Shown in pieces: positions 1 through 64,000 of a stretch of DNA of 64,000 nucleotides (positions within the stretch are counted from its first letter, which is position 1; the number at the start of each line of letters is the position of its first letter). This DNA comes from an uncultured Acidobacteriota bacterium. Lineage in GTDB: Bacteria > Acidobacteriota > Thermoanaerobaculia > Multivoradales > UBA5704. The position numbers and the translations under genes were made by a program. The stretch spans positions 1,472,001-1,536,000 of the forward strand of contig CAVYRF010000001.1 of assembly GCA_963770895.1 (NCBI GenBank). The letters are read 5' to 3'. Below the pieces are notes generated by a model. That model did not search any database, had not been told where the DNA came from, and was given only the letters and a program-made list of their open reading frames with translations.

Positions 1-2
1 CC

Positions 3-851
3 GACCCGACGCGGCCGGAGCTCGAGTGCGTGCGCACCACCTGGGGCGGCACGCGCAGCGTCTACATCCCGGGATCGAGCCTCAAGGGGGTGATGCGCTC
101 GCATGCCGAGCGGCTCCTGCTGAGCGAAGACGTGCGGATCACGCGGACCTTCGAGGGGCAGGACGCCTTCGATCAGAAGGCGCCGGGGCCGGCGGTGTAC
201 CGAGGCAGCTCGCCGCTCGGCCGCACCTTCGGCAACCTTCACCTCAAGGGGCACGTGGCGGTGTCGGATCTGCTGCCGGGAGCGCACGAGGCGGAGGGCA
301 GCGAGGAGCGGGCGCGCCAGGTCGCCCTGGCCAACGCCGTCGAGCAGCGCAACGGCGTCGCGATCGACCGCCTGCTGGGCTCGGCCGCGCACCAGGCGCT
401 CTTCGACCAGGAGGTCGTGGTGCAGGGGCGCTTCGACGGCCGGGTACTGCTGCGCAACGTCCAGCTGTACCAGCTCGCGCTACTGCTCTTGGTGGTGCGC
501 GACCTCGACGAGGGCTATGTGCAGATCGGGTCGGGCACGACCCGCGGCAACGGCTGGGTGCGCGCCGAGGTGCGCGAGATCGTCGTCGAGAGCCGGCGCG
601 GCAAGGGCGATCCGCGAACCTTGCGCGGCGTCGGGTCCTTGGTGGCGGACCGGCAGGCGTACGGCCTGTTTGCCGACGACGAGGTGGAGCTGCCCGAGGG
701 GATGTCGGCGCGGCCGCACCTGGTGTGGGACCAGCTGGTGGTCAGGGGCGGCGAGGCGATCGATGCGCTCGCCACGTCGCTGGTGGCGGGCCCCTGGACG
801 AAGTTCCTGGAGGCGGCACGGCGCAGACGGCGTGGCGAGTGGACGGCCTGA
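3..851 (+). CDS. csx7: CRISPR-associated RAMP, Cas7 group (Csx7/Csm3-like), 5'-partial
   Basis: Frame open from the window edge: DPTRPELECVRT..YIPGSSLKGVMRSHAER, RNGVAIDR, and the G-rich loop IGSGTTRGNG, all Cas7-group RAMP motifs. Confidence 0.85.
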   Translation, partial: DPTRPELECVRTTWGGTRSVYIPGSSLKGVMRSHAERLLLSEDVRITRTFEGQDAFDQKAPGPAVYRGSSPLGRTFGNLHLKGHVAVSDLLPGAHEAEGSEERARQVALANAVEQRNGVAIDRLLGSAAHQALFDQEVVVQGRFDGRVLLRNVQLYQLALLLLVVRDLDEGYVQIGSGTTRGNGWVRAEVREIVVESRRGKGDPRTLRGVGSLVADRQAYGLFADDEVELPEGMSARPHLVWDQLVVRGGEAIDALATSLVAGPWTKFLEAARRRRRGEWTA

Positions 852-879
852 GCCGGACGCGGCAGGCAGGGAGCGAGGC

Positions 880-1305
880 ATGGAGAGCTTGACCCAGGAG
901 GAGACAGGGGGCGGCCCGGCGGCGGATCTGACGCCTAGGATCGAAATCCGCGATCTGCCCGCCGCTCGCCGGGACGCAGAGGTCGCCGCGCTGGACGAGC
1001 CGTGGATCGCCGACGAGGCCGCCTGTGACGCCGGCTTGCGGCGCGGGGTGGGCGGGCGGGCGCTGCGGCCGCGCGGCCTGGCCTTCGACGAGCGCACCAC
1101 GGTGGTGTGGGACGAGGACGGGGTGCAGGTCCTTGCCGCGGGCGCGGACGCCGAGGCGGGCGGGCCTTATGACATCGCGTTGCGCAGCTGCGTCCTGGTG
1201 CGCGACGGTTTCGCGGGGCCGCCGCAGTTGTTCCGCGTCGACTACCTGCGGCGCGGCGCTCTGCTGGGCAGCCGCTACGTCACCGCGGAGGAGCCCCATG
1301 CGTGA
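880..1305 (+). CDS. Small type III-D subunit, Csx19-like
   Basis: 141 aa between two RAMP genes, overlapping the next start; C-terminal VDYLRRGALLGSRY resembles Csx19 ends. Mostly a positional call. Confidence 0.5.
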   Translation: MESLTQEETGGGPAADLTPRIEIRDLPAARRDAEVAALDEPWIADEAACDAGLRRGVGGRALRPRGLAFDERTTVVWDEDGVQVLAAGADAEAGGPYDIALRSCVLVRDGFAGPPQLFRVDYLRRGALLGSRYVTAEEPHA

Positions 1306-2473
1306 TCCCGAGGCGTACAGGGCCGAAGGGCGCAACGATCCGCTCGCGCCCGAGCAGCGCGAGGCGCACCCGTACGACTTCGTGTCGCTGCCGGAGACGG
1401 TTGCCAGCGGCCACGCGGTGGGGCACGACCGCTACCTCGCCGAGCGGCTCAGCGGCACGGTGGTGCTGGAGTACCGGACCGAGTCGCCGCTGCACGTCGG
1501 CAGCGGCGTCTTCGAGACCGCCGAGGAGTGCGGCTTGAGCGGTGGCGCGGCGCCGGTGCGCGGCATCGTGCGCCGGCAGGGCAGGCCGGTGCTGCCCGGA
1601 TCGAGCTGGAAGGGGGCGGTGCGCGCGCGCTTCGAGGCCATCACGCGCTCGCGGTTGGGCGTGGGGGTGCCGCCCCTGCGTTTGCGCGGCGAGCGGTTGC
1701 GGGGAGGGCTCGAGAGGGTCGAGAAGCTGCCCGCGCCGCTCACGCCGAAGGGGGCGACCGGGTCGGTCGCAGTGGTGCTGCCGGCTGACCTGCCGGAGGT
1801 CAGGATGGTGCGCCGCGACGGCGTCAGCGACAACAGGGTACGCGAACGGCTCAGAGATCTGTCGCCCGGCGAGGCGCTCTTCGGCGCCATGGGCTACCGG
1901 GGGCGCGTCCACCCCGCCGACGGCACGATCGAGGGCCCGGCGGCGAGCGTGCCGCTGGGGGTGCCGCCGCTCGAAGGCCCGGCGCTGCACCGCCTCGCCA
2001 AGCCGGGCGCGGCGCGGATCGTCGGCGACCGCGTCGAGATCAGCGCGGTCGAAGGGCGGAAGTTCTATTACGACGGGCCGCTGCGCGACCACCGGATTTT
2101 GGGCCAGGGCGAGGAGGGCCGCGCCGTCCACGAGCAGATCGATCACGTCCCGGCGGGTTGCTCCATCCGGCTCCACGTGTTCGTCGAGTCGGTGACCGAA
2201 GCCGAGATCGGTGCGCTCTTGGTGAGCGCCGGGCGCGGCGAGGACGGCGGCGTCCTGCGCTTCGGCGGCTTCAAACCCGCCGGCCTGGGCAAGGTGACCC
2301 TGGTGGCTGCCGATGCGCAGCTGCGCCGTGGAGCGGGGGGCAGCGGCTGGCGGCGGGCTGCCGCGCCGGCCTTCGACGTCGATGCCGCGGTGGCCGCGGC
2401 CAGGAGCAGCGGCCTGATCGATGCCGGGGCGCTGGCCCAGTTGAACGAGATCACCAGGCGAGAGCGGCCCTGA
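1298..2473 (+). CDS. CRISPR-associated RAMP, Cas7 group (terminal III-D RAMP)
   Basis: PYDFV, SPLHVGSG, LPGSSWKGAVR, LFGAMGYRGRV, GRKFYY and the FGGFKPAGLG glycine loop; GGAGGAG RBS before the ATG. Confidence 0.85.
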   Translation: MRDPEAYRAEGRNDPLAPEQREAHPYDFVSLPETVASGHAVGHDRYLAERLSGTVVLEYRTESPLHVGSGVFETAEECGLSGGAAPVRGIVRRQGRPVLPGSSWKGAVRARFEAITRSRLGVGVPPLRLRGERLRGGLERVEKLPAPLTPKGATGSVAVVLPADLPEVRMVRRDGVSDNRVRERLRDLSPGEALFGAMGYRGRVHPADGTIEGPAASVPLGVPPLEGPALHRLAKPGAARIVGDRVEISAVEGRKFYYDGPLRDHRILGQGEEGRAVHEQIDHVPAGCSIRLHVFVESVTEAEIGALLVSAGRGEDGGVLRFGGFKPAGLGKVTLVAADAQLRRGAGGSGWRRAAAPAFDVDAAVAAARSSGLIDAGALAQLNEITRRERP

Positions 2474-2484
2474 GGCGGACGTCG

Positions 2485-2868
2485 TTGCTCACCAACGAAC
2501 AGGTGCTGTCCAAGGCGGACGTTCTCGCCCGGCAGGTCGTCGAGGGGGATGTCCAGGACAACCAGCTGGCATTCGTCGTTGCCCATCTGAAGCGGCACCG
2601 CGACGTGGCCGCGACGCTCGAACTGCTGAAGAACCTGGAAGTCAGCCCGTTCGCCAGACGCACCCACCAGACGCCTGGTCAGTTCGCCGGCCTGCGCCGG
2701 TGGGTGAGCGCCAGCCTGAGCACGATCGCCGATTGGCAGGATGCCGCCGCCATCGTCGGTTGGGCGCGCCGGCTCGCGGCCTACTACCGGCCCGCCGGCC
2801 AGGGGCGCCGGGGTGGGCGGGCGGGGCGCGGCGGGCCGGTCGGCGGCGGATATCGCGGGCAGCGGTGA
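2485..2868 (+). CDS. Putative Cas11/Csm2-like small subunit
   Basis: TTG start after GAGG; small helical protein ending IVGWARRLAAYY plus a Gly/Arg tail; lies in the operon after the RAMP gene. Confidence 0.55.
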   Translation: MLTNEQVLSKADVLARQVVEGDVQDNQLAFVVAHLKRHRDVAATLELLKNLEVSPFARRTHQTPGQFAGLRRWVSASLSTIADWQDAAAIVGWARRLAAYYRPAGQGRRGGRAGRGGPVGGGYRGQR

Positions 2869-2946
2869 GGGGGCCGGGCGGACCTGAGGCTTACGGTGGG
2901 ATTGTGGCATGTTGGGCGTACCCTTGAGCTCGGACGCTTTGCGACC

Positions 2947-4242
2947 ATGCAAGCTGAATCGGACGTGCCGCGACCGCGGGGGGCCTTGGTTAGTTTGGGG
3001 GGCAGCCCCGAACCGGTGATCTGGGTGCTGAACCGGCTGCAGCCCGAGATCGTGCTGCTGTTCGTCTCGCGCGACAGCTCCCGCGAGGTGGGGCGGGTGA
3101 TGGGCGCGCTCGACTACCAGGTCCGCGCCTTCGATCAGATCGTCACCCCTTCGGCGGAGGTGCTGAGCGACTGCTACCGGGCGCTGCGTCAGGAGCTGCC
3201 GCGGAAGCTGGTGCAATGGGGCCTGCGGGCTGCGGATCTGGCGGTCGACTACACCGGCGGCACCAAGCCGATGTCCGCGGCATTGGTTCTCGCCACCGCG
3301 GATCAAGTCCATCAGTACTCGTATGTCGGTGGTGCGGAGCGCGACAAGGGGGGCCTGGGGGTGGTGGTGGCGGGCAAGGAGAGGGTTTGGTTCGTACAGA
3401 ACCCCTGGAAGGATCTGGCGCGGGACGAGCTGATGCGCGTCGCGGTGCTGTTCCAGAACGTCCGCTACCTGGTCGCCCACGATGAGCTGATGGCGCTTGC
3501 TGAGCGTGCCGACGCCGAGACGCGGCCCTTGCTCGCGGCGCTGGGGAAGCTGGCGTTGGGGCTGGCGCATTGGGACGCGTTTGGGCACGCGAAGGCAGTG
3601 CCTCTTCTGGGCGAGGCCTTCGGCTTCTTCAAGGTCTATGGGTTATCTGTCCCTCATGCGCGATGGAGGAGCTTCGCGGCGACGATCGAAGGCAGCCTGA
3701 GCTTCCTGCGGCGCATTCCCACGAAAGCCGGTCCGGCGCCAGGAGAGGTTCTGGAAGGGGGGCGGGCGGTGGTCTTGGACCTGATTGCCAACGCCGATCG
3801 GCGCGCCCGCGTCGAGCACAAGCACGAGGACGCCGTCGCGCGCTTGTACAGTTGCGTCGAACGCGCGGCTCGGTTCCGCCTGCTGGCCAGGACGCCGGCG
3901 ATCGATAATGAAAAGGTGCCGCCCACGCTGGTGCCGGAGGGCCTGCGGGAGGAGTTCGTGCGGCGGTTTGGCGATGGCTCGAAGCCGGTGTTGAAGCTGC
4001 CTCTCGATGCCAGCTTCCAGCTGCTCGCCGCGCTCGGGGATCCCTTGGGCGCAGCGTTTGCGGCGCGTCAGGACGAGGCACGGATGCTTCTGGCGCTGCG
4101 CAACCGTTCGATCCTGGGGCACGGGATGGAGCCGGTGACGGAGGAGGGGTACAGGCGGTTCAGGGCGTTCGTGGTGGGTTTGCTGGCGGTGGAGGAGGAG
4201 GAGCTGCCGCGGCTGCCGGAGCCTCCGCCGGTGGTCGAGTAG
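2947..4242 (+). CDS. TIGR02710-family CARF-HEPN cyclic-oligoadenylate effector (Csm6-like)
   Basis: CARF motifs SLGGSPEP and VDYTGGTKPMSAAL; DLIANADRR and DAVARLY; HEPN-type RNRSILGHG. Confidence 0.85.
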   Translation: MQAESDVPRPRGALVSLGGSPEPVIWVLNRLQPEIVLLFVSRDSSREVGRVMGALDYQVRAFDQIVTPSAEVLSDCYRALRQELPRKLVQWGLRAADLAVDYTGGTKPMSAALVLATADQVHQYSYVGGAERDKGGLGVVVAGKERVWFVQNPWKDLARDELMRVAVLFQNVRYLVAHDELMALAERADAETRPLLAALGKLALGLAHWDAFGHAKAVPLLGEAFGFFKVYGLSVPHARWRSFAATIEGSLSFLRRIPTKAGPAPGEVLEGGRAVVLDLIANADRRARVEHKHEDAVARLYSCVERAARFRLLARTPAIDNEKVPPTLVPEGLREEFVRRFGDGSKPVLKLPLDASFQLLAALGDPLGAAFAARQDEARMLLALRNRSILGHGMEPVTEEGYRRFRAFVVGLLAVEEEELPRLPEPPPVVE

Positions 4243-4276
4243 GGTAGTGGTTGCGGGGCGGCCCGCCGCGCGCGGC

Positions 4277-4644
4277 TTGTTCCAGCTGCCGCAGATTCCT
4301 TACCAGCGGCTGCGCTTCACCCTCGAGGCGCGTCAGCCCCTACACGCGCCTGTGCGAGGTCTTTATCGAAGGTGAGCCGCTGCCCTTCCTGCGCGGCTTG
4401 CCGACGGCGCCGTGCCCCTACGTCATCGAGCCGCTCGCTGCCGACCACGACGTCCGTGCCGGCGGCATGATCGACTTTGACTTGATCCTGGTCGGCCAGA
4501 TACAGCAACCGTCAGCGCACCCGGATGACCCTGGGCGGCTCCGTCGGGATGCTGGATCTGGAAGGCGACCTCGCACCCTTGTGGACGCTGTTGCGAACGG
4601 CGGAGGTGTTGCCCGTCGACAAGGGCACCACGTTCGGGCTCGGG
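4277..4644 (+). pseudogene. cas6: cas6 remnant with two internal deletions
   Basis: Three out-of-frame pieces: FQLPQIPYQRLRFTLEARQP; PYTRL..PCPYVIEP..FDLILVGQ; YSNRQRTRMTLGGSVG..VDKGTTFGLG (mutated G-rich loop). Confidence 0.8.
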
Positions 4645-5134
4645 CCGCAAGGGCCGCCTCGCGAGCGTCGGGGCCGAGCTCGGAGAGGGTGGCCGCTTCG
4701 CGCTCGACCCACCAGGTGGGGGGCATGCAGAGGAAGCGGATGGCGTCCTGTTCGGCGGCGGCTGGCTGCTGTGAGAAGGCGCCGGGCAGGTAGGCGAAGG
4801 TGAGCGTGCCGCCGTCGCTTGCGAAGGTCTCGTAGCGAAACCCGGCGGAGCGCGGGATCTCGATGCGGAGGGTGCCGATGCCGCGTTCGTCGTGGATGGC
4901 CGGGCGGCCGGCGCGGAGGTTGGCGGTGAAGGCGCGGGCCTGCTGGTCGGTCGCGGCGTAGGCGAGGAGGACCGGGCGCAGGGTGTTGTCGCGGGAGGTC
5001 GAGCCGAATTCCCAGGCGAGACCGGGGGCGGCGACGACGGTGAGAAGGTCGGCGTGAAAGATGCGGGTCTTCTGGCCCTCGCGCGTGGGTTTCGCCTCGA
5101 TCGCCAGGTGGCGGAGGGGGGATGGCGCGGCCAT
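4645..5134 (-). pseudogene. Mobile-element hypothetical protein, 3'-truncated where it meets cas6
   Basis: AAGGAG RBS and protein-like sequence to ~4650, after which it reads antisense cas6; a second fragment of the same gene lies at ~7540-7625. Confidence 0.5.
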
Positions 5135-5154
5135 GTCGAGGTCTCCTTGGAGGT

Positions 5155-5189
5155 CGTGGCGCTCGCCGGAACGGCGAGCGCTCGACCGG
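5155..5189. repeat. 35-bp repeat with a 10-bp stem and GAA loop (copy 2 at 7044-7078)
   Basis: CGTGGCGCTCGCCGGAACGGCGAGCGCTCGACCGG is identical at both sites, each upstream of a minus-strand gene. Confidence 0.85.
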
Positions 5190-5347
5190 AGGGCGCTACT
5201 TTCTTTCTGCTGGTGGTGGGGAGGAGAGGGTGGTGGAGCGGGGAGGGAGGGACGCGGTACGGCCGGCCCCGGCGTCGGCGTCGGCGTCGGCGGTCAGGCC
5301 GGCCGGCGGCGAGAGGTGCCGCGGCGCCGGGCCGAGGGCGGGCTGCG

Positions 5348-6073
5348 CTACCGCCGGGGGCGGTGGGCCTGGGGCAGGAACTTCCAGGTGCGCGCTTCGA
5401 TGCGGGGTGTGCGATGGCGCAGGCAGCCGGTGGCGTCGGTGTAGAAGACTTGGCGGAGCGCCGCGCGGACCCGTAGGTGCCGGCCGGGCTCGACGCGGGC
5501 GAGAGCGGTGGCGAGGTCGCCGGCGGCGACGATGCGGTAGGTCCTGGCGATGTGGCCATCGCCGCTGGCCGGCCACTGGGCTTCGAGGTCGAAGGCGGCG
5601 CAGGGAGATCCATCCACCATGGAAAGGGTCGGGCGGCGGGCGAGCTTGCCGATGATCGGTGCGAGCCGCAGTCTGTAGATGGTCAGCGGACGGCGGTCGT
5701 GGCGGGCGCGGGTGATGGTGTCGTGGGTGCCGTTGCTGGCGCCGTCCCAGAAGGCGACCAGGTGATCGCAGGTGTCGACGATGCGCTGGTTGCGGATGCG
5801 GCCGGCGGCGAAGCGGCCGTCGCGGTCCCAGTCGGCGCGGTGCTCGACGAAGCGGAGGCAGCGCGCCCGCGCGGTGGTGAGGGCCGTGCGATCGACGCCG
5901 CGGGCGTCGCCGGTGATGAGGACGACGCCTTGGGGGAGGGTGGCGACGAAGCTCTGGACGCGAGCGAGGTCGGCGAAGAGGCGCGAGCCGACGACGGCGA
6001 CGCGGTGGCCTTCGGGATGGGTGGAGCGGACGGCGGCGGCGGGGGTTGGCGGGAGGGGATGGAGTGGGTCCAT
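5348..6073 (-). CDS. SLOG (YspA/DUF2493-like) domain fused to an SSB-like OB-fold domain
   Basis: AGGAGG RBS; VAVVGSR..ITGDARGVD..AGRIRNQRIV..LVAFWDGASNGT (SLOG); IIGKLARRP..RIVAAGDLA..LRQVFYTDATG..WKFL (SSB pattern). Confidence 0.7.
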   Translation of the reverse strand: MDPLHPLPPTPAAAVRSTHPEGHRVAVVGSRLFADLARVQSFVATLPQGVVLITGDARGVDRTALTTARARCLRFVEHRADWDRDGRFAAGRIRNQRIVDTCDHLVAFWDGASNGTHDTITRARHDRRPLTIYRLRLAPIIGKLARRPTLSMVDGSPCAAFDLEAQWPASGDGHIARTYRIVAAGDLATALARVEPGRHLRVRAALRQVFYTDATGCLRHRTPRIEARTWKFLPQAHRPRR

Positions 6074-6533
6074 GTCGGAACCTCCTATGGAGGGGCCCGC
6101 GGAGGATTCCGCGGGCCTCACCTGTATCCCCCTTTCTCCCCTGGTTGGCAGGAGTGACCCGGGTCGGCGTCGGCGATGCGCTCGACTGTGAGGACGGCGA
6201 GAGGCTCAACGTGGACGATAGAAATAACGTCCGATCGCTGAAGGTCGGGGTGACGACGGGTCCCTTCCGGTACATGTTCGGAGGGAAGCGGCCGCCATGA
6301 GGAACCAACGGCCCGGATCCAGAGTGGGTTTTTCCCTACGAGGTCGCGGCAGAGAGCCCCGGGATTTGGCGGATCACGGTGACGAGTGACTTACAGCCCG
6401 GCGGGTATGGTTGGTAGGTCAATTTCACAGTCCCGGAATTCTTCGCCGCTATTGACAGCCAGATCGTCAGGGAGGCGGTGTCTTCGACTTCGGGGTCGAC
6501 TGACGCACGAAGTGCCGATCATCGCCGCGTCCA

Positions 6534-6950
6534 TTACGTGAGGGCCGGCGAAGCGCTGGCGGCGAAATAGGCGCGGACCTGATCGTCGGTGTCGCGCCAA
6601 CGGCGGGCGGCGTCCAGGTCTTTGGGATCGGGCTCGAGGGTGGTGGCGTGGATGCGGATCATGAGGTCGCCATGGGGTGAGGGGATGGCGGCGAGGACAC
6701 GGTTGCAGGAGGCGAAGGTTGTGCCGCAGTAGTCGTATCCCTCCGCGTGCCTGCCGCGGAAGGTGAGGCCGGATTGTGCAAGCTCCAAGAGTTGCTCGGC
6801 GCCGCCGTAGTTCACCTCCTCGAAGGTAAGGACGACGATACCGGGACCACAGAGCGAGGGCTCTGTATACGCCGGACCTTCGAATACATGGATCACGCGG
6901 TCGAGGTCGGATGCGACGATCTCAAGGTGAAGGGTAGTCCTGTTTCCCAT
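6534..6950 (-). CDS. Hypothetical protein (138 aa)
   Basis: AAGGAG RBS, ATG, normal composition; no family recognised. Confidence 0.6.
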   Translation of the reverse strand: MGNRTTLHLEIVASDLDRVIHVFEGPAYTEPSLCGPGIVVLTFEEVNYGGAEQLLELAQSGLTFRGRHAEGYDYCGTTFASCNRVLAAIPSPHGDLMIRIHATTLEPDPKDLDAARRWRDTDDQVRAYFAASASPALT

Positions 6951-7104
6951 CTCGTGCTCCTTAGATACGGTTGGTTTGGGGCTCGGCGCCTGGCGAGAGT
7001 GCCTCACCAAAGTGTTGCTGCCCGCGGTTCCGCCGCGAGCCTCCGTGGCGCTCGCCGGAACGGCGAGCGCTCGACCGGGAGGTCGCTCATTTCTTCCCTT
7101 GGGT

Positions 7105-7235
7105 GGGGGTTGGCTGGAGGGGATGGAGTGGGTCCATGTGGGAACCGCTTATGGAGGGGCCCGCGGAGGATCCGCGGGCCTCACCTGTCCCTGCTTTCAC
7201 CCCTGCCACAGGAGCGACCCCGGACCGCGTCGGCT
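7105..7235. repeat. Diverged copy of the SLOG-SSB gene leader (6042-6170) with the gene body deleted
   Basis: Shares GAGGGGATGGAGTGGGTCCATGT..TATGGAGGGGCCCGCGGAGGAT(T)CCGCGGGCCTCACCTGT with 6052-6125. Confidence 0.8.
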
Positions 7236-7682
7236 ATACGCGCGGCTTGGCGGTAGGCGTGGAAACCTCGCCCGCGCCGGCACCTCGACACATAGATGTC
7301 GATACTTGCGTGGCGCCAGATGTCTATTGAACCGGTATATCGTCGCCAGCTCAGGAAAAAGCGCGGAGGCGTTGGTCTACTCTTGTGCAGATCTGAGGAT
7401 GGGCGCCGACTGCGCACGCGTGCGGAATTCATCTTGATAAAATTAAAGAAAGTTCGTTTATGGAGTGCCCTGTGAGATCCAGATGAAGGGTCAACGGCCC
7501 AGGAGGTGCAGACCGCGCCGGGCCGCGCGATGCGACCGGCGGCGCCCATGCGGCAGGCGGCGCAGGCCGCGGCCCGGTGTTGTCGCGGGAGGTCGAGTTG
7601 AATTCCCAATCGAGGCTGGGGGGAGGAAACGACAGCGGACTCCTTTGAGGTCGTGAATGTGGTACTTACGCAGGGGGGCAAG

Positions 7683-8430
7683 ATGCCAGGATTGATGCGC
7701 GAATTCGAAAGGCTCAAGGTGCGGATACAAAGAGCTCAGCAGCATGGGCCTCGCCCCAAGATGACGAGCGTGGTGTTTGCCCAGCTGGACAGCGCTTGGC
7801 ACATCCATCAGACAGCTGCTTTCAAGACAGTGGTGAGTGCGTACATCGAGTTATTGACGTGGTATGTGACGAGAGAGCAGGAAGCCGGCAGCGCTGCTCC
7901 TTCCGACCTTGCCGTACTCGCAGCCGAAACAGACGAAGTGTTCCTGCGCTTGGCAATCGGTTCCATGCATAAGACCATCGATGTCATGGGCGTCAGCAAG
8001 ATCGACCAGTACCTTGAGCTCGTGACGAGCATCGCGGAAAGTGGGATCGCGATGCTTGGCGGTGACGTGGTGAAGCGGTGCTGGGATGTTGTGAAGGCTA
8101 TCAGGGATGCTCTAACCGTCGCAAAAATTAAAGATCGGAAGGTGCGTATCGCCCACGATGAGGTGCTCAGACTCGAGCCTCGATGCAGCTTATGCTGGCG
8201 ACAGCGATGTTGGTTGAAGCGCAGGCAGGATCGATCACTCGCCGCTTTCAGAATCTCGCCATGACAGAGGCGGAGCGATTGGAAGCCTGGAAGAAGCCGG
8301 TGATCGATCGCCTGCTCGAGTTTGAGCCTCAGATTCGGTCGATCTTCGACCAAGCACAGTTGATCAATTTTCCTTCCGAAGGATATTGGCCGCCGCATCT
8401 CCGCCAGACTGTTGCCGCACAGGAGGAGTG
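7683..8430 (+). pseudogene. Hypothetical helical protein, frameshifted near 8180
   Basis: Lower-GC segment; ORFs 7653-8264 and 8183-8431 read as one protein across a frameshift. Confidence 0.45.
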
Positions 8431-8499
8431 ATGTCCGGACTAGCCGTGCGAAGGGCGTGCTCGAGCTGGTTGGCCCAGACGCTTAGACAGTGCCTGCGT

Positions 8500-8610
8500 C
8501 GGCCTTCCCGGTGGCGTCGGTGTAGCAGACCTGGCGGAGCGCCGCGCGGACTCGGAGCTGGCGGCCGGGCTCGCTCCGGGCGAGAGAGGTGGCGAGCTCG
8601 CCGGCGGCGT
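8500..8610 (-). pseudogene. Fragment of the SSB-like domain (paralog of 5348-6073)
   Basis: Nucleotide similarity to ~5425-5530 (CCGGTGGCGTCGGTGTAG..GGCGGAGCGCCGCGCGGAC). Confidence 0.65.
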
Positions 8611-8639
8611 CTTTTTCGTGATGTCATCGCACAGAGTCA

Positions 8640-8795
8640 AGGCTCGAGTTTCACAGCTATCCGGACCAAGATCGGACAGGAGCTTTACAGCCTGCTCTGC
8701 GGACCGGTCGCAGCGGAAATCGCGGCCAGTGAGCGGCTCCTGCTCATTCCAGATGGACCTCTCTGGACATTGCCGTGGGGCGCTCTCGTCCCTCA
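8640..8795 (+). pseudogene. CHAT (caspase-like) domain fragment
   Basis: IGQELYSLLCGPVAAEIAASERLLLIPDGPLWTLPWGAL. Confidence 0.65.
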
Positions 8796-8844
8796 GCCGG
8801 CAATTGCGACCCGTCGATGTATAGCTGCCATGACGTTTGCACGT

Positions 8845-8915
8845 TCGCGCTCAGCACCCGCTATCGAGCGGGCACGAAGGACGAAAAGCTTCGAATTCTG
8901 GACGAATTCGTCGCG
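8845..8915 (+). pseudogene. Transposase/integrase N-terminal fragment
   Basis: RYRAGTKDEKLRILDEFVA resembles a common DDE transposase N-terminus. Confidence 0.45.
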
Positions 8916-9187
8916 CACTCGCCGAGCATTCTTGAAATTTGCGAAAAGCGTCGCAGAAGGAGCCAAGCTCATGGGCTTCCATTTTCCCAGATGGCCAGCT
9001 CCGAACTTTTCAACGGAGGCTCAAGGATTGGCGATTCGCTGCCGCCCGCCGGCTCGTCTTCGCTGAAGCTTGAACGATGGCTGGAAGAAATTGACGAAAA
9101 GCCGCGACGCGGAGCGGCAGGGCGATCTCGAACTTGGCTGGCTTGGCCGGGATGCCCTCCGCCAGGGCGAGGCCGATCAACCGCCGA

Positions 9188-9375
9188 TTATTCGCTCCCG
9201 AAAGGGTCACCTACCACGAAGGGGTTCCTGAATCGGACGCCCGCCAGATCGCGGTCGTGCTGCAGATCTTCGCTCAGTATAAGAGTGGCGCCGGACTGCT
9301 TCGCAACAGCCCATTGCATCGCATCCCAGAACGCCAGGCCGTGCTGCTCGACGGCCCGGATCGCAAGGCGGAGAC
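9188..9375 (-). pseudogene. PIN-domain (VapC) toxin, C-terminal half only
   Basis: HGLAFWDAMQWAVAKQSGATLILSEDLQH..VRFRNPF. Confidence 0.75.
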
Positions 9376-9454
9376 TCCCAGGCATGGCGGCGACGATCGG
9401 AAACAACGTCTGCCAGTCCTCAATGTGGGCCTTGGCCTGGGCGCCGGTCAGCTT

Positions 9455-9770
9455 GCGCTGGTTGCGGATGCGGCCGGCGGCGAAGCCGGCCGTCGCGGTC
9501 CCAGTGGGCGCGGTGCTCGACGAAGCGGAGGTTGCGCGCCCGCGCGGTGGTGAGGGCGGTGGCGCCAGGGCGAGGGCAGGCTGCTCTACCGCCGGGGGCG
9601 GCGTGCCTGGGGCAGGAACTTCCAGGTGCGCGCTTCGATGCGTGGTGTGCGATGGCGCAGGTAGCCGGTGGCGTCGGTGCAGAAGACCTGGCAGGGCGCC
9701 GCGCGGACCCGCAGCTGCCGGCCCGGCTCGACCCGGGCGAGGGCGAGCTCGCCGGCGGCGACGATGCGGC
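9455..9770 (-). pseudogene. Rearranged fragments of the SLOG-SSB gene
   Basis: RIVAAGELALARVEPGRQLRVRAA..WKFLPQARRPRR and TTARARNLRFVEHRAHWDRDGR match 5348-6073. Confidence 0.75.
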
Positions 9771-9774
9771 GCCG

Positions 9775-9925
9775 CCCGACATCAAGGACCGGCAGGAAGG
9801 CCGGCTGCCCTACGACGTAGCAACAGACGTGCTGACGACCATCGAGTGCGTCCGCGAGGACAACCACCTACCCACCAGCGAGTCCCTTCAGCGGTCGGCA
9901 AAGGTCACAGATGCCGAGCGGCGGC
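9775..9925 (+). pseudogene. Fragment homologous to the hypothetical gene at 30897-31238
   Basis: RQEGRLPYDVATDVLTTIECVRED..SLQRSA versus RQEGRKPYDRATDVLGTIECVLED..SLQRSA. Confidence 0.7.
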
Positions 9926-9966
9926 AGTGGTGCTCAGACGGGGAGTTTCGTCTTCCGTCAGATCCG

Positions 9967-10125
9967 TCAGCAGGTGGCGCAAGCCGTATTGAAGCACCGG
10001 ACCGCACCGCTTGAACACGCGCTGATTGTACCGCCGCCTCCCCACTGCTTGAGGTCTGCAGGCTCAACGGTCTGAAGGTTATACAGGGTCTCGCGGGAAA
10101 GCTTGATGTCCTTCTGCTTGCGCAT
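9967..10125 (-). CDS. RiPP precursor peptide, lanthipeptide-like (52 aa)
   Basis: AAGGAG RBS; leader MRKQKDIKLSRETLYNL..WGG; core GGTISACSSGAVRCFNTACATC with 4 Cys and 6 Ser/Thr. Confidence 0.75.
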   Translation of the reverse strand: MRKQKDIKLSRETLYNLQTVEPADLKQWGGGGTISACSSGAVRCFNTACATC

Positions 10126-10312
10126 GGCGAGGGCTCCTTGCGGCGGTTTTGCCGACGTAAATTGTCCCGAGCACGGATGTGAGCAGATCCATCCGGCCGC
10201 AGGCGGCGGTGGCTGCGCGAGCCGAGGCTCGCGCAGCCACCCCCTCAAAACCGTACAGCCTGGGGCGTGCGAAGTTCTCATCCCGCCAACTTGCGGCGCA
10301 GACAGCGGCCTT

Positions 10313-10651
10313 GTGCCGCGGCAGATGGAAACCGCGGACCCAACGTGGGCCTCCCGCGTCGCTACGCGCCGCAGTCCCCGCCGCCCACCGCGGCCCCCGG
10401 TCCGCCGTTCCCACAGCCGCTTGGAAACCGGCTCCCGGCCCCCCACCACACCCGCCCTCCACCGCCCACCCTCGCCGGTTACCACGACCTTCCACAACCC
10501 CGACAATGGGAGTCATATACACTGAGAAAAAGGACTACAGGAGAAGCCCAAGCCGACCACCTCAACCAACCCTGAGCCTCCGCTCACCGCCTCGCTTCGA
10601 CGGGTGGTCGCCTTCCGTCGGAATGGGTTGTCGCCTTCGCCGGAATTCGCA
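10313..10651 (+). mobile_element. Solo right end of the IS21-family element
   Basis: Near-identical to ~27920-28253, ending GGTGGTCGCCTTCCGTCGGAATGGGTTGTCGCCTTCGCCGGAATTCGCA. Confidence 0.85.
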
Positions 10652-10653
10652 CA

Positions 10654-11100
10654 TCAGGCGATCTGGATCCTGCCCAGGCCAAAGGTGGCGCCCTTACCCA
10701 CGTGGAGCAGCTGTGCGGTGTGTAGAAGCGGCGCGAACGGAGCCAATTCGCCTGTCAGCTCGATTTCGCCGACCAACCCGCCGAGGTTCATCGTGCACTG
10801 CTGGCGGTTGCTGTAACGTTGCCAGTCGCGCCAGTGCAGGTTGGTGGCGTTTCCCGCACCGCACTCGCAGCGTCGAGGAGCGGGCGGAGGCTCCAGTCAA
10901 TCGCCGCAGCGGGGACGTGGAAATGCGCCAGCTCGAAGGTGCGGCGCAGCATCGCGAACGCCAGCCCGCGGAATCCGAGGCTTGTCACCCAGTGGTCGCG
11001 CACCTTGAGCCGCGTCGGCGTGACGAAACGGACGCGCACGCGGGCCGCGCCGGCCGTGGCACCGTCTGCGACAATCGAGCCTGCGGCGCCTCCCAAGGCG
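10654..11100 (-). pseudogene. cas6: Second cas6 remnant (C-terminal half, frameshift near 10850)
   Basis: VRFVTPTRLKV..AMLRR, then LHWRDWQRYSNRQQCTMNLGGLVG..LHVGKGATFGLGRIQIA* in another frame. Confidence 0.85.
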
Positions 11101-11116
11101 GCTGGCAAACGCGGTT

Positions 11117-11374
11117 TCAGTTGGTACAGAAGGTGCCGCGGAGGCACGTGCACGTGATCAACATCTTGAAGTGCTGGCCTCCATCTTCCGTGCAGGTGCC
11201 TACCATGGTTTCGCTGACGATACTGCAAGCGGGTGGTCGGTTACACTCCGCGATCACAGTGTTACAGGCTGGGAGGGTGCAAGCGGCGGCTCTTGCGGAG
11301 CTGGGGCGTTGGGCCAGGATGCAGAAGGTCAGGGCGGCGACGAGGCAGGCGAAGCGGAGGGTGGTCTTGCTCAT
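11117..11374 (-). CDS. Small secreted cysteine-rich protein (85 aa)
   Basis: GGAGG RBS; signal-peptide-like N-terminus ending ARA; 8 Cys in the ~56-aa mature part. Confidence 0.7.
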   Translation of the reverse strand: MSKTTLRFACLVAALTFCILAQRPSSARAAACTLPACNTVIAECNRPPACSIVSETMVGTCTEDGGQHFKMLITCTCLRGTFCTN

Positions 11375-11502
11375 GTCTTGGCCTCCAGAGGTGGACAGGT
11401 CTAGGTATCAGTCTCGAAGATAAGCCGCATCTTCACGAATACACAGTGCTGCGGATCAACCTGCGCGAGACAACCTGCTGGGGCAGGCTCGGCGGCGTCT
11501 CC

Positions 11503-12090
11503 TCATCTCTCGGCGCCAGCGCTTTGACTCTTGGGAATCGCCGGCGGCGGCACGGCGCCGCCAGTTGCGACGCACAGCCCGTTCATCAGGAGCTGCCAGA
11601 CGTTGTCGAACGCCGCATCGATGGTCGGGTCGCCCCACTCGGCGGCGTGGGCGGGATGGTGGAACCGCGACATGGCGAGCAGCACCGCGCAGCCGGTGGC
11701 CGCCGGATCGACGGCGCGCATCGTGCCTTCCTGCACCCCGGAGTCGAAGATCATCGCGGCAAGGCCCACCAGCTCGTCGACGTGGGCGGCGACGACCGAC
11801 TGGGAGTCGGCTGCCAGCGTCCGATAGGTGGCGAAGAGCTCCGGGTCCTCGGCGCAGCGGCGGCGTTTGACCTCGGTCAGTGCGTCGAGGATCTACCGTA
11901 GCCGCCGCGGCGCCGGGGCTGGAAGGGCGCTGCGGACCGCAGCGGCGGCATGGTCGCCTCCAGCCACCTGCCGACGACCAGGTCCCGCAGCTCGGCCTTG
12001 GTCGCCACGTGCCGATAGACGGCCGTGTGGCTCACCGCCAGCGCCCGCGCCACGGTCGCCTTCGCCGGACCAAACCGGCGGATGACCTCC
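11503..12090 (-). pseudogene. TetR-family regulator, disrupted
   Basis: HTH remnant VSHTAVYRHVATKAELRDLV; C-terminal DPELFATY..SRFHHPAHAAEW in another frame. Confidence 0.65.
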
Positions 12091-12129
12091 GCCGCCGTTC
12101 ACGCGAAGGTCTCTTGGGGCGTGTGTTCG

Positions 12130-13195
12130 CTAGGCGGCCGAGACTTGGGCCTGAGCGTTGCTGTCCTGGCTTTGCTCTGCAGCGGCGGGGGCTGGAGAGG
12201 CAGGGGACTGCGCCACGGTGGATCCAGGAGCCGTGATGTCCGAACTATTCGAGCGAAGAATCAGCTCAAGCTGGCTGGCCCACACGGTAAGCCCGTGTTC
12301 TACATCGACCTCTCCGGTCGAGCGATCGTAGATCGCGGTGACGCCGCGTTCGGCATGATTCAGGATGCGACCGATGGCGACGCGGGAGACCCCCAGGCGA
12401 CCCATGTGGGTTGCGGCGGTGCGACGCAGGTCGTGGGGGCACCAATCGTAGATGCCGGAGTCGTCGCGGAAGCGTTCGATCGCGTTGGAGAGCGAGACGA
12501 TGTGGCGGGAGGTGCGGGGGCTGGCAAAGACCCACGCGCGATCGCCGGTTTTGGGGCGCAAAGCATCGAGGAGGACCAGGGTCGGATCGGCCAGGTACAC
12601 GCGATGGGAGCGCTTGTTCTTGGTGCTGCTGGCAGAGATGGTCCACCAGGAGGAGGAGATTGCCTGCCAGGCCATGGTGAGAACTTCCATTTCACGCTGG
12701 CCGGTGAGGAGAAGCATCTTGAGAGCGGCCGCGGAGATGGATCCTTCTTGGCTCCAGACCGCCCAGAGCTGGCGAATCTCATCTTCGCTGAGGACGCGGT
12801 CGCGGGTCTGCTCGGGTGAGGGGGCGGGGACACCCGCGACCGGGTTGAATTCGACGAGTTCGCGGGTCAGGGCGAAGTTGAACATCTTGGAGACCAGGGC
12901 GCGGACGCGATTGGCATGAATTGGGGCGCCGCGGGCTACGATGCGATCGAGCATCTGCGTGACGTCACGGCGGCGGATCTCCGTCACGGGGAGTGATTTC
13001 CAGGCGGGCAGGAGATCGCGGTTCAGCATCGCTTCGTCTTCTTTCCAGGTGCGTTTGAGCCGCTTGGAGTGGAGCTCGAGAAAGTCACGCGCGAGGTCGG
13101 CGAAGGTGGCGGCGGTACGGGACTCCCGGCGGTCCTGCTGCGGATCGTTGCCGAGCGCAACTTTGCCCAGCGCGGCCTTTGCGCCGCCGCGGGGC
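12130..13195 (-). pseudogene. Tyrosine integrase lacking its N-terminal arm-binding domain
   Basis: TGQR, HDLRRTAAT, LNH and IYDR catalytic motifs; frame continues upstream (GNDPQQDRR..TFADLARDFLE) and breaks near 13195. Confidence 0.8.
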
Positions 13196-13269
13196 GGCTC
13201 GGCGCCACGGTCATCACCGCCGGTCTGTGGATTTCTCGGTCAAAGAGTAGGCTCTGTTCAACGGCGGCG

Positions 13270-13548
13270 TGGCGGTTCTTCACCGACGACAACCCGGCGG
13301 CCTCGCCGAGCGACTTCACCGCCACGATCGATTGGGGCGACGGTTCGCCGCAGACCGCGGGATCGATCAGCTTCAGCTCCGCCGCGTTCGTCGTGTCGGG
13401 GCAGCACACCTCCATCCCCCCGGCCTGGGCGCCGTGGGCCGCCCTCGCCTGACTGGGCCTCGTCGCCGCCACCGCCGCCGCCGCGAGCCTCCTGCCCGCC
13501 TGGCGCGCCTCCCGCCTCGCGGTCGCCGCGGTGCTGCAATACGGATGA
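13270..13548 (+). pseudogene. Fused scraps: PKD/Ig-like repeat fragment and ABC-permease C-terminus
   Basis: FTDDNP..DFTATIDWGDGS..VVSGQHT, then AASLLPAWRASRLAVAAVLQYG*. Confidence 0.5.
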
Positions 13549-13666
13549 CGCGCCCGCCGGCGGGCTCCGGAAGGGCCTGCGCGCCGCGCGGCGCGCAAAC
13601 GTGAACCGACCTACCGCCCAAGTGGGTACTTGTAAAAAGGGAATTGAGCTCGTACGCTGCCGAGCC

Positions 13667-14152
13667 ATGACCAACGAAGAGCTCTTTGCCGGCACGGCCC
13701 TCCACACCTGGAAGCTCGCCACAGGCCGTCTCGACCAACTCCTCGCCGCGATGAGCGACGACCAGCTGCAGCAGGAGGTGGCGCCCGGCCGCAACCGCAT
13801 CTACTACCTGCTCGGTCACCTGACCGCCGTGCACGATCGGCTCTTCCCCCTGCTCGGCCTGGGGGAGCGCCTGCACCCGGAGCTGGACAAGCCCTTCCTC
13901 GAAGACCCCGACCGCACCCAGCCCGACGCCCACTCCGCCGCCGACCTGCGGAAGGCCTTCGCCGACGTCAACGCCAGGCTGACCGCCGCCATGGAAGCCC
14001 TGCCGGCCGCCGCCTGGCTCCAGAGACACGAGGCCGTCTCGCCCGAGGACTTCGCCAGAGAGCCCCTGCGCAACCGCCTCGCGGTCGTCCTGTCGCGCAC
14101 CTCGCACGCCATGTTCCACGCCGGCCAGATTCGCCTCACCACCCGGAGCTGA
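13667..14152 (+). CDS. DinB family protein
   Basis: EVAPGRNRIYYLLGHLTAVHD..SHAMFHAGQ His pattern. Confidence 0.75.
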   Translation: MTNEELFAGTALHTWKLATGRLDQLLAAMSDDQLQQEVAPGRNRIYYLLGHLTAVHDRLFPLLGLGERLHPELDKPFLEDPDRTQPDAHSAADLRKAFADVNARLTAAMEALPAAAWLQRHEAVSPEDFAREPLRNRLAVVLSRTSHAMFHAGQIRLTTRS

Positions 14153-14419
14153 CCGCAAGGATACCTTCATGAGCGCCGAACGTACTCCTCCCGCCAGGGC
14201 GAACGCGGCGGGCGGCCTAGATCTCAGAGCACCAGCTGCTTGCTTTCAAGCATAGCGAGGATGTCCCCGTTGCCGTTGAACCCCAGTTCCCGGCTGCCGA
14301 CCAATCGGGTCGAGATCGGGAAGCGCAGCTCGTCGTCCTGCGCCGAGAGGCGGTCCAGACGCACATGAATGCCGTCCGCTTCCTGCCAAGCCGCGCCGGT
14401 ACCGCCGCGACACAGAGCC

Positions 14420-14600
14420 GCCGTCTGGGCCAGCCTCGTGCGATTAGCCTTCGCCTCCGCTCGCCAGGAGCGGCTCGGCTCCATCTGCTGAAACCCTTCC
14501 CAGGCTGTGATGGCCGGCGCGGCGAGCGAGAGCCGCTCGAGCGCAAGGGCACGGTTGAACGCGGCCTCGCTCGGCCGAGAATCGAGGTGTAGCGCCCGCG
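14420..14600 (-). pseudogene. TPR-like fragment typical of CHAT-domain proteins
   Basis: EAAFNRALALERLSL..AWEGFQQMEPSRSWRAEA. Confidence 0.5.
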
Positions 14601-15173
14601 CGGCAGGACGTCGATCGTTCCGTGCGGGCTCCATATGCTCCGGGAGCGCCCGGAAATTCCTCATCATGGCTGGTTGGTGCGACTTTTCGAGACCATGAAA
14701 GCCTCGGACCGCATTGGGATGATCGGAGGGCTGCGCGTCCTCGCGAGCGAAGCAAGTGCCCACAGAGCCCATTGACGGCCGACGCCGCCAGTACGCCAGC
14801 TCGCAGGCGAGACCCTGGCTGCGGCAATCTAAGCCGTCGTCACGCCCAGTCGAAAAGCCTCCTCGACCAGTTGCCGGTGCAGCCGCGAGCCCGTTGTTGG
14901 TGGCTGAGTAAACCCGCTGGTATTCGGTGAAGATGGAAGTTCTCAGCCGCTGGGGCAAGGTCGGCGGCAAACCAACGTCGGGGCAGCGGAGCAGGGTCTG
15001 GAAGTGCCCCGAGTTGCCCGCGCGCAGCAGCTGGACTGTCAGCGGGGTCGAGTTCTGATACGCTCTCGGAGCTTCACCCTTCTCACAGTTCGCGCCGAGA
15101 CCTGTCGGCGAGGCCTTCCGGTACTGCCTGCCGGAGGCTCGATGCCGGCCAGGCCGGAAAGGAGAGACCGCGT

Positions 15174-16259
15174 ATGTTGAACCCCATGCAGTCACGGAGA
15201 GTCGATCGTCACCCGGCGCGTTCGCTGGCGCTCGCCACCTTTGCTGCCGCCGGCCTGCTGGCCACCGTGGCCTTTGCCGCGCCACCGCCGGCCGCCGTCG
15301 TATTCGCCGACCTCGGCCAGACTGGGGGCGGCGCGGCGACGCCCGCCAGCCCCCTGCCGGCGGTGCGCTCGTACGTGTCGATCGGTCCCGTGCACGCGCG
15401 GGCGGCGCAGAACGACGGCGCGGGCCGGCTGCTCTCGGCCACGCCTCGGCCGAAGGACGCCGCGTCCGGCCTCTACCTGGTCGATGCCATCGGTGCCACC
15501 TGGGGAAATGGTCAGGCGGATATCAAGGTCTCGGACATCATCGACACCAACGCGGGCGGCACCACCGGCGACCTCAAGATCGCTCTATGGGCCACCTCCG
15601 TGGTGCCCGCCCTCACCAGCGGGACTTTCACCTATTACCAGCTGGCGCTGGCCGACCTCGACGCGGTGATCACGGGCGGCACGGACACCGGCGGCGTGGA
15701 CACCGGCGAGATCGCCTACGCACCGCCCAATGCGCCTGGGTGCTACTACATGTCGGTCGTCCTGATCTCGGGCACCCACCTGGCGGACATCCGCACCTTC
15801 ACCAGGGGCGGCACGGCATCGGCGCCGGAAAGCAACGGTTTCGTGGAATTCCCGCTCAACGAGCCTTCGGGCTCGACCTGTCCCGTGGCCACCTCGTGCT
15901 CACCGACCTCGAGCAGCGGTTGTCTGCTCAGCTCGCGGTTCCAGGTGAGCGCGGCCTACGACAACACGACCACCGGCAGCGGTTCCGCCAGCGTGCTGAG
16001 CTTTACCGGTACGCGCGCCGAGAGCGACGAGTCGGTATTCTTCTACTTCACCGATTCGAGCAACTTCGAGATGGGCGTCAAGGTCCTCGATGCCTGCGCG
16101 ATCAACAACAGCTTCTGGGTTTTCATCGGCGGCCTCACCAACCAGGGATGGGGCGTCGAGGTGGTCGACACCCTGACCGGCAACCACAAGGGGTACCTCA
16201 ACAACAACGGCACCACCACTGTGACCGTGGCCGACACGACGGCGCTACCCTGTCCGTAG
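15174..16259 (+). CDS. Secreted protein with a conserved C-terminal beta domain
   Basis: Signal peptide; C-terminus CLLSSRFQVS..SDESVFFYF..EMGVKVLDACAINNSFWVFIGGLTN..DTTALPCP, which I recognise as a recurrent Acidobacteria C-terminal module. Confidence 0.75.
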   Translation: MLNPMQSRRVDRHPARSLALATFAAAGLLATVAFAAPPPAAVVFADLGQTGGGAATPASPLPAVRSYVSIGPVHARAAQNDGAGRLLSATPRPKDAASGLYLVDAIGATWGNGQADIKVSDIIDTNAGGTTGDLKIALWATSVVPALTSGTFTYYQLALADLDAVITGGTDTGGVDTGEIAYAPPNAPGCYYMSVVLISGTHLADIRTFTRGGTASAPESNGFVEFPLNEPSGSTCPVATSCSPTSSSGCLLSSRFQVSAAYDNTTTGSGSASVLSFTGTRAESDESVFFYFTDSSNFEMGVKVLDACAINNSFWVFIGGLTNQGWGVEVVDTLTGNHKGYLNNNGTTTVTVADTTALPCP

Positions 16260-16522
16260 AAAATCCGTGCCCCAAAGGCCGGTGAGCAGATTGCTGAAAG
16301 GCACCACCTCCGGCACACCCGTACGGGATGGGTACGGGGGGTCCAGGACAGGGCACGAGCCCGCTTTGCCGGTCGGCCGCCGCTGGTCTAACGTGGCCGC
16401 GGCCGGGTCGGCGGCGGGGTGGCCGGCCGCGCTGCCGGCTTGGCGGGTCTTGCCGCATCGTGTACTGCTGGCGGCGACGAATCTGGAGAGGTCTTGGGCA
16501 ATCGAAAGGTCCTTTTGGATCC

Positions 16523-16577
16523 GTGCTGGCAACGCTCGGAAAGTGACCCAGGGCAACGACTGGAAAGTGACTCACCC
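16523..16577 (+). repeat. Orphan IS21-like terminal repeats
   Basis: TG start with two GGAAAGTGAC(C/T)CA units; related inverted units at 34538-34590. Confidence 0.55.
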
Positions 16578-16625
16578 TCAGCGGGTTTGGTCCTTCAAAA
16601 AGAGTCTACATGAGCCGTCGCCGCC

Positions 16626-16732
16626 GGGGCTGTGGGAGGTGTGCTAACCGGCGAGGGCGGTAGGTGGAGGGCGGGTGTGATGGGGGGGCGGGAGCCGGTT
16701 TGCAAGCGACTGTGGAAACGGCGGACCGGGTT
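16626..16732 (-). repeat. Partial inverted copy of the IS21 3' palindromic region
   Basis: Reverse complement is similar to 10395-10500 and 28000-28105. Confidence 0.7.
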
Positions 16733-17082
16733 TTGCGCCGCGCTCGGCAGGCGTTGAGCGCACTACCGGCACGGTGTACGGCAGGAGGAATGGTGGGAAC
16801 GGGGCCGATGTACGTGTGGCGCCCGGTGGTGTACCCTGGGCAAGAAGAAGCCGCGTAGCGCCGAGAGCGACCGGCGCATGCTGCGCGACGTGATCCTGCC
16901 CCACCTGGGCCGGCGCAAGGTCGAGGACTGATCTTGCCCCGGTTCGGCTGACACCTGGTTAGGACTCGTCGTCGTAGGCGCTGTGGGAACTGTGGAAAAC
17001 GTGCAACGTTTTCCAAGGGGCTGCGGAAATCGCGCAGCGATTTCCGCAGAACCGGCAGTTTCCATAGCGCGGCGCGCCCGAC

Positions 17083-17955
17083 CTACGCATCGAGAAGCCT
17101 CTGATTCTCCTCGAAATGGTCCGGGCTCAGATAGCCAAGCGCCGAGTGACGGCGCTTGCGGTTGTAAAAGACCTCAATGTACTCGAACAGCGCCTGCCGA
17201 GCCGAGTCGCGAGTTGGGGGCACCGGTTCACCGGCGAAAAGCTCTGTCTTGAGCGAGCTAAAGAAGCTTTCCGCCGGAGCGTTGTCCCAGCAGTTGCCAC
17301 GGCGACTCATGCTGACGGCAATGCCCCTTACGGCGAGCTCTTGCCGATACGCTCGACTCGAATACTGGCTACCTCGGTCGCTGTGGTGAAGGAGACCCAA
17401 CTTGGGTCGACGCTGCGCCAGCGCTTGCTCCAGCGCGGACAGAGCGAGTTGCTCGGTTAATCGATCGCTGGTCGCCCAGCCGACGATCCGGCGGGAAAAC
17501 AGGTCGAGCAGCACAGCCAGGTAGAGCCAGCCCTCCACGGTCCAAATGTAAGTGATGTCGCCGTTCCAGAAGGCATCGGGCTCGGTGACCTGGAACTTCC
17601 TCTGCAGTTCGTTGGGGGCCACCGGATTGACCGCGCTGGCCTGGGTTGTGGTCTTGAACCGTCGCCTGGCGCGAGCGACGAGATGATCCTGCCGCATCAG
17701 ACGGGCAATCCGATGGCGGCCACAGGCCACGCCGTCGCCCGACAATTCGGCGTGAATGCGCGGACTACCATACCGATGGCGGCTCTGCCGGTACGCCGCC
17801 CGAATCTGAGCCAGTAGAAGGCGATCTTGCCGGATACGCAGGCTCTCCTCTCGCGAGAGCCAACCGTAATATCCACCGCGCGACACACCCAGGGCCTGGC
17901 ACATTCCTGTCGTCCTATGCCGGCCGCTTTGGGCTTGGATGAAGCGGAACTTCAT
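17083..17955 (-). CDS. IS3 transposase OrfB (DDE)
   Basis: YGSPRI, WNGDITYI, HSDRGSQY, GNCWDNAPAESFF, YNRKRRHS. Confidence 0.95.
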   Translation of the reverse strand: MKFRFIQAQSGRHRTTGMCQALGVSRGGYYGWLSREESLRIRQDRLLLAQIRAAYRQSRHRYGSPRIHAELSGDGVACGRHRIARLMRQDHLVARARRRFKTTTQASAVNPVAPNELQRKFQVTEPDAFWNGDITYIWTVEGWLYLAVLLDLFSRRIVGWATSDRLTEQLALSALEQALAQRRPKLGLLHHSDRGSQYSSRAYRQELAVRGIAVSMSRRGNCWDNAPAESFFSSLKTELFAGEPVPPTRDSARQALFEYIEVFYNRKRRHSALGYLSPDHFEENQRLLDA

Positions 17956-18248
17956 CGCGACGGTACCGAGAAGATCGCTACTACTTTTTTCAAGATATCT
18001 CGCTCTTCCTTGACCCGAGCGAGTTCCCGCTGTAACCGGCGAATCTGGTCTTCGTCCGGTTTCAAATTCCCTTTCCCCGGAAACGCCTCCACCGGGTCTT
18101 CCTCCAGCTGACGCTTCCAGCGACGCAGCATGTCAGGCCGAACCTCAAGATCCCGAGCCGCAGCCGCCATGCCGCGCCCCCCCGACGTCACCAACCGAAC
18201 CGCTTCTAACTTGAACTCCCGACTGAACTTCCGTCTTGTCTCTGCCAT
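17952..18248 (-). CDS. IS3 transposase OrfA (HTH) with A6G -1 frameshift signal
   Basis: RRKFSREFKLEAVRLV..ERDILKK; AAAAAAG on the minus strand at 17984-17990. Confidence 0.92.
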   Translation of the reverse strand: MAETRRKFSREFKLEAVRLVTSGGRGMAAAARDLEVRPDMLRRWKRQLEEDPVEAFPGKGNLKPDEDQIRRLQRELARVKEERDILKKVVAIFSVPSR

Positions 18249-19378
18249 TGCGCACACCCTCTCGCCCATTATGCGGGCTTTTCGAGGTGTCCGCTAAACC
18301 GGGGCAAGGCCAGACATCGCCCGCTCGGAGGTCGTCAGGCTGCACCAGAGCCTCTCCGCCACGCCCTACAGCGCCAACCGCGTCCTGGCCCTGCTGTCGA
18401 AGATGTTCAACCTGGCGGAACGCTGGGGGGTGCGAGCGGCGGGCACCAATCCGTGCCGCTTCGTCGACAAGTTCCCGGAAAAGCGCCGCGAGCGCTTCCT
18501 GAAGGGTGCCGAGCTGACCCGTCTCGGCGAAGTGTTCGCCGCGGCCGAGCGTAACGGCGCCGAGCCGCCCGCGGTCATCGCCGTTCTCCGGCTCCTGGTC
18601 CTGACCGGCTGCCGCAAGTCCGAGATCCTGACCCTGCGCTGGGTGGACGTGGACCTTGAGCGCGGCGCGCTGCACCTGCCGGATTCCAAGACCGGCCCGA
18701 AGAGCGTGCCGCTGGGCGCCGCCGCGACGGAGATCCTGGCCAGCCTGGCCCGGGTCGCCGGCAATCCGTACGTCTTTCCCGGCGAGCGTCCGGGCTCGCA
18801 TTGGGTCAACGTCGAGCGCTCCTGGCGCCGCCTCCGCCGCGCCGCCGGATTCCCCGAGCTGAGAATCCATGATCTGCGTCATTCCTACGCGGCGATCGGC
18901 GCCGCCGCCGGCCTGGGCCTGCCGGTGATCGGCCGGATTCTCGGCCACACCCAGGCGAGCACGACGCAGCGCTATACCCACTTCGCCGATGACCCGCTGC
19001 GCGCGGCGGCCGACCGCATCTCGAACGAGATCGCGGCGGCGCTGCGTGCCGGGACCAATGCCGAGGTCCCGCCCGAACCCACGGCTGGCCCGAACGACCA
19101 TCGCGACGCCCGGCGGCCAGCTGAGCGGGTACGGTGATCCGCGCAAGGAACGCGGCGCGCTCCTGGTGGGGCTGACCAGGCTGATGGCGCCGGAAAGGAG
19201 GACCAGAACGAAGAGCTAGGACCGGGGGACTTCGCGCCTCGCAAAGACAGGAGCTGAGTCCCTTCCCACAAGCCTTTGACACAGCGGGGGCGGCACCGTG
19301 CCGCTCCCCGCACCAGACAGACGCCCCCGGCGGAAGAGCCAACTCCCGCCGAGGACTTGCCGAGCACGGAGGAACCCC

Positions 19379-19570
19379 ATGCCCGACCGCCCTCAGTTTA
19401 TCCCGCCCCATCTCCCCTGGAACGAAGCGGACTCCATCTGCGAGACGGCCCTGCTCTACATTGATGACCCCGAGGACAAGGAGTCCATGCGCCGGTTGGG
19501 GCGCCTCATCTTCAACCTGGCAATCGAGACTACCCGGATGCCGTTCGAGGAGTCCTCTACCCATGCCGAG
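19379..19570 (+). pseudogene. Hypothetical protein downstream of the integrase, truncated
   Basis: GGAGG RBS, MPDRPQFIPPHLPW..; joins an apparently unrelated gene fragment near 19570. Confidence 0.4.
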
Positions 19571-20149
19571 CAGATGGAGTCAGTTGACATGCTGGCGGTC
19601 GAGATCCGGCAGTATGTGAGTGGGCAGCTGCGGACCCTGGTGCCGCGTGTTCTTGGTCAGACCTCCGAGGCGCTGGGCAAGAAAGCAGGGAGTCCGCGTC
19701 CGGCGCGGCTATGAGACGAGGCTAGCTTCTTCACAGCGCTGAACGGCCGGCAGGGCCAGGGCGAGGAGGCGGTGGCGCGCCAGCTCCTCGCGTGGGCGCA
19801 CGCGAGAGGCTGCCGGGTCTGGTGGGGGAAGGGCGTGCAAGACGGCTCCTTCTTCCCGATGGTGGACCATAAGGGAGAGGTCTTTTGGACAATCTCGGTG
19901 TGGACGTACGGTCGAATCGAGATCCAGTTCCAGATGCTCTCGACGAAGCCCCCCTTGGAGGCAGAAACCAGGAGGGTGGAGCTTCTCAATCGCCTCAACG
20001 CTGCGCTCGCGGAGGCTGGAGTTGCAATCCCACGTGACGGGATAACAAGGCGACCGAGCATTCCCATGCAAGCCTTGGCGCGCCCCGGCACCATGGGGCG
20101 CTTTCTCGGAGTCCTTGACTGGCTGCTGTCGGAGATCCACACAGCCTGA
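19570..20149 (+). pseudogene. C-terminal part of a conserved hypothetical protein with an internal stop
   Basis: LAVEIRQYV..LRTLVPRVLGQT..*DEASFF..VWWGKG..WTYGRIEIQFQ in one frame; TGA at 19712-19714 probably replaces a Trp codon. Confidence 0.5.
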
Positions 20150-20430
20150 ACCCATTGTCTACCGACGACCGCACCTTAGCGGTTCAAGGTACCGACGGAG
20201 CCGCCCACCTCCCCGCTTGCCAGACCACCAGGGTCCCCGTTCCCAACACGCCCCCACCGACAGCGGCAAGGGCCTCGTGCCGTGCTGCCCCAGCCTTCTC
20301 GCCTACCGCGGCAGCGTCCTCTGCACCGACGTGCTGGAGCCGCACCCGGGTCCGCGTCAGACCGGGCGACCTACGACGGGGCGGGCTCTGACGCCGCAAA
20401 ACGCGGTAGGATAGGCGAGAGGCAAGCACT

Positions 20431-20679
20431 ATGAGCACCATTCATATCGAAGTACCGGACAGCGTCCTGCTCAGCACTGGTCAGTCGGAAGAAGAATTCG
20501 TGCGCGAGGCCAAGCTGCTGCTCGCGATCAAGCTGTTCGAGCTTGGTCGCCTGTCGTCGGGTAAAGCGGCAGAGCTCTGTAGCATGAACCGCGTGGACTT
20601 CATGCTCCTGGCCGCCCGGTCAGGCGTGCCACTGGCAGATCTCGATGCCACCGAGCGTGAGCGGGAATTCTGCGCTTGA
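20431..20679 (+). CDS. UPF0175-family antitoxin
   Basis: AIKLFELGRLSSGKAAELCSMNRVDF; overlaps the toxin start. Confidence 0.85.
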   Translation: MSTIHIEVPDSVLLSTGQSEEEFVREAKLLLAIKLFELGRLSSGKAAELCSMNRVDFMLLAARSGVPLADLDATEREREFCA

Positions 20680-21170
20680 AAAATGGCCCGTTGGTCTGCG
20701 ACTCCGGCCCCTTGATCGCCTTGGCAAGCGTCGCGCAACTTGATCTCTTGCCGGCGCTCTACCGTAGGGTGATCGTACCCGAAGCGGTCATCCAGGAAGT
20801 CTCGCAATCTGGCGCGGGTCGCGTAGGTGGTGCCGAGATAGCAGCGGCAAAATGGATCGAAGCTGTGCCATTCGAGCAGCGCACCTCTCATCCACTGCTG
20901 ACCGCCGAGTTGGGTAGCGGGGAAAGCGCGGTCCTTAACATTGCGCTGCTCCACCGCGCAGAGCTGGTTCTGATCGATGAGCGGCGAGCGCGACGCATCG
21001 CGGCACAGATCTTTGGCCTCTCGGTCAAAGGCACAGCCGGCATCCTTGTGGAGGCCAAGCGCAACGCTCTGGTCTCCAGGATTCGGCCCTTTCTCGAATC
21101 GATGGCGCAGAAGGGATACTACCTTTCCCCCCTCGTTGATCAAGGCCGCCTGCTCGGCAGCAGAGGAATA
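20676..21170 (+). CDS. DUF3368 PIN-domain toxin, +1 frameshift near the C-terminus
   Basis: VCDSGPLIAL, LGSGESA, LIDERRAR, GTAGIL; one extra C in the run at ~21127 relative to the paralogous remnant at 28787-28852. Confidence 0.8.
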
Positions 21171-21600
21171 GCTGTCAGCGCTATGACCTTGCGCGTGAGC
21201 TAAATTTTTCGATGCATCGAAAATTGAAGCTGCCGCGCAAGTAGCGCGAATCGGAGCGTGCTCCCACAGTCACGATGCACACGGATTTGGGGGGGACCCT
21301 GGGCCGATCAGGATTAGCTGCCAGGCCCGGCCGGCGACGCGTCGGTGATCGTGCCGCGAAACGTCTTCTTCACCTCGTGGATTCGCCGCAGCTCCCGGGC
21401 GTTCTTCAGCCCGAGCAGCACCAGCAGCTCGCGAGCCCGGTACACCGGCCGCGGCTCGCCCGGATCGATGCACGCGTCGTCGCTCGCGAACACCACCGCC
21501 TCGTCCAGCACCTCGCTCCACACCTCGACCACCAGGCCCGCACAAGCGAAGTCCGCCAGCTGCATCGCGCACGGATCGCCGGCGAGCAGCCCCGCGCCAG
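21105..21600. repeat. ~500-bp inverted repeat of ~28260-28852
   Basis: Reverse-complement similarity covering the toxin 3' end, the intergenic palindrome and the 3' half of the 'MDARDLL' gene. Confidence 0.85.
21206..21223. promoter_or_regulatory. Perfect 18-bp palindrome TTTTCGATGCATCGAAAA (copy at 28735-28752)
   Basis: AT-rich palindrome unchanged in two otherwise diverged copies; function unknown. Confidence 0.5.
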
Positions 21601-22862
21601 ACACCCCGAGGCTGGTTGGGTGAAGGTGTAAGCGGATGGATGCGCGAGACCTGCTGGCGGAGCTGGCGGCGCGCGGGGTCGAGGTCCGCGCGGCTGGCGA
21701 GGATTTGGAAATCCGGCCGGGTGGGGCGGTGCCTGCGGAGTTACTGGCGGGGTTGCGGGCGCGCAAGCCGGAGGTGCTGCGACGGCTGGCGCGGCCGGCG
21801 GTGGGCGACGCTCTGGGGGGAAGTGTCGGCGTGCAGTGCGTATTCCGGTCGAAGGCGACCACCGTTTCCGGTCGCAAGGCGACCACTGATTCCGACGGAA
21901 GGCGACCACCCATTCCAGTCTGAAGGCGACCACTTTTAGCCCTTGGCCCGGAAGGGTGGTCGCCATCCCCGGAAGGGTGGTCGCCTTCGATCGGAATCGA
22001 GATCGAGAAGGGCGGTGACAACAAGCGGCGGCTCCGTACCTCTGGCATGCTCGTCTCCATCGACGAAGGGAGCGAGATGCCGGCACGGAGAGTGAACGTG
22101 AGAAAGATTCGAGAGATGTTGCGATTGCTGTGGGTCTGCGGTCTGAGCCAGCGGCAGGTGGCGGACTGCTGCGGGATAGGCAAGACGACGGTTGTGGAGT
22201 GCGTGGCCCGTGCGCGCAGGAGCGGGCTGGACTGGTCCGTGGCGGCGGAGCTGGGCGAGGAGGCGCTGGAGCGTCGGCTCTACCCGGTGGTCGAGCAGGT
22301 GCCGGCGGCGCGACGGCCAGCGGTGGACTGGGCGGCCGTGCACAGCGAGCTCAAGGGCAAAGGGGTGACCCTGTCGCTGCTGTGGGAGGAGTACCGGGAG
22401 AGGGAGCCTCACGGCTACGGCTACAGCCGGTACTGCGAGCTGTACGGCCAGTGGCGGGGGCGGGTGGACCTGTCGATGCGCCAGGTGCATCGGGCTGGCG
22501 AGAAGCTGTTCGTCGACTACTGCGGCGCGACGGTGCCGGTGGTCGACGCCGGCACGGGAGAGGTGCACGCGGCGCAGATCTTCGTGGCGGTGTGGGGGGC
22601 GAGCAACTACACCTTCGCGGAGGCGACGTGGAGTCAGGGATTGGCGGACTGGATCGGCTCGCACGTGCGGGCTTTTGAGTTCGCCGGCGGCCTAACCGAA
22701 ATGGTGGTTCCCGATAACTTGAAGTCGGCGGTCAGCCGGCCGTGCCGGTACGAGCCGGAGCTGAACCCTACCTATCACGATTTGGCGTTGCACTACGGCG
22801 TGGCAGTGATGCCGGCGCGCGTGCGGCGGCCCCGCGACAAAGGCTGCGCTTCATACTGCACC

Positions 22863-24944
22863 TCATCCGTTGGAATCGGTGCGACTTGCGTGCCGCACCG
22901 TGGGCCGCAAGGGCTGCGGCTTGTGTTTGAATTTGATAGGCCGGTCGGCACCTGGAAGCTCAAAAAGGTGCTGGCCCTTGTCGTTGTATGCATGGGCCTT
23001 GAGCAGGCCCGCGCGGCGCCAGAGCTTGATCGTGCAGGGAGTGACGTTGAGCCGCTTGGCGATCTGCGTGATGTCCATCATACCCGCCGCCCGAAGACGA
23101 TCGTATCGGCTCCGGAGCTTGTATTCCAAGCGGATTCGATAGACGAATACCGGCTTGAAGTTCTTGCCACTGCCTGACCGGAAAGCTTGTTGGTTGAGGA
23201 TGGCTGCGATCTGTTTGTCGGTATGATGGTCGAGCAACCTGTCGATTTCCGCCACCACCTCCTTGCTGGTTTGAGAGATCTCCCAAACTCGCAACGCGGG
23301 CGGGAGGCCCAGTGTCGTGGTTGCGCCACCGCGGAAGCGAATCTGCGCCGTGATCTGTGTTCCTCTGCTGAGTGTTACATCTTCGATGAGAAGCCTGACC
23401 ATCCGTTTGCGGTCGCGATCCGTCGTCGTTGGCTCGTACCAGAGCTTCGTCAGATCCGTAGCGAGGGCGAGGATGCGCGAGCGTTGCGCTTCATCGATAA
23501 CTATTGTCTCGGCTTTCCGCCGTCGCTCATACTCTTCCTGAGCACTGGTGAGCGTCCGCAGCTTCCGGTTCCAGTCAGCCTCGAGTTCGTCAGCCACCAG
23601 ACGATTATCGGGATCGACCTGCATGAAACGCCGGCGTGCCAGGTCCGCCTCATAACGAGCGCGCTCGACCTGTCGAGACCATAGCCGCTCCGCTTCATCG
23701 GCGCGCGACTGAAGCTGCTGCTGAACCGTCAGCGTGGCCTCGAGAGCCATCGGCGTCATGGCTTCGACGAGGAGGCGCCCGACCGCCGCATCGATGTGGG
23801 TGCCCGAGATGCTCTGGCATAAGGGTTCGCCGCGCTCGATGCCTTGTCGCTGGCAGGTGTAGACAGTTAGGCGCTTGCCGTAGCTGTGGTTGTAACGGAC
23901 CGTCATCCGTTCACCGCAGACACCGCAGATCACCAAACCCTGGAGGAGTGCTGGCCCTTCTCGGGGAGGGCTCTTGCGGCGTTCGCTGCCTTGGGCTTGC
24001 GAGTTCTCGCGCAGGCGTCGCTGGTTTTCCTCGAACTCGTCCCAGGTGATGTAGCCTGGGTGCGAATCGCGGATGAGTGCGGTCCACTCCTCCCGCGGCA
24101 ACCTCTCAAACGTGCCGCTGCGATTCCCATAGTGGCGTTGTCGACTACGGCCAAAGAAGAAGGCTCCGGCAAATCGCGGATTGTGCAGCACCCAGAGGGC
24201 ACGGGAATGCTGCAGATCTCCCCAGATCACCTCACCTTTGGCCGGCCCCGTCCGCACGCGGTGAGGAAACCGGAGTCCCTGTGCGCGGAAGGCCTTCATC
24301 GTTCCGGTCGCCGAACCTGTGCGGCGGAAAATCTGGAAGAAGGTGCGGATCGTCTCCTGCACCTGCTTGTCAGGATCGAGAATAACGCGCTGTTGAGCGT
24401 CGTAACGGAAGCCAATGGGAAGTGGCGACTCAAGCTCGCCGCGGCGCGCCTTGTTGAGGATGCCGCCCCGTAGTCGCGCCCGCAGCACGTGCAGCTCCGC
24501 CTCGCTCATGGTGCCCTTGAGGCCAAGCAGAAGGCGGTCGTTGAAGTGCGCGGGGTCATAGACGCCATCTTCGTCGAGGATGAGCGTGTCGCTGAGCGCA
24601 GAGATCTCGAGGAGCCGATGCCAGTCGGAGGAGTTCCGCGCCAGCCGCGACACCTCGAGCCCCATCACGATTCCCGCGCGTCCCATGCCGACATCGGCGA
24701 CAAGTCTCTGGAAGCCGTCGCGTCGCTCCGCCGACGCGCCCGACTGCCCCTGGTCGCAGTCAATGATGATGATCTGCTCCTGGGCCCAACCTAGCGCTAC
24801 CGCTCGCTGCCTCAGGGCGTACTGGCGATCGGTACTTTCGGTGTTCTCGAAGACCTGTCGCAGCGTGGACTGCCGGATGTAGAGGTAGGCGTTTCGCTTA
24901 AGGTGTCGGGCCGTGACCTTCTGGTGCGCTTCGTTGCCCATCAT
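22863..24944 (-). CDS. Large serine recombinase (resolvase, recombinase, Zn-ribbon and coiled-coil domains)
   Basis: AYLYIRQST catalytic Ser; EVSRLAR; LQGLVICGVCGERM; VDPDNRLVA. Confidence 0.95.
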   Translation of the reverse strand: MMGNEAHQKVTARHLKRNAYLYIRQSTLRQVFENTESTDRQYALRQRAVALGWAQEQIIIIDCDQGQSGASAERRDGFQRLVADVGMGRAGIVMGLEVSRLARNSSDWHRLLEISALSDTLILDEDGVYDPAHFNDRLLLGLKGTMSEAELHVLRARLRGGILNKARRGELESPLPIGFRYDAQQRVILDPDKQVQETIRTFFQIFRRTGSATGTMKAFRAQGLRFPHRVRTGPAKGEVIWGDLQHSRALWVLHNPRFAGAFFFGRSRQRHYGNRSGTFERLPREEWTALIRDSHPGYITWDEFEENQRRLRENSQAQGSERRKSPPREGPALLQGLVICGVCGERMTVRYNHSYGKRLTVYTCQRQGIERGEPLCQSISGTHIDAAVGRLLVEAMTPMALEATLTVQQQLQSRADEAERLWSRQVERARYEADLARRRFMQVDPDNRLVADELEADWNRKLRTLTSAQEEYERRRKAETIVIDEAQRSRILALATDLTKLWYEPTTTDRDRKRMVRLLIEDVTLSRGTQITAQIRFRGGATTTLGLPPALRVWEISQTSKEVVAEIDRLLDHHTDKQIAAILNQQAFRSGSGKNFKPVFVYRIRLEYKLRSRYDRLRAAGMMDITQIAKRLNVTPCTIKLWRRAGLLKAHAYNDKGQHLFELPGADRPIKFKHKPQPLRPTVRHASRTDSNG

Positions 24945-25252
24945 GTCGTCACTCCTCTCGGGGCGTAAGCCGACAGAGCCATTTCGGCAAGGAGCATGGC
25001 CACTTCGACTCGGAAGTCCTGTGGCATGAAAGATGGCTCCGCGGCTGATCGCCGAGCCCCCGCCTCGGACGGCCTGATCAGCGCCGCGCACCTCTCCATC
25101 CAGGCGGCCATGCCACTGCGGATGAACAATCCCCATCCAACCTCACGACTTGACCCGGCAAGACGACCGAGCGCGCTACGCCGGAGATCCTCGTAGCCAG
25201 CGATCAGGGCATCTTGCGCTCCCGCCATGACAGAGTCGGACACGGAGGTCAC
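24941..25252 (-). CDS. Conserved small protein of the recombinase element
   Basis: YEDLR..GWGLFIRSGMAAW; 4-bp overlaps with both neighbours. Confidence 0.75.
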   Translation of the reverse strand: MTSVSDSVMAGAQDALIAGYEDLRRSALGRLAGSSREVGWGLFIRSGMAAWMERCAALIRPSEAGARRSAAEPSFMPQDFRVEVAMLLAEMALSAYAPRGVTT

Positions 25253-25716
25253 CGTCGTTTTTTTTCCAGCCGACGCAGCGCACGCTCGATGCTGCGGGGA
25301 TGAACCTCAACACCGAAGCGTTCCTTGACCAGGGGCACGAGCGCCGCCGCGGTGAGCGAGAGGTCGGCCCCCCGCTGCTCTTCAATAAAGGCCATCACGT
25401 CCGGGCTGAGCTTATGAGCCTCTCGCGGCCCGCGCCTGCGTGGCAAGAGGCCAGCGAGCCCGCCGTCGGCGAAGGCGTCGCGCGCCTTGTAGAACGAGGG
25501 CCGCGAGAAGCCGAAAGCCTCTGCCGCTTCGGCGACAGGCGCCTCGTCGACCTGCGCACGCCGGATCATCTCGTACTTGACCTGGAGAAGATCTCTTGGA
25601 TCGAAGAAGTCCGACCGTGCGAAGAGCTCGTCGGTGACGCGCTCCGGCCGCGGGTTGAGGGTCCGGCGCTCCCGCAAGGCGGCGAGCTTCGGATCGGAGG
25701 GCTTGCGGTCTGGCAT
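25249..25716 (-). CDS. Helix-turn-helix protein of the recombinase element
   Basis: FFDPRDLLQVKYEM..FGFSRPSFY..GLLPRRRGP..VHPRSIER. Confidence 0.85.
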   Translation of the reverse strand: MPDRKPSDPKLAALRERRTLNPRPERVTDELFARSDFFDPRDLLQVKYEMIRRAQVDEAPVAEAAEAFGFSRPSFYKARDAFADGGLAGLLPRRRGPREAHKLSPDVMAFIEEQRGADLSLTAAALVPLVKERFGVEVHPRSIERALRRLEKKRR

Positions 25717-25888
25717 CAGTGATCTCCAACATGTGTAAGAGGAATTATGCCGTCTATCTAGAGCACAGTCAAGCCCCCGCGACGCGCAACTACGTAATCT
25801 ACGGAGATTGCTGTGCTTTCTCTGGGCACGCCTATGCGTTTTGAAACCGAGTGCGGCGGCATAGTTCCCTTGACACTAGCGGCATAAT

Positions 25889-26198
25889 TTACTTTACTCT
25901 TGCTTCGTCTTTAAGTTGGGTAATGAGGTTAGCCAGCCGCAGGAGATCCTCCGTCCTGAACCGGCTCTGGCCGGCCGCCATCACCCGGAATGGGTCCAGC
26001 GGCGCAACGTTGGTCCATCCGATGGGCATGTGGTGAAGCCGGCCCTTATCATCGAGGAAGTAGACGCGATCCTCGCCCCACGCCTGCTTGTACTCCACCA
26101 GTTCGAACTCGCAACCAGACAAGGGATGGAACGGGTGTGTCACTCGAACAAGCGGCCGCACATCTGTTGAAGCTGCTGTAGTTGACTGCCTTCTCCAA
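25889..26198 (-). CDS. DUF5372 (Y4bD-like) protein, open to the element boundary
   Basis: [25 protein letters not shown]; no RBS+ATG in the integrated state (only a GTG at 26161). Confidence 0.75.
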
Positions 26199-26987
26199 GG
26201 CCAAAGTCGAGGTCGGCGTGCAGGTGGTCGAGCGCTGGATCCTGGCGCGTCTGCGGCGCCGGAAGTTCTTTTCTCTTGCTGAGCTCAACGAGGCGATTGG
26301 AATGCTTTTGATACGCTTGAACGAGCGTCAATTCCGCAAGCTTGAGGGCTCGCGCCGGTCGCTCTTTGAGAGCATGGAGCGGCCGGCTCTGCGGGCGCTG
26401 CCGGCGTCGGGCTTCAGCTACGCCGAGTGGAAAAAGGGGCGCGTCGTGGCGGACTACCACGTCGAAGTCGACGGCCACTATTACAGCGTGCCGTACCAGC
26501 TGGTGAGCCAGCAGCTGGACGTGCGGCTGAGCGCGAGAACGGTGGAGTTCTTCGCCAAGAGCAAGCGGGTGGCGAGCCATGTGCGCTGCTTTCGCCGGGG
26601 AGCCCACACGACGCAGCACGAGCACATGCCGCGGCCGCATCGGGCGTATGCGGAGTGGACGCCCGAGCGGCTGGTGCAGTGGTCGCAGACGACGGGGCCA
26701 TCGGTCGCCGGCCTGATCGAGCAGGTGATGTCGACGCGGGTGCACCCGCAGCATGGCTTCCGCTCGTGTTTGGGGATCTTGCGGCTCGGGCAGCGGTATG
26801 GCAACGAGCGGCTGGAAGCGGCGTGCCAGCTGGCGCTGGAGATCGAAGGCGCGTCGTTCCGCAGCGTGCGCTCCATCCTGCAGGGAGGGCTGGATCGGCA
26901 GATGGATCTGGCCGCCGAGTCGGCGCGGCGACCCCTCGTGCATGAGAACCTGCGCGGCGCTTCGTACTACGGCGGGGAGCAGAAGCC

Positions 26988-27740
26988 ATGCTGACCCATC
27001 CGACGCTCGACAAGCTCCAGGCCCTGCGGCTGACCGGCATGGCCAAGGGGCTCGAGGAGCAGCTGCAGATGACCGGCATCGACGAGCTTGGCTTCACCGA
27101 GCGCCTGGGGCTGCTGGTCGATCGCGAGATGACGGAGCGCGAGAACCGCCGGCTGAAGGACCGTCTCGCCAAGGCACGGCTGCGCCAGGCCGCCGCGGTC
27201 GAAGACGTGGACCTGCGCCTGCCGCGCGGTCTCGATCGGGCGCTGTTCCTGGCACTGTGCTCATGCCAGTGGATCACCCAACACCTTAACATTTTGATTA
27301 CGGGGAAAACCGGCACGGGGAAAAGCTTTCTGGCCTGTGCGCTGGCGCACAAAGCGTGCAGGGAAGGCTTCACCGCGCTGTATCACCGTGTGCCACGGCT
27401 GCTGTCCGAGCTTGCCACCGGCAAAGCGGACGGCCGGTACTCCAAGCTGCTGGCCAACCTTGCCCGGGCCGACGTCCTCGTGCTCGACGACCTCTGTCTG
27501 CATCCGTTCACCGACGCTCAGCGGCGTGATCTGCTGGAGATCCTCGAAGATCGCTACGGCAGGCGCTCGACGGTGGTGACGAGCCAGCTGCCGGTCGCCG
27601 CCTGGCACGATGCGATCGGCGACGCCACGCTGGCCGACGCCGTGCTCGACCGTCTGGTGCACAACGCCTACGAGCTGCCGCTTAAGGGCGAGTCGAAGCG
27701 CAAGGACAAGGCGCCGGCGCCGGCCCAGGGGCCGTCGTGA
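26988..27740 (+). CDS. istB: IS21 helper ATPase IstB
   Basis: Walker [32 protein letters not shown]. Confidence 0.95.
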
Positions 27741-28923
27741 CGCGATCGCGGCGCGCCGTGGCGGCGCCTGGTGCCCCCCGCCCCCCCGCGAGCCCCAGCG
27801 CCTCGCCTATGGCGTCCGGCGAGACCTCGACAGCGGCCGGCCGCCGCCCGGCCGCCCCACCGCCCGGCCCGTCCCCCACCCACCCCCACCACCCCCCAAC
27901 GCACGCATGGGCTGTGGAAGGTGCCGCGGCTGATGGAAACCGCGGACCCAACGTGGGCCGCCCGCGTCGCTACGCTCCGCTGCCCCCGCCCGCCGCGGCC
28001 CCCGGTCCGCCGTTCCCACAGCCGCTTGGAAACCGGCTCCCGGCCCCCCACCACACCCGCCCTCCACCACCCGCCCTCGCCGGTTACCACGACCTTCCAC
28101 AACCCCGGCGACGAGGTCATATACACTGAAAAAGGACCACAGGAGAAGCCCAAGCCGACCACCTCAACCAACCATGAGCCTCCGCTCACCGCCTCGCTCC
28201 GACGGGTGGTCGCCTTCCGTCGGAATGGGTGGTCGCCTTCGCCGGAATCCGCAGCGTGCAGCGCGGAGCTCCTCGCCGGCGATCCGTGCGCGATGCAGCT
28301 GGCGGATTTCGCTCGTGCGGGCCTGGTCGTTGAGGTGTGGAGCGACGTGCTCGGCGAGGCGGTGGTGTTCGCAAGCGACGAACGCGTGCATCGACCCGGG
28401 CGAGCCGCGGCCGGTGTACCGGGCGTGCGAGCTGCTGGTGCTGCTCGGGCTCAGGGACGCTTGGGAGCTGCGGCGAATCCACGAGGTCAAGAGGACGTTT
28501 CGCGGCACGATCACCGACGCGTCGCCGGCCGGGCCTGGCGGCTAATCTTGATCGGCCCAGGGGCCCCCCCTAATCCGTTTGCATCGTGACTGTGGAAGGA
28601 GGCGCTGGAGATGCGCCAGACGGGCCGCGGCGGCGCGCGGGCGCGGGAATGACCTGTCGCTTGGTCGGTAAGCGGGCTCGATCGGCACCGCTCCGAGCAC
28701 GCTCCGATTCGCGCTATTTGCGCGGCAGCTTCAATTTTCGATGCATCGAAAAGTTTAGCTCACGCGCAAGATCATGGCGCTGACAGCTATTGCTCTGCCG
28801 CCGAGCAGGCGGCTTTGATCAGCGAGGAGGAAAGGTAGTATCCCTTTTGCGCGAGCGGGGGCTCGGGACGAGGTGATGCCGTTAAATCAAGCTTGAATTC
28901 TGCAAGCGCGATATGCTGAATCA

Positions 28924-29478
28924 ATGTCCCGGCAGAACAGGGAACTCGCGGCTTGGATGCGGTGCGCCCGGGTGGTTCGCTTGGTCAGTCCCACGTTGCT
29001 GGCCTGCGCGTTCCTCTACGTGGCCATCGTGGCCTTCTCGGAGGCGCGGAACCTACGGCTCCACCATGAGGCGACGGGTTGGCCTAGGGCGAAGGGCCTG
29101 ATCCTGCAGTCGAGCTTCCACTTTTCCCACTACCGCCACGCCCATTTTCGCAACTCTACGGCGCTTTACCATTTGGACCTGATCTATAGCTATCAGCTCG
29201 AGCCGGGCAGCAGCACGTACTACGAGAGCGAGGGCCTCTGCTTCGACGAAATCTACGAAGGGCTCTACGAGGCGCGGCGCATCGCCGCCCAATATCCAGT
29301 TGGCAGGGAGGTGCGGGTGGCGTACGATCCGCAGCACCCGACCAAATCCTGCCTCGAGCCGATGCGGTACGACCGGGGGCATGGGAGCCTCACGCTCGCC
29401 TTTCTCGCACTCGTCGCCGTAATCGCCCTGACCGCGGCGTTGTGGGTGTTGTGGCAGGCTTCGTCCAGGCGGACGTAA
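28924..29478 (+). CDS. DUF3592-like membrane protein
   Basis: Two TM segments flanking WPRAKGLILQS..YSYQ..YPVGREVRVAYDPQHP. Confidence 0.7.
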   Translation: MSRQNRELAAWMRCARVVRLVSPTLLACAFLYVAIVAFSEARNLRLHHEATGWPRAKGLILQSSFHFSHYRHAHFRNSTALYHLDLIYSYQLEPGSSTYYESEGLCFDEIYEGLYEARRIAAQYPVGREVRVAYDPQHPTKSCLEPMRYDRGHGSLTLAFLALVAVIALTAALWVLWQASSRRT

Positions 29479-29560
29479 CGGCCGCGTGCGCATTGCCGCG
29501 GGATTCCCGGCATGCCAGACGCAGGCATTGCTGGTGACTGCTGCCAGCCATCGGTCCGCG

Positions 29561-30035
29561 CTATTCCCCTACGAGCCTCAGAGCGCGATTCATTACTGAG
29601 TCGGACAGCTTGTCGAAGCGATTCGAGCAAAGGCCGAGCTGCGACAAGCTTTCCGTTTTTCTTGCCGAGCAACACGATCCCGAGCGTTCCTCGCACTGGT
29701 ATGCCAAGGGTCTGCGCACACCTCCGTGCCACAAGGTCATCGATGATGGCTTCCGAGCCGGGTTTGGCGGAGCACCAAGACAGAACCGAGGATTCGCCCG
29801 GACCAAGATCCCATGCCTGAACTTTAGGCGGCACGGCCGGGGCTGCCATGACCTGGAGCCAGGGAACGGAGGCTATCGCCTGCGCTGCTGGATCTCTGGC
29901 GCCACCATGCTGGATTTCATTCGCCACTGGTGCCGGGACCACTACCTCGGATGCGATGAGCCGCAGAAGATCCAGCTGGCCCGCTCGCGTCAAGAAGATG
30001 AGCGGTGAAGCGTTGACCGCGGGCCGTTCAGCCAC
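29561..30035 (-). CDS. DUF3368 PIN-domain toxin, frameshifted near the C-terminus
   Basis: NASPLIFL, DLGPGES, IIDDLVARRCA, RGTLGIVL; the natural tail LSDSVMNRALRLVGE* is in another frame. Confidence 0.8.
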
Positions 30036-30279
30036 GCTCCAGCTCGTGCTGCAAGTCGTCGAAGTCTACGACGAAGGCATCGACGCCTTCCCGCGCCAAC
30101 GCCATCAAGAAGTCGGTTCGATCCAAGCCCGCAACCTGGGCAGCTTTTTCCTGGGAGATCTGGCTACGCTGATACCAGTGGATCGCCGCCGCAAGCCGCA
30201 GCTCGCGGCCAAATTCGGCAGGCGAGCGGCGGAGGGCCGAAAACACGTCTTCTGGGAGTTCAAGGATAAGCGTTGTCAC
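30028..30279 (-). CDS. UPF0175-family antitoxin
   Basis: ELRLAAAIHWYQRSQISQEKAAQVAGLDRTDF; GAGGAG RBS. Confidence 0.85.
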   Translation of the reverse strand: MTTLILELPEDVFSALRRSPAEFGRELRLAAAIHWYQRSQISQEKAAQVAGLDRTDFLMALAREGVDAFVVDFDDLQHELERG

Positions 30280-30531
30280 TGACGCTCCTCGGTAGCCACT
30301 TCCTAGCCTACACCTTTGGAGGGATCTCTACCATTCTGCCGCTCCGTCGGGTGTGATGCGCGGCCGGCCCCGCGTCCCCGCCGATGCGCACATAGGCGAC
30401 AAGCCCGAGCGATGCGACGCCAGCCCCGGCCGGCCCAGCCGGCGATGGCAAAGGAGTTGGACAGGGGCCAGGTGACTGTCGCCTTGGCGTGGCGATAGGG
30501 GCGGGCGTCCTGACTGCACCGCGGTCGCCTG

Positions 30532-30900
30532 TCATGGCTGGCCCCCTTTCGGCACCGGCCGTCCCGTTCGGATCGGACCGAGGAGTCCCTGCACTTGGGC
30601 CAGGCGGGCTGTAGGCTCTGCCGGCAGGCGGTAGGTCATGGCGAAGAACTCCCCTGGGTCAAGTTCCAGAACCCTGCATAGGGCGAGGATGTGCCGGAGC
30701 TTGAGGTCTGTACGCCCCGCCAGCACCCAATGTGCGGTGTCGCAGCCCTCGCCCATACGACGGCTCGCCTCAGCGTAACTGATGTCGGCGAGCGCCAGGA
30801 GCACGCGGAGCGCTTCGCGTGCGCGCGCTAGCCCACCTTCAAGGGTGCTCCCGCGCTCCTGTTTGGATTCCGGGCCAGGTTTTGCGGCATGGCAGGTCAT
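30532..30900 (-). CDS. XRE-like helix-turn-helix protein
   Basis: ISYAEASRRMG..VLAGRTDLKLRHILALCRVLELDPGEFF; 4-bp overlap with the upstream gene. Confidence 0.65.
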   Translation of the reverse strand: MTCHAAKPGPESKQERGSTLEGGLARAREALRVLLALADISYAEASRRMGEGCDTAHWVLAGRTDLKLRHILALCRVLELDPGEFFAMTYRLPAEPTARLAQVQGLLGPIRTGRPVPKGGQP

Positions 30901-31238
30901 GGGCGGCTCCGCTTCAGCCACTCGCGGAACTCGCGCTCCAGGTCGGCGTCGGTGGCCTGCGCCGAGCGCTGTAGGCTGGCGATCGCTGGTCGAAAGTTGT
31001 CTTCGAGAACGCACTCGATCGTCCCCAGGACGTCTGTCGCCCGGTCATACGGTTTGCGGCCCTCCTGGCGAGCCTCAAGGTCGGTCGGCCGGGGCAGGCC
31101 CCGATGGACCGCTTCGAGAAGGTCGACGAGGGCCAGGACCTGGCAGGCGGCGTCACCGAGCGCAGCTTGCGCTCGGGCGACGGTCCAGGCGGGCGGTGGT
31201 GGAGGGGCTGGCAGGTTACACTGCGGGCAGCTCGGCAT
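30897..31238 (-). CDS. Hypothetical protein of an integrative element
   Basis: GGAG RBS; homologous fragment at 9775-9925. Confidence 0.65.
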   Translation of the reverse strand: MPSCPQCNLPAPPPPPAWTVARAQAALGDAACQVLALVDLLEAVHRGLPRPTDLEARQEGRKPYDRATDVLGTIECVLEDNFRPAIASLQRSAQATDADLEREFREWLKRSRP

Positions 31239-31480
31239 GGAGGTGTCTTCTCCGTTCCGGGTCAGGCCGCGGCGGGAGCTCCTACTCTCGCCGTGGCCGT
31301 CTGGTTTGAGTTTGGGGGCGGCACCGTGACGCCCCGCCTTGGTTCAGGCTTGCGGGAAGGGGTTCAGCTCCACCGGTTAGCGGCGCAAGGTCCCAAGCTT
31401 CTCGCTCTTCGGTCGCGTCCTCCTTTCTGGCGCCGGCTGCCCGGTCAGCTTCCAGGCGTGCGCCCCGTTCCCTGCGCCCA

Positions 31481-31910
31481 TCAACGTTCCCGCTCAGCTG
31501 GCCGCCGGGGGGCGCGGTGGTCGTTCGGGCTAGCCGTGGGTTCGGGGGGGACTTCGGCGTTGGTTCCGCCACGCAGCGCCGCTGCGATCTCGTTCGAGAT
31601 CCGGTCGGCCGCTGCGCGCAGCGGGTCATCGGCGAAGTGGGTATAGCGCTGCGTCGTGCTCGCCTGGGTGTGGCCGAGAATCCGGCCGATCACCGGCAGG
31701 CCCAGGCCGGCGGCGGCGCCGATCGCCGCGTAGGAATGACGCAGGTCATGGATTCGCAGCTCGGGGAAACCGGCGGCGCGGCGGAGGCGGCGCCAGGAGT
31801 GCTCGACGTTGACCCAATGCGAGCCCGGACGCTCGCCAGGAAAGACGTACGGATTGCCGGCGACCCGCGCAAGGCTGGCCAGGATCTCCGTCGCGGCGGC
31901 GCCCAGCGGC
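31481..31910 (-). pseudogene. C-terminal fragment of a tyrosine integrase, near-identical to ~18705-19137
   Basis: VPLGAAATEILASL..HDLRHSYA..TQRY; similarity continues into the 3' flank (31300-31480 versus 19140-19300). Confidence 0.9.
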
Positions 31911-32100
31911 ACGCAGCCCGAAAAGGTTGCCGTCGCGCAGGAAGTCGAGGCGGACTTGGCGCAGGGCGTGATCGACCGTCCATTTGTCACGCACGAAGTG
32001 CTCGACGAAAGCCTGCGCGAACTCCATAGCAAGCCCTTGGTGGACCTTGACCTCAGTGCCAATAACGCCCGCAGCCCGGGCCGTGCCGCTCGCTGCACCC
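31910..32100 (-). pseudogene. Possible CHAT-like domain C-terminal fragment
   Basis: AAGVIGTEVKV..FAQAF..ALRQVRLDFL..NLFGL. Confidence 0.4.
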
Positions 32101-32294
32101 CCGCGATCTATAGGCATGGCCGCCTCACGCTCGGACTGGAACGCGGCGACGTGATCGTGATCGCCATGCGGAGCGGCGCCAAGGTCACCGAGGGAGTCCT
32201 GAGGGTCTCGCCGCCCCTGTGGCGGCGAGCGGTGATCTCGAAGCCATGCCTCTATAAGCTTGTGCCTCTCCGAAACTCATGGAACACTCAGCTT

Positions 32295-33944
32295 ATGGTG
32301 GACAGATCCCTCCGCAGGCAGTCAGTATCCTTGGCCGTGGCTTGGGCCATGGCACTCCTTGCCGTGGGTCTCCCACCAACCACGACGGCTCATGCCGCCA
32401 CATTTGCGATGCAGGAGAGCCCGGCAGCTGTGCCGCAGGCCCCCTTGGCAACGCCACCGCCAGGCCTACCCGGTGTGATGCATTGGTGTGCGAAGCATTG
32501 TATGACGCTCGTATGGCAGAACGACCACTATACCAGCGCCAGTGCACCGGGCAGCAATGAATGGATACTTGACAGTTTCACCCGAGAATCGTTCGTCATG
32601 CGTCGCACGGACTATCAGGTCAAGGGAGGAGAAACAGTTGTGGGAGGCAAGGCGGTCCTTTCAGGAAGGATCTCCGAGCAGGGCGACACGGTTGCGGACG
32701 GCAAGATCACGTGGATGTATCATCCCTGTTGCGGCACCGGCACCGCTACCTTCACCGCAGCGTGGGGAGCAGCCCTAGACACCGTTCCAGGAAGCGACGA
32801 GGAACGTGACCGCCAGCAGGCAGCATCGACCTTCCAGCCGATGCCGCAAACTCAGAGTCAGGTAACCGTTGCTGTCGTCCTCGATCAGGACTGGACGGAC
32901 ACTGGCGTCTACCTCCGGCAGAGTCAATCCGTGAAGGTCACCGCCCGAGGCACGATGAACTGGTACACCGGTGCCTGCGATGGCAAGTGCCTCTCGACTC
33001 CCGCCGGCATTCCCTGCCCAGGTGGTGGACCGATGCGACTTGGCCTCCCCTGCCTGTCGCTCTTGGGCCGCATTGGCAAAGGCGGCAGGCCCTTCGAGGT
33101 AGGCGGATCTGTAGCCTTTACGGCCAACACCTCGGGGGAATTCTTCCTTGGTGTCAATGACGAGTACCTGCCAGACAACACCGGAGCCTGGACCGCAACG
33201 ATAAGCTCCCCGTCCATTTTCGCGCAGGTCAAGGCTCGACAACAAACCACACTCTCTGTCGTCCTGGACCACCCCTGGACCGACACCGGTGTGTATCTCG
33301 CTCAGGGGCAGCCGGTTACGATCACCGCTCGGGGCACCATGAACTGGTATACCGGCTCCTGCGATGGGAAGTGCCTCTCGACCCCGGCGGGCATTCCGTG
33401 TCCTGGCGGGGGCCCTAAGCGCCTCGGCCTGACCTGCTTGTCGCTCATTGGCCTGATCGGAGTGTCCGGAAGGCCTTTCTATGTCGGCGACTCCCTGACC
33501 TTTAGCGCGCCTGCTGCCGGCGAGCTCTTCCTCGGCGTCAATGACGACAACGTGGCTGACAACACGGGTGAATGGACAGCCACGATCAGCTCGCCGATCG
33601 CCTTTGTTCAATGGGCGCAGGCCGGCATCGAGTGGGATCGCAAAGGGACTTCACCGTCTGTATCTGGACAGAACCTGCTATCGGCGTTCCTAAAGTGTGC
33701 GTTGATGTCTCTCGGGGAGGCGGCATGCAAGAAGCAGATGGAGCAGCGCCTTGGACCCTCCATGGGTGGGCTGTCATGCGCCACATTGCTCCAGACGATT
33801 GTCGATGGGCGAATCGATCCGACTTGGCTTATTATCGGTGCGATGGCAGACAGTGCATCAGATTCAAAGAGTGAGTTTTGGCAGACCGCCGGAGGAGCAG
33901 CTAAGTTTGTATTATTTTCGAAGTGCATGGCCGACAATCAATAG
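32295..33944 (+). CDS. Secreted protein with two tandem LecA/PA-IL-like lectin domains
   Basis: Signal peptide ending AHA; two ~120-aa repeats WTDTGVYL..TARG..SL(L/I)GxIG..PFxVG..GExFLGVND..DNTGxW. Confidence 0.75.
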   Translation: MVDRSLRRQSVSLAVAWAMALLAVGLPPTTTAHAATFAMQESPAAVPQAPLATPPPGLPGVMHWCAKHCMTLVWQNDHYTSASAPGSNEWILDSFTRESFVMRRTDYQVKGGETVVGGKAVLSGRISEQGDTVADGKITWMYHPCCGTGTATFTAAWGAALDTVPGSDEERDRQQAASTFQPMPQTQSQVTVAVVLDQDWTDTGVYLRQSQSVKVTARGTMNWYTGACDGKCLSTPAGIPCPGGGPMRLGLPCLSLLGRIGKGGRPFEVGGSVAFTANTSGEFFLGVNDEYLPDNTGAWTATISSPSIFAQVKARQQTTLSVVLDHPWTDTGVYLAQGQPVTITARGTMNWYTGSCDGKCLSTPAGIPCPGGGPKRLGLTCLSLIGLIGVSGRPFYVGDSLTFSAPAAGELFLGVNDDNVADNTGEWTATISSPIAFVQWAQAGIEWDRKGTSPSVSGQNLLSAFLKCALMSLGEAACKKQMEQRLGPSMGGLSCATLLQTIVDGRIDPTWLIIGAMADSASDSKSEFWQTAGGAAKFVLFSKCMADNQ

Positions 33945-34066
33945 CAGATCAATGGCACTATTTTGCAGCGGGGCGATTGCGGCTAACCGTCCAGAAGCCA
34001 GCTAAGCGCGCGGTGCTTGCCTTGCTCCTGGCCGGACACTCTTGCCTGCTTTACGAAAGGAAACGG

Positions 34067-34426
34067 ATGACAGATCTCGCTGCGGCAGAGACTGAGGCAA
34101 GGCGGAACGTGAACATCTGGACGACGGCTGGTGCGGTGGTCGGATGGCTACCTCTCAGCGTATTTCTCCTGGTGCCGGCAGACTACCTGATGATTCGCGC
34201 GGTCGCGCAGAAGTTCGGCACGCAAGACTTCGAAGCTCAGGCCATCATCGGGATGCTTGTGGCGTCTCTCGTCGGCAAGAGCGTCGCCGAGGTCCTGGCA
34301 TTCGGGCTCTCATGGACCTGCATCGCATGGGCTATCAAGCCCTTGGTCGCCGCGGTGGTCACGAAGATCGTTGGCGAGGTAGCGATAGCTCATTTCCGCA
34401 AATTATGCTCACAACGTCTCGTCTGA
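34067..34426 (+). CDS. DUF697-like small membrane protein
   Basis: Hydrophobic; AGAVVGWLP..LLVPADYLMIRAVAQKFG pattern. Confidence 0.55.
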   Translation: MTDLAAAETEARRNVNIWTTAGAVVGWLPLSVFLLVPADYLMIRAVAQKFGTQDFEAQAIIGMLVASLVGKSVAEVLAFGLSWTCIAWAIKPLVAAVVTKIVGEVAIAHFRKLCSQRLV

Positions 34427-34537
34427 ACCGGCGGTATGGTCACTTGCTTGAGGCAAGCTGAAGGCAAAAGTTGGCGCCGTTGAGCGTCCGCCATCGCTTC
34501 TGGGCCGACAGCGCCGGGCTACTGGATCTGGGCTGGG

Positions 34538-34590
34538 GGTGGGTCACTTTCCGAACGTTGGGTGGGTCAATTTCCGAATGGCGCGTCCAA
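34538..34590 (-). repeat. Orphan IS21-like terminal repeats
   Basis: GGGTGGGTCACTTTCCGAA and GGGTGGGTCAATTTCCGAA in tandem. Confidence 0.6.
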
Positions 34591-35059
34591 CGACGAGCAC
34601 ACCGACAGTTCGGATGCCCGCCGGGAACACTCTCAGATATCGGGCAGGCGGGAGCGGCGAGGTCGAGGGTGGGGGAATGGGGGGGAGGGAGGGCAGAGCG
34701 GTTGGCGGCGGAAGCCCGGCGCTCGACCCCCTACCTGCCTGGGTGGGTGGGGGAAGGCTTGCAGACCACGGTAGCTGTTGCGTGAGACAGCCGGCAAGCG
34801 TACCCTCCGCTGGACTCGTTACAGTCGTTACAAATCAATACGGAAGCCGATTTGCCAGGAACGCTGGCACGTTACGTTGCGGGTCGTGAAAGGGCTCATG
34901 CTGGTAAGGAGAAGCACACGGAGGTGCTGGAGCGACGGTTAGATGGCCGTAGATCTCTTGCCGCAGGACGAGAGTCCGATTGCAGACAGATGAATCAAAG
35001 GTAGATCCGTGTCTGCTCGCTGGCGCGAGCTGCGCCTCCCACGGCCGTTCAACCGGGAT

Positions 35060-36125
35060 TGTGCCCGAGCCCTGGCCCGCGCCTGTGGAGGGTGCCGTCC
35101 TGCTGGGCAACATTGCGGCCACGTTCCAGCGTTTCGTGGCGCTGCCACGGTTCGCCGAGGTGGCTGCCGCACTATGGACAGTCCACGCTCACGCGATCGA
35201 GGCTGCCGGGGCTTCGCCGCTACTGGCCCTTACGTCGCCAGAGAAGCGGTGCGGCAAGACGACGACGCTGGCGCTGCTCGCCCGCCTGGTGCCGCGAGCT
35301 CTGCTCAGCTCGAACATCACGGCGGCGTCGCTCTTCCGGGTGGTGGAGAAGTACTCGCCGACGCTGCTGGTCGACGAGGCGGACACCTTCCTGCGGGAGA
35401 AGGAGGAGCTGCGCGGCATCCTCAATTGCGGCCACACGCGGGATGCCGCATACGTGGTGCGCACGGTCGGGGACGAGCACGAGCCGCGCCGGTTCTCGAC
35501 CTGGGCTCCCAAGGCCGTGGCGATGATCGGACGGCTCCCCGACACGCTGGCAGGCCGGAGCATCGTGGTGCCGATGCGCCGCCGCGCTCCGGGCGAGCAG
35601 GTGGAGCGGCTGCGGCTCGACCGGCCGGGTGACTTCGAGGCGCTGCGGCGGCGAGCAGCGCGCTGGGCCGCCGATCACCTGGCCGAGCTGCGCGCGGCGG
35701 ACCCCGAGGTGCCGGCGGAGCTCGGGGACCGGGCCGCCGACAACTGGCGGCCGCTGCTGGCGATCGCCGACCTGGCCGGCGGCGAGTGGCCGCAGCGGGC
35801 ACGGCGGGCGGCCGTCGCGCTGGCGAACTGCACCGCCGAAGAGCGGGACAGCGTGCGCGAGGAGCTGCTCGCCGACATCCGGGAGGCGTTCCGCGGGTGC
35901 AGCGGGGACCGGATTTTCACTGAGGAGCTGCTGGCCGAGCTGCGCACGCGGGAGGAGCGGCCCTGGGGGGAGTGGCGGCATGGCCAGGCCATGTTGGCCG
36001 TGCAGCTGGCCCGGCAGCTCAAGCCGTTCGGCGTCCGGCCCCGGCTGTATCGCGACGGCGCGAAGTGCGCGCGGGGATACTCGGCCGACGACTTCGCGGA
36101 TGCGTTCGCCCGCTACCTCCCCGCG
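35060..36125 (+). pseudogene. DUF3631 protein (phage/satellite replication-associated), 5'-truncated
   Basis: PEPWP, SPEKRCGKTT P-loop, LLVDEADTF, DRAADNWRPL, GY..FADAFARYL; no credible start, and the frame reads through without a stop. Confidence 0.75.
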
Positions 36126-36295
36126 GAGTCGCCGCCGGCGTTACAGGTCAATGCCGATCAGGGCTTGGCTGCATCTTCTGAGCGTTACGTCACGGCTGCC
36201 GCAACAGGTCGAGCGAGCGGCGCAAGCGCAAGCAGGCGTTGTAACGGATGTAACGAGCCCAGCCCCCGAGGCTCGCTGGGAGAAGGTGTAAGCGG

Positions 36296-36745
36296 ATGGA
36301 TGCGGGAGAGCTGCTGGCGGAGCTGGCGGCGCGCGGGGTGGAGGTCCGCGCGGCTGGCGAGGATCTGGAGATCCGGCCGGCCGGGGCGGTGCCCGCAGGG
36401 TTGCTGGCGGAGCTGCGGGCGCACAAGCCGGAGGTGCTGCGACGGCTGGCGCGGCCGGTGGTGGGCGACGCTCTGGGGGGAGTGTCGGCGTGCAGCGCGG
36501 GGCTCCTCGCCGGCGATCCGTGCGCGATGCGGCTCGCGGACTTTCCTCGTGCGGGCCTGGTCGTTGAGGTGTGGAGCGACGTGCTCGGCGAGGCGGTGGT
36601 GTTCGCAAGCGACGACGCGTGCATCGACCCGGGCGAGCCGCGGCCGGTGTACCGGGCGTGCGAGCTGCTGGTGCTGCTCGGGCTCAGGGACGCTTGGGAG
36701 CTGCGGCGGATCCACGAGGTCAAGAGGACGTTTCGCGGCACAATC
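36296..36745 (+). pseudogene. Third copy of the satellite-type 'MDAGELL' gene, 3' end replaced
   Basis: Collinear with 21636-21836 plus 28254-28510; similarity stops at FRGTI. Confidence 0.7.
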
Positions 36746-36933
36746 CGCCTCCACCCGGCCGGGCGTCCGGCGGCGCTCTCGCCGCCGGCGGGGAGAGCGT
36801 ATCGACCGACTCACCCGCCCGCCTCCTCCCGACGATGCTCTCTGCGTGACCGCCGCCGGGCTGGTGCCGCTTCGTTGGTATCCGGCTGCCGGGCGATCGA
36901 TGGGGGAGAAGCAATGGCGTTGCGCGGCTCCTG

Positions 36934-39636
36934 TCAAGCCGCCGGCGTGGCGCCGGCCGCGGCTTCGGCGCCCGCCGGTGGTTGTTGGGCGCGCAGCGCA
37001 TCGACGCGTGCCGCGATGGCGGCCACCGTCGGCCGGGCGAAGAACTCGACCGCTGGGAAGCGAAGGTCGAACATCGCGCCGATGTTGGCGATCATCTGGG
37101 TCGCCATCAGCGAATGGCCGCCGAGGCGGAAGAAGTTGTCGTTGCGGCCCACTTCCTCGATTTTCAGGACCTCGGCGAACAGTCGGGCCACGGTGGCTTC
37201 GGTGGCGCTGAGCGGCGCCGCGGCCGCCGTGCCGGAGCCGCCGCCGCGCGCCGCCGCGGCTGGCGGGGCCGGCAGCGCGCCGCGGTCGATCTTGCCGTTC
37301 GGGTTGAGCGGCATTTCGTTCAGCCGCATGAACAGGTTGGGCACCATGTAGGGGGGCAGTTTCTGCTCCAGCAGTGCGCGCAGACGGTCTTCGAAGGTGT
37401 GCCGGTCTCCGGCTGCCGCCGTGGCTCCCTCCGGCGCGGTTGCCGCCGGGACGTAATAGGCGGTCAGCCGCATCTCGCCCGGCGCGGTCTCCGCCGCCAC
37501 CGCCACCGCCTCCTTCACGCCGGGGTCGGCGCGCAGAAGGGTTTCGATCTCGCCCAGTTCGATGCGCTGGCCGCGGATCTTCACCTGATGGTCGATGCGG
37601 CCGAGGAATTCCAGGTTGCCGTCCGGCAGGTAGCGAGCAAGGTCGCCGGTACGATACAGGCGTGCTCCCGGAGTGGCGGCAAAGGGGTCATCGACGAACT
37701 TTCGGGCAGTGAGGGCAGCGTCGTTGGCATAGCCCTGGCCGACGCCGTCGCCGGCCAGACAGATCTCGCCAGCGACGCCGATCGGCACCAGGTGCAGCCG
37801 CTCGTCCAGCACGTAGACCTTGCTGTTGTGAATCGGCCTGCCGATCGGCACCGAGGTACGGCTGTAGCGATCGAAGTCGATCAGCCGGTAGGCCGACGAC
37901 ACGTCGCTGCATTCGGCGGCGCCGTAGACGTTGACGATCTCGGCCGCGCGGCCTGGCGACGCCACCCAGCCCAGCAGGCGCGAGGCCGAGATCGCCTCGC
38001 CGCCCAGGAACAGACAGCGCAGCGATCGCAGGCTGGCGTGGCTGCCCGCCTCGGGCCCTTCGAGCAGCGGGTAGAAGGTGCTGGGGGCGCAGTTGAGCAG
38101 CGTGATCTCGGAGTTGCGCAGGGTGCGCAGCAGCAGCTCGGGGTCATACCCGTCCGGCACCAGGTGCAGCTCGCCCCCACGCGTCAGGGGCATGGCCATG
38201 CTGCGCTGGGTGAGGTCGAAGCTGATCGAGCTCATCAAGAGGTTCTTGTCGGCGGCCGAGATGGCGAAGTCGTGGCCGAACCACGACAGAAGGTTGGTCC
38301 AGCCGCGATGGTGGACCGCCGCGGCCTTGGGGCGGCCGGTCGAACCGGAGGTAAAGATGATGTAGCACAGATCTCCGGGCCCGCTGCGCCGCTCGGGTAG
38401 GTCGCCGGGACGCGCCGCCAGCGCGGCGGCGTCGCGGTCCACCAGGACCACGCGCGGTTTCCGGGCCGGCAGGCGATCGAGCAGCCGTTCGCTGGTGACC
38501 AGCGCCTTCAGCCTGACGCCCTCGAACATCACCGCCATGCGGTCGCTGGGATAGCTGGGATCGAAGGGCACGTAGGCGCCTCCCGCCTTGAGCACGGCCA
38601 GCACGGCCACCACCAGCGCGGGCGAGCGATTGAGGCAGATCCCGACCGGCGTGTTGGCGCCGGCGCCCAGGCTTTGCAGGTGATGGGCGAGCTGATTGGC
38701 GCGCCGGTCCAGCTCGCCGTAGCTGATCCGCAGCGGACCGTCCACCAGCGCAATGCGGTCGGGCGCCGCCGCCGCCTGCGCCGCGAACAGCTGATCCACA
38801 CAGACATCGCGCGGGTAGTTGTGCGCCGTGTCGTTCCAGTCGAAGAGCAGGCGCCGGCGCTCGCCTTCGTCGAGCATGCCGAGGTCGGCGAGAGCGGCGT
38901 TGGGGTCGCGCAGGCCGGCGTCGAGCAGCTGTGCCAGGTGGCACAACAAGCGTTCGACGGTGGCGGCCGCGAAGAGCAGCGGGCTGAAGGCGGCCCTGCC
39001 GCGCAGCCCATCGGGCACGCGCTCGAAGGTGATGGTCAGGTCGTTGCCGGTCGCCGGCAGCTCGCCGTGCAGGCCGCCGTGCACCAGCGCCACATCGAAC
39101 AGCGGGCAGCGGTCTGCCCCCGGTGGCAGGCCCAGGTCGCTCAGCAGCTGGGCGAACGGCACCTGCCGGTGGTCGTGCGCTTCGAGGAGAGCCTGGCGTA
39201 CGCGCAGGAGGGTCTGGCGGAAGCTCGCCTGCTCGTCGATCTCGCTGACCAGGACCAGGACGCTGTCCGCCGTGTCGTCCGCCGGGTTGCCGGTAGTGCG
39301 CACCGCCGCACAGCCGATGGCGATGGGCGACGCCTGGGTGTAGCGGTGCAGGCAGACGGCGAGCGTTGCCGCCAGCGCCACATGCTCGAGGAATGGCTCG
39401 CCGCCGGTCAGCTGGGAGAGACGGTCGAACAGCTGACCGCCCAGGACGATCTCCACGGAGGCGTTGTGGTCGAGCCGCCCGGCGGGGCGGCGATGGTCGG
39501 CGGGAGGACCCGCCGGACGCGGTCGAACCGCCAGCTTGTCGCGCCAGTAGCGGCGGCTTGCGGCGGCCGGGTCCTCGTCCGCGGCAACCGGCGGGGCGGC
39601 GCCGGCGGCCGCGGCGGTTTCGCTCACAGTGCTCAT
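36934..39636 (-). CDS. Stand-alone NRPS: half condensation domain-A-T
   Basis: YIIFTSGSTGRPK, LYRTGDL, QVKIRGQRIELGEIE, LGGHSL; the N-terminal region starts at the YWR segment and has no HHxxxDG. Confidence 0.93.
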   Translation of the reverse strand: MSTVSETAAAAGAAPPVAADEDPAAASRRYWRDKLAVRPRPAGPPADHRRPAGRLDHNASVEIVLGGQLFDRLSQLTGGEPFLEHVALAATLAVCLHRYTQASPIAIGCAAVRTTGNPADDTADSVLVLVSEIDEQASFRQTLLRVRQALLEAHDHRQVPFAQLLSDLGLPPGADRCPLFDVALVHGGLHGELPATGNDLTITFERVPDGLRGRAAFSPLLFAAATVERLLCHLAQLLDAGLRDPNAALADLGMLDEGERRRLLFDWNDTAHNYPRDVCVDQLFAAQAAAAPDRIALVDGPLRISYGELDRRANQLAHHLQSLGAGANTPVGICLNRSPALVVAVLAVLKAGGAYVPFDPSYPSDRMAVMFEGVRLKALVTSERLLDRLPARKPRVVLVDRDAAALAARPGDLPERRSGPGDLCYIIFTSGSTGRPKAAAVHHRGWTNLLSWFGHDFAISAADKNLLMSSISFDLTQRSMAMPLTRGGELHLVPDGYDPELLLRTLRNSEITLLNCAPSTFYPLLEGPEAGSHASLRSLRCLFLGGEAISASRLLGWVASPGRAAEIVNVYGAAECSDVSSAYRLIDFDRYSRTSVPIGRPIHNSKVYVLDERLHLVPIGVAGEICLAGDGVGQGYANDAALTARKFVDDPFAATPGARLYRTGDLARYLPDGNLEFLGRIDHQVKIRGQRIELGEIETLLRADPGVKEAVAVAAETAPGEMRLTAYYVPAATAPEGATAAAGDRHTFEDRLRALLEQKLPPYMVPNLFMRLNEMPLNPNGKIDRGALPAPPAAAARGGGSGTAAAAPLSATEATVARLFAEVLKIEEVGRNDNFFRLGGHSLMATQMIANIGAMFDLRFPAVEFFARPTVAAIAARVDALRAQQPPAGAEAAAGATPAA

Positions 39637-39699
39637 TTCGCTCGCCCTCCAGGTCGCTCAGGTCGCTCAGGTCGCCGCGAAGCGCCGTGGTGTCCGCCC

Positions 39700-42168
39700 T
39701 CAAAAGTTGAACTGCAGGTTGGCAAGCGGCCGCCCGGTCGCGCTCTCGCGATCTGCCGTGGTGGCGATCGGCACGTCGCCCAGCAGGATGCCCGGCTCGC
39801 GCGCGGCCGCCGCCAGGACCGCCAGCAGCGCCTGGCCGAGCGCATCGCCGCCGTGGGGCGCCGCGTCGCCGCGCTCCAGGATGCGCAGCAGCAGGCCGCC
39901 GGCGCACTCCTGTACCCGCAGGATCAGCTCGACGTCCCGATAGGCCGGTACGGCGAAGCGCTCAGGCCCGTCCGCACCGCCCTCGCCATCCTGCAAAGTG
40001 AAGAGGCCCGGCGCCTCCGGCGGCGGCGGCGGGACCTCGACGTAACCGACCGCAAACACTGGACGCGCCTTCAGCGCGCCGGGGATCCGCAGGGTGGCGC
40101 CGAATAGGCTGGCGGCGAAGCGGCGGTGGGGCGCGGCGGCCTCCAGCCTGGCGCGCACCGCATGCGCCAGCTCGCGAAAGGCGGTGCGCTCGCTCGCCGC
40201 CAGGCGCACGGGGAACGGCTGCCCGCCGTCGCTCGCCACGATCACCGCCAGGTCGGTACGGCCGTCGAGCCGCAGCAGCGCGGCGGCGAGCGCGGCGAGC
40301 AGCAGGCTGCCCCGCTCGACACCGCAGCCGCGTGCCAGCGCATCCAGACGCGGCCGTGCCAGGTCGAGCGGCGAGCCCGAGCTCCAGGAGGCGTCCACTT
40401 CGTCCGGCCCGGCCGCCGCCATGGTGCCGCCGCGCCCTACCGAGAGCGGCGTGGCGAACTCGTCGCGCCAGTAGCGTTCGGCCTGGCGGAACGTCTCCGC
40501 GGACAGCGGCTGTCCCTGGTCGTGCGCCCCCGCCGCCCGGTCCCCCTCGGCCGCCGGGCGGTCGAACTGGCAGGAGCGGCGCAGCGCTTCGATGAGGAGC
40601 GGCGAGCCTTCGCCGCGCACCGGCTGCAGCACCTGTTCGCGCACCACCGCGTTCCAGCTGCCGAGGAAGGTATCGATCTGGTCGAACGACATGCCGCGGT
40701 TCTGCAGCAGGAACAGCGACACGAAGTTGAAGCCCGGATCGGGCACCCACTGTGGCCGATCGAAGCGGAAGAAGCAGCTTTCCACCAGATCGCAGGCGGT
40801 GCTCACGTCCATGGTGTCGTGCGACCAGGAGAAGTGATAGCCGCGGATGCCGTAGCGATCGCGCTCGTTCCAGATGGGCGTCACCGGGTCGCAGTACCAG
40901 ATCAGCGGGCGGTAGAAGTCGGGTCTGGTCTCCTCCAGGAAGTCGATGGTTTCCAGGGCGCTGGCGTAGGTTTCGCCGGGGAAGCCGAAGAAGAGGGACG
41001 CGAAGACCTTGATCCCCGCCGCCTTGAAAAGCGGAATGACCGAGAGGTAGTGCCGCTTGCGCGGCGTTTTGTGCATATTGACCAGCATCTGGTCGTTGGC
41101 CGATTCGAGGCCGAGGAACACCCCCTGGCAGCCGGCCTGCGCCATCAGCTGGACGAGCTCCTCGTCGCAGAAGTCGGCGCGGAAGAAGCAGTGCCAGCGA
41201 AAGCCGTAGCGCTGGCGGATCATCATGCGCATCATCTCTTTGAAGGTCTGCAGCGGCACGTTCGCCGTGTCGTCCACGAAGAACAGGCCGGTCACCGTGC
41301 CGACGTCGCGGATGGCGTTGAGCTCGCGCTCGATGTATTCGAGCTTCGAGACGTCGTACTTTTCGGTGCGCAGCGGAAACGAACAGAACGAGCAGGTGAA
41401 CGGACATCCTTTGGTGATGCGCACATTGACGTAGCTGCCCACCATGTCGGGCGGGAACAGCGAGTAGTCGATGAGGTTTTCGTACAGCGAGTTGAACTCG
41501 CGCTCGCTGGTGGTCAGCAGGAAGCGATCGCCCTGCCGATAGGCGATATTGGGGATGGCGGCGAAGTTGCGGTCTCCCTTGAGCGCCAGCAGGAGGCGCG
41601 CCAGCGCCTGCTCGCCCTCGCGGCTGCGCACGTAGAAGTCGGCGTCGATGTACCTGAACACCGCCTGCAGGTCGCTCTCCTCCATCGATTCGGAGCGCTT
41701 GGCGATGTAAGGTCCGCCCACCACGATGTGGGTGTCGGGGCTGTGCTCGCGCAAGAAGTTGACGACTTCCAGGATCGGTGCGTCGTAGTTGTAGATGGTG
41801 GTGGTGACCACCGCGGTCAGGTAGCGCCTGGTGCGCAGCTTTTCGCGCAGCTCGTCCTTTTGCAGTTGGAACAGGTTGATGTAGTCGAAGCTGAAGCCGC
41901 GCCGCGCCAGATAGGTCCCCAGGTACATCACCACCATCCACAGCACCTCGGTGTTGTGGAACTTGCGGCGAATGTCGAGCCCCGGCCGGCCCTCGAAGTG
42001 GAAGTGATCCAGGATGTCCATCGCCCGCCAGGGCCGGCCCTGGTACTGGATGTAGTTGAGGCTGAGGTCGCGATAGTCGGGATGGCCGGCGCCCATGGCG
42101 CGCATCATGTCGACTTCCTGCGCGAACTCGCTATCGTTGTAGCCGATGATGAGGCAGTCGGTGAGCAT
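39700..42168 (-). CDS. PhpK-family radical SAM (B12-type methyltransferase-like) fused to a half condensation domain
   Basis: TDCLIIGYND start, YLGTYLARRG, IVVGGPY, GCPFTCSFC, GVFLGLES, GFPGET; C-terminal YWRDEF..LLAAL..PFPVRL..FRELA. Confidence 0.85.
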   Translation of the reverse strand: MLTDCLIIGYNDSEFAQEVDMMRAMGAGHPDYRDLSLNYIQYQGRPWRAMDILDHFHFEGRPGLDIRRKFHNTEVLWMVVMYLGTYLARRGFSFDYINLFQLQKDELREKLRTRRYLTAVVTTTIYNYDAPILEVVNFLREHSPDTHIVVGGPYIAKRSESMEESDLQAVFRYIDADFYVRSREGEQALARLLLALKGDRNFAAIPNIAYRQGDRFLLTTSEREFNSLYENLIDYSLFPPDMVGSYVNVRITKGCPFTCSFCSFPLRTEKYDVSKLEYIERELNAIRDVGTVTGLFFVDDTANVPLQTFKEMMRMMIRQRYGFRWHCFFRADFCDEELVQLMAQAGCQGVFLGLESANDQMLVNMHKTPRKRHYLSVIPLFKAAGIKVFASLFFGFPGETYASALETIDFLEETRPDFYRPLIWYCDPVTPIWNERDRYGIRGYHFSWSHDTMDVSTACDLVESCFFRFDRPQWVPDPGFNFVSLFLLQNRGMSFDQIDTFLGSWNAVVREQVLQPVRGEGSPLLIEALRRSCQFDRPAAEGDRAAGAHDQGQPLSAETFRQAERYWRDEFATPLSVGRGGTMAAAGPDEVDASWSSGSPLDLARPRLDALARGCGVERGSLLLAALAAALLRLDGRTDLAVIVASDGGQPFPVRLAASERTAFRELAHAVRARLEAAAPHRRFAASLFGATLRIPGALKARPVFAVGYVEVPPPPPEAPGLFTLQDGEGGADGPERFAVPAYRDVELILRVQECAGGLLLRILERGDAAPHGGDALGQALLAVLAAAAREPGILLGDVPIATTADRESATGRPLANLQFNF

Positions 42169-42250
42169 GGCTGGGGCTCCCACGGCGGATGGGACCTGCT
42201 GGCCCGAGGTTCCCATGTATAAGTGCAACCCGCAGTGCGCCGGCCGCCGG

Positions 42251-43177
42251 TCAGACCTTGCGCGCCACGATCTGGAACGAGTCCGTCGGATTCACGCATT
42301 CGCCCGGCGTCGGCGTGCGATGGAATGTCGTTTTGCCGAAACCGTCGAACAGCCGCGCGATCTCCTCCTCGCCGCTCAGCATGTGTCGGGTGTGGACGCT
42401 GGCGAACTGGCGGAACAGCTCGAGCAGGCTGTCGCGGCCGCCGTCCGGGTGCTGCGGGAAGTGGTCGCCGTGCCCGGCCAGCAGCCGCTCGGCGCGCTCG
42501 GCATAGCCGCTGCGCAGCTCGGGGGTGGTGGCGCCGCCGATCATCGCGGTGGTGACCAGGGTGCCGCCCGGCTTGAGCAGCTCCCGCCAGCGCTTGACGA
42601 TCGTCGGCTTGTCCGCCGCCTTGATGACGGTCAGGAACTCGTCGGTGACGATGAGGTCGTAGGCGCCCAGCGGCAGGTCATCGGTGAGCAGGTTGGCGCG
42701 GGCACACTCGACCTGGAAGCCATGCCGGTCGGCATACCATTGGCAGGCGCGCAGCGGGGTGCGACAGATATCGTAGATCTCGATCCGTGGGGCGGCGTCC
42801 ACCTCGACCATCGCGGCGTACAGGGTGGCCAGCATGCCGTAGTCCGCCGCCGCCGAGATCAGCACCCGGCTGTGCGGGGCGCGGCGCAGCACCGCCGTGA
42901 GCGCCTCCTGGTAGAACTCGTACCAGGGTGGCGTCGCCACCATGTTGAGCAGGCGCAGGTACTGCCACGTGCCGTGATACCAGCTGCAGCTGATGTCCGG
43001 CAGGGCCTTGGCTTCCTGGTGTGTCTTGGCCCACTCTTCCATCCCGCCGGTCTCCTTGGCGCCGCAGTGCTGGGCTGCCCACGCCTCCATCAGCGGGGCC
43101 GATTCGATCAAGAGCTCGCGGTTGAACGGATCCAGCTCGTACAGGCGGATGGCAGGAGCGGTGGCTGTCGATGGCAT
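42251..43177 (-). CDS. Class I SAM-dependent methyltransferase-like protein
   Basis: GGAGG RBS; RVLISAAADYG, IYDIC, YDLIVTD, LKPGG motifs. Confidence 0.75.
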   Translation of the reverse strand: MPSTATAPAIRLYELDPFNRELLIESAPLMEAWAAQHCGAKETGGMEEWAKTHQEAKALPDISCSWYHGTWQYLRLLNMVATPPWYEFYQEALTAVLRRAPHSRVLISAAADYGMLATLYAAMVEVDAAPRIEIYDICRTPLRACQWYADRHGFQVECARANLLTDDLPLGAYDLIVTDEFLTVIKAADKPTIVKRWRELLKPGGTLVTTAMIGGATTPELRSGYAERAERLLAGHGDHFPQHPDGGRDSLLELFRQFASVHTRHMLSGEEEIARLFDGFGKTTFHRTPTPGECVNPTDSFQIVARKV

Positions 43178-43264
43178 TCGTCTGTCCTCCAAAGGGTTTC
43201 CATAGGGCAGCGGGCTATGGCGCCGGGGCTACGCTCTGCTCACGCCCCTCGCGCGATGCGAAAC

Positions 43265-43345
43265 GCCAGCGTCGCGACAAAATACACCAGATAATTGAAA
43301 ATTGGAATCTTCCAAAATTTTCAACCGGTACTACAATTAAACGCG
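43265..43345. promoter_or_regulatory. AT-rich divergent promoter region
   Basis: AT-rich island between divergently transcribed BGC genes; no precise -10/-35 assigned. Confidence 0.5.
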
Positions 43346-43437
43346 CCGAAAGGGACTGCCTCGGTCCGCGTTCCACGCTCTGCGTCGCGCGCTCGAGGAA
43401 CCGCCCGACGGACCGCCCACGACCCCGAGGAGACCGC

Positions 43438-44199
43438 ATGGCGACAGCGCTCAACCCCGACGCCTTCGTCCGCAAGCAGGACCGGCCCCGAGCCCGCCTG
43501 CGCCTGTTCTGTTTCACCTTCGCGGCATCGAGCGCACAGCTGTTCCACGGCTGGAACGACCACGTTCCCGAATGGATCGAGGTGAGCGGCTGCGAGCTGC
43601 CGGGGCACGGCGGCCGCCTGGCGGAGACACCGGTCTCCAACCAGCACGAAGCGGCGATCGAGATCGCCGATATGTTGGAGCCGGCTATCGATCGCCCCTA
43701 CGCTCTCTTCGGCCACTGCCTGGGCGCCGCCCAGGCATACGAGGCGACCCGCCTGCTGCGCCAGCGCGGCAAAGCGCAGCCGGTGCGCCTGTTCAGCTCC
43801 GGCGCGCGGGGACCCCATCTGGGTATCCCCATCGCCGACGTCGAAAGCATGGACGACGACGTATTCATCGAGCACATGCATCAGGCGTATGCGGCGCCGA
43901 TCGCCTTTTTGCGCCACCCCGAGATGCGGCCGCTCTTCCTGCCCATGGTGCGTGCCGACGCCCGCATGACACAGAACTACCGCTACGTGTCCGGCCCGCC
44001 GGTCGACTACCCGGTGACCGCGGTGGCGGGCGAGACCGACCCCGACGTGCAGATGGAGCACCTGGTCGCTTGGCGCGACCACACCACGGCGCCGGTGACG
44101 GCGCGCATCTACCCCGGGAACCATTTCTTCTTCATCGACAGCGCGCCGCAGCTGCTCGCCGATTTCGCTCGCGAGCTCGCGGCGAGCCTGCCCGGCTGA
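43438..44199 (+). CDS. Type II thioesterase-fold protein with a Cys nucleophile (GHCLG)
   Basis: RLFCF, ELPGHGGR, LFGHCLGA, PGNHFF; GAGGAG RBS. Confidence 0.9.
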   Translation: MATALNPDAFVRKQDRPRARLRLFCFTFAASSAQLFHGWNDHVPEWIEVSGCELPGHGGRLAETPVSNQHEAAIEIADMLEPAIDRPYALFGHCLGAAQAYEATRLLRQRGKAQPVRLFSSGARGPHLGIPIADVESMDDDVFIEHMHQAYAAPIAFLRHPEMRPLFLPMVRADARMTQNYRYVSGPPVDYPVTAVAGETDPDVQMEHLVAWRDHTTAPVTARIYPGNHFFFIDSAPQLLADFARELAASLPG

Positions 44200-44214
44200 C
44201 CGGAAACCTTGCCG

Positions 44215-44682
44215 ATGACGACCGGCCAGAGCCTGCAAGATCTCTACGCCCCCGCCGATCACTGCTTTGGCTGCGGGCCGGCCAACGAGCACGGCCTGCG
44301 CATCAAGAGCTATGTGGACGGCGACGAAGTGGTGGCCGAATGGACCCCCGATCGCCGTCATGAAGCGTTCGACGGCGTGGTCAACGGTGGCGTCATCGGT
44401 GCCCTGTTCGACTGCCACAGCAACTGGACGGCCGCCTGGCATCTGATGCTGCGCCACGGCGGCAGCGAGCCGCCCTGCACGGTCACCGCCGACTACCAGG
44501 TGCATCTGGTGTGGCCCACCTCGTCGCGCGGCCCGCTGCGGTTGCGCGCCTGGGTGGTGGAGTCGCAAGACGAGAGCGCCGTGGTCGAGGCCAGCCTGGA
44601 GGCGGCGGGCCGCACCACCGCCTACTGCCGTGGCACCTTTGTCGCCGTCCGGGAGGGCCATCCCGCCTTTCACCGGCGGTAG
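44215..44682 (+). CDS. PaaI-like hotdog-fold thioesterase
   Basis: CFGCGPANEHGL, GVVNGGVIGALFDCHSNW, TVTA, GTFVAV. Confidence 0.85.
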   Translation: MTTGQSLQDLYAPADHCFGCGPANEHGLRIKSYVDGDEVVAEWTPDRRHEAFDGVVNGGVIGALFDCHSNWTAAWHLMLRHGGSEPPCTVTADYQVHLVWPTSSRGPLRLRAWVVESQDESAVVEASLEAAGRTTAYCRGTFVAVREGHPAFHRR

Positions 44683-44757
44683 GAGCCCCGTGTCCGAGCC
44701 GGCCGACCGCCCCGCCCGCCCCGTGACGGAAGGCGCACCCGGGTCCGGAGTGTGCCG

Positions 44758-46086
44758 ATGAAGAGCCGCGGTATGGCAGCGTTCCTCGCCGTCTGGGCGG
44801 GGCAGGTGGTTTCCTCTCTGGGAACCGGTCTTAGCGGGTTCGCCCTCGGGGTATGGGTATACCAGCGGACGGGCTCGGCGACACGGTTCGCCCTCATTAC
44901 CTTGGTGACGACGCTGCCCGGCATTTTCCTGACACCGATCGCGGGCGCGCTGGTGGACCGCTGGGACCGTCGCCGGGCGATGATCCTGAGCAACGCGGGC
45001 GCGGGGTGCACCACCCTGATCCTCGCGCTCCTGTTCTGGTACGGCCGGCTGGAGCTCTGGCACATCTACCTCCTCCTGGCTCTCGGCTCGGCGTTCGGCA
45101 CCCTTCAGTGGCCGGCCTTTTCCGCGGCAACGACCCTGCTCGTCCCCAAGGAGCACCTCGGGCGCGCCGCCGGCCTGACGCAGGCGGGGGCAGCGGTCTC
45201 CGTGATCCTGGCCCCGGTGCTCGCCGGCGTTCTGGTAGTGAGGATCGGGCTCCAAGGGGTCGTGCTCGTCGACTGCGCGACCTTCGTCGTAGCGCTGGCT
45301 ACTCTCCTGTGCGTCCATGTGCCGCGCGCCGAGGTCACGGCGGAGGGACTGGCGACCCGGGGCTCCCTGCTGCGCGAGGCCGCATCGGGATGGTCGTACA
45401 TCCGCCAGCGGCCGGGCCTCCTGTCGCTGCTGGGTCTGAGCGCCGCGAGCAACTTCAGTGTGGGGATGATGCAGGTCCTGGTGACTCCGATGATCCTCTC
45501 CTTCACCTCGGCCGCCGTGCTGGGCCGCGTGATGTCGGTGGCCGGGGTCGGCATGCTCGCGGGCAGTCTACTGATCAGTGTGTGGGGCGGGCCCTCGCGG
45601 CGGGTTTTGGGCATCCTCGGCTTCATGATGCTCCAGGGCGCCATCCTCTTGGCTGGAGGGCTGTGGCCCAGCGCGATACTCATTGCCGCGGCGGGGTTCG
45701 TGTTCCTGTTCACCGTGCCGATCATCCTCGGCTGCAGCCAGGCCATCTGGCAGTCCAAGGTCGCGCCGGACCTGCAGGGACGGGTGTTCGCGGTGCGCAG
45801 GATGGTGGCCTGGTCGACCCTGCCGCTGAGCTACCTCATCACCGGGCCTCTGACGGACCGCGTCTTCGAGCCGCTGCTCGCGGTGAACGGCCCTCTCGCG
45901 GGCAGCGTCGGACGGCTCATCGGAGTGGGGAAGGGGCGTGGGAGCGCCCTTCTCCTCATCCTCCTCGGGGTACTCGTCATGGTGACGGCCGCGGCGTTCT
46001 CCCGGTACTCCCGGCTGCGGCAGCTCGAGTCGGAGCTGCCGGACGTACTACCGGAAACGTGGCTGGAACCGGCGTCGCAGACATAA
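44758..46086 (+). CDS. MFS transporter (macrolide-efflux/DHA3-like)
   Basis: Multiple TM helices; AGALVDRWDRR and DLQGRVFA. Confidence 0.92.
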   Translation: MKSRGMAAFLAVWAGQVVSSLGTGLSGFALGVWVYQRTGSATRFALITLVTTLPGIFLTPIAGALVDRWDRRRAMILSNAGAGCTTLILALLFWYGRLELWHIYLLLALGSAFGTLQWPAFSAATTLLVPKEHLGRAAGLTQAGAAVSVILAPVLAGVLVVRIGLQGVVLVDCATFVVALATLLCVHVPRAEVTAEGLATRGSLLREAASGWSYIRQRPGLLSLLGLSAASNFSVGMMQVLVTPMILSFTSAAVLGRVMSVAGVGMLAGSLLISVWGGPSRRVLGILGFMMLQGAILLAGGLWPSAILIAAAGFVFLFTVPIILGCSQAIWQSKVAPDLQGRVFAVRRMVAWSTLPLSYLITGPLTDRVFEPLLAVNGPLAGSVGRLIGVGKGRGSALLLILLGVLVMVTAAAFSRYSRLRQLESELPDVLPETWLEPASQT

Positions 46087-46249
46087 ATAGAAGGTTGAAC
46101 GTCATGCATGTTAAGACGACAATTTACAGGATTTCAAGTTATGCAGGACCGTAATACACTGTGTCTAGCCGTCGGCTACAAGCGGCGGGCTCAACGCCTG
46201 GGTTGATCCGCGTCGATGGGGCAAGGGGAAGCTGATGCCTTCAGTGAAC

Positions 46250-46363
46250 ATCGACCGCGCCATCGTCGACGCGACTCTCGAAGCCGGAGGCCGGAGGACA
46301 GCTTACTGCCGCGGCACTTTCGTAGCAGTCCAGGAAGGCCATCCCGCCTGTCACGAAGGGTAG
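46250..46363 (+). pseudogene. Diverged remnant of a second PaaI-like gene (C-terminus)
   Basis: DRAIVDATLEAGGRRTAYCRGTFVAVQEGHPACHEG* versus DESAVVEASLEAAGRTTAYCRGTFVAVREGHPAFHRR*. Confidence 0.75.
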
Positions 46364-46427
46364 TCCTTGCCATGCGGCCCAATAGCCTGATTGAAATCTT
46401 TCGAGCCGAGACTCTGGAGAGCTGGTT

Positions 46428-49400
46428 GTGACCGGGCGGCTCAAGGACCTGATCATTCTGCGCGGACGCAACTACTACCCGCAGGATATCGAGCGCACGG
46501 CCGCGCGGGTCCACCCGGCCCTGCGGCCGGACGGCGGAGCGGCCTTTTCGATCGAGCGCGAGGGCACAGCGCGCCTGGTGGTGGCGCAGGAGGTCGAGCA
46601 CGGCCGTGCGGATGTGCCGGATATGGCAGCTCTCGCCGAGGAGGTCCGGCGGATGGTTGCCGACGAGCTCGAGGTCGCGGTCGACGAGGTCGTGCTCCTG
46701 CGTAGCGGGACCCTCCCCAAGACCACCAGCGGCAAGGTCCGGCGCCAGGCTTGCCGGGAGGAGTACCTCGCGGGGAGGCTTTCCGTCGCCGGGCGCAGCG
46801 GGCTCGCCGCCGGCCGGGATCTGCCGGAAGACACCCCCACCAGCTTTGGCGATCTCGGGACGCTCGATCCGGCTGCCATCCGGGCGCTCGTCGCCGCGGA
46901 GGCCGCGCGCGTCCTCGGTCTCGACCCCGGAAGGCTGATGCCGGACCGTCCCCTCGCCGCGCTCGGACTGGACTCGCTGGCCGCTGTCGAGCTCAAGGCG
47001 GGACTGGAAGAGAAATCCGGTGTCTCCTTGTCGCTCACCCGGCTGCTCTCCGGGGCGAGCCTGGCGTCCGTCGCGGCGGAGGTGCTGGCGGGATCGGCGG
47101 TGCCGCGCCAGGTGCCGGAGTTGGAGATCGGGGCTCCTCTCGGCGACCATCCCCTCTCGGCAGGGCAGGAGGCTCTCTGGTTCTCCGACCGGCTGGCTCC
47201 GGAGGCCGCCGCTTACAATGTGGCGACGGCCGTCCACGTCGAGGGGGGGCTCGACCCGGAAGCCCTGGGGCGCTCCCTCCAGGCTCTGGCCGACCGCCAT
47301 CCGGCCCTGCGGACCACTTTCTTCTCTCAGCTCGGCGAGCCGCGCCAGATCGTTCACGAGCGCCTCGCCGTGGATTTCCGCGTCGAGCCATCGGGGTCGA
47401 AGGGGGCGGAGATCCCGCTCGTGGCCGAGGCCTACCGCCCATTCGATCTCGAAAACGAGTCTCTTCTACGGGTCCGGGTCTGGCCTCTGGAGGGTGGCGG
47501 CTGGCTTTTGCTCCTCGTCGTACACCATCTGGTGACCGATTTCTGGTCGCTCGGCCTCTTCGTCCGGGAGCTTGCAGCGCTCTATGGCGAGGCGACCGGC
47601 CAGGGACCGGCGCGGCTCGCACCCCTGCCGCTCGGCTACACCGACTACGTCCGCTGGCAGGGCAATCTTCTTGCCGGGGAGCAAGGTGAGCGGCTCTGGG
47701 AGCACTGGCGCCAACAGCTCTCGGGAGATCTTCCCGTGCTTGAGCTGGTGACGGACCGTCCCCGTCCCGCCGTCCAGACATATATCGGCCTCTCCCGCGG
47801 CCTGCGCCTCGCGCCCGAGCTTGCGGACCGGCTGCGGGCGCTCAGTCTGGCTTCGGGAACGACGCTCTTCGTCACTCTTCTGGCCGGGTTCCAGGCTCTC
47901 CTTGGCCGTTGCACCGGACAGGATGAGGTCGTGATCGGCTCCCCCACGGTGGGCCGGGGCGCCGCGCCCTTCCTGGGGGTGATGGGCTACTTCGTCAACC
48001 CGGTGGCGCTCCGCCTCTCCAGCGCCGGCGATCCTGCCTGGCGCGATCTCCTTTCGTTCGCCAAGGCGGTTTGTCTCGCCGCATTCGAGCACCGGGATCT
48101 CCCCTTTGCCACCTTGGCCGAGCGGCTCCATCCCGAGCGAGACCCCAGCCGTTCCCCGGTTTTCCAGACACTCTTCGCGCTCCAGAAGGCGCAGCGGCCG
48201 GAGGAGAGGGGCCTGGCGGAACTCGCCGCCGGAATAGAGAGGGCTCGGGCCACTCTGTCGGATCTCGAGCTCGTTGCCGTCCCCCTCGAGGAGTGCCGCT
48301 CTCCCTTCGACCTCACGTTGACGGCCGCCGATGCCGAGGCGGGCCTCCCGATCGTCCTGCAAGTCAACCGCGACCTCTTCGATCCCGCTACGGCGGAACG
48401 CCTTCTGCGTGCTCTCGAAAATCTGCTGTACGCCCTGGCTGAGGATCTCGATGCCCGAGTCTCCGCGGCCGAGATGCTCGGGGACGCGGAGCGCCGGCAA
48501 TGCGAGGCCTGGAGCCGCACCACGGTCGAGCTGCCGCGCGGCCTCTGCCTGCCGGACCTCTTCGCCGCGCAGGCGGAGCGCACTCCGGGGCGAGAGGCCC
48601 TCGTCGCCGGCAGTGAGCGTCTCACCTACCGAGAGCTGAGCCGTCGGGTGGAGATCCTGGCGCGGAGGCTTCGCGTCCTCGGCGTCGGACCGGAGAGCCG
48701 GGTCGGGGTTTCCGTCGGCCGATCCGCCGATCTCGTCGTCGCGCTTCTCGCGGTCTTGCGGGCAGGCGGCGCCTACGTGCCGCTCGACCCCGTTCAGCCC
48801 GCCGAGCGGCTCGCCTGGATGCTGCAGGACTCCGGGGCGGAGGTGTTGCTCGTCGAGGAGCGCCTCGCTCCAGGCCTGCTGGCAGCCGGGGTGCCCGCAC
48901 GCTGCCGAATCGTCTTGCTCGACCGCGGCGCGCACCGCAGCAGAGCCCAGCGGGGGATCCAGGGACGGCAAGATCCCATACTGCCCGGAAATCTCGCCTA
49001 CCTGATCTATACCTCGGGATCGACGGGACGGCCGAAGGGAGTGGCGATCGAGCACCGGAGCGCGGTGACGCTCGTACAGTGGGCGCGGCAGGTCTTCACG
49101 GACGCCGAGCTGTCCGGGGTCCTCGCCGCCACCTCGATCGGCTTCGACCTCTCGGTCTTCGAGCTCTTCGTACCTCTTTGCTGGGGTGGCCGGGTGATCC
49201 TGGCCGAGAATGCCCTGGCCCTCCCCGGACTGCCCGCGGCGGGCGAGGTGCGGCTGGTCAACACCGTGCCTTCGGTCCTCGCCGAGCTGGTCCGTGGGGA
49301 GGACGGGCTGGAGCTGCCGGGCTCGGTCACCACGATCAACCTGGCCGGAGAGCCCCTGCCGCGCTCCCTGGTGCGGGCCATCCACGAGAAACACCCGGCG

Positions 49401-52400
49401 GCGCGGGTGCTCAACCTCTACGGCCCTTCCGAGGACACCACCTACTCGACGTTCGCCGTGGTCTCGCCGGACGGAGAGCTGCCGCCGGCCATCGGCCGGC
49501 CGATCGCCAACACCCAGGCCCATGTGCTGGACCGCGGCAGACGCCAGGTGCCGGCCGGCGTGCCAGGCGAGCTCCATCTCGGCGGAGAGGGTCTGGCGCG
49601 CGGCTACCACGGGCGGCCGGATCTCACGGCGGAGCGGTTCGTGCCGGACCCGTTCGCGACGGGAGCGCGGCTCTACAGGACCGGGGACCTGGCCCGCTGG
49701 CGGCCGGACAGGGAGCTCGAGTTCCTCGGCCGCATCGATCATCAGGTGAAGATCCGCGGCGTCCGCATCGAGCCGGCGGAAGTGGAATCGGCGCTGCTCT
49801 CGCGGCCGGGAGTGCGCGAGGCGGTGGTCCTGCCGCAGGGGGAGGGTAGCGACCGGCGCCTCATCGCCTATGTCGTCGCCGAGACCGGTGCGGAGCTGGA
49901 CGAGGGCGCCCTCCGCGAGTCGCTCCTCGGGCTCCTGCCGCGGGCCATGGTGCCCGCGGCGATCGTGCCAGTTCCCGGGCTGCCGCTCACTCCGAACGGC
50001 AAGCTGGACCGCCGCGTCCTGGCGCGGCTCGCCCCGGAGCCATCGGCAGGTGGAGGAGGGGAGCCCGCGGCGCCGCGCTCGCCGGTGGAGGAGCTGCTCG
50101 CCGGCATCTGGACGGAGGTCCTCGGGGTCGAGCGGGTAGGGGCGGGAGACGACTTCTTCGCGCTCGGCGGGCATTCCCTTCTCGCTCCGCGCGTCCAGGC
50201 ACGGGTGCGCGAACGGCTCGGCGCCGAGCTGCCGCTCTCCGTGTTCTTTCAGCATCGCACGCTGGCGGAGCAGGCGCGGCGGCTCGCCGTCCGCAAGGTG
50301 GACGACCGCCCTCCACTTCGTCCGTCGCCGCGGGAGCGGACCGTTTTTCCTCTCTCCTTCGCTCAGGAACGCGTCTGGTTCCTCGAGCGGCTCGAGCCGG
50401 GCACAGCGGTCTATCACATGGCCGGCAGCACCCGCCTGACCGGCCCACTCGATCTCGCGGCGTTACGCCGCGCGCTTTGCGAGCTCGAGCGGCGGCACGA
50501 CGCCCTCCGCGCCCGGTTCCGGGAAGTAGACGAGATCCCGGTCCAGGAGATCGCCCCTGGGGGGCTGGACGGTCCGGAGTTGCCGGTCGTGTGCCTCGGG
50601 GGGTTGGAACCGGCGGCGCAGGAAGCCGAGGCGGAGCGTCTCACCAGAGACGAAGCCCAGCGCCCCTTCGATCTGGAGAACGGGCCGCCGTGGCGGCTCC
50701 TTCTCCTGCGCAAAGATTCCTGCCTTCACGAGCTCCTCATCACTCTGCACCACATCGCCGCCGATGAGGAATCGCTGGTGATCCTGGCGCGGGAGCTGGC
50801 CGCGCTCTATGCCGCCTTCCACAAAGGAAGGCCTCCCAGGTTGCCGGAGTTGCCGCTGCGCTCCGTTGACTTTGCCCTGTGGCAGAGGGAAGGGCTGGTT
50901 GGCGAGGTGCTGGAGAAGCGGCTCGCCTGGTGGCGGGAACGCCTGGCCGATCTCCCCATCATCGAGGTGGCGGCCGACCGTCCTCGTCCTGAGGCGCGGA
51001 GCTCCCGTGGGGATGTGGTCACCACCGTTTTGTCGCCGGCCCTCGCCGATGCCCTCGCTGCTCTGGGCCGCCGGGAGGGCGTCACGTTGTTCATGGTGCT
51101 CCTCGCCGGCTTCCAGGTCATCCTGGAGCGGATCTCTGGCGAGCCTGAGGTGCCGGTCGGCTGTCCGGTCTCCAACCGCGACCGCGAGCCGATCCTCCCG
51201 GTGATCGGTTTCCTGGTCAACACCCTGGTCCTCCGAGCGAGCAGCACAGCGGCCCCAAGCTTCGGCGGATTCCTGCGGCGGGTGCGGGAAGTCACCGTCG
51301 AGACCTTCGAGCATGGTGATGTCCCGTTCGAGCTGCTGGTCCAAGCACTCCAGCCGGAACGGGCTCTCGGCCGCAACCCACTCTTCGAGGTGGCTTTCGC
51401 GCTCCAGCGGCCACCCCATGGCTGGCAGGTCGACGATCTCGCCTTCGCGCCTCGGATCGTGCCGACCAGGACGGCCAAGTTCGCCCTCACCCTGTTCGCC
51501 ATCGCAGAGGAGGGGAAGCTCTCGCTTCTCCTCGAGTACGCGACGGACCTCTTCGACCGGCCGACCCCGGCGCGCCTGCTGGGTTACCTCGAAACGCTGC
51601 TCGCCGTGGCGGCCGCGGAGCCTGCGCGCCCTCTCGCCCTGCTCCCCTTGTTCGCTCCGGCGGAGCAGCAGGAGCTGATCCATCATCCGGAAGCACGGCT
51701 CTTTCGCAAGGTGGCGAGGGCGCGCGTCCCGGAGAGTCGCGGGGAGAATGGGCCGCGCGTCCTGGCCGCTCCGCGGACTCCCACCGAGGAGCGGCTGGTC
51801 GAGATCTGGGCCGGTGTGCTGGAACGCAGGCAGGTGTCGATCCACGACGACTTCTTCAGCCTCGGTGGCCATTCGCTCCTGGCCTCTCGGGTCGTGGCAC
51901 GGATTCGCAAATCCCTGGGCGTCGACCTGCCGCTCTCGATCCTCTTCACCTGTCCGACCATCGCGCGACTGGCCGGCGAGGTCGACCGCGCGCGCCGCGC
52001 TGCCGATGCGGGCGTGACGGAGGTAGAGCCGGTGGCGGCACCCCTCACCTTCCGCTGGGAGGACGGCTCCGCCCCACCGCTTTCCTTTGCTCAGGAGCAG
52101 CTCTGGTTCATTGACCAGCTGGAGCCGGGGAGCCCGGTTTACAACCTCTCCACCGCCGTATGCCTCGATGGGGCTCTCGACCGGAATGCCCTGCGCAGGG
52201 CTCTGGTCCAGGTCGTCGAGCGCCACTCGGTCCTCCGCACGACCTTGCGCGCCTTCGAGGGGCGACCGGTCCAGGTCGTGGCGCCGCATTTCCTCCCCGT
52301 CCTGCACGAGATCGATCTCCTGGATCTCGCTCCCGGAGTGCGGCAGGACGAGGCGGCGCGCCATGTGGCGGCCGGGGCGCTCGCCCCCTTCGACCTTGCC

Positions 52401-54107
52401 GAAGGCCCCCTCTTCCGCGCTTCCTTGCTGCGGCTGGGCGAGAACAGCCACCTCCTGCTTGTCACCTTCCATCACTCCATCACCGACGGCTGGTCGTTGC
52501 GTATCTTCTATGAAGAGCTCGGGGCGCTCTATGCGGCAGTCCATGGGGAGGTGCCGGTCCTCCCGGCTCTGCCGATCCAATACGCCGACTTCGCCTCCTG
52601 GCAGCGTGAGCGGCTTCGCGGCGGCGTGCTCAAGCGCCTGATCGCCTACTGGCGGCAGCGGCTGGCCGGTGCCCCCGCTGTTCTCGACCTGCCGTTCGAC
52701 CGTCCGCGTCCGCCGGTCCAGACCTACGGCGGCACCTCACAACTCCTGGAGATCGGCACCGAGGCCACACAGGCCCTCCGTACCTTCGCCCGCGACGAGA
52801 GCGCAACCCTCTTCATGGCGCTTACCGCCGCGTGGGCGACACTCCTGCACCTGCTGAGCGACGAGGAGGACGTGATCCTGGGGACTCCCACGGCCAACCG
52901 TTCGCTCCCCGAGCTCGAGCCGCTCATCGGCTTGTTCGCCAACACCATCCCCCTGCGCGTTGATCTCTCGGGAGATCCGACATTCCGCGAGCTCGTCGGA
53001 CGGGTCCGGACCGCAGCGCTGGCCAACTTCGCCCATCAGGAGATGCCGTTCGAGAAGATCGTCGAGGAGCTGAAGCCCGAACGCGACCTCAGCCACCATC
53101 CGATCTATCAGGTGGCCTTCGCGCTCGAGACGTCGTCCCGGCCGGACTTCCTGGACCTCCCCGGCCTGCGGATGGCGCCGCTGCCTCCGACCGAGGGGAC
53201 GGCGAAGTTCGACCTCGCCCTCTACATGGACGACCGCGGCGGCCGGCTCGCCGGTCTGTTCGAGACGAACCGCGATCTTCTCGACCGCAGCACGGCCGCG
53301 CGCTGGCTCGGACACTTCACGGCCCTCGCCGCGGCGGGGGCGGCAGATCCGGCGCGGCGCCTCTCGGAGCTGCCGTTGCTCGGCCCGGCCGAGCAGCTCG
53401 AGCTCCTCAGCCGCGTCGGTGAGCGGGTGAAGGTCCGCGGCTACAGGATCGATCCCCGGATCGTCGAGGCCTCCCTCGTCGGCCATCCGGCGGTCGGCTC
53501 CGCGATCGTGATCCGGCGCGCCGATCCGCCCGCGGAGGAGCGGCTCGTCGCCTATGTGACGGTGCGGCCGGAGCGCTCGGCTCCCAGCGGGGGAGAGCTG
53601 CGCTCGTTTCTCGCCGGGCGCCTGCCCGAGTACATGCTGCCCGGCGCGTTTGTCGTCCTCGCCGATCTGCCACGGACCGCCGGCGGTGAGCTCGACCTGG
53701 GCGCCCTGCCTGTGCCGCAGGAGAAGGCCGACCTCGGCGGCGACCCTATGGCGCCGGGTGACGGTGCTGACGGTGCGGGGCGGATCGTCGCCGAGATCTG
53801 GCAGGAGCTCCTGGAGGTCGAGAAGGTCGAGCTGCGCGACAACTTCTTCGCTCTCGGCGGGCACTCGCTCCTGCTTCTCCCAATGCAGGAGCGCCTGCGC
53901 GAGCGGTTCGGAGTCAGTCTGCCGATCATCGAGCTGTTCAAGTTCCCGACCGCGGGCGCGCTCGCCGCACACCTGGCTGCGAGGAGGGCTGCGGAGGCCC
54001 CCCGTCCCCCCGCGAAGACCCTGGACCGCAGCGACGCTTTGCGCCAGGGCCGCGAGCGGCTGAAGCAGCGCGCGGAGCGGCATGCCCGCAAGACAGGAGC
54101 GAGGTAA
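46428..54107 (+). CDS. NRPS: truncated FAAL-ACP-C-A(Ala)-T-C-T-C-(A subdomain)-T
   Basis: Starts at TGRLKDLIILRGRNYYPQDIE; GLDSL; HHLVTDFWS; A code read by eye DLFNNALTYK; HHIAADEES; HHSITDGWS; three GGHS carriers. Confidence 0.92.
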   Translation: MTGRLKDLIILRGRNYYPQDIERTAARVHPALRPDGGAAFSIEREGTARLVVAQEVEHGRADVPDMAALAEEVRRMVADELEVAVDEVVLLRSGTLPKTTSGKVRRQACREEYLAGRLSVAGRSGLAAGRDLPEDTPTSFGDLGTLDPAAIRALVAAEAARVLGLDPGRLMPDRPLAALGLDSLAAVELKAGLEEKSGVSLSLTRLLSGASLASVAAEVLAGSAVPRQVPELEIGAPLGDHPLSAGQEALWFSDRLAPEAAAYNVATAVHVEGGLDPEALGRSLQALADRHPALRTTFFSQLGEPRQIVHERLAVDFRVEPSGSKGAEIPLVAEAYRPFDLENESLLRVRVWPLEGGGWLLLLVVHHLVTDFWSLGLFVRELAALYGEATGQGPARLAPLPLGYTDYVRWQGNLLAGEQGERLWEHWRQQLSGDLPVLELVTDRPRPAVQTYIGLSRGLRLAPELADRLRALSLASGTTLFVTLLAGFQALLGRCTGQDEVVIGSPTVGRGAAPFLGVMGYFVNPVALRLSSAGDPAWRDLLSFAKAVCLAAFEHRDLPFATLAERLHPERDPSRSPVFQTLFALQKAQRPEERGLAELAAGIERARATLSDLELVAVPLEECRSPFDLTLTAADAEAGLPIVLQVNRDLFDPATAERLLRALENLLYALAEDLDARVSAAEMLGDAERRQCEAWSRTTVELPRGLCLPDLFAAQAERTPGREALVAGSERLTYRELSRRVEILARRLRVLGVGPESRVGVSVGRSADLVVALLAVLRAGGAYVPLDPVQPAERLAWMLQDSGAEVLLVEERLAPGLLAAGVPARCRIVLLDRGAHRSRAQRGIQGRQDPILPGNLAYLIYTSGSTGRPKGVAIEHRSAVTLVQWARQVFTDAELSGVLAATSIGFDLSVFELFVPLCWGGRVILAENALALPGLPAAGEVRLVNTVPSVLAELVRGEDGLELPGSVTTINLAGEPLPRSLVRAIHEKHPAARVLNLYGPSEDTTYSTFAVVSPDGELPPAIGRPIANTQAHVLDRGRRQVPAGVPGELHLGGEGLARGYHGRPDLTAERFVPDPFATGARLYRTGDLARWRPDRELEFLGRIDHQVKIRGVRIEPAEVESALLSRPGVREAVVLPQGEGSDRRLIAYVVAETGAELDEGALRESLLGLLPRAMVPAAIVPVPGLPLTPNGKLDRRVLARLAPEPSAGGGGEPAAPRSPVEELLAGIWTEVLGVERVGAGDDFFALGGHSLLAPRVQARVRERLGAELPLSVFFQHRTLAEQARRLAVRKVDDRPPLRPSPRERTVFPLSFAQERVWFLERLEPGTAVYHMAGSTRLTGPLDLAALRRALCELERRHDALRARFREVDEIPVQEIAPGGLDGPELPVVCLGGLEPAAQEAEAERLTRDEAQRPFDLENGPPWRLLLLRKDSCLHELLITLHHIAADEESLVILARELAALYAAFHKGRPPRLPELPLRSVDFALWQREGLVGEVLEKRLAWWRERLADLPIIEVAADRPRPEARSSRGDVVTTVLSPALADALAALGRREGVTLFMVLLAGFQVILERISGEPEVPVGCPVSNRDREPILPVIGFLVNTLVLRASSTAAPSFGGFLRRVREVTVETFEHGDVPFELLVQALQPERALGRNPLFEVAFALQRPPHGWQVDDLAFAPRIVPTRTAKFALTLFAIAEEGKLSLLLEYATDLFDRPTPARLLGYLETLLAVAAAEPARPLALLPLFAPAEQQELIHHPEARLFRKVARARVPESRGENGPRVLAAPRTPTEERLVEIWAGVLERRQVSIHDDFFSLGGHSLLASRVVARIRKSLGVDLPLSILFTCPTIARLAGEVDRARRAADAGVTEVEPVAAPLTFRWEDGSAPPLSFAQEQLWFIDQLEPGSPVYNLSTAVCLDGALDRNALRRALVQVVERHSVLRTTLRAFEGRPVQVVAPHFLPVLHEIDLLDLAPGVRQDEAARHVAAGALAPFDLAEGPLFRASLLRLGENSHLLLVTFHHSITDGWSLRIFYEELGALYAAVHGEVPVLPALPIQYADFASWQRERLRGGVLKRLIAYWRQRLAGAPAVLDLPFDRPRPPVQTYGGTSQLLEIGTEATQALRTFARDESATLFMALTAAWATLLHLLSDEEDVILGTPTANRSLPELEPLIGLFANTIPLRVDLSGDPTFRELVGRVRTAALANFAHQEMPFEKIVEELKPERDLSHHPIYQVAFALETSSRPDFLDLPGLRMAPLPPTEGTAKFDLALYMDDRGGRLAGLFETNRDLLDRSTAARWLGHFTALAAAGAADPARRLSELPLLGPAEQLELLSRVGERVKVRGYRIDPRIVEASLVGHPAVGSAIVIRRADPPAEERLVAYVTVRPERSAPSGGELRSFLAGRLPEYMLPGAFVVLADLPRTAGGELDLGALPVPQEKADLGGDPMAPGDGADGAGRIVAEIWQELLEVEKVELRDNFFALGGHSLLLLPMQERLRERFGVSLPIIELFKFPTAGALAAHLAARRAAEAPRPPAKTLDRSDALRQGRERLKQRAERHARKTGAR

Positions 54108-54122
54108 AGCAGGAGCTGATCC

Positions 54123-57100
54123 ATGGAGCAGGACATGAATGAGCCGAATGTCGAACAGATCGAACGGACGGACGTGGAGGGGATCGCCATCGTCGGCATC
54201 GCCGCGCGATTCCCGGGCGCACGCAACGCCGCCGAGCTGTGGCGCAACCTGCGTGACGGGATCGCATCGATCTCGTTCTTCAGCGAGGAGGAGCTGGCTG
54301 CGGCCGGAGTGGAGCCCGCGCTGCTGGCCGATCCACGCTACGTGCGGGCCAAGGGCTCCCTGGAGGACGCGGACCTCTTCGACGCAGCCCTCTTCGGCCT
54401 CACGCCGCGCGAGGCCGAGACCATGGATCCTCAGCACCGGATCTTCCTGGAGTGCGCCTGGGAGGCGCTGGAGGATGCGGCTTGCGATCCGGAGCGCTTC
54501 GGGGGCCGCATCGGCGTCTGGGCCGGCTCGGGCTTCAGCTCCTACCTGCTCTCGAACCTCCTGCCCAACCAAGAGAGGATGGAGGGCTTCGGCGCCCTCC
54601 AGGTGGCGCTCCTGAACGACCGCGACTTCCTCGCCACGAGGGCCTCGTACCAGCTGAATCTCAGGGGACCCAGCGTGTCGGTCCAGACCGCCTGCTCGAC
54701 CTCCCTGGTGGCAACTCACATGGCCTGCCAGGGCCTGATCGGGGGTGAGTGCGACATGGCGCTCGCCGGGGGCGTCTCGATCAGCGCGCCGCTGCGCACG
54801 GGCTACCTGTACCAGGAGGGGAGCGTGCTCTCGCCGGACGGCTGCTGCCGCGCCTTCGACGCCTCCGCGGCCGGCACTGTGGAGGGGAACGGCTGCGGAA
54901 TCATCGTCCTGAAGCGGCTTGACGACGCCCTGGCCGACGGCGACCGCATCTACGCGGTGATCCGCGGCTCGGCGGTGAACAACGACGGATCGGCCAAGAT
55001 CGGCTTCACCGCGCCCAGCGTGGAGGGGCAGGCCTCGGCCATTTCCGAGGCCCTGATCACGGCCGGGGTCGATCCCGCGACGATCGGCTACGTCGAGGCC
55101 CATGGCAGCGGCACGCCGCTCGGCGATCCCATTGAGATTGCGGCGCTCACCAAGGCTTTCCGCGCAGCGGGAGCCGAGGGCATGGGCTTCTGCGCCATCG
55201 GATCGATCAAGACCAACTTAGGCCATTGCAACACGGCGGCGGGCGTGGCCGGGCTCATCAAGGCCACCCTGGCGCTGGCGCACGAGACTCTGCCACCCAG
55301 CCTTCACTACGAGAGCCCCAACCCGCAGATCGACTTCGCCGGCAGCCCCTTCTATATCTGCACAGAGGCGCGGCCGTGGACCACCACTGGAGGGCCGAGG
55401 CGGGCCGGCGCGAGCGCGTTCGGCCTGGGCGGGACGAACGCCCATGCCGTGCTGGAGGAAGCGCCCGAGCAGGAGCCGGGCGATCTCCCCTCGCGGCCGG
55501 CACAGCTCCTGGTCCTTTCGGCCCGCACCCCGGCGGCGCTCGACGCGGCGGCGGCCCGGCTGGCGGACCACCTGGAGGCGAATCCGGACGTCGACATCGC
55601 CGACGTCGCGTGGACCCTTCAAGTCGGGCGCAAGGAGCTCGAGCACCGCCGGATCGCCGTGGCCCGCGACCGCGAGTCCGCCAGCTCCGCGCTCAAGGAC
55701 CGTGCCCCCGCCGCCGTCACCGGCAAGCAGGAGGGCGCATGGTCGAGGCCGGTGGTGTTCCTCTTCCCAGGGCTCGGCGACCAGTACGTGGACATGGCGC
55801 GGGAGCTTTACGAGACCGAGGCGCTCTTCCGCGGGCAGGTCGACCTTTGCGCCTCCAAGCTCCAGTCCTGGCTGGGCGCCGACCTGCGCGAGGTGCTCTT
55901 TTCGCCCGGGGAGTGGTCGCTGCCCGCCAAGGCAGCCCCGGACCTGCGCACCATGCTCCGCCGCAACGCGGAGACCTCGCGCCTCGACGAAACCCTGTTC
56001 GCGCAGCCGGCCTGCTTCGTGGTCGAGTACGCCCTGGGCCGTCTGTTGATGGACTGGGGGATCGTGCCGCGGGCCCTGATCGGCTACAGCCTCGGCGAGT
56101 ACGTGGCGGCGTGCCTGTCGGGAGCGCTCTCCCTGGACGATGCCCTGGAGCTGGTGGCGCGGCGGGCGAAGTTGATCCAGGCCCTCCCCGGGGGAGCCAT
56201 GCTTGCGGTGCCCTTGCCCGAGGAGGAGATCCGGCTCCTGCTGGGGGAGGGCCTGTCGCTCTCCGCTACCAACGGCCCGCATTTCTGTGTGGTGGGAGGG
56301 ACCGGCGAGGCGGTGGATACGCTGGACCGGCAACTGGCCGAGCGCGGTGTGAGCTGCCTCCGGCTGCGGACCACGCACGCGTTCCACTCCGCGCTGATGG
56401 AGCCGGCCGTGGCTCCCTTCACGAAGATTGCGTGCAAGGTGCGCATGCAGGCGCCGGCCATCCCCTTTGTCTCCAACGTCACCGGCACCTGGATCACCGC
56501 GGACGACCTCGCCGGCCCCGCCTACTGGGCGCGGCACCTGCGCCATCCCGTACGCTTCGCGGAGGGCATCGGCGAGCTGCTCCAGGAGCCCGAGCACGTT
56601 TTCCTGGAGGTCGGCCCGGGCGCGACCCTGGGTACGCTGGTCAAGCAGCACCCGGCTGCCGTGGCCAACCGGGTCACGGTGCCGACTCTGCGCGCAGGGG
56701 GCTCCGACCTGGAGACCCTGCTGGAGGCCGTGGGCCGGCTCTGGATCGCGGGGACCCACGTCGACTGGGCCCGCTTTCACGGCGGCGAGCGCCGCCTCAA
56801 GGCGCCGCTGCCGACCTATCCCTTCGAGCGCCAGCGCTACTGGATCGATCCGTCGAAGGACTCGGCGAAACCCGCGGCGGCCGCCGGTCCCGCGGCCGAC
56901 CTCGCGGACTGGTTCTGGGTCCCGGCCTGGAAGCAGGTGCCTCGCATGGCCGGCCTCCGGGAGACCCTCCGCTGGCTGGTCTTTCTGGATGAAGCAGGGC
57001 TGGGAGACAGAATCGCGGCGCGGCTGCGTAAGGACGGCCACGAGGTCGTTACCGCGAGGCCGGGCACCGCCTTCGAGGAGATCGGGGAGGGTGCGTTCAC

Positions 57101-58784
57101 CATCCATCCCGCCCGCCGGCAGGACTACGACGCGCTGCTCCGTGGCAGGCCGCCCGGGAAGATCCTCCACCTCTGGGGGATCACGTCCGTGGCGCCCTCC
57201 TTCGCGGCGGCGCAGACGGCGGGGCTCGTCAGCCTGGTGCTGTTGACGCAAGCCCTCTCGGTCGTCGAGAGCGATACTCAGATCCGGCTCACCGTCGCGA
57301 CCAACGGTCTCCACGAGCTGGTGGACGGCGATCCGATCCATCCCGGCAAGGGCACCCTCCTCGGAGCCCTGAAAGTGTTCCACCAGGAGCTGCCGCGCCT
57401 GACCTGCTCCAGTGTCGACGTCGCGCTCTCCGCAGTCGAGCAAGACCGCCTCGTGGAACAGCTCCTGGCCGAGATATCTGGTCCGGCGGAGACGGTCGTG
57501 GCCCTGCGGGGCCGCCAGCGTTGGGTCCGAGGCTTCGAGCCGATGCGTCTCGCCGATGAGGGGTCCAGGCTCGCCGAGGAGGGTGTCTACCTGATCGCCG
57601 GTGCCGCGCATGGTCCCGGCATGGCGATGGCCGAGCATCTGGTGCGCTCGGGAGCCCGGGTCGGGCTGGTCCTGCCGCCGCAGCTTCCGGCACGGGAGCA
57701 GTGGGAGACCTGGAAGGGGCTGCCTGAGCTGCCGCCAGGACAGGACGTGATCGGTGCCGTCATTCTGCGGCTCCTGGCGATCGAGCGTGAGGTGGGGCTC
57801 GACCGGGTCCTGATCCTGCGCTCGGACCCGGCAGCGGCCCTCACAGAGACCCGCGCCCGCTTCGGCCCGATTCATGGCGTCTTCTTCACCGGCGGCATTT
57901 TCGCCGGCGGCCTGATCCAGCTCAAGGCTCCGGAGGCCCTGCAGAAAGCCCTGGCCCCGCTGGCCCGGGAGGCCGAAACGCTCCTCGACGCCGTGGACGC
58001 CGCACCCGAGCCGCCTTCCTTCGTCATGCTGTCTTCCACCGTCCTTGCCGTCACGGGCGGCCTGGGCCAGCTCGAGGTTGCCGCGGCCGGTGGCTTCCTG
58101 GAGGCGCTCGCCGCGTGGCGGAATGCGGAGGGGAAGCCATTCACCGTGGCTGCGCACTGGGATGCTTATCAGTGGGGTGGCTGGCTGGTGACCGGGGTGG
58201 CCGGCGGCATGTCCGGCTTCACTCCGGAAGCGGTGCAGGCGAATCTGGCGACGTACGGCGTCTCGGAGGATCAGAGCGCCGGCGCGATGCGGCGGCTCTT
58301 GGCGAGCTCCCTGCCCCGGGTGATCGTCTCCGCCCAGGATCTCCCCCGTCTGATTGCAGCCGCGGACAGCGTCACCGCGGACACCCTGCTGGCCCAGATG
58401 GCGCCGGCCCACCACGGAGAAAGGGCGCAGAGGCCGGGGCTCTCGACCGCCTATGAGCCGCCGCGGGACGAGCTCGAAGAGAGCCTCGCCGGCATCTGGC
58501 AGGACCTCTTCGGCATCGAGCCCATCGGCCGAGACGACACCTTCCTGGAGCTGGGCGGCCATTCACTCCTCGCCGTCCAGATCGTCACGCAGATCCGGAG
58601 CGTTCTGGAGGTCGACCTGCCGGTGACCACGCTCTTCGAGTCACCGACTGTCACGGAGCTGGCCAAGGCTGTGCGCCGAGCTCGCGGCCAGGGCACCCCC
58701 GTGAACGTGGAGGCGCTGCTCGCCCTGGTCGAGGGGATCTCCCCCGCCGAAGCCGCGCAGAAGCTCGCGGAGCTGGGGGTCTGA
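54123..58784 (+). CDS. Type I PKS module: KS-AT-degenerate KR-carrier
   Basis: TACSTS, EAHGSGT, NLGH; AT motifs GYSLG and HAFH (malonyl type); KR-like region with IAGAAHGPG; GGHSL. Confidence 0.93.
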   Translation: MEQDMNEPNVEQIERTDVEGIAIVGIAARFPGARNAAELWRNLRDGIASISFFSEEELAAAGVEPALLADPRYVRAKGSLEDADLFDAALFGLTPREAETMDPQHRIFLECAWEALEDAACDPERFGGRIGVWAGSGFSSYLLSNLLPNQERMEGFGALQVALLNDRDFLATRASYQLNLRGPSVSVQTACSTSLVATHMACQGLIGGECDMALAGGVSISAPLRTGYLYQEGSVLSPDGCCRAFDASAAGTVEGNGCGIIVLKRLDDALADGDRIYAVIRGSAVNNDGSAKIGFTAPSVEGQASAISEALITAGVDPATIGYVEAHGSGTPLGDPIEIAALTKAFRAAGAEGMGFCAIGSIKTNLGHCNTAAGVAGLIKATLALAHETLPPSLHYESPNPQIDFAGSPFYICTEARPWTTTGGPRRAGASAFGLGGTNAHAVLEEAPEQEPGDLPSRPAQLLVLSARTPAALDAAAARLADHLEANPDVDIADVAWTLQVGRKELEHRRIAVARDRESASSALKDRAPAAVTGKQEGAWSRPVVFLFPGLGDQYVDMARELYETEALFRGQVDLCASKLQSWLGADLREVLFSPGEWSLPAKAAPDLRTMLRRNAETSRLDETLFAQPACFVVEYALGRLLMDWGIVPRALIGYSLGEYVAACLSGALSLDDALELVARRAKLIQALPGGAMLAVPLPEEEIRLLLGEGLSLSATNGPHFCVVGGTGEAVDTLDRQLAERGVSCLRLRTTHAFHSALMEPAVAPFTKIACKVRMQAPAIPFVSNVTGTWITADDLAGPAYWARHLRHPVRFAEGIGELLQEPEHVFLEVGPGATLGTLVKQHPAAVANRVTVPTLRAGGSDLETLLEAVGRLWIAGTHVDWARFHGGERRLKAPLPTYPFERQRYWIDPSKDSAKPAAAAGPAADLADWFWVPAWKQVPRMAGLRETLRWLVFLDEAGLGDRIAARLRKDGHEVVTARPGTAFEEIGEGAFTIHPARRQDYDALLRGRPPGKILHLWGITSVAPSFAAAQTAGLVSLVLLTQALSVVESDTQIRLTVATNGLHELVDGDPIHPGKGTLLGALKVFHQELPRLTCSSVDVALSAVEQDRLVEQLLAEISGPAETVVALRGRQRWVRGFEPMRLADEGSRLAEEGVYLIAGAAHGPGMAMAEHLVRSGARVGLVLPPQLPAREQWETWKGLPELPPGQDVIGAVILRLLAIEREVGLDRVLILRSDPAAALTETRARFGPIHGVFFTGGIFAGGLIQLKAPEALQKALAPLAREAETLLDAVDAAPEPPSFVMLSSTVLAVTGGLGQLEVAAAGGFLEALAAWRNAEGKPFTVAAHWDAYQWGGWLVTGVAGGMSGFTPEAVQANLATYGVSEDQSAGAMRRLLASSLPRVIVSAQDLPRLIAAADSVTADTLLAQMAPAHHGERAQRPGLSTAYEPPRDELEESLAGIWQDLFGIEPIGRDDTFLELGGHSLLAVQIVTQIRSVLEVDLPVTTLFESPTVTELAKAVRRARGQGTPVNVEALLALVEGISPAEAAQKLAELGV

Positions 58785-60235
58785 TGAGCGTCGCCGACCG
58801 CCTGTCCTCCTTGAGCCGGGAGCAGCGGGCCCTGTTCGAGCGGCTGCTGCAGCAGCAGAGCCGCCCGGGGGCCCGAACTCCGCCGCCGGTACGCCCGGTC
58901 TCCGGCCCGTCCGGCGTCGGCGACTGGCCTCTCTCCTTCGACCAGGAGCGGGTCTTGCAGCTCCACCGGGACGATCCCGGTCTGGTCGCCTGGAACGTGG
59001 ATGTGGGCAGCCACGTCACGGGCGAGCTGGATGTCCCTCTGTTCCTGGCCGCCTTCCGCGAGGTCGTCCGCCGGCACGCGGCTTGGCGCACCACGTTTCC
59101 GGTCGTGGATGGCCGTCCCGTGCAGCGGGTCCATCCCTGGGTGGAGCCCGGGGCCTGCGTCATCGACTTGAGCGAACTGCCGGCGGCGAGGAAGGAGGAG
59201 ACAGGGCACGCGGCCCTCTACGAGCACACGCGGAACCCGTTCGACCTGGAGGAGGGACCACTGCTGCGCATCGCGCTGGTGCGGCTCGCCGGGCGGGAGC
59301 ATCTGCATCAGGTGACGATCCATCACACGGTCACGGACTGGATCGCCTATCAGATCTTCTTCCAGGAGCTGATCGCCCTGTACGAGGCGTTCCGCGCCGG
59401 CCGTCCCTCGCCGCTGCCGCCGCCGCCCGTGCAGTTCCCCGACTTTGCCGTGTGGGAGCGGGAGTGGCTCCAGGGGGAGGTGCTGGACGAAGAGGCCCGC
59501 TTCTGGCGCCGGGAGCTGGAGGGCTTCCCCTTGGTGCTGGACCTTCCGGCGAGCCGCCCTCGTCCGCCGGTGCAGAGCCAGCGGGGTGGGCTCCTGCGCA
59601 TCGCGGCCGGGTCCGGGCGCACGGACCGCCTGCGAGCGCTGGCGCAGAGGGAGGGGGGCACCATGTTCATGGCGGTGCTGGCTGTCCTCAACGCGCTCGT
59701 GCGGGGCCTCACCGGGCGGGACAGAATCGTGATCGGCTCGAACAGCGCCAACCGGCCCCGGCCGGAGCTGGCGGGGGTGGCCGGCTTCTTCCTCACCCAG
59801 GTGCCCTTCGCGACCGACGTGTCGGGAGATCCCACGTTCCGCGAGCTGCTCGCCCGCACGAAGCGAACGGCCCTGGCGGCCTACGCTCACCAGAACCTGC
59901 CGTTCACCAAGCTGATCGAAGCGCTGGAGCTGGAGCCCGACCCGAGCCGCTACCCGGTCGTGCAGGTCCTCCTTCTGGTCCTGGAGGGGCAGAGCCGGGG
60001 TCGATCCGGGAACCTGGATTTCCGGCCGGTGTGGATCTCCGACGGCAACTCCCGCTGGGACCTCGCGATCGTCCTCTACGACTACCACGACGTCGGTCTC
60101 ACCGGGGCCCTGGAGTACAACGCGGACATCTTCGATGCCCGGGACGCCGAGCGGCTGGTCGGTCGGTTGCTCTCGATCCTCGATGCCGTGGCCACCGACC
60201 CCGACGTCCACCTGTCCGGTCTGGAGCTCAGATGA
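58784..60235 (+). CDS. Stand-alone condensation-family protein
   Basis: PLSFDQER, HAAWRTTF, PFDL, HHTVTDW; no A or T domain. Confidence 0.88.
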   Translation: MSVADRLSSLSREQRALFERLLQQQSRPGARTPPPVRPVSGPSGVGDWPLSFDQERVLQLHRDDPGLVAWNVDVGSHVTGELDVPLFLAAFREVVRRHAAWRTTFPVVDGRPVQRVHPWVEPGACVIDLSELPAARKEETGHAALYEHTRNPFDLEEGPLLRIALVRLAGREHLHQVTIHHTVTDWIAYQIFFQELIALYEAFRAGRPSPLPPPPVQFPDFAVWEREWLQGEVLDEEARFWRRELEGFPLVLDLPASRPRPPVQSQRGGLLRIAAGSGRTDRLRALAQREGGTMFMAVLAVLNALVRGLTGRDRIVIGSNSANRPRPELAGVAGFFLTQVPFATDVSGDPTFRELLARTKRTALAAYAHQNLPFTKLIEALELEPDPSRYPVVQVLLLVLEGQSRGRSGNLDFRPVWISDGNSRWDLAIVLYDYHDVGLTGALEYNADIFDARDAERLVGRLLSILDAVATDPDVHLSGLELR

Positions 60236-63200
60236 GCGTCACCGACCGCCTGGCGGCTCTGGCCCCCGAGCAGCGAGCCCTGTTCGAAAAGCTGCTGGAG
60301 AAGGAGCTCAAGGACGCGCGCACGCACCAGACGGCTCCTCCGATCCTGCCGGTGCCGCGAGACCGTGACCTTCCTCTCTCCTTCGCCCAGCAGCGACTCT
60401 GGCTCATCGACCAGATCGAGCCGGGCAGCCCTGCGTACAACATCCCGCAGGTCCTGCGTCTGGTTGGTGAGCTCGATCCCGGTCTGCTGCAATGGATCTT
60501 CTCCGAAATCGTCCGCCGGCACGAGTCGCTGCGCACGACGTTCATCTCTCGAGAAGACGGTCCCGTGCAGGTGATCGCCTCTCCGGAGCCGCTCGCTCTC
60601 TCGCTCCTCGATCTTTCTCATCTGCCCGCGAAGGAACGCGAATCTCAGGCGCGGGATCTCGCCTTGGCCGCGGCTCGGCGCCCGTTCGACCTGCAGCGGG
60701 GTCCGCTGCTGCGCCTGCTCCTGGTGCGCCTGGTCGAGAGACACCACATCCTGCTCTTGACCATGCACCATATCGTCGCGGATGGCTGGTCCATGGGCAT
60801 CCTGGTCCGCGAGATCATGGCACTGTACACGGCGTTTACCGAAGGCAGACCGTCGACCCTGCCGAAGCTGCCGGTACAGTACGCGGATTTTGCGGTGTGG
60901 CAAGCCTCCTGGTTGCAGGGAGAGGTCCTGGCGAGCGAGATCTCCTTCTGGAAGCGGCAGTTGGCGGGAATGCCGCCGCTCTTGGAGCTGCCCACCGACC
61001 GGCCACGTCCGGCCGTGCAGACCTTCCGCGGCGTCACCCGGCCGTTTCATCTCGAGCCTGGCTCCTCGGACGCCGTGCGCGAGCTGTGCCGGCGCGAAGA
61101 AGCGACCCCCTTCATGGCCCTGCTCGCCTCGTGGGCGGTCCTGCTGGGGCGCCATGCGGGACAGGACGACGTGGTCGTGGGCGCCCCGGTTGCCGGGCGC
61201 AACCGGCGGGAGATCGAAGGATTGATCGGGTTCTTCGTCAACACCCTGGTCCTGCGATCGGATCTGTCCGGAAATCCGAGCTTCCGTGAGCTGCTGCAGC
61301 GAGTGCGCCAGGCGTCGCTCGACGCCTTTGCCCACCCGGATCTCCCCTTCGAGCGGATCGTCGAGGAGATCGGGGTCGAGAGAAACCTGGCGATCTCTCC
61401 GCTCTTTCAGGTGCTCTTCGTTTTTCAGAACGTCCCGGTGGGGAATCTCACCGTGCCGGGGCTGACGCTGTCGCAGATCGACGTGGACGCAGGCATCGCG
61501 AAATTCGATCTCTCCCTGGCCCTGACGGACACGGGAGTCGGGTTTTCGGGCGCTCTCGAATTCGCCACGGACCTGTTTGATGCAACGACCGTGGACCGGC
61601 TTCGGGACCACTTCCGGACCCTGCTGGCAAGTGCCATGTCCGATCCGCAACGGCGCCTGGCGGAGCTGCCGTTGCTGGCGATCGGCGAGCTGCACCAGAT
61701 CCTTTGGGAGTGGAACGATGCTCCAGGTTGGGACGGGTCTGCGTGCGTCCACCACCTCATCGAGACGCAGGCGCGGCGGAGGCCGGAGCTGGCTGCCGTT
61801 CTGACCTCGGATGGAATGGAGATCTCCTATGGCGAGCTCGACCGGCTGGCAGACAGGCTCGCGTTGAGACTGCGCGCGCTCGGTGTGCTGCCGGATGACA
61901 GGGTCGGCGTCTGGCTGGATCGGGGCTGGGAAGGAGTCGTGGCTTTGCTCGCTATTCTGAAGGCGGGTGGCTGCTACCTGCCTCTCGACCCGGCCTACCC
62001 GCGCGAGCGATTGGGATTCATGCTGTCTGACGCTGCGGCACCAGTGATCGTGACGCGCGACGGATTGGTCGAAGCCCAGCCTGTGCAGGGCGTCCGCCTG
62101 CTCTCGCTCGATGACTTCTGGGAGGGCGATCGGCCTCGCGAGGAGAGGAGAGGAGATCTCCCCGTGGTGGATCTCGACCACCTGTCCTACATCGTCTACA
62201 CCTCCGGCTCGACAGGCCAGCCCAAGGGGGTGGCTCTGCCGCACCGCACACTGGCCAACCTGATCGCTTGGCAGCTTGCCGCCTCGGCGGTACCCGCAGG
62301 GCGGACCCTGCAATTCGCCTCGCCGAGCTTCGACGCGTCGCTGCAGGAGACGCTCGCAACCTGGGCCGCGGGGGGCACGCTGGTCCTGTTGTCCGCGGAC
62401 GACCGCAGAGATCCCGAAGCCGTGCTGCGCCGCTTGTGCGGAGCGCGCGTCGAGCGCCTGTTCCTGCCGTTCGTCGCCCTCCAGCAGATCGCCGTGGCAG
62501 CCTCCCGCGCCGGCGCGCTTCCCCCCCTGCGGGAGGTGATCACCGCGGGCGAGCAGCTCCAGGTGACTCCCGAGGTACGTGCCTTCTTCTCGCGCCTTCC
62601 CGGCTGCGTGTTGCGCAACCAGTACGGGCCGTCCGAGACCCACGTGGTGACCGAGTCTTCGCTGTGGACCGAGCCGTGCGGAGAGGTGGAGGAGTGGCCT
62701 GCCTTGCCGTCCATCGGGCGCCCCATCGCCGGCACCGAGGTCCATCTGCTGGATCCTCAGGGCGAGCTGGTCCCGATCGGAGCCCCAGGGGAAATCTATC
62801 TGGGAGGCCAGGGGCTGGCGCGCGGCTACCTGGGCCGTGCGGACCTGACCGCCGCGCGGTTCCTCCCCGATCCATGGGGTAGCCAGGGTGACCGGCTCTA
62901 TCGAACCGGGGATCTGGCACGCCGCAGTCGCTCGGGCGAGATCGAATTCCTGGGCCGCATCGACCACCAGGTCAAGATCCGCGGATTCCGGGTCGAGCCG
63001 GGGGAGATCGAGGCGGCTCTGGCCGAGCACCCCGGCGTGCGCCAGGCCGTGATCGCCGTCCGGGAGGATCTCCCCGGCGGGCGTGGGCTGGTGGCGTTCG
63101 TGGTGCCGGACGGCGAGCCCGTGCCCGCTGTCGCCGAGCTGCGGCAGTTTCTGCGCGAGCGTCTGCCGGAGTTCATGGTGCCCGGCCACCTTACCTTCCT

Positions 63201-64000
63201 CGACCAGCTGCCGGTCACCCCGAGCGGCAAAGTGGACCGCCGGGCTCTGTCGAAGCTGCGGGTCTTCCCCGAAATTCCCCACCGTGCTGACCGGGCGGAG
63301 GCCACGCCGGCCGCCAGCCGGAGCCCGGTCGAAGAGTTGCTGGCCGGGATCTTCGCCGAGCTGCTCCAGGCGGAGCGAGTGGCTCCCGGCGAGAGCTTCT
63401 TTGATCTCGGCGGCCACTCGCTGCTCGCGACCCAGTTGGTGTCGCGGCTGCGGCTGGTCTTCGGCGTGGAGCTGCCGGTGCGGGCGGTGTTCGAAGCTCC
63501 CACCGTAGCCAGCTTGGCCACGGCCGTGCAACGAGCGCGGCGGAAAGGGGAGGCAGCGCGGCTCCCGCCGCTGGTCCGGGTGGCGCGGGAGGGTCCGCTC
63601 CCCCTGTCGTTCGCCCAGCAGCGGCTCTGGCTCGTCGACCAGCTGCAACCCGGCAGCGCGGCCTACAACATCCCCGTGGCGTTGCGCCTCGCGGGGAGAC
63701 TCGATCCGAGGGCTCTGGCGGCGGCGCTGTCGGAGGTCGTCTGGCGCCACGAAGCGCTGCGCACGGTGTTCGAGCTCGGGCCCGCGGGCGAGCCGGTGCA
63801 GCGGATCCAGCCCAGCGCCCCCGTACCCTTGCCGGTGATCGATCTGCGGGGGCTCTCCTCCCCCGCGGCGGAGTCGATGCGTCTGGCGCGGCAGGAGGCG
63901 AGCCGGCCGTTCGATCTGACCGCGGGACCGGTGCTGCGCGCTGCGCTCGTGTTGTCGGGAGAGCTGGAGCAGGTTCTGCTCCTGACCGTCCACCACATCG
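60232..64000 (+). CDS. NRPS C-A(Pro-like)-T-C.., 3'-partial
   Basis: Absent from the ORF track because it runs off the window. MSVTDRL.., HHIVADGWS, YIVYTSGSTGQPKG, code read by eye DAQFIAQVVK, GGHSL, then a second C domain. Confidence 0.92.
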   Translation, partial: MSVTDRLAALAPEQRALFEKLLEKELKDARTHQTAPPILPVPRDRDLPLSFAQQRLWLIDQIEPGSPAYNIPQVLRLVGELDPGLLQWIFSEIVRRHESLRTTFISREDGPVQVIASPEPLALSLLDLSHLPAKERESQARDLALAAARRPFDLQRGPLLRLLLVRLVERHHILLLTMHHIVADGWSMGILVREIMALYTAFTEGRPSTLPKLPVQYADFAVWQASWLQGEVLASEISFWKRQLAGMPPLLELPTDRPRPAVQTFRGVTRPFHLEPGSSDAVRELCRREEATPFMALLASWAVLLGRHAGQDDVVVGAPVAGRNRREIEGLIGFFVNTLVLRSDLSGNPSFRELLQRVRQASLDAFAHPDLPFERIVEEIGVERNLAISPLFQVLFVFQNVPVGNLTVPGLTLSQIDVDAGIAKFDLSLALTDTGVGFSGALEFATDLFDATTVDRLRDHFRTLLASAMSDPQRRLAELPLLAIGELHQILWEWNDAPGWDGSACVHHLIETQARRRPELAAVLTSDGMEISYGELDRLADRLALRLRALGVLPDDRVGVWLDRGWEGVVALLAILKAGGCYLPLDPAYPRERLGFMLSDAAAPVIVTRDGLVEAQPVQGVRLLSLDDFWEGDRPREERRGDLPVVDLDHLSYIVYTSGSTGQPKGVALPHRTLANLIAWQLAASAVPAGRTLQFASPSFDASLQETLATWAAGGTLVLLSADDRRDPEAVLRRLCGARVERLFLPFVALQQIAVAASRAGALPPLREVITAGEQLQVTPEVRAFFSRLPGCVLRNQYGPSETHVVTESSLWTEPCGEVEEWPALPSIGRPIAGTEVHLLDPQGELVPIGAPGEIYLGGQGLARGYLGRADLTAARFLPDPWGSQGDRLYRTGDLARRSRSGEIEFLGRIDHQVKIRGFRVEPGEIEAALAEHPGVRQAVIAVREDLPGGRGLVAFVVPDGEPVPAVAELRQFLRERLPEFMVPGHLTFLDQLPVTPSGKVDRRALSKLRVFPEIPHRADRAEATPAASRSPVEELLAGIFAELLQAERVAPGESFFDLGGHSLLATQLVSRLRLVFGVELPVRAVFEAPTVASLATAVQRARRKGEAARLPPLVRVAREGPLPLSFAQQRLWLVDQLQPGSAAYNIPVALRLAGRLDPRALAAALSEVVWRHEALRTVFELGPAGEPVQRIQPSAPVPLPVIDLRGLSSPAAESMRLARQEASRPFDLTAGPVLRAALVLSGELEQVLLLTVHHI

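Follow-up and report, generated by a model that had tools for sequence, protein, structure and literature searches.

A large serine recombinase (LSR) element of 3358 bp splits the transposase gene istA of an IS21-family insertion sequence at its K-A-K-V-E motif, within the 64-kb window that is the whole stretch of DNA analysed here. It looks like a parasite specialised in other jumping genes, since relatives from many phyla interrupt other transposase genes at the corresponding position. We consider it very probable that it is a small autonomous integrative element, whose LSR joins its attP site to an attB located in rve-type DDE transposase genes, namely the DNA that encodes their catalytic-glutamate motif. 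We found no published description of such an element in the literature.

The host IS21-family element and its insert

The host is a complete IS21-family element (forward strand, 21837..28253), 6417 bp long with the insert and 3059 bp without it, matching the NCBIfam IS21 and IstB profiles. It shows the hallmarks of IS21: TG...CA termini at 21837 and 28253, repeated end motifs and an 8-bp direct repeat. In the left end (21837..21997) a GGCGACCAC-type motif occurs four times in direct orientation (21854-21934) and then twice inverted (21955-21985), and the right end (28189..28253) carries the end motif twice. The two copies of the target duplication GCGTGCAG (21829..21836 and 28254..28261) were delimited by aligning both junctions with an uninterrupted paralogue, the empty target near 36.49 kb of the window. 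The gene order is also that of IS21, an IstA with an rve DDE domain and a Mu-transpos_C_2 match being followed by an IstB_IS21 match. The helper ATPase gene istB (forward strand, 26988..27740) is full length (profile positions 2-233 of 238) and both IS ends are intact, as originally predicted.

The forward-strand istA gene is divided into a 5' part (22047..22841), which encodes an HTH and the first two DDE residues and ends in ...RRPRDK, and a 3' part (26199..26994), which begins with (K)AKVE and includes the Mu-transposase C-terminal barrel. Homologues of the 5' part start at the MPARRV methionine at 22077; the reading frame resumes at 26199/26200 and stops at 26994. On the NCBIfam IS21 transposase profile (transpos_IS21) the N-half occupies positions 1-227 (207.8 bits, cutoff 160) and the C-half positions 227-294, with a single meeting point. 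Four intact IstA homologues (P0121, 96% identical; P0122, 93%; P0124 and P0126) are colinear with both halves, with zero residues gained or lost. The structure paper on IS5376 IstA gives its DDE triad as D124, D187 and E233. All three can be placed on the window's IstA by alignment, the E within a K-x-K-V-E motif, and the d-K-a-k-v-E of P0122 aligns with K229-G-K-V-E233. On this alignment the E of K-A-K-V-E (codon 26209-26211) is the catalytic glutamate, in agreement with the original prediction that the split falls at the motif of the third DDE residue.

The location of the recombinase module inside an IS whose istB and ends are intact would also fit a module inherited as a passenger of this IS21 lineage (a transporter IS), with no independent insertion, as would two identical composites of ISAzo4 and the element on one plasmid. 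This reading is contradicted by the module-free homologues colinear across the break and by the presence of the same module, with the same ends, in IS3, IS481-like, ISNCY, IS91/ISCR, IS66 tnpB and TniA-like genes; the module moreover splits the catalytic domain. We regard it as extremely improbable.

The inserted element (reverse strand, 22841..26198, one AA counted) is bordered by an AA dinucleotide at each junction. At attL (22839..22840) it makes up positions 1 and 2 of the K codon that precedes the catalytic E by four codons, and it recurs at attR (26197..26198), so that the two sites share a candidate non-palindromic 2-bp crossover, as LSRs require. A conservative exchange of AA for AA would leave an in-frame empty site. 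An alternative register with five shared bases (22840-44 and 26197-26201) would produce a +1 frameshift, and it is disfavoured by the spacing found throughout the family: AA, 9 nt and TTCATACTGCACC on the recombinase side, and TGYAGTTGA, 11 nt and AA on the other. In the window the recombinase-side arm TTCATACTGCACC (22850..22862, forward strand) is 9 nt from the AA and recurs in related loci at up to 3 mismatches; the DUF5372-side arm TGTAGTTGA (26177..26185, forward strand) is 11 nt from it. The proposal that the insertion is precisely reversible holds as sequence logic, given AA at both junctions and a restored frame colinear with the intact homologues, and excision would then be expected to restore the transposase. 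Of the suggested on/off switch of IS21 activity, the 'off' state is shown by the splitting of the DDE domain between D187 and E233, while the 'on' state may follow from excision.

All genes of the element lie on the reverse strand. The DUF5372 protein (25889..26161, 90 aa; PF17342, 85 bits against a gathering score of 25, E 3.7e-24, profile positions 1-77 of 78) is predicted to form an SH3-like barrel with a C-terminal helix. A 155-aa HTH protein (25249..25716, HTH_32/HTH_28), with a sigma-70-like promoter upstream suggested by a consensus match (25744..25772), resembles the N-terminal DNA-binding region of IS630 and IS481 transposases (E 5e-13 and 1e-12 against the first 100 residues of the respective profiles). 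A small conserved ORF (24941..25252, 103 aa) has three predicted helices and matches no family; its stop overlaps the recombinase start (ATGA). For these three conserved accessory ORFs we found no known family role.

The recombinase (22863..24944, 693 aa) has an N-terminal resolvase catalytic domain (PF00239, E 1.1e-18, profile positions 1-144 of 145), then PF07508 (E 3.6e-13) and PF13408 (E 1.2e-09), the Recombinase to zinc-ribbon order of LSRs, and a C-terminal MerR-like HTH. Across 19 sequences R24 and Q25 of the R-Q-S motif are invariant and S26, the Ser nucleophile, is present in at least 90%. A Pfam scan at E up to 0.01 detected no DUF4368. The best NCBIfam match is XisF, and identity with XisF was rejected at 99.2 bits, far under the equivalog cutoff of 375; the closest solved full-length LSR is SprA (E 1.4e-6).

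Related loci and the genes they interrupt

More than 8000 recombinase clusters fall below E 1e-20. Of at least 602 confirmed loci (one genome per species) we examined the best 80. These come from more than 12 phyla, and many of the loci lie in metagenome bins, where the taxonomy labels of short contigs may be wrong. The gene content is conserved, with the DUF5372 gene upstream in 72 of the 80 loci and an intact HTH gene in 76. On the recombinase side 55 of 61 junctions have the AA dinucleotide at the fixed spacing, and on the DUF5372 side 64 of 68 do; of the 56 loci flanked on both sides, 52 have it at each end. Among the exceptions, an insertion in an IS4 gene (L014) fits an AA exchange only after a 1-nt shift, and another locus (L012) has AG.

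Relatives were not found at unrelated sites lacking a shared motif: among the 72 loci with flanking DNA, 64 interrupt transposase genes (53 assigned by profile-HMM, 11 by junction motif or tblastn alone). The targets are IS21 (20 loci), IS3 (14), IS91/ISCR (11), IS481-like (10), ISNCY (6), other rve-like genes (2) and IS4 (1). The other eight loci are insertions in glgB, citrate synthase, an integron integrase and a Xer-like recombinase, and four without an identified target. The expected enrichment at E-motif codons is present, as at 49 of 68 junctions AA begins a K/N codon that is followed by an E codon at +4, an arrangement found at 3.9% of 40,428 background AA sites. The halves of the interrupted proteins meet at 226|227 of 294 (IS21), 313|314 of 369 (IS3), 235|236 of 368 (ISNCY_2) and approximately 228|229 of 284 (IS481); in Pfam terms, the match to rve extends to its last position (102 of 102) and that to rve_3 begins at position 16. 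The idea that a conserved transposase motif serves as attB is therefore strongly supported, the homologous codon being used in IS21, IS3, IS481-like, ISNCY and TniA-like rve transposases.

An independent sample of 14 plasmid loci (excluding L089, the second ISAzo4 copy) comprises IS21 (5), IS3 (3), IS66 tnpB (5) and a TniA-like gene (1); 12 were assigned by profile-HMM, and two without a profile match (L082 and L094) by the junction motif only. In the IS66 tnpB loci the Pfam TnpB_IS66 profile breaks at 60|62 of 101. One genome carries two elements that are 98% identical (L062 and L063) and whose targets differ directly beside the AA; judged from these flanks, the two are independent insertions. 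The element may also hitchhike on its host IS, as the original prediction proposed, and a single circumstantial case points this way: the two ISAzo4::element composites on one plasmid, which are 100% identical.

The skin and fdxN elements are LSR elements that act as host-domesticated developmental switches, and the present element might in the same manner time IS21 transposition: it interrupts a coding sequence whose frame excision would restore, and XisF is the best NCBIfam match. That match is nevertheless far too weak for XisF, and the element is multi-copy, turning up at 892 places across 454 plasmid records, occurs in many phyla with near-identical copies in different ones, and occupies many different IS families. 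Such a switch can hardly be the explanation.

Insertion-site specificity

A position weight matrix built from 38 distinct rve-type attB sites contains 25.7 bits of information. In approximately 0.5 Mb of flanking DNA no position reaches the median score of the true sites, and the window's istA site, left out of the matrix for this purpose, scores 19.9. Among unoccupied sites in the window, the highest score falls on the E motif of an intact IS3 transposase (17283). The level of the lowest-scoring tenth of true sites is, by comparison, reached at 12.9 background positions per 100 kb, and the insertions in glgB and citrate synthase score just 6.0 and 6.1; a single matrix is not sufficient for every insertion site. 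Recognition is thus of DNA, and imperfect, given the eight of 72 flanked loci outside transposase genes. In the recombinase tree, recombinases whose elements lie antisense to IS91/ISCR genes form a monophyletic group (support 100), targets of the IS21, IS3, IS481 and ISNCY types are mixed among closely related members, and near-identical copies of the element occur in different phyla.

These low scores, the background matches at the tenth-percentile threshold and the very different attB sequences used by closely related recombinases raise the alternative of a serine transposon with relaxed specificity, for which AA and a few bases suffice, its insertions surviving only where the DNA is dispensable, as in IS genes. 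Neutral DNA is plentiful, however (intergenic regions, other pseudogenes, the rest of the IS), and yet 49 of 68 junctions lie on one codon relative to the E, the halves meet at one profile position in each of four families, and the median true-site score has no match in the background. The interrupted genes are also mostly otherwise full length, with IS21 N-halves starting at profile position 4 or earlier in 13 of the 14 scanned. On balance, survivorship of this kind appears distinctly unlikely.

Another reading is that the recombinase does not choose its targets alone: an accessory protein (HTH or DUF5372) could make or assist the choice, or contact with the transposition machinery could determine it. 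The similarity of the HTH protein to IS630/IS481 transposase N-termini, the conservation of the accessory genes across the family, the low information in the left half of attB, and the nearly identical attP arms that serve IS3, ISNCY and IS481-like targets would all be compatible with this. Against it, the matrix information is enough for direct reading, the off-target sites retain an AA-G core, and the insertion point is intragenic, whereas a transposase-like HTH would bind at the distant IS ends. We therefore judge assisted targeting unlikely and favour an LSR that itself probably reads a degenerate DNA consensus of about 20-26 bits, with at least one of the three accessory proteins perhaps controlling direction or regulation.

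Proposed mechanism and comparison with known systems

In the mechanism that we propose, attP would consist of the two conserved end arms flanking a central AA, and exchange would occur at the AA that opens a K/N codon four codons before the E. Insertion divides the active site (D, D | E) and leaves the element antisense to the transposase. The anatomy of the junctions suggests that integration is carried out by the element's own recombinase. Because the motif is conserved across IS21, IS3, IS481-like, ISNCY and TniA-like enzymes, almost any genome or plasmid would offer a landing site, and sister lineages have switched to IS91/ISCR transposases and IS66 tnpB, where they too occupy fixed positions. 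With less confidence, we lean towards a broader reading, in which a very large family, spread over many bacterial phyla and common on rhizobial plasmids, consists of obligate parasites of transposable elements. These would use the most conserved transposase codons (the DDE-glutamate motif of rve enzymes, or fixed IS91/ISCR and IS66 TnpB motifs) as a universal attachment site and silence the host IS, which excision could restore. Carried along by this IS, they would increase in copy number and extend their horizontal range.

If this is correct, transposase active-site codons constitute a pan-bacterial attB, and a whole class of mobile DNA has so far been annotated just as a 'recombinase family protein' beside transposase pseudogenes, which would account for many split IS21, IS3, IS481, ISNCY, IS66 and IS91 genes in annotations. 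It would also show that a single recombinase lineage can read a DNA consensus constrained by a protein motif across families, and give the ecology of selfish DNA a further level, as transposon parasites may restrain or modulate IS activity. The recombinases would be a natural set of compact enzymes of degenerate yet predictable specificity, with landing sites in almost every bacterial genome and plasmid.

Tn4451 and Tn5397 (recombinases TnpX and TndX) excise as circles and use insertion sites that have a fixed central dinucleotide, GA, and loosely resemble their own joint. Durrant et al. 2022 describe a multi-targeting LSR clade that includes TnpX/TndX, with a DUF4368 domain in the C-terminal region of 63% of the clade. 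The present element is likewise small, mobile by means of an LSR and not a phage, and it would be expected to form an excised circle and to use insertion sites of this kind. Unlike Tn4451/Tn5397, it has an AA centre, neither DUF4368 nor resistance cargo, and a conserved DUF5372/HTH/small-ORF module, and its family's targets are overwhelmingly one transposase-gene codon.

In the skin element of B. subtilis (SpoIVCA), the fdxN element of Anabaena (XisF with XisH/XisI) and SPbeta (SprA/SprB), small accessory proteins set the direction of recombination. Weak similarity to XisF and SprA accompanies a shared plan, an LSR element within a coding sequence whose frame conservative excision restores. 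Those elements are single-copy, host-integrated and lineage-specific, whereas the present family is multi-copy, crosses phyla and targets selfish genes.

The strategy of landing in another mobile element is shared with the Tn5053/Tn402 'res hunters' and with streptococcal IMEs in ICE conjugation genes, for which a conserved feature of the other element provides a safe site and a free ride. These use DDE or tyrosine enzymes at res sites or conjugation genes, whereas the present element uses an LSR at transposase catalytic-motif codons and inactivates the transposases. IS607 enzymes, finally, are small and of low target specificity, and their MerR-like HTH lies N-terminal to the catalytic domain. 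As in that family, a serine recombinase acts here as the transposase of a small element, but with the LSR architecture of catalytic, Recombinase, zinc-ribbon and long C-terminal domains.

The interrupted IS21 element and its surroundings

The insert lies within a complete IS21-family element (21837-28253) with TG...CA termini and repeated end motifs, present as four direct copies (21854-21934) and two inverted copies (21955-21985) at the left end and as two copies (28205-28237) at the right end. An 8-bp target duplication, GCGTGCAG, flanks the element (21829-36 and 28254-61), and a paralogous, uninterrupted copy of the IS21 target near 36.49 kb of the window fixes its boundaries. The istB gene is full length (26988-27740). 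The 5' part of istA (22047-22841) ends in ...RRPRDK, and its 3' part resumes at 26199/26200 and reaches a stop at 26994; on the NCBIfam IS21 transposase profile these halves cover positions 1-227 and 227-294, respectively. Four intact IstA homologues from the protein collection, P0121 (96% identical to the N-half), P0122 (93%), and P0124 and P0126 (87-89%), are continuous across the break, with no residue lost or gained. A PDB sequence search with the istA C-half alone as query returned no match and the intact homologue P0122 was needed: its d-K-a-k-v-E aligns with K229-G-K-V-E233 in the IS5376 IstA structure. The paper describing that structure identifies the catalytic triad as D124, D187, and E233 and reports the mutants to be inactive. 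The original prediction that the insert sits in the K-A-K-V-E motif of istA is thus borne out by halves colinear with intact homologues and by the intact istB and IS ends, and its assignment of the glutamate of KxKVE as the third DDE residue by the alignment to E233.

A degenerate search of the window detected no second, uninterrupted D-K-x-K-V-E, and no empty copy of this IS21 element is present within the window. An Rfam scan of 21500-28600 gave no ribozyme or guide-RNA candidate; the sole match, a spurious sub-threshold hit to the miRNA family mir-584 on both strands (21891-21995), corresponds to the palindromic IS21 end repeats and not to an RNA gene.

The region around the IS looks like a mobile-DNA graveyard. 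Inverted modules of ~500 bp, 92-93% identical and containing small ORFs without a Pfam family, lie on both sides of IS21 (21105-21597 and 28261-28852), and a third copy (36264-36774) holds the uninterrupted IS21 target. The last ~340 bp of IS21 (27921-28253), end repeats included, recur with 93% identity at 10313-10651, where they resemble a solo right end. Gene pairs encoding a UPF0175 antitoxin-like and a DUF3368 (PIN-like) protein flank the region (20431-21203 and 29265-30035), as do tyrosine integrase gene fragments (18403-19137 and 31481-32098). Further away, the window contains type III CRISPR-Cas genes (30-4242) for a Csm6-like HEPN protein and two RAMP proteins; a large NRPS/PKS cluster (36934-58784) that also encodes an MFS transporter, a radical SAM protein, and thioesterases; and, on the minus strand, a 1304-aa open frame (60082-63996) that matches no Pfam family at E up to 1e-5 and comes within 5 bases of the window end.

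The inserted recombinase unit and its relatives

The insert is 3358 bp long (22841-26198) and carries four genes, all on the minus strand. The first encodes a 90-aa DUF5372 protein (25889-26161; PF17342, E 3.7e-24) with a predicted fold (pLDDT 88.8) of an SH3-like barrel and a helix; at E up to 0.001 the model has no match in the PDB, with only generic SH3/KOW-like barrels recovered. It is followed by a 155-aa HTH protein (25249-25716; HTH_32/HTH_28) whose similarity to the IS630 and IS481 transposase profiles covers their first ~100 positions, and by a 103-aa small ORF without a family (24941-25252), whose model is helical and of low confidence (pLDDT 71). The last gene encodes a 693-aa large serine recombinase (LSR; 22863-24944) with Resolvase, Recombinase, and zinc ribbon domains and a C-terminal MerR-like HTH. 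Its ATG overlaps the small-ORF stop, and the two are translationally coupled. Based on these domain matches and models, the three accessory proteins include candidate directionality factors.

The insert ends are imperfect inverted repeats, TTCATACTGCACC (22850-62) and TGTAGTTGA (26177-85), located 9 nt and 11 nt, respectively, from an AA dinucleotide found at both junctions (22839-40 and 26197-98). Exchange at AA yields an in-frame empty istA site. A 5-base shared register (22840-44 / 26197-26201) was also considered as the crossover and was rejected because it would frameshift istA and break the N9/N11 spacing seen across the family.

The recombinase family is very large, with at least 8000 scored matches at E up to 1e-20, many of them on contigs of ~3.3-3.5 kb, the size of the element. 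Scanning one genome per species gave at least 602 confirmed loci, of which the 80 closest (55-67% identity; several from metagenome bins) were analyzed; the record titles of relatives name over a dozen bacterial phyla, as well as two archaeal bins. Among these best 80 of at least 602 loci the gene order is kept, with DUF5372 upstream in 72 and an intact HTH gene in 76. AA is found at the fixed spacing in 55 of 61 recombinase-side junctions and 64 of 68 DUF5372-side junctions, and at both junctions in 52 of 56 loci. Two further loci fit in variant form, L012 with AG and L070 with a 1-nt frameshift.

Some related loci are rearranged. The recombinase gene of L010 (6001-9908) is interrupted, with residues 1-527 and 551-671 separated by ~2 kb. 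At L037 (1877-5033) another IS21-family element has inserted into the DUF5372 gene, leaving IstA and IstB between its two pieces, so that the parasite has itself been struck by an IS. L074 (9647-11533) has a second, distant LSR gene (35% identical) 1.6 kb downstream of the element.

Transposase genes as targets

Target genes were identified by Pfam and NCBIfam scans of the flank halves, read in the frame set by the AA codon; choosing the longest open frame beside each junction was abandoned because antisense frames win in GC-rich DNA. Flanking sequence was available for 72 of the 80 loci (8 have none). Transposase genes are the target in 64 of these 72, with profile support in 53; the other 11 (L003, L019, L021, L024, L030, L050, L056, L063, L066, L070, and L076) were assigned by junction motif or tblastn only. 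The targets belong to IS21 (20 loci), IS3 (14), IS91/ISCR (11), IS481-like (10), ISNCY (6), other rve-like (2), and IS4 (one locus, inserted at the E codon of its own motif) families. Two loci are in other recombinase genes (an integron integrase and a Xer-like gene), two are in ordinary genes (glgB and citrate synthase), and four are unassigned.

Within each family the target halves meet at one profile position: 226|227 of 294 for IS21, 313|314 of 369 for IS3, 235|236 of 368 for ISNCY_2, and about 228|229 of 284 for IS481. The Pfam rve match ends at 102 of 102, and rve_3 starts at 16. The IS91/ISCR insertions (profile support in 7 of 11) fall at two sites, two in sense near profile position 365 and nine antisense near 412-426. 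The enrichment at KxKVE codons of DDE transposases proposed as a check in the original prediction was found: AA is followed by a glutamate codon four codons downstream at 49 of 68 junctions, compared with 3.9% of 40,428 background AA sites in the same loci. The interrupted genes are otherwise mostly full length (13 of 14 scanned IS21 N-halves start at profile position 4 or earlier), which, judging from sequence, fits a recent or reversible residence of the element.

Two loci have unusual flanks. At L069 (3981-4709) the DUF5372 side adjoins a group II intron reverse transcriptase and the IS21 transposase half is on the other side only, reflecting either an extra nesting level or a later rearrangement. 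At L020 (3190-4761), from an uncultured Acidobacteriota bin, the frame of the IS3/IS481-like 3' half runs into a beta-lactamase-fold (PF00144) domain, which probably belongs to an adjacent serine hydrolase gene that shares the frame.

Fourteen plasmid loci from cultured bacteria (52-63% identity), sampled independently, have insertions in IS21 (5), IS66 tnpB (5), IS3 (3), and a TniA-like transposase (1), with profile-HMM support in 12; the remaining two, L082 and L094, have no profile match and their family comes from the junction motif only, and L083, L093, and L094 each have a single resolved junction. The IS66 tnpB break is at 60|62 of 101 in Pfam TnpB_IS66 and at 58-59|60 of 90 in NCBIfam. 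The five IS21 loci include ISAzo4 on plasmid 2 of Aromatoleum aromaticum EbN1.

A weight matrix from 38 distinct rve-type target sites (attB) contains 25.7 bits, mostly in AA, the G two bases after it, and the ..GTCGAG.. encoding V-E. The leave-one-out site scores have a median of 20.6, a value reached by no position in ~0.5 Mb of flanking DNA; at the 10th-percentile threshold (8.4) there are 12.9 background positions per 100 kb, and several top background matches are themselves intact transposase E motifs. The occupied site in the window scores 19.9 with a matrix built without its own sequence, and the glgB and citrate synthase sites score ~6. The best unoccupied site in the window (16.7, at 17283) is the ...CWDNAPAESF... 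motif of an intact IS3-family transposase gene (17083-17955, minus strand). Beside the core, attB and the joined element arms around AA (attP) of the same element agree at 7.00 of 19 positions, slightly above the 6.27 (sd 0.20) of mismatched pairs, and 7.00 was reached in 0 of 2000 shuffles (stated maximum 7.02).

Recombinases of elements inserted antisense to IS91/ISCR group together in a single clade of the recombinase tree (support 100). Those using IS21, IS3, IS481-like, and ISNCY targets are intermingled, and this applies even to recombinases that are nearly identical; nearly identical recombinases are also found in records labelled with different phyla. From these sequence patterns, we read the family as having one specificity for the shared DDE-E consensus, plus occasional retargeting.

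Proposed cycle and relation to known systems

The LSR domain architecture, the conserved arms, and the recurrent break position are observed directly. The element would excise as a circle with its arms joined around one AA, and the circle would integrate into the motif DNA by conservative exchange. The non-palindromic AA at both junctions fixes the orientation, and in rve transposases the element invariably lies antisense. Independent insertions occur: L062 and L063, in one genome, carry 98% identical elements whose targets differ right beside AA. Residence would separate D124/D187 from E233 and thereby inactivate the transposase, and excision would restore it.

Single plasmids have up to nine element places. 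A conservative recombinase alone cannot raise copy number. On Aromatoleum aromaticum EbN1 plasmid 2, two ISAzo4::element composites (L084 and L089) ~65 kb apart share at least 5.5 kb at 100% identity, with flanks that diverge on the one side compared. The pair could possibly represent independent recent insertions; riding of the element on its host IS fits these composites. One of the two adjoins a cluster of five tyrosine-recombinase genes.

Open-access text yielded no account of serine-recombinase elements that target transposase genes, nor of transposase active-site codons serving as attB; no paper on DUF5372 was found in the literature. No mention of transposase-gene targeting was found in Durrant et al. 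2022 or Khedkar et al. 2022, and their supplementary target-gene Pfam enrichment tables could bear on novelty. In its way of working the insert resembles the LSR transposons Tn4451/Tn5397 and the gene-interrupting LSR elements skin, fdxN, and SPbeta. It is not a member of these groups: Pfam detects no DUF4368 domain in its recombinase, the XisF profile score is 99 bits against a 375-bit cutoff, and the match to SprA reaches only E 1.4e-6. Tn5053-type 'res hunters' and streptococcal IMEs in ICE genes are known to target other mobile elements, a strategy that the insert shares with them.

Follow-up and report, generated by a model that had tools for sequence, protein, structure and literature searches.

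A 64,000-nucleotide stretch of contig CAVYRF010000001.1 from an uncultured Acidobacteriota bacterium (hereafter, the window) harbors an element encoding a large serine recombinase (LSR), at one end of which lies a DUF5372 gene body without a ribosome-binding site, its start codon being located at the opposite end of the element. The question raised by this arrangement is whether excision might assemble the gene across the circle junction, so that the whole protein would be made only from the excised DNA, and what such a protein might do to the recombinase encoded beside it.

The whole element (22839–26198, minus strand, including both copies of a 2-bp core; unique length 3358 bp) is inserted in the istA gene of an IS21, and its genes lie on the minus strand. 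Of the interrupted istA, the 5' part (22047–22840, plus strand, with an rve domain) precedes it, and the 3' part (26196–26994, plus strand, Mu-transpos_C_2) follows it, together with istB (26988–27740, IstB_IS21). The LSR (22863–24944, minus strand) is 693 aa long, carries a C-terminal MerR-like helix-turn-helix, and belongs to the LSR class on the basis of its Resolvase, Recombinase and Zn_ribbon_recom domains, all above the cut-offs (PF00239, 5.9e-19; PF07508, 2.8e-13; PF13408, 1.1e-09); it also matches the PHROG 95 integrase (E 5e-52). A small ORF of 103 aa without any family match (24941–25252, minus strand), whose relatives are found at 32–41% identity in many loci, overlaps with its start the stop of a 155-aa helix-turn-helix (HTH) protein (GTGA) and with its stop the start of the LSR (ATGA). 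The HTH protein (25249–25716, minus strand; HTH_32, HTH_28 and HTH_29) shows a weak likeness, below the cut-off, to the N-terminal part of IS630/IS481 transposases. A promoter-like sequence of the sigma-70 type (TTGACT-17-CATAAT; 25744–25772, minus strand), putatively serving the HTH/small ORF/LSR operon and located downstream of DUF5372 in the integrated order, is the sole such site on the gene strand; it is internal, none being found at the element ends, and a similar one occupies the equivalent intergenic place in 66 out of 145 loci. The DUF5372 gene body (25889–26197, minus strand) is open from 26197 to its stop at 25889 and contains two in-frame GTG codons (26161 and 26143). Its GTG-started frame matches PF17342 over residues 7–83 (E 3.7e-24; 85 bits vs. 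a cut-off of 25; model positions 1–77 of 78). Directly 3' of its stop, two direct copies of TATGCCGC are placed 23 nt apart (25856–25886, minus strand); the pair, which is possibly an operator, recurs with the same spacing in 27/145 loci under a strict pattern.

The ends of the element could be defined by comparing copies within the same genome, which contains three near-identical elements, i.e., the window copy, an identical one (L002) and one differing by 1 nt (L003), as well as two uninterrupted IS21 copies (L004 and L005) whose istA is in frame across the insertion point. The window element ends have the three bases CAA in common, a single CAA being present at the empty sites, and in a contig from run X1 position 22837 is followed directly by 26196, with 3358 bases missing in between. 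For the third copy, which is inserted in another, unrelated target gene, AA alone is common to the target and the element ends. This pins the crossover to a dinucleotide, AA on the plus strand and TT on the minus strand, located at 22839–22840 (recombinase end) and 26197–26198 (DUF5372 end). All three copies have AA at both junctions, and no target duplication beyond this core is seen when they are compared with the empty sites. Among the relatives, TT occupies the crossover place in 140 of 150 unique ends, and the cores are identical at both ends in 61 of 65 elements, including one clade (L083) with an AT core at both ends. Since LSR recombination is conservative, the circle-junction sequence of the window element can be derived from its ends.

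The position of the crossover is backed independently by the targets. When these are rebuilt, a transposase motif, [K/N]xxxE, is restored in frame in 131 of 149 unique flanks, vs. 6 of 5376 control positions, which fixes the crossover without recourse to the junction frame; the crossover that the earlier note had placed inside CAA is hence borne out, at AA. On this comparison of flanks, the element family targets the catalytic-glutamate motif of DDE transposase genes belonging to several IS families, and the elements would thus be parasites of insertion sequences.

Once the ends are joined, the minus-strand junction reads exactly as the earlier note had written it: the sequence GAGG, six nucleotides and an ATG, just past the LSR stop, are brought in frame with DUF5372. 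In the window, the LSR stop TGA (22865–22863) is followed by GAGG (22864–22861), by the spacer TGCAGT (22860–22855), which is also a dyad motif, and by the ATG (22854–22852). The crossover is, therefore, located inside an ORF that is continuous only across the joined ends. The same note had proposed to circularise homologous elements in silico, and this was done on a comparative set of 161 loci from many phyla, 65 unique elements of which have both ends; the junction frame is open in 62 of these 65, which do not represent 62 independent trials, the junction geometry being inherited. The predicted start position is occupied by ATG in 48 and by GTG in 17 of the 65 elements, never by another codon, and 59 of them carry GAGG. 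A tree of 42 LSRs shows at least nine interchanges between ATG and GTG and at least 14 shifts of the LSR stop relative to the start (−8, −1 as ATGA, +11, up to +87); because both switch repeatedly, the start signal is not LSR coding sequence. The LSR stop and the DUF5372 start overlap as ATGA in 11/65 elements and are within 11 nt of each other in many more. Downstream of the crossover, the linker codons 8–16 were analysed using 48 disjoint pairs: read in the DUF5372 frame, 55 of 132 single-change codons are synonymous, vs. 24 of 149 and 26 of 155 in the two shifted frames, and four of the five kinds of length variants between the motif and HPFHP preserve the frame. By its substitution pattern, the linker upstream of the DUF5372 domain shows a coding signature, and, judged over the 65 elements, the junction arrangement exceeds chance.

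Upstream of the conserved N-terminus of the domain, as far back as the crossover, 114 of the 145 unique integrated copies have no in-frame ATG, GTG or TTG, and no stop codon interrupts the frame as far as HPFHP in any of the 145 in-frame unique copies. The internal GTG, from which the earlier note had considered that the integrated gene might be translated, is consequently not a conserved start. The valine codon two places ahead of HPFHP varies freely in its third base (entropy 1.64 bits) and is not kept as GTG. Called proteins place the beginning of the domain anywhere from residue 1 to residue 118, and the recorded gene call of the window copy begins at 26143. In this copy, the GTGs at 26161 and 26143 could give rise to a shortened protein from read-through transcripts.

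Taken together, these data make it probable that the attP site lies inside the DUF5372 gene and that DUF5372 is a putative LSR-binding cofactor made only from the circle (or from a tandem dimer). What can be read in the sequences themselves comprises the ends of the element, its crossover, a conserved frame across the junction and integrated copies devoid of a start; from these we infer translation from the circle. The element would be a cut-and-paste mobile element run by its LSR, with attP embedded in the 5' portion of the DUF5372 gene that it carries. After excision, the genes would follow one another in a single loop (promoter, HTH, small ORF, LSR, DUF5372), the ribosome-binding site and start codon of DUF5372 lying only a few bases away from the LSR stop. 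Integration would sever the gene five codons past its start, leaving a promoterless and start-less body at one end and an orphan start at the other; given this split, production of full DUF5372 would be confined to the excised circle (or to a tandem dimer) and would accompany that of the LSR. Neither a circle junction nor a tandem copy was detected among 160 related loci, viral contigs and 401 genomes from the phylum, or among the Logan contigs, which drop rare forms, of four runs holding the element; none of the runs in which the element is present is recorded as RNA.

The complex between LSR and DUF5372 was predicted from alignments made for this analysis. It scored 0.74, compared with 0.02 for the best control; the score expresses model confidence rather than a measurement, and 58 of 80 solved complexes and 2 of 110 mismatched pairs attain the same mark. 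Agreement between runs covers at least 79% of contacts, and the partner pLDDT is at least 69. On the LSR, the predicted interface comprises residues 339–344 (the zinc ribbon CxxC), 395–414, 480–519 and 534–542, segments flanking a helical hairpin with its tip at 443–451; on DUF5372, HPFHP and the C-terminal helix 76–99 take part. DUF5372 is thus predicted to sit on the zinc-ribbon domain and at the base of the coiled coil, the place occupied by directionality factors, and this model supports the idea, put forward in the earlier note, that it may be a directionality factor. In the SPbeta factor, the C-terminal helix is lodged between the hinge of the coiled coil and the second DNA-binding domain (PMC11722253). 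The predicted fold of DUF5372 is a small SH3-like barrel with a C-terminal helix, whose best fold match is weak (Z 6.1, rmsd 2.1, 48 aligned residues), below the level at which it would mean more than a common arrangement; no sequence relation or clear fold relation to any solved protein was found.

If DUF5372 binds the LSR as predicted, it would inform the recombinase of the DNA state of the element. As regards the direction of this effect, which, like the binding itself, we infer, the preferred reading is that LSR and DUF5372 together integrate the element, and that LSR alone can excise it, because a classical excision factor co-translated with the LSR would block the integration of the very circle from which it is made. 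The opposite direction is nevertheless to be weighed: DUF5372 made from the circle might be a classical excision factor that temporarily prevents the circle from re-entering the donor site, or wakes sister copies, without helping integration. The predicted binding site matches that of the known excision factors, several identical copies in one genome could respond in trans, and LSR bound to attP would overlap the DUF5372 start and could shut the gene off after a burst. This remains an unlikely explanation, as the coupling of the start to the LSR stop implies that the two proteins are made together and a classical factor blocks attP x attB, and it offers no route by which excision could begin in a fully integrated population. 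The preferred direction leads us to propose, tentatively and as something that might well turn out otherwise, that DUF5372 is an inverted directionality factor: LSR alone would excise, DUF5372 made only from the circle would bind the coiled-coil base and switch LSR to integration, and integration would destroy the switch's own gene. Such a self-resetting two-state toggle would turn a one-way integrase into a cut-and-paste transposase, in widespread hyperparasites homing to the catalytic-glutamate codons of DDE transposases.

The architecture of attP bears on a different reading, according to which GAGG and ATG are merely part of the LSR-binding P arm, translation of DUF5372 begins at an internal or non-canonical codon of the integrated copy, and the open junction frame is a by-product of fixed attP geometry. 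The P arm (22841–22864, minus strand) contains GAGG, the dyad motif TGCAGT, the ATG and the initial codons of the junction gene (as far as 22841), and the P' arm (26175–26196, minus strand), which lies inside the DUF5372 frame, consists of a 14-nt spacer followed by the dyad motif ACTACA (26182–26177). With the core at its centre, the attP is quasi-symmetric and spans about 50 bp (TGCAGT-14 nt-TT-14 nt-ACTRCA), with the motif AnTRCA 14 nt from the core in both arms. When 61 unique P arms are compared with 142 unique P' arms, GG at positions 1–2, GC at 8–9 and ACTGCACC at 15–22 prove common to both. Neither the P' arm nor the first seven codons after the crossover, which it spans, exhibits codon periodicity; by this measure, their conservation is of the recombinase-binding-site type, and an apparent protein motif there is partly a DNA-level one. 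The DNA-type conservation, the sharing by both arms of the dyad motif and of the GG of GAGG, and the two in-frame GTGs of the window copy, with a gene call from the second, speak for this reading. However, the P-arm terminus, conserved in 71 loci, is distinguished from the P' arm precisely at the start codon (positions 12–14; on the opposite strand, C and A at 100% and T/C at 72/28%) and at the GA of GAGG (positions 23–24; 93–95%), which are conserved in the P arm alone. Moreover, a non-start codon never appears at the start position despite the repeated ATG/GTG switches, most integrated copies lack an in-frame start ahead of the conserved N-terminus, the valine codon before HPFHP is not maintained as GTG, and the linker bears its coding signature. 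A purely DNA-binding role for the start signals is, on these grounds, rather improbable.

Still less probable is that DUF5372 is an ordinary excision factor expressed in the integrated state through read-through of the interrupted transposase locus, using any flank start codon: the flank of the start-less copies offers some ATG, GTG or TTG ahead of a stop in 38 of 114 cases, a chimeric 125-aa DUF5372 product is annotated in RefSeq for S. meliloti AK83, and the predicted binding site is the excision-factor site, but in 68 of 114 the flank presents a stop without a start, it corresponds to the antisense strand of varied transposase genes with no conserved promoter or ribosome-binding site, and the conserved start signals at the opposite end of the element are left unexplained.

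The proposal that attP splits the DUF5372 gene has several implications. The value of large serine recombinases lies in their one-way integration, and the way in which their direction is set is an active question; here, a natural case is presented in which a predicted coiled-coil-base binder would be tied to the DNA state of the element by the location of attP inside its gene. It would offer a testable logic by which a conservative recombinase might drive transposition without futile cycles, and a compact self-resetting switch for engineering. It also supplies a working hypothesis for the DUF5372 family, which numbers about 2290 clusters (50% identity) and has no assigned function; the current annotations of its members carry arbitrary or chimeric N-termini. 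The parasitism on insertion sequences, in turn, is relevant to the dynamics of IS elements in soil bacteria and on rhizobial plasmids. In the literature searched, most subscription journals being outside its scope, no prior report was found of DUF5372/y4bA, of a start codon at an LSR circle junction, or of LSR targeting of transposase genes or istA.

The arrangement can be compared with four known systems. In lambda sib retroregulation, an RNA-processing site is located downstream of int; there, the position of attP relative to a gene ties expression to the integration state, as it would in the element described here, although through a split coding sequence.

Junction promoters are formed by IS911, IS2 and IS21, and in 2000 Lyras and Rood reportedly described a circle-specific promoter for TnpX of Tn4451/Tn4453, Tn4451 being itself an LSR element. 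Circle-specific promoters are also known for ICEclc (Pcirc) and ICEKp1 (P3'end) (PMC13023037). As in TnpX, ICEclc and ICEKp1, the joined ends would create an expression signal found only in the excised circle. In those cases, however, the promoter of the recombinase is assembled or relocated, whereas here the promoter is internal and it is the translation start and coding sequence of a second protein that would be assembled; the window element does not fall into the circle-junction promoter class of the TnpX, ICEclc and IS911 type.

LSR directionality factors include phiC31 gp3 (PMC5814800) and SPbeta SprB (PMC11722253). DUF5372 resembles them in being a small protein encoded beside the LSR, with predicted binding to the zinc ribbon and coiled-coil base and a C-terminal helix in the interface; it differs in that the known factors are whole genes, expressed from the integrated prophage, that trigger excision, whereas DUF5372 could not be made whole when integrated.

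A further likeness concerns the "suicidal" integrase genes of SSV1-type archaeal viruses, which are split on integration, so that the DNA state controls directionality (PMC8371274). The two systems share an attP inside an element gene and the partition of this gene by integration, and in the present element, too, the whole product would be restricted to the circular state. In the SSV1 type, the gene that is split is that of the tyrosine recombinase itself; in the element studied here, the serine recombinase gene stays intact when integrated, and it is the accessory gene, DUF5372, that would be cut, five codons in.

On the minus strand (26198-22839), the mobile element of the large serine recombinase (LSR) harbors four genes, all oriented in one direction: the DUF5372 frame (26197-25889; PF17342, E 3.7e-24), a gene for a helix-turn-helix (HTH) protein (25716-25249), an ORF of 103 aa without a family match (25252-24941), and the LSR gene (24944-22863; 693 aa), whose product carries Resolvase, Recombinase, and Zn_ribbon_recom domains and a C-terminal MerR-like HTH. 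The HTH gene overlaps the small ORF at GTGA, and the small ORF overlaps the LSR gene at ATGA. The element interrupts an IS21 istA gene, whose parts lie on either side of it, with istB next. The sole promoter-like site on the gene strand (TTGACT-17-CATAAT, 25772-25744), with a counterpart at the corresponding position in 66 of 145 loci, lies downstream of DUF5372; hence, the operon would end with DUF5372 in the circle, while in the chromosome this gene stands upstream of the promoter.

Other features of this region can be observed. Two direct TATGCCGC repeats, 23 nt apart, are located right after the DUF5372 stop codon (25856-25886) and are conserved as DNA in other elements; where that stop is absent, gene callers translate them as a C-terminal tail (K..YAA.V....P). 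A possible role of this repeat pair is that of an operator bound by the HTH protein. That protein (25249-25716) is similar to the DNA-binding N-terminal region of IS630 transposases (E 5e-13) and of IS481 transposases (E 1e-12), both matches falling below the curated cut-offs; this is curious in an element whose targets are transposase genes. The MerR-like HTH of the LSR (residues about 616-661; window 22863-23080) is an extra domain, located beyond the usual zinc-ribbon/coiled-coil region.

The genome harbors three copies of the element (relative to the window copy, one is identical and one shows a single base difference) and two uninterrupted IS21 copies. These empty sites run uninterrupted across the insertion point, with istA in frame (…RDKAKVE…), and have CAA in common with the element ends; the third copy is embedded in a different DDE transposase gene (…SPHQ|NGKQE…), where only AA is common with the ends. 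On this basis, the crossover dinucleotide was assigned to AA (TT on the gene strand; 22839-22840 and 26197-26198), so that the crossover placed by the earlier note at the shared CAA is narrowed, by three copies and two empty sites, to the AA within it. The element is 3358 bp long, and one contig of the soil run X1 joins 22837 to 26196, i.e., the empty-site join. Serine recombination is conservative, and the circle joint is therefore determined: it contains GAGG-TGCAGT-ATG, which overlaps the LSR stop codon, precedes the crossover by five codons, and is in frame with DUF5372. The junction sequence claimed in the earlier note, with its ATG in frame with DUF5372, was reproduced exactly.

As to the surroundings of the copies, the identical element on contig 2 (L002) has a right flank 77% alike over 400 nt, and identical near the joint, and a left flank that is unlike (35% ungapped), pointing to another variant of IS21 or to exchange among the copies. 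The host IS21 is itself enclosed by inverted repeats (about 500 nt each, with 92-93% complementarity; 21100-21600 and 28260-28860), and the short repeated GGTGGTCGCC units located at 21842-21997 and 28190-28239 match what the ends of an IS21 should look like.

To verify the crossover in another way, target sites were rebuilt from both flanks and read on the sense strand of the target. Across the rebuilt sites the reading frame is unbroken and includes the third catalytic motif of DDE (rve-type) transposases, for instance …RPRD|KAKVE (IS21), …GNPYD|NAACES (IS3-like), …SPQA|KGRVER, and …RSPRA|NAYAER. In 131/149 unique flanks, the core AA supplies the first two bases of a K/N codon that precedes the catalytic E by four codons, versus 6/5376 control positions in the same flanks. 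The targets belong to several IS families, and the element is always antisense to the target gene. Since the transposase motif is restored, the crossover is fixed without reference to DUF5372. The elements effectively parasitize insertion sequences; by excising precisely, they would restore the transposase gene. A small clade (L083 and L168) has an AT core at both ends, and its target reads M-E-S-T-A-Q-Y-W from the core; instead of the [K/N]xxxE motif, the insertion in this clade appears to hit the start codon of a different type of gene. In Adhaeretor mobilis (L067, 5750-7800), a lone DUF5372 end is present at a transposase target and an IS3-family insertion replaces the rest of the element, this being a decayed copy.

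The comparison drew on 160 DUF5372-encoding loci, 80 each from species-representative genomes and metagenomes, belonging to Acidobacteriota, Actinomycetota, Planctomycetota, Pseudomonadota, Chloroflexota, Myxococcota, Gemmatimonadota, and other phyla. DUF5372 is followed by the HTH gene in 74/80 genome loci, with the LSR gene next wherever the contig permits. The recombinase-end terminus is conserved as GAGG, TGCAGT, ATG/GTG, 11 nt, and TT, after which unrelated flank begins, and the DUF5372 end carries AnTRCA 14 nt after TT; both end motifs being 14 nt from the core, attP is symmetric about TT (TGCAGT-14-TT-14-ACTRCA). In the window plus the 160 loci, 158 DUF5372 ends were found (150 unique, 140 of which with a TT core), and both ends were available in 71 loci, giving 65 unique junction products. 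The start codon at the junction is ATG in 48/65 and GTG in 17/65, and no other codon occurs (0/65); GAGG is present in 59 of the 65, and the core is identical at both ends in 61. When the homologous elements were circularised in silico, as the note had envisaged, the start was in frame with DUF5372 and the frame open as far as the DUF5372 stop in 62/65 unique products. The three failures are L028, where the motif detector missed a GCTACA variant, L068, with a 1-nt indel, and L141. Eight loci with an LSR stop codon and without a recognisable terminus were excluded (L023, L039, L053, L059, L069, L082, L086, and L156); L082 is truncated by the contig end, and L059 fits by eye with GTG. The distant copy on a rhizobial plasmid (S. 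meliloti AK83) also fits, with GTG as its start.

In the integrated state, no stop codon is located between the core and the HPFHP motif in any of the 145 in-frame unique copies, and in 114 of them the conserved F-R-V-T-HPFHP is not preceded by any in-frame ATG, GTG, or TTG. Among these 114 copies, the flank supplies a stop without a start in 68 cases and a chance start in 38, and the contig runs out in 8. The third base of the valine codon two before HPFHP (GTG 26143 in the window) varies freely. Linker codons 8-16 upstream of the domain evolve as coding sequence: in 48 disjoint pairs, 55/132 single-change codons are synonymous in the DUF5372 frame, versus 24/149 and 26/155 in the shifted frames. 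A decaying pseudogene can be rejected, 68-76% of the single-change codons within the domain being synonymous (301/398 and 434/636). In gene calls, the domain starts anywhere from residue 1 to residue 118, and the annotated starts of DUF5372 database entries are unreliable; in S. meliloti AK83 pSINME01 (4429-4806), for example, RefSeq starts DUF5372 at a flank ATG on the antisense strand of IS21 istA, yielding a chimeric product of 125 aa. No junction-type N-terminus was found among the 120 homologues listed, nor in 24 representatives picked for a domain start near residue 18-34, whose N-termini are flank-derived.

Much of the attP region is a recombinase-binding site, and its conservation has to be separated from that of a translation signal. 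Codon periodicity is absent in the first seven codons after the core. The conserved 'W..SST' (S-T-T/A) peptide was rejected as coding evidence, its third codon positions being invariant and its second ones varying, in a pattern that mirrors the motif of the other arm; this stretch is a DNA site (dyad motif). Two features are conserved in the recombinase-end arm only, i.e., the start codon (positions 12-14) and the GA of GAGG (positions 23-24). On the opposite strand, positions 12-14 of this arm are conserved at 100%, 100%, and T/C 72/28%, versus TCA at 87%, 94%, and 69% in the other arm; the GA is conserved at 95% and 93%, versus 46% and 54%. Relative to this start, the LSR stop is found at -8, -1 (ATGA), +4, and up to +87, in different reading frames, so that conservation of the start signal is not that of LSR coding sequence. 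On a tree of 42 LSRs, at least 14 class changes of the LSR stop position and at least nine ATG/GTG switches of the start were counted, never to a non-start codon.

The DUF5372 family comprises 2290 clusters at E <=0.001 (1126 at <=1e-10), and no mention of it was found in the literature searched. With E values of up to 10 allowed, a profile search of solved structures had no hits and Pfam returned DUF5372 only, and PHROGs and NCBIfam gave no match for DUF5372 or the small ORF. The predicted structure (mean pLDDT 79.4, pTM 0.50) has four strands and a short helix, a long helix at its C-terminus, and an N-terminal extension that is disordered. The fold search returned only generic SH3/KOW/Tudor-like barrels (NdhS, Z 6.1, rmsd 2.1, 48 aligned; KOW, 5.8; Tudor, 5.5; retroviral integrase C-terminal domain, 5.2), none of these Z scores being high enough to indicate more than a shared general arrangement. 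The predicted complex of DUF5372 with the LSR scored 0.74 against 0.02 for the best control, a mark attained by 58/80 solved complexes and 2/110 mismatched pairs (contact agreement between runs at least 79%, partner pLDDT at least 69, purpose-made alignments). The predicted interface involves, on the LSR, the zinc-ribbon CxxC (339-344), residues 395-414 and 480-519, on either side of a helical hairpin (tip at 443-451), and a strand at 534-542; on DUF5372, it involves HPFHP, a motif that is invariant, together with the helix at the C-terminus (76-99). Among the recombination directionality factors of large serine integrases are phiC31 gp3 (PMC5814800) and the SPbeta factor, whose essential C-terminal helix is packed between the coiled-coil hinge and the second DNA-binding domain (PMC11722253). 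DUF5372 would thus, according to the model, bind the LSR at the directionality site.

The circle itself was searched for. No contiguous attP or terminal overlap was found in the 160 related loci, and the attP pattern gave no match in viral contigs or in 401 genomes of the phylum. In four sequencing runs with the element (X1, X2, X3, and X5), no contig joins both element ends, contigs being a form of the data where rare forms cannot appear; they contain only the empty-site join of X1 and loose ends into other known flanks. Among the runs listed as carrying the element, none is an RNA run.

As judged from sequence, attP lies inside the DUF5372 gene, integration parts the start signals of this gene from its body, and the joined frame is conserved across phyla. 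Production of the protein would then be confined to the circle and coupled to that of the LSR. As to the direction of its effect, an inverted logic is favoured, in which the LSR with DUF5372 would integrate and the LSR alone would excise. In second place, DUF5372 might be a classical excision factor with a timing role; however, a circle that produced such a factor alongside the LSR would thereby prevent itself from integrating, and the factor could not initiate excision from the integrated state, which is why the inverted logic is preferred.

Genes split by integration are described for SSV1-type integrases (PMC8371274), and circle-specific expression for TnpX, ICEclc, and ICEKp1 (PMC13023037). 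The split gene of the SSV1-type systems is the recombinase itself, whereas here it is a predicted recombinase cofactor, and in TnpX, ICEclc, and ICEKp1 a promoter is assembled or relocated, whereas here a translation start is assembled. The present element family differs from all of these also in homing to the catalytic-glutamate motif of transposase genes.

Follow-up and report, generated by a model that had tools for sequence, protein, structure and literature searches.

A 64,000-nucleotide stretch of DNA from an uncultured Acidobacteriota bacterium (the window) encodes, side by side, a PhpK-family cobalamin radical SAM protein and a stand-alone nonribosomal peptide synthetase (NRPS) module, each of which carries only the C-lobe of a condensation (C) domain. 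On balance, and with some reserve, we read the pair as a cassette that would methylate a carrier-tethered starter amino acid, the enzyme being recruited when its C-terminal tail docks in a groove on the half-C of the module. That the two proteins act as a pair, the enzyme being recruited to the module, is very probable: the gene pair is conserved, a prediction of the complex passes its mark, and two natural fusions exist. How are cobalamin radical SAM enzymes guided to their substrates on NRPS lines? This is the question addressed here. Radical C-methylation at unactivated carbons is hard chemistry that in peptides is known mostly from ribosomal products, and we know of no product of this radical SAM family. 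If tail docking on a half-C is real, it offers a concrete, mutable handle consisting of an 8-residue peptide and a few groove residues, explains why some NRPS genes are repeatedly annotated as opening with a "truncated C domain", and suggests that radical methylation might be grafted onto other loading modules.

The radical SAM protein and its partner module

The two genes and their parts are as follows.

39700..42168, (-) strand: radical SAM gene, comprising B12/radical SAM core, linker, C-lobe, and FxF tail (ORF translation and profile matches)
40645..42159, (-) strand: PhpK-family cobalamin radical SAM core (P0002 residues 24-528; TIGR04479)
39763..40509, (-) strand: condensation-domain C-lobe fused to the radical SAM protein (P0002 residues 574-822; AF2, Foldseek, VIA, hhalign)
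39703..39726, (-) strand: C-terminal tail LANLQFNF, predicted docking peptide (conservation and complex model)
36934..39636, (-) strand: stand-alone NRPS module half-C (C-lobe)-A-T, 900 aa, P0001 (Pfam domains)
38845..39561, (-) strand: half condensation domain, C-lobe only (P0001 residues 26-264; Condensation profile 193-456, E 5e-17)
39175..39414, (-) strand: predicted tail-binding groove on the half-C (P0001 residues 75-154, plus residue 245; interface list)
37291..38787, (-) strand: adenylation (A) domain, specificity code DLRNFGVDVK (motif-anchored), A5 motif NVYGAAE
37003..37194, (-) strand: thiolation (T, carrier) domain, GGHS at residue 839 (PP-binding, E 1.2e-14)

The radical SAM gene encodes 822 aa from an ATG at 42168 (protein database entry P0003); an alternative upstream start, a TTG at 42228, would give 842 aa, and it is to this longer form that P0002 residue numbers refer. 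The "PhpK-type" label of the initial annotation is borne out at the level of family membership, because P0002 scores 640.4 bits against TIGR04479 ("PhpK family radical SAM P-methyltransferase"), above the curated cutoff of 600, in an alignment covering profile positions 2-503 of 504 and residues 24-528. The Radical_SAM Pfam model matches as well (E 4.9e-21), the CxxxCxxC cluster motif reads CPFTCSFC at residue 275, and the cluster cysteines C255, C259, and C262 are invariant among 72 aligned sequences. For B12 binding, the PF02310 match (E 3.2e-5, 24.2 bits) lies under the gathering score of 32.1; a match to the same model is precomputed for several homologs. Even the solved structures nearest to the core by sequence, AprD4 (E 4e-15) and TokK (E 1.4e-4), are distant.

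What is the C-terminal extension of about 310 residues (about 530-842 of P0002) that follows this core? Sequence-only tests are weak: the Pfam Condensation model against the extension alone is insignificant (E 0.21, profile 186-274), BLASTP of the radical SAM half against the NRPS half gives E 0.01 over 53 residues, and phmmer of the extension against the PDB finds no match at E up to 10. Its identity as a C-lobe is settled by fold and profile methods only. An AF2 model of the extension (pLDDT 84, from an alignment of 72 sequences) matches solved C domains with a Foldseek E of 1e-11 and a VIA Z of 19-21, model residues 45-293 superposing on chain residues about 190-457 with an rmsd of about 3 A over about 225 residues. 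The best fold matches include X-domain structures (4tx3_B, Z 19.2; 6m7l_B, Z 18.7). A PF00668 match is precomputed for many homologs, and the one at locus L009 matches Condensation at E 1.6e-9 (profile 194-451). Compared directly by hhalign, the radical SAM C-lobe and the NRPS half-C align in register across 248 columns (99.1% probability, E 6.4e-19), each from a YW(R)D motif onward.

In P0001, the half-C is followed by AMP-binding, AMP-binding_C, and PP-binding domains (Pfam), and the stand-alone A-T portion retains an intact Ser for phosphopantetheine in its GGHS motif. The A-domain code matches no specificity code that we know, although the extraction method also yielded what we take to be familiar codes at other loci. 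As the stop-to-stop frame allows at most 7 further N-terminal residues, P0001 has no room for an N-lobe, and a custom N-lobe HMM found none in either ORF; a motif search of both proteins likewise found no HHxxxD. The earlier description from the bare sequence thus holds in its main lines: the radical SAM protein ends in a C-lobe, the adjacent NRPS begins with one, and neither has HHxxxDG. Each has the C-lobe only rather than the two-lobed PF00668 fold. The A-T protein has, at its N terminus, a C-type fold devoid of its catalytic lobe, which at about 240 residues is not a full-length, two-lobed recruitment domain of the X type or of the interface type named in the antiSMASH 8 text (PMC12230676).

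A conserved tail and its predicted groove

The last residues of the enzyme stand out by their conservation, the phenylalanines F311 and F313 (F-x-F) being invariant in 72 of 72 aligned homologs. In the monomer model the tail is free, with pLDDT below 50 for residues 804-822 in a full protein of pTM 0.89. Where might it go? In the prediction of a complex between the two partners, the median ipSAE was 0.68, versus 0.29 for the best of three controls. This score is model confidence, and hence a prediction; of 80 solved complexes 58 attain its pass mark, as do 2 of 110 mismatched pairs, counts that apply only roughly here because custom alignments served as input. The runs agree on at least 87% of contacts, with partner pLDDT of at least 90, and show 47-60 contacts, 24 of them confident. 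The confident ones link C-extension residues 306-313 to P0001 residues 75-86, 112, 140-154, and 245, so that on the enzyme side they are confined to the last 8 residues. In this model, the FxF tail probably plugs into a hydrophobic groove on the half-C. The initial annotation had envisaged an interface pair of two half domains; a complex is indeed predicted, but its confident contacts run from tail to groove, not from lobe to lobe.

The groove has its own sequence signature. Residues L83, L144, and L151 of P0001 are replaced by polar residues at the matching positions of the enzyme's C-lobe, where the position matching 83 is D/E in 46 of 72 sequences and that matching 144 is Q/R/K in 59 of 72. 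Of 28 half-Cs partnered by a radical SAM protein that ends in FxF or Fx[LY], 19 have L at position 144; the 77 full C domains have A, R, K, G, or Q there, and the 6 other half-Cs show various residues. Judged from these alignments, the groove is specific to partner half-Cs. One caution concerns the tail itself, which in a profile-profile comparison aligns with the canonical C-A linker motif LLxxWNxT. The complex pass could for this reason partly reflect the model's memory of linkers or COM-type tails lying on C domains.

Gene pairing, fusions, and family forms

This radical SAM family is abundant in uncultured Acidobacteriota, with more than 100 protein clusters of relatives among the matches listed and 476 metagenome stretches that encode one. 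A relative in the cultured Pelosinus fermentans, P0089, is 568 aa long and ends in KFNF. In 401 sampled genomes of the phylum, no other radical SAM protein with a C-lobe turned up (4 of these genomes have core-only relatives, at 31-36% identity), and so the comparative work rests on metagenome contigs. The synteny set comprises 90 loci (11 genome and 79 metagenome), of which 66 are testable. Co-occurrence of the two half domains in homologs, on which the interface idea leaned, is found: the pair of radical SAM and half-C-A-T genes is conserved across related loci. Enzymes with an FxF tail have a half-C-first NRPS gene directly downstream of them in 22 of 25 loci, made up of 13 of 16 with a C-lobe and 9 of 9 without; the exceptions (L005, L009, and L039) have no NRPS gene immediately downstream. 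Where the enzyme has another tail (38 loci), the next gene is half-C-first in 5, full-C-first in 7, A-first in 5, no NRPS gene in 20, and a radical SAM gene in 1. One of the 5 half-C-first cases, L035, has FDF followed by 6 more residues.

Can these counts be taken as co-variation? On an enzyme tree (FastTree, midpoint root, branch supports not considered), the association of FxF with half-C is largely the trait of one clade, so that the counts are not independent events, and they were dropped as an argument of that kind. The case for co-variation rests instead on two instances of tail loss and on the fusions. At L034 and L043, which fall on different tree branches, the gene after a tail-less C-lobe enzyme is an A-T gene that lacks a half-C, and only these two cases look independent. 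As for the fusions, P0193 reads radical SAM-halfC-A-T-C in one chain, and P0192 is laid out similarly; both have a single lobe, and their cores share 60-64% identity with the clade of short FxF enzymes. The family takes four forms: all parts fused as radical SAM-halfC-A-T; two genes that part ahead of the lobe; two that part behind it; and, as in this window, two genes that each encode a lobe.

What, then, does the enzyme's own C-lobe contribute? It is not what defines the pairing, given that all 9 of the short, C-lobe-less FxF enzymes precede half-C-first genes. Nevertheless, it has some role of its own, as the lobe-bearing enzymes of L034 and L043 precede A-T genes that lack a half-C.

Alternative readings

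Might the enzyme act off the carrier, on a free amino acid ahead of loading or on a released or growing peptide? The C-lobe would then bind substrate, the half-C would be a structural remnant that steadies the A domain, and adjacency would reflect co-regulation. In vitro, DscE accepts free discodermin D and B for methylation (PMC12858407), and P0097, a C-lobe-bearing homolog and conceivably DscE itself, comes from an Entotheonellaceae genome, but the fusions put the radical SAM protein in one chain with half-C-A-T. A mere remnant also sits poorly with the coincidence of tail loss and half-C loss, with a groove that appears specific to partner half-Cs, and with a complex prediction above the mark. 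Partner A-domain codes vary widely among loci and 3 of 25 FxF enzymes have no adjacent NRPS gene, both of which would suit off-carrier action; set against this, half-C-first genes are otherwise rare, accounting for 2 of 97 A-domain ORFs in this genome. We consider such action unlikely, though it deserves to be kept in mind.

A further alternative, which we regard as improbable, keeps the docking and moves its site. C domains are pseudo-dimers of two CAT-like lobes, and the C-lobes of the two partners are homologous and in the same register; they might pair as a pseudo-dimer that imitates a whole condensation domain, with the lobe-lobe interface docking the enzyme and the tail being secondary. 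The 47-60 contacts of the runs, only 24 of them confident, leave space for such an interface, but every confident contact of the enzyme lies within the tail. The genetics point the same way: the 9 short FxF enzymes pair with half-C-first genes while having no lobe to offer, L034 and L043 retain the enzyme lobe though the partner has none, and the fused forms make do with one.

The weakest alternative takes the enzyme for a true PhpK-type P-methyltransferase whose substrate is a phosphinate amino acid, as in the biosynthesis of phosphinothricin tripeptide. It would fit the TIGR04479 score and perhaps the unusual Arg at A-domain code position 239, which could suit an acidic side chain, but it is very improbable and was set aside. 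The only PEP-mutase-family (PF13714) matches in the genome, two in number, lie about 750 kb away (C1:723,777) or on another contig (C2), and neither the cluster nor its surroundings have a PEP mutase. The window and the 40 kb beyond it hold only genes of NRPS, PKS, transport, and thioesterase kinds, and partner A-domain codes at relatives' loci are ones that we take to resemble those for Asn, Asp, Tyr, and Pro.

The surrounding cluster and a proposed pathway

If the enzyme does act on a starter amino acid tethered to P0001, which other genes might serve the pathway? The neighbors of the pair are as follows.

42251..43192, (-) strand: SAM-dependent methyltransferase-like gene, first of a conserved operon MTase-radical SAM-halfC-A-T (weak Methyltransf_25/12)
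43171..44199, (+) strand: type II thioesterase homolog in which Cys replaces the nucleophile Ser, GHCLG (Pfam Thioesterase, E 6e-36)
44209..44682, (+) strand: hotdog (4HBT) thioesterase (Pfam)
46428..54107, (+) strand: NRPS1, with Asub-like fragment + T, C-A-T, C-T, and C-(Asub only)-T (domain search)
54120..58784, (+) strand: PKS module KS-AT-KR-T (domain search)
58705..64000, (+) strand: NRPS2, four C-A-T modules + TE (extends past the window, ending at window-equivalent 73788)

The methyltransferase-like gene (E 2.7e-6 against PDB SAM methyltransferases) is kept upstream of the radical SAM gene in L001, L002, L003, L005, L006, and L007. The type II thioesterase homolog, whose true start is probably the Met near 43438, matches RifR at E 1.5e-40, and its GHCLG motif is conserved in L003, L005, L006, and L007. 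A Cys nucleophile can mark an aminoacyl transferase, and by this motif the protein is a candidate aminoacyl shuttle. In NRPS1, two modules (C-T and C-(Asub only)-T) lack a working A domain, as expected of an A-less acceptor. A second PhpK-family radical SAM protein, without C-lobe or FxF tail, is encoded after NRPS2 and complicates the assignment of roles in the cluster.

In the proposed pathway, the half-C-A-T protein would adenylate an amino acid and load it onto its own T domain. The PhpK-family enzyme would be recruited as its disordered but conserved tail, LxxLxFNF, entered the hydrophobic groove of the N-terminal half-C, a contact that is predicted by the complex model. Once docked, it would methylate an unactivated carbon of the aminoacyl-S-pantetheine by means of SAM and methylcobalamin. 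The product would be handed to NRPS1, whose modules include ones without a working A domain, and the Cys-nucleophile thioesterase-like neighbor may make that transfer. The enzyme's own C-lobe, packed rigidly on the core, may serve as an adaptor for the carrier or the pantetheine arm.

A broader and more tentative reading, possible but doubtful in our view, treats [B12 radical SAM]-[C-lobe]-[A]-[T] as a portable assembly in which the radical SAM core replaces the catalytic N-lobe and the FxF peptide and groove rejoin the pieces. A T domain at the residual acceptor site would feed aminoacyl-pantetheine to the radical active site, and the assembly could be encoded in any of the four forms described above. 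Such a device, if it exists, would make the methylation of unactivated carbons general and transferable across many NRPS starter residues.

Comparison with known systems

Searches of the literature (main texts) found no prior description of a radical SAM methylase docked through a half-C, and the parallels to the tethered-starter cassette are partial. Like the X domain of glycopeptide synthetases, the half-C would be a catalytically dead C-fold that acts as a landing pad on an NRPS for a trans tailoring enzyme (Oxy cytochrome P450s in the glycopeptide case), and the client is proposed to act on a carrier-bound substrate. The X domain, however, is full-size, has both lobes, and belongs to the last module, whereas here only a C-lobe is present, at the N terminus of a first or stand-alone module. 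The client also differs, being a B12 radical SAM protein that itself carries a C-lobe and whose predicted contact is a short C-terminal tail.

The siderophore interface domain, which accompanies beta-hydroxylases, is another C-type domain without condensation chemistry that is paired with a tailoring enzyme for a tethered amino acid. Reitz et al. are said to have described it in 2019 as a single full-size C-like domain inside the NRPS, partnered reportedly by a non-heme iron hydroxylase, with neither paired halves nor a tail motif. On that account, the paired partial C domains that the initial annotation had given as precedent fall away. COM docking pairs join two synthetase subunits for chain transfer, and the predicted contact resembles these short-tail systems in placing a short C-terminal peptide on the N-terminal C-type region of the protein encoded downstream. 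Unlike a COM tail, the tail here is that of a tailoring enzyme, with a truncated C-lobe as its predicted acceptor and FxF at the very C terminus as its motif.

In the SyrB1/SyrB2/SyrC and CmaA/CmaB/CmaE systems, a stand-alone A-T protein loads the amino acid, which a trans enzyme then alters on the carrier before a transferase moves it to a module without an A domain. In the cystobactamid pathway as outlined in PMC7966384, CysB transfers a residue between T domains, from a stand-alone one to one of the assembly line. The present cluster resembles these cassettes and CysH/CysB in combining an A-T protein, an adjoining tailoring enzyme, a Cys alpha/beta-hydrolase, and A-less C-T modules. It differs from the SyrB, Cma, and CysH cassettes in that the tailoring enzyme would be a cobalamin radical SAM methylase where theirs are halogenases or hydroxylases, and in its apparent dedicated docking device.

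Among radical SAM enzymes, CysS, ThnK, and TokK appear in PMC8950095 as B12-dependent methylases of pantetheinyl substrates, and DscE, from an NRPS cluster, methylates its peptide in vitro after release (PMC12858407). The portions of those sources that concern these enzymes describe neither a docking domain nor a C-lobe (PMC8950095, PMC12858407), and DscE, unlike the enzyme in the on-carrier action proposed here, acts on free peptide (PMC12858407). In common with all four, the present protein would be a class B radical SAM C-methylase of an NRPS or related pathway.

A C-lobe on each of two adjacent proteins

36934-39636, (-): NRPS gene, 900 residues (protein P0001); half-C (C-lobe only of a condensation, or C, domain), AMP-binding, AMP-binding_C, PP-binding
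39700-42168, (-): radical SAM (rSAM) gene (protein P0002, numbered from a TTG upstream), adjacent to the NRPS gene

Residues 24-528 of P0002 score 640.4 bits with the NCBIfam model TIGR04479, "PhpK family radical SAM P-methyltransferase," whose cut-off is 600, confirming the PhpK-type membership proposed in the initial annotation. The protein has a Radical_SAM Pfam match, the cluster motif CPFTCSFC, and a sub-threshold B12-binding match. About 310 residues lie beyond this core. What are they? On sequence alone, the case for a half condensation domain is weak: the extension matches Pfam Condensation at E 0.21 and the NRPS half-C at E 0.01 (BLASTP), and phmmer found no match in the PDB. The structural comparison is stronger. 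The alignment of the extension comprised the query and 71 of the 120 homologues listed (72 rows), and the AF2 model (pLDDT 84.4, pTM 0.84) matched C domains in Foldseek at E ~1e-11. VIA-align placed model residues 45-293 onto residues ~190-457 of solved C domains (Z 19-21, rmsd ~3 Å over ~225 residues), the stretch that makes up the C-terminal lobe. Far from being unlike a C domain, the extension thus has the fold of a C-lobe.

In a profile-profile comparison, the extension and NRPS half-C families align at 99.1% probability (E 6.4e-19, 248 columns) in identical register, both starting at a YW(R)D motif just past the lobe boundary. Residues 26-264 of P0001 match positions 193-456 only of the Condensation profile and are followed by AMP-binding, AMP-binding_C, and PP-binding; the open frame could add at most 7 N-terminal residues, so there is no space for an N-lobe. 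A C-lobe at the end of the rSAM protein and another at the start of the NRPS had both been noticed before, as had the missing active-site motif, and both points are confirmed, with no HHxxxD found in P0001 or P0002 by a motif scan.

The specificity code of the P0001 A domain, by motif-anchored extraction, is DLRNFGVDVK (DIRNFGVDVK in the closest loci), which to our knowledge matches no known code. The codes at other loci are ones we take to be Asn, Asp, Ser, and Tyr types, which makes the extraction credible and indicates that partners of this rSAM family load different residues. The source genome (8.16 Mb, 3 contigs) is unusually NRPS rich, with 97 ORFs (stop to stop, ≥250 aa) that carry an A domain, many holding 5 to 10 modules. 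Only 2 of the 97 open with a C-lobe without a preceding N-lobe, one being the P0001 gene. The other (C1:2157626-2170654, +) follows an NRPS gene whose last domain is a complete C domain; no PhpK-like rSAM was seen in its vicinity.

A predicted tail-groove contact

Do the two proteins associate, and if so, through which parts? Prediction of a complex between the rSAM extension (72-row alignment; numbered 1-313) and the NRPS half-C (39-row alignment) scored 0.68 (runs of 0.70, 0.67, and 0.68); the highest of three controls was 0.29. Of solved complexes, 58 of 80 reach the score mark used, as do 2 of 110 mismatched pairs; because our own alignments served as input, these counts are approximate. 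The runs had at least 87% of contacts in common, with partner pLDDT of at least 90. The confident contacts join extension residues 306-313 (LANLQFNF), the extreme end of the protein, to P0001 residues 75-86, 112, 140-154, and 245, which form a groove between two helices; none joins lobe with lobe. An interaction is therefore predicted, as expected from the annotation, but between tail and groove and not between the half domains.

Both tail phenylalanines are invariant in the 72 aligned sequences (72/72), and nearly all of the 110 homologues listed, each of at least 770 aa, end in F-x-F. In a model of the whole enzyme alone (pLDDT 87.8, pTM 0.89), the last 19 residues fall below pLDDT 50, which fits a tail awaiting its partner, while the high pTM suggests that core and C-lobe are fixed to one another. 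On the other side, groove positions 83/144/151 are L/S, L, and L in the 28 half-Cs that accompany an FxF- or Fx[LY]-tailed rSAM (position 144 is L in 19); position 144 varies in 6 other half-Cs. Ordinary full C domains (77) mostly have T at position 83 (70/77) and carry A, R, K, G, or Q at position 144. The equivalents in the rSAM's own lobe are D/E (46/72), Q/R/K (59/72), and mixed polar residues, so that lobe is without the groove into which the tail is predicted to fit. The tail also aligns, profile to profile, with the canonical C-A linker motif LLxxWNxT, so that the model's confidence may partly reflect remembered linker or COM-type packing.

Tails, half-Cs, and fusions across loci

Loci from species genomes (11) and metagenome contigs (79) were classified with in-house HMMs for the rSAM core, extension, partner half-C, N-lobe, generic C-lobe, and A domain. 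Sixty-six were counted; 24 were excluded because the gene was open at a contig end or followed by <900 nt.

Gene next downstream of the rSAM gene, by tail
F-x-F within last six residues, 25 loci: 22 half-C-first NRPS gene, 3 nothing recognisable (L005, L009, L039)
F-x-[L/Y], 3 loci: 2 half-C-first, 1 none
Other tails, 38 loci: 5 half-C-first, 7 full-C-first, 5 A-first, 20 none, 1 another rSAM

A half-C-first gene follows 13 of the 16 FxF enzymes with a C-lobe and all 9 of the short ones without it (9/9). One of the five half-C-first loci with other tails, L035, ends in FDF plus six residues. The half-C-first gene often encodes a multi-module synthetase and not a lone A-T protein (e.g., L031, L048, L052, and L073), so the half-C marks an initiation module. 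In a FastTree core tree, midpoint rooted and read by topology alone, all FxF enzymes fall in one clade, with a short-form and a C-lobe subclade, so the counts do not represent independent events. Two members of the C-lobe subclade, L034 and L043, have however lost the tail on separate branches, and at both loci the rSAM is directly followed by an A-T gene that lacks a half-C.

A search of longer proteins (2785 candidates, E ≤1e-30) found two fusions, whose cores share 60-64% identity with the short FxF forms: P0193, a single rSAM-halfC-A-T-C chain, and P0192, of like layout plus further rSAM domains. The four pieces involved are thus arranged in four ways: as a single chain; divided before the lobe (tailed rSAM + half-C); divided after it (rSAM-lobe + A-T); and, as seen in the window, with a lobe on both partners.

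Several other observations were made along the way. At L059 (1567-7362, +), a half-C-A-T-C initiation module directly downstream of an FxF-tailed PhpK-like rSAM has its A domain interrupted after profile position ~130 by a Radical_SAM and then a B12-binding domain; P0192 has this layout in one 3009-aa chain with an additional N-terminal rSAM. No description of an rSAM-interrupted A domain was found in the literature searched. P0089, from the cultured Firmicute Pelosinus fermentans, is a short PhpK-family protein (568 aa) that shares 54-56% identity with the window's group and lacks the C-lobe, yet ends in KFNF. L024 (G365:C3:679007-680482) has a PhpK-like core, 36% identical, in a 980-aa open frame.

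Genomic surroundings

932-4242, (+): type III CRISPR genes, RAMP-family protein and Csm6 with HEPN domain, left of the island
12130-37211: mobile-element island of lower G+C, left of the gene pair; integrases, IS21, Mu-type transposase, serine recombinase, DUF3631
Right of the rSAM gene, same operon: methyltransferase-like gene
43171-44199, (+): type II thioesterase homologue, GHCLG replacing GxSxG; divergent pair with a hotdog thioesterase
46428-54107, (+): NRPS1, Asub-like fragment + T / C-A-T / C-T / C-(Asub only)-T
Right of the gene pair: MFS pump; PKS module KS-AT-KR-T
Extending beyond the window: NRPS2, four C-A-T modules + TE
L020:9797-11431 (= G000:C1:1545797-1547431), ~10 kb past the right end: second PhpK-family rSAM, TIGR04479 642 bits

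The window is high in G+C (61-74% in 2-kb windows) and is closely related to MAGs from class Thermoanaerobaculia (Acidobacteriota). The island holds two tyrosine integrases, an rve integrase, a large serine recombinase, a Mu-transposase C-terminal domain, IS21 IstB, and DUF3631. It adjoins the 3' end of the half-C-A-T gene, which the DUF3631 frame overlaps on the opposite strand.

A hybrid NRPS/PKS cluster lies to the right. The GHCLG protein, whose best PDB match is RifR, keeps this motif in L003, L005, L006, and L007, always beside a hotdog thioesterase. L001 and L005, on separate contigs of one MAG, carry a near-duplicate MTase-rSAM(C-lobe) pair; in the L005 copy, a frame break interrupts the rSAM core, the GHCLG and hotdog genes are retained, and no half-C-A-T follows. 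In NRPS1, only the C-terminal A subdomain remains at the N terminus and in the last module, the C-T module has no A domain, and HHxxxD lacks the final G in two of the three C domains. The second rSAM, directly after the NRPS2 terminal TE, is 38% identical to the first, ends in GWRPAA, and has neither C-lobe nor FxF tail; in its clade (L058-L072), the NRPS genes that follow the rSAM start with a full C or half-C. Elsewhere in the genome, several other B12/radical SAM genes (C1:744298-757217) lie 20-35 kb from the best PEP-mutase-family hit (C1:723777-724493).

What does the enzyme act on?

A serious rival to action on a tethered residue is that the rSAM modifies a free amino acid or released peptide, as DscE from "Entotheonella" methylates free discodermins (PMC12858407); an Entotheonellaceae homologue, P0097, has a C-lobe. 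The fusions and the losses of tail and half-C argue against this for the rSAM family. The short forms, the loci L034 and L043, and the fusions all make docking through a lobe-lobe pseudo-dimer, the initial annotation's version, less likely; of that proposal, association stands, as a predicted tail-groove contact. P-methylation is unlikely and was set aside because no PEP-mutase-family gene was found near the NRPS/PKS cluster.

In the mechanism we propose, the half-C-A-T protein would load an amino acid onto its own T domain, the tail in the half-C groove would hold the rSAM on the module, and the rSAM would methylate the tethered residue at carbon. The product would then enter NRPS1, some of whose modules are unable to self-load. 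How might it get there? The GHCLG thioesterase-like protein may transfer it; its Cys nucleophile would point to transfer rather than hydrolysis, as in SyrC and CmaE. Since the rSAM's own C-lobe is retained where the partner lacks a half-C, it is a candidate for holding the carrier or pantetheine arm. The proposed route has precedents: CysB takes the tailored residue off the T domain of stand-alone CysH and delivers it to CysK (PMC7966384), and CysS, ThnK, and TokK accept pantetheinyl substrates (PMC8950095).

In the paper texts searched, no description was found of a half-size C-lobe serving as landing pad, of a terminal FxF peptide acting as plug, or of a recruited client that is a cobalamin radical SAM enzyme or itself carries a C-lobe. 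Catalytically dead C-type domains do recruit tailoring enzymes, the X domain P450s and interface domains hydroxylases, and X-domain structures are among the fold matches of the rSAM's C-lobe. In the fused forms, the rSAM stands at the N-lobe position in the chain, which suggests that it may replace the catalytic half of a C domain.

Follow-up and report, generated by a model that had tools for sequence, protein, structure and literature searches.

Two consecutive modules without adenylation domains in an acidobacterial NRPS and a cysteine-nucleophile type II thioesterase as a candidate shuttle

Known routes for loading modules without an adenylation domain

An adenylation-thiolation (A-T) unit followed by a pair of A-less C-T modules has its best-documented precedent in fungal SidC (C3-A3-T3-C4-T4-C5-T5), in which A3 loads T3, T4 and T5, an upstream A domain thereby serving two consecutive A-less modules without a shuttle (PMC10192304). 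By the same account A1 of SidD loads T2, and module 2 of SidD and Nps6 carries a 'dA' that lacks about 290 N-terminal residues. Other single A domains are proposed or shown to serve several carriers including those of A-less modules: the A domain of HMWP2 loads three carriers in yersiniabactin assembly (PMC7539972), and CmnA-A1 is reported to load CmnI in a trans-iterative manner (PMC12400406).

A second group of systems relies on a separate transferase. CysB, SyrC and CmaE move aminoacyl groups between carriers (PMC7966384). The type II thioesterase (TEII) LgnA, whose nucleophile is a serine (S77), takes threonine from an A-T protein and places it on a C-T module that has no A domain; the same role is proposed for WS5, WS20 and RthD (PMC8748450). 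The A-less C-PCP of Cal19 is supplied by A domains in trans (PMC7539972). As shuttle-fed comparators we used SyrE module 9 with SyrB1/SyrC, CysK module 3 with CysH/CysB, LgnD C1-T1 with LgnB/LgnA, and the Cal19/WS module with WS22, WS23 and WS5, WS20. The A-less modules described below, which must be supplied by another enzyme, are a known kind of arrangement and not new in principle, and nothing in the basic logic of NRPSs is changed by them.

Domain layout, adenylation relics and conservation

The window, by which we mean the whole stretch of 64,000 nucleotides that was analysed, comes from an uncultured soil acidobacterium and contains an NRPS gene that translates as a single open frame of 2559 codons with one stop, at its end. 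Its domains, located by whole-ORF and piecewise Pfam scans and by motifs, and the gene that follows it are as follows.

46428..54107 (+): NRPS ORF, 2559 aa, (FAAL C-subdomain)-T0-C1-A1-T1-C2-T2-C3-Asub-T3
46890..47078 (+): T0 (ACP), from the piecewise Pfam scan
47151..48500 (+): C1, with HHLVTDF, from the Pfam scan and motif location
48561..50003 (+): A1, core plus C-subdomain with the GKLD lysine, the sole complete A domain of the protein
50094..50285 (+): T1, from the piecewise Pfam scan
50337..51677 (+): C2, Condensation match, E 5e-88, profile positions 2-455 of 456
~51678..51788 (+): C2-T2 linker, 36 aa (1752-1787), containing an A7-region relic
51789..51977 (+): T2, PP-binding match, E 9e-18
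52077..53408 (+): C3, Condensation match, E 4e-95
53424..53696 (+): Asub, relic of an A-domain C-terminal subdomain, from the Pfam scan and motifs
53787..53975 (+): T3, PP-binding match, E 2e-15
54123..58784 (+): PKS module KS-AT-KR-ACP, the next gene after the NRPS, which would take the chain from T3

The whole-ORF scan returned three Condensation, four PP-binding and two AMP-binding_C matches and one AMP-binding core (aa 712-1061), and the piecewise scan found no AMP-binding core in pieces 5-8 of the ORF. C2-T2 and C3-T3 each consist of a full C domain with its histidine motif and a carrier with its serine, with no A core between them. The original prediction of two consecutive NRPS modules without A domains thus holds for the entire ORF, as do its details: C2 is joined to T2 by a short linker, C3 is followed by the small C-terminal A subdomain alone (AMP-binding_C, nt 53463-53687, E 5e-12, profile positions 2-75 of 76) and then by T3, the frame is intact, and the motifs were located in the translated ORF. 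Among these are HHIAADE of C2 (aa 1441-1447, nt 50748-50768), HHSITDG of C3 (aa 2015-2021, nt 52470-52490), and the GGHS motifs of T2 (nt 51864-51875, serine codon 51873-51875) and T3 (nt 53856-53867, serine codon 53865-53867).

One A domain followed by two A-less C-T modules, A relics without their N-terminal 290-300 or so residues, and downstream carriers in need of a non-cognate A domain are all features shared with SidC and SidD (PMC10192304). The present system differs from them in being bacterial (Acidobacteriota) and hybrid, with a FAAL/ACP start and a PKS continuation, and its relics are more eroded. What is left in the window amounts to 15 aa in module 2 (HPEARLFRKVARARV, from the A7 region, nt 51684-51728) and Asub in module 3, with the A8 motif RVKVRGYRIDP (nt 53424-53456) and LPRTAGGELD (nt 53667-53696); in the latter (GGELD) the canonical A10 lysine position is a glutamate. 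As in the fungal 'dA', the remains lack the N-terminal part of the A domain and are kept between C and T.

The layout was compared with that of seven distinct relatives from Thermoanaerobaculia/Acidobacteriota MAGs and metagenomes, all assembled independently: P0003 (95% identity), L001 (94%), P0004/L002 (about 83%), and P0013, P0023, P0071/L004 and P0085/L021 (63-76%). A full A domain at module 2 or 3 was found in none of the seven. The original prediction had named full A domains in close homologues as the sign of a recent deletion or misassembly; the A-less layout is instead conserved in all seven. P0004 retains the longest relics: its module 2 has about 170 aa, which include A6-A7, and its module 3 has both A6-A7 and Asub; those of P0023, P0071 and P0085 are smaller, and in P0013, as in the window, almost no A relic is left in module 2. 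A-core positions of about 317-400 (A6-A7) are kept in module 2 of both P0004 and P0023. Since the relic lengths differ among relatives, the loss of the A domains is old, ancestral to the family, with independent erosion since then that is still under way. Asub itself is kept in module 3 of all seven aligned family proteins (window included); its A8 core (R2337, G2338, Y2339, R2340 and D2342) is invariant in the alignment, and the A10 lysine position varies among E, K and R.

HHIAADE, HHxxTDG and both GGHS serines are likewise invariant across the seven-sequence alignment. Between the window and L002, dN/dS is 0.27 for C2, 0.35 for T2, 0.19 for C3, 0.33 for Asub and 0.31 for T3, as compared with 0.24, 0.26 and 0.14 for C1, the A1 core and T1 of the complete module; the comparison of C2 and C3 with L004 and L021 gives 0.33-0.35. 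Selection on the A-less modules is purifying, at a level like that of the complete module, and this, together with the conserved layout, suggests that modules 2 and 3 are presumably functional. The succession from NRPS to PKS is also seen in L002, L004 and L021; the window PKS is less than 50% identical to that of L002, so the downstream genes are no help in defining the product. Carrier type was tried as a guide to the loading route and did not discriminate, T2 resembling T1 in the window, P0003 and P0004 and T3 in the other four of the seven aligned proteins.

The 5' end of the gene bears the remains of a FAAL.

46372..46431 (+): FAAL start remnant, MRPNSLIEIFRAETLESWL followed by a stop, out of frame with the NRPS ORF; compare L001, L002 and L003
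46446..46787 (+): orphan FAAL C-terminal subdomain, aa 7-120, with no FAAL core upstream

The stop of the start remnant overlaps the GTG at 46428 of the NRPS ORF and the FAAL of the window's copy is broken by an out-of-frame deletion. L001 has a separate, independent FAAL deletion. L004 and L021 have no FAAL whatsoever and keep the remaining layout, which implies that a FAAL in cis is dispensable for the family. The window's cluster adjoins 20 kb of mobile elements, and an MFS gene has moved in ahead of the NRPS.

A cassette with a cysteine-nucleophile thioesterase

Upstream of the NRPS lie four genes, a divergent group that we refer to as the cassette.

36934..39636 (-): stand-alone (C-terminal-lobe-only C)-A-T protein, 900 aa, from the domain search
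39700..42228 (-): B12-binding radical-SAM methylase, PhpK family (TIGR04479)
42251..43192 (-): class I SAM-dependent methyltransferase-like protein, from the domain search
43438..44199 (+): type II thioesterase-fold protein, 253 aa, with GHCLG; candidate aminoacyl shuttle

The most telling neighbour of the A-less NRPS is the thioesterase, which the original prediction did not mention. It matches PF00975 (E 6e-36), and its nearest solved relatives are TEIIs, RifR and those of the RedJ type. Its nucleophile is a cysteine (codon 43717-43719) that aligns with Ser94 of RifR; the aspartate and histidine are retained, and all three residues align to the RifR triad. It therefore has GHCLG in place of the GHSxG serine motif of editing TEIIs of the RifR and SrfD type, and is an alpha/beta-hydrolase with an intact nucleophile-Asp-His triad beside an NRPS, as in shuttle systems. 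The triad is kept in all five orthologues at about 80% identity. GHCLG was found in 69 of the 70 database clusters with at least 54% identity to the protein, while a serine nucleophile is confined to matches of 40% identity or less, where it occurs in 28 of 32. The literature searched yielded no paper on the GHCLG clade or on the present cluster family.

Matches of at least 79% identity to the thioesterase are confined to the window, L002, L003, L004 and L021, which are the five cassette-bearing loci, and within the sample the Cys-Asp-His thioesterase occurs only beside this NRPS family. No match of this level was present in the other 76 of the 80 loci, where the best reached 31-38%; contig ends truncate the flanking sequence at many of these 80, where absence of the cassette is therefore weak evidence.

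The radical-SAM methylase scores 640.4 bits against TIGR04479 (aa 24-528), above the cut-off of 600. It also matches PF04055 (E 5e-21), and PF02310 at 24 bits, which is below the PF02310 cut-off, and it ends in an extension of about 285 aa with a weak likeness to the C-lobe of a C domain. The stand-alone A-T assumed in the original prediction does exist as a separate protein, though it is in fact a half-C-A-T. Its synteny extends to three of the four loci with this flank visible, namely the window, L002 and L003. In the fourth, L021, no stand-alone A-T was found within 5 kb beyond the radical-SAM gene, where a membrane-protein-like ORF and a UbiA homologue lie instead. The other three cassette genes, those of the thioesterase, the methyltransferase and the radical-SAM enzyme, are present in L021. 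The flank of L004 where the A-T gene would sit is not visible. On the 5' side of the NRPS of L001 (94% identity) there is no cassette, that place being taken by a phosphoglucomutase and an MFS gene; the cassette is either elsewhere in this MAG or dispensable.

PDB sequence searches with A1 and with the stand-alone A domain returned only generic NRPS matches and no specificity call, LgrA coming out on top because two of its A domains sum (about 285 and 325 bits). The specificity code of A1, read by eye from a hand alignment, is about D-L-F-(T/N)-N-A-L-T-Y-K, which would be a code of the cysteine type; as a hand alignment it was given no weight.

In common with the shuttle-fed systems (PMC7966384, PMC8748450, PMC7539972), the cluster in the window has a C-T module with no functional A domain, an A-T didomain on another protein, an alpha/beta-hydrolase-type transferase (putative here) between the two, and tailoring enzymes that could act on a carrier-bound residue before transfer. 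It departs from them in carrying both A-less modules, one after the other, on a single protein, in the lack of a stand-alone A-T near the NRPS of one relative (L021), and in the nature of the putative shuttle, a PF00975 TEII with a cysteine, as against the serine of LgnA. The cassette also sets the locus apart from SidC, which needs neither a Cys-TEII, nor two methyltransferases, nor a stand-alone A-T.

Loading of T2 and T3

Our preferred reading, still a tentative one to which we assign a probability of roughly 45%, is that modules 2 and 3 would be working elongation modules whose carriers are primed by a residue activated elsewhere, most likely by way of a shuttle. The original A domains of the two modules would have been inactivated by deletion of the N-terminal 300 or so residues of the A core. 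The amino acid would first be thioesterified on another carrier, namely the T domain of the stand-alone half-C-A-T, or T1 loaded by A1, or both. While on the stand-alone T, the bound residue could be modified by the B12 radical-SAM and class I methyltransferases. The Cys-nucleophile TEII would then pass it to T2 and T3 through an acyl-S-Cys intermediate, C2 and C3 would condense normally, and T3 would hand the chain to the downstream KS. We infer the role of the thioesterase as a transferase, and likewise its donor carrier and the residue that it moves. A cysteine is no requirement for shuttling, since LgnA, a proven TEII shuttle, uses a serine; SyrC and CmaE have an active-site cysteine. Beta-lactam and beta-lactone products, too, can be released by cysteine thioesterases (SulM and ObiF; PMC11298585), so the Cys-TEII could instead be a release or editing enzyme. 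The original prediction had further suggested that the carriers might be loaded iteratively, a term that does not quite fit; the choice lies between shuttle-mediated transfer and inter-modular loading by A1.

The latter, in which A1 aminoacylates T1, T2 and T3 directly to give three copies of one residue, is a strong rival, though a less likely route, under which the cassette would have another job in tailoring, editing or release. The order A1-T1-C2-T2-C3-(relic)-T3 is the architecture of the tri-ornithine region of SidC, and A relics without their N-terminal 300 or so aa match the SidD/Nps6 'dA' without its 290 or so (PMC10192304). The lack of a nearby stand-alone A-T in L021 and of a cassette on the visible flank of L001 fits direct loading as well, as does the reported reliance of CmnI on CmnA-A1 (PMC12400406). 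The carriers of the CmnA and HMWP2 systems are on other proteins or in cyclisation modules; T2 and T3 are downstream on the same polypeptide, behind ordinary C domains. An invariant A8 and a variable A10 position would fit an Asub that acts solely in presenting the carrier. Module 2 has lost any Asub, so Asub is not needed for loading T2. Direct loading by A1 also leaves unexplained why the Cys-TEII is fixed beside the NRPS in five of five cassette-bearing loci and why a separate A-T is kept in three of four.

An extension of the shuttle proposal, which we regard as doubtful, would make the GHCLG clade dedicated carrier-to-carrier aminoacyl transferases that deliver a methylated residue to the two A-less modules, with Asub as a presentation adaptor. 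The B12 radical-SAM enzyme would C-methylate the carrier-bound residue, docking through its C-domain-lobe appendage, and Asub, with A8 kept and the A10 lysine lost, would serve the thiolation step only.

It is unlikely that the A-less modules are dead, being skipped or acting as spacers, or that the whole cluster is decaying and makes no product. The FAAL destroyed in the window and independently deleted in L001, the adjoining mobile elements and the displaced MFS gene would suit such decay, as would higher dN/dS values between the window and L001 (C2 0.60, Asub 2.4, linker 3.6), although very few substitutions underlie these. Against it, the 7.7-kb frame is intact, no catalytic motif of C2, C3, T2 or T3 varies among seven sequences at 63-95% identity, dN/dS is like that of the complete module both against L002 (0.19-0.35) and, for C2 and C3, against L004 and L021, and these last two loci keep the rest of the cluster without a FAAL.

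Still less probable is that T2 and T3 receive a cargo other than an amino acid from an enzyme outside the window, or that C2 and C3 do not condense. C2 has HHxxxDE instead of HHxxxDG, invariant in the family, and dehydrating C* domains adjoin A-less modules in LgnD (PMC8748450). Both C domains nevertheless match the full Condensation profile (E 5e-88 and 4e-95) and retain both motif histidines and the motif aspartate, and no other kind of loader candidate was seen in the cluster. Repeats in NRPS genes are prone to misassembly, but a collapsed repeat or chimeric contig is hardly credible here, as the layout recurs with in-frame junctions in seven relatives that come from separate MAGs and metagenomes and were each assembled independently, and the junction sequences are alignable and hold relics.

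The graded relics of this family offer a clean natural record of how A-less modules originate, through one deletion of the N-terminal A core followed by slow erosion, with C and T remaining constrained while the A relics erode. Should the Cys-TEII prove to be a shuttle, engineered assembly lines would gain a compact component for the supply of tailored residues. The cluster family is widespread in soil Acidobacteriota, the thioesterase clade alone comprising about 70 clusters at 90% identity, nearly all of them metagenomic, and product predictors based on collinearity would miss or mis-assign two residues for this family.

Domain layout of the NRPS and its conservation

The NRPS gene lies in a window with a G+C content of about 70%. 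A whole-protein Pfam scan of its translation found Condensation three times, PP-binding four times, AMP-binding_C in two stretches and just one AMP-binding core, at aa 712-1061. The order of the domains was set by a Pfam scan of the ORF in eight pieces, and the E-values of the profile matches are far past what chance would give.

46428-54107, plus strand: NRPS open frame, 2559 codons (translation)
aa 7-120: FAAL-type C-terminal subdomain, first in order
next, in this order: T0, C1, A1 (core and C-subdomain), T1
50337-51677, plus strand: C2 (E 5e-88, profile 2-455 of 456)
between C2 and T2: linker of 36 aa
51789-51977, plus strand: T2
52077-53408, plus strand: C3 (E 4e-95)
53463-53687, plus strand: AMP-binding_C alone, the A-domain relic Asub (profile 2-75 of 76)
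53787-53975, plus strand: T3

The single AMP-binding core and the orders C2-linker-T2 (module 2) and C3-AMP-binding_C-T3 (module 3) confirm the original prediction of two consecutive modules without A domains. The translation has HHIAADE and HHSITDG, the GGHS serines of T2 and T3, and the pair of peptides cited in that prediction at the stated places.

Residues 1290-2559 were used to search a set of 5.8 billion proteins which, with one GTDB genome scan, yielded seven distinct relatives: the database protein P0003 (95% identity to the window NRPS), the genomic locus L001 (94%), P0004 (about 83%, encoded in L002), and P0013, P0023, P0071 and P0085 (63-76%). P0071 is 99.96% identical to the ORF of L004 and P0085 is identical to that of L021; every named record is a MAG from Thermoanaerobaculia or Acidobacteriota. 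In the domain maps of 7/7 relatives no full A core stands between C2 or C3 and its carrier. L003 and L005 end at contig ends before this region and are uninformative on the layout. The proposed comparison with close homologs thus found full A domains here in 0/7, and since the A-less layout is common to all seven it is neither an artefact nor a recent deletion.

Adenylation-domain relics and constraint on the A-less modules

An alignment of the junctions revealed A relics of unequal length at both. In module 2, P0004 has about 170 residues left, in which the A6-A7-hinge portion of an A core can still be read (...VLDRDLRPVGVGTPGDLYLGG...ARLYRTGERVRFRSDGRIERLGR...); the relic is slightly shorter in P0023, shorter again in P0071 and P0085, 15 residues in the window (HPEARLFRKVARARV) and almost absent in P0013. 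In module 3 all seven aligned sequences retain the C-terminal subdomain, beginning at the A8 motif, and P0004 has an extra A6-A7 piece. Motifs A1-A5 were absent from both junctions in every relative. The simplest reading of this alignment is that each A core lost its N-terminal ~300 residues in a single old deletion and that the remnants then eroded independently. The A8 core of Asub (R-G-Y-R-x-D) is invariant in the seven-sequence alignment, and the position of the A10 lysine varies (four sequences have E, two K and one R). This pattern fits a domain that has ceased to adenylate.

The seven-sequence alignment likewise shows no variation in the catalytic residues of C2 and C3 or in the T2 and T3 serines. 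Per-domain dN/dS values (Nei-Gojobori) for the window versus L002 were as follows.

A-less modules: C2 0.27, T2 0.35, C3 0.19, Asub 0.33, T3 0.31
Domains of the complete module: C1 0.24, A1 core 0.26, T1 0.14

Against L004 and L021, C2 and C3 gave 0.33-0.35; L001, a very close relative, gave higher and noisy values (C2 0.60), those above 1 (Asub 2.4, linker 3.6) reflecting a handful of changes, and these deserve little weight. T3 is followed by KS-AT-KR(-DH)-ACP and then C-A-T in the window, L002, L004 and L021, and module 3 therefore stands at a conserved NRPS-to-PKS hand-over. The T2 of the window, P0003 and P0004 is an ordinary T1-like carrier and that of P0013, P0023, P0071 and P0085 a near copy of T3 (GGHSLLLLPIQERL), with a dN/dS of about 1 for T2 against L004 and L021; the two types suggest a carrier swap or gene conversion within the family.

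The thioesterase cassette and possible loading routes for T2 and T3

Four cassette genes lie divergently upstream of the NRPS.

43438-44199: type II thioesterase-fold protein (TEII), 253 aa (PF00975, E 6e-36)
42251-43192, minus strand: class I SAM methyltransferase-like protein (Pfam just under cut-off; first Atlas match 0.99, class I methyltransferase cluster)
39700-42228, minus strand: B12-binding radical-SAM enzyme, PhpK family (TIGR04479, 640 bits versus a cut-off of 600)
36934-39636, minus strand: C-terminal-lobe-only C domain, complete A and carrier (stand-alone A-T), 900 aa (domain scan)

The thioesterase has a Cys at the position of the RifR nucleophile Ser94 and keeps the Asp and His, and this triad is present in 5/5 orthologues of ~80% identity (window, L002, L003, L004, L021). 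In the protein database the clade is sharply bounded: of the 70 clusters with ≥54% identity, 69 have GHCLG and one has F, and Ser stands at the nucleophile position in 28 of the 32 matches at ≤40% identity in the thioesterase search. This Cys-TEII clade (P0126-P0195, about 70 clusters at 90% identity) is nearly all metagenomic and annotated just as thioesterase or hydrolase; judged from its size, the NRPS cluster family appears widespread. Among the window and 80 fetched loci, many with flanks so short that absence is weak evidence, thioesterase matches at ≥79% are confined to loci with this NRPS family, the best outside it reaching 31-38% (three loci), and the radical-SAM gene and the full methyltransferase gene occur only in the window, L002, L003 and L021. 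The L004 contig starts with a 41-aa piece of the methyltransferase. The window, L002 and L003 share the A-T gene in syntenic position.

The ~285-aa C-terminal tail of the radical-SAM enzyme (39700-40560, minus strand) weakly resembles a C-domain C-terminal lobe (E 0.01 to C1, Pfam E 0.21), and the N-terminus of the A-T protein (38827-39636, minus strand) is a C domain of that lobe only (Pfam profile 193-456). These two half C domains, neither with a His motif, adjoin each other.

Two kinds of route, each well documented, could supply T2 and T3. Of these we tentatively favor, at a probability of roughly 45%, a shuttle in which the TEII would carry an aminoacyl group from a donor carrier to T2 and T3; in a hybrid form it would move the A1-activated residue from T1. 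We favor this because the thioesterase, its nucleophile fixed as Cys, is the most conserved neighbor of the NRPS family, and because the A-T, where present, shares an operon with two methyltransferases, the arrangement usually seen when a residue is tailored while bound to a carrier of its own. Since an acyl-S-Cys intermediate and carrier thioesters are isoenergetic, such an intermediate suits transfer rather than hydrolysis, an argument that may extend to this thioesterase. By published accounts, SyrC, CmaE and CysB pass aminoacyl groups from one carrier to another, with CysB supplying CysK module 3 from the stand-alone CysH once the residue has been tailored on its carrier (PMC7966384), and LgnA, a TEII, transfers Thr from LgnB, an A-T protein, to the A-less C1-T1 of LgnD, with WS5, WS20 and RthD proposed to act similarly (PMC8748450). 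Cal19 is described as having an A-less C-PCP that trans A domains supply (PMC7539972).

Direct inter-modular loading, in which the A domain upstream in the same protein fills T2 and T3, is a strong rival that we consider somewhat less probable, since under it the cassette would have no clear connection to the assembly line, a third point for the shuttle. In its favor, the architecture is exactly that of SidC, whose A3 is reported to fill T3, T4 and T5 across two A-less modules (PMC10192304), and other published cases of this route are SidD module 2 (PMC10192304) and CmnI, which is reported to use CmnA-A1 (PMC12400406); L021 has no A-T in the 5 kb beyond its radical-SAM gene (a membrane-protein-like ORF and a UbiA homologue lie there), and L001 has no cassette on its visible 5' side, which holds a phosphoglucomutase and an MFS gene. 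LgnA also shows that Ser is enough for shuttling, and Cys thioesterases are described as beta-lactam- or beta-lactone-forming release enzymes as well (PMC11298585).

Rearrangement of the cluster and what is specific to the family

The NRPS begins with a complete FAAL in L002 and L003 and, without one, at T0 in L004 and L021. In the window an out-of-frame deletion has destroyed the FAAL: the original start (MRPNSLIEIFRAE..., nt 46372) runs to a stop at 46429-46431, which overlaps the GTG at 46428 that opens the long frame within the FAAL C-subdomain. L001 carries a different, in-frame deletion joining the first ~44 FAAL residues to T0 (L001:3399-3600). Only the window and L001 have an MFS efflux-type gene (44752-46086) next upstream of the NRPS, in the window between it and the thioesterase; MFS fragments in L002 lie on the opposite strand past the A-T gene, at the other end of the cassette. 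The window and L001 cease to be similar at nt 44747, at the MFS start, where L001 has the phosphoglucomutase in place of the cassette. To the left of the cluster are a docking-domain remnant, a DUF3631 gene, integrases, and IS21 and IS3 genes.

12000-37200: mobile-element block
12130-13029, minus strand: tyrosine integrase
17083-17955, minus strand: IS3-type transposase
22047-23177: rve-domain protein
22863-25136, minus strand: large serine recombinase
26182-27740: IS21 pair with IstB
34980-37211: DUF3631 protein

The FAAL deletion, MFS position, similarity break and adjoining mobile elements indicate that the window's cluster was recently rearranged, and the A-less modules are far older than these events and separate from them.

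An isolated TubC_N docking-domain match (~36308-36442, plus strand, E 5e-8) opens an ORF that continues into the minus-strand A-T gene at its 3' end, and it resembles the stump of a further NRPS gene. At its left end (1025-4242 and 8386-9066) the window holds type III CRISPR-associated genes (a RAMP protein, Csm6 with a HEPN domain) and a CHAT-domain ORF. Downstream, the AT of the PKS (54123-58784; AT site around aa 650-660) has GYSLG in place of the usual GHSxG, and HAFH is present; the KS has TACST, EAHGSGT and NLGHC, the usual Cys and His motifs. The start of a free-standing C-domain protein (483 aa, 58784-60235) overlaps the PKS stop and its stop overlaps the ATG of the next protein (60232-64000), which begins with a TubC-like docking helix followed by C-A-T. 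C thus follows C without a carrier between them at 58784-64000, as in L001; L002 has C-A-T-C-A there. The cluster continues past the window end at 64000.

At least one A-less module was present in 24 of the best 120 matches of the search with residues 1290-2559, the window protein included, and in 17/113 outside the family (P0116 with C-T-C-T, P0022 with a terminal C-Asub-T), counts from a BLAST-based domain map in which the search is biased toward such layouts and weak A matches may be mis-scored. A-less modules are common in this protein neighborhood. Two consecutive A-less modules, truncated A relics (SidD module 2 is described as a 'dA' without ~290 N-terminal residues; PMC10192304), trans or inter-modular loading and thioesterase-type shuttles are already published. 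Specific here are the Acidobacteriota family itself, its graded series of relics, the clade of TEIIs with a fixed Cys, and the half C domain on each of the radical-SAM enzyme and the A-T protein.
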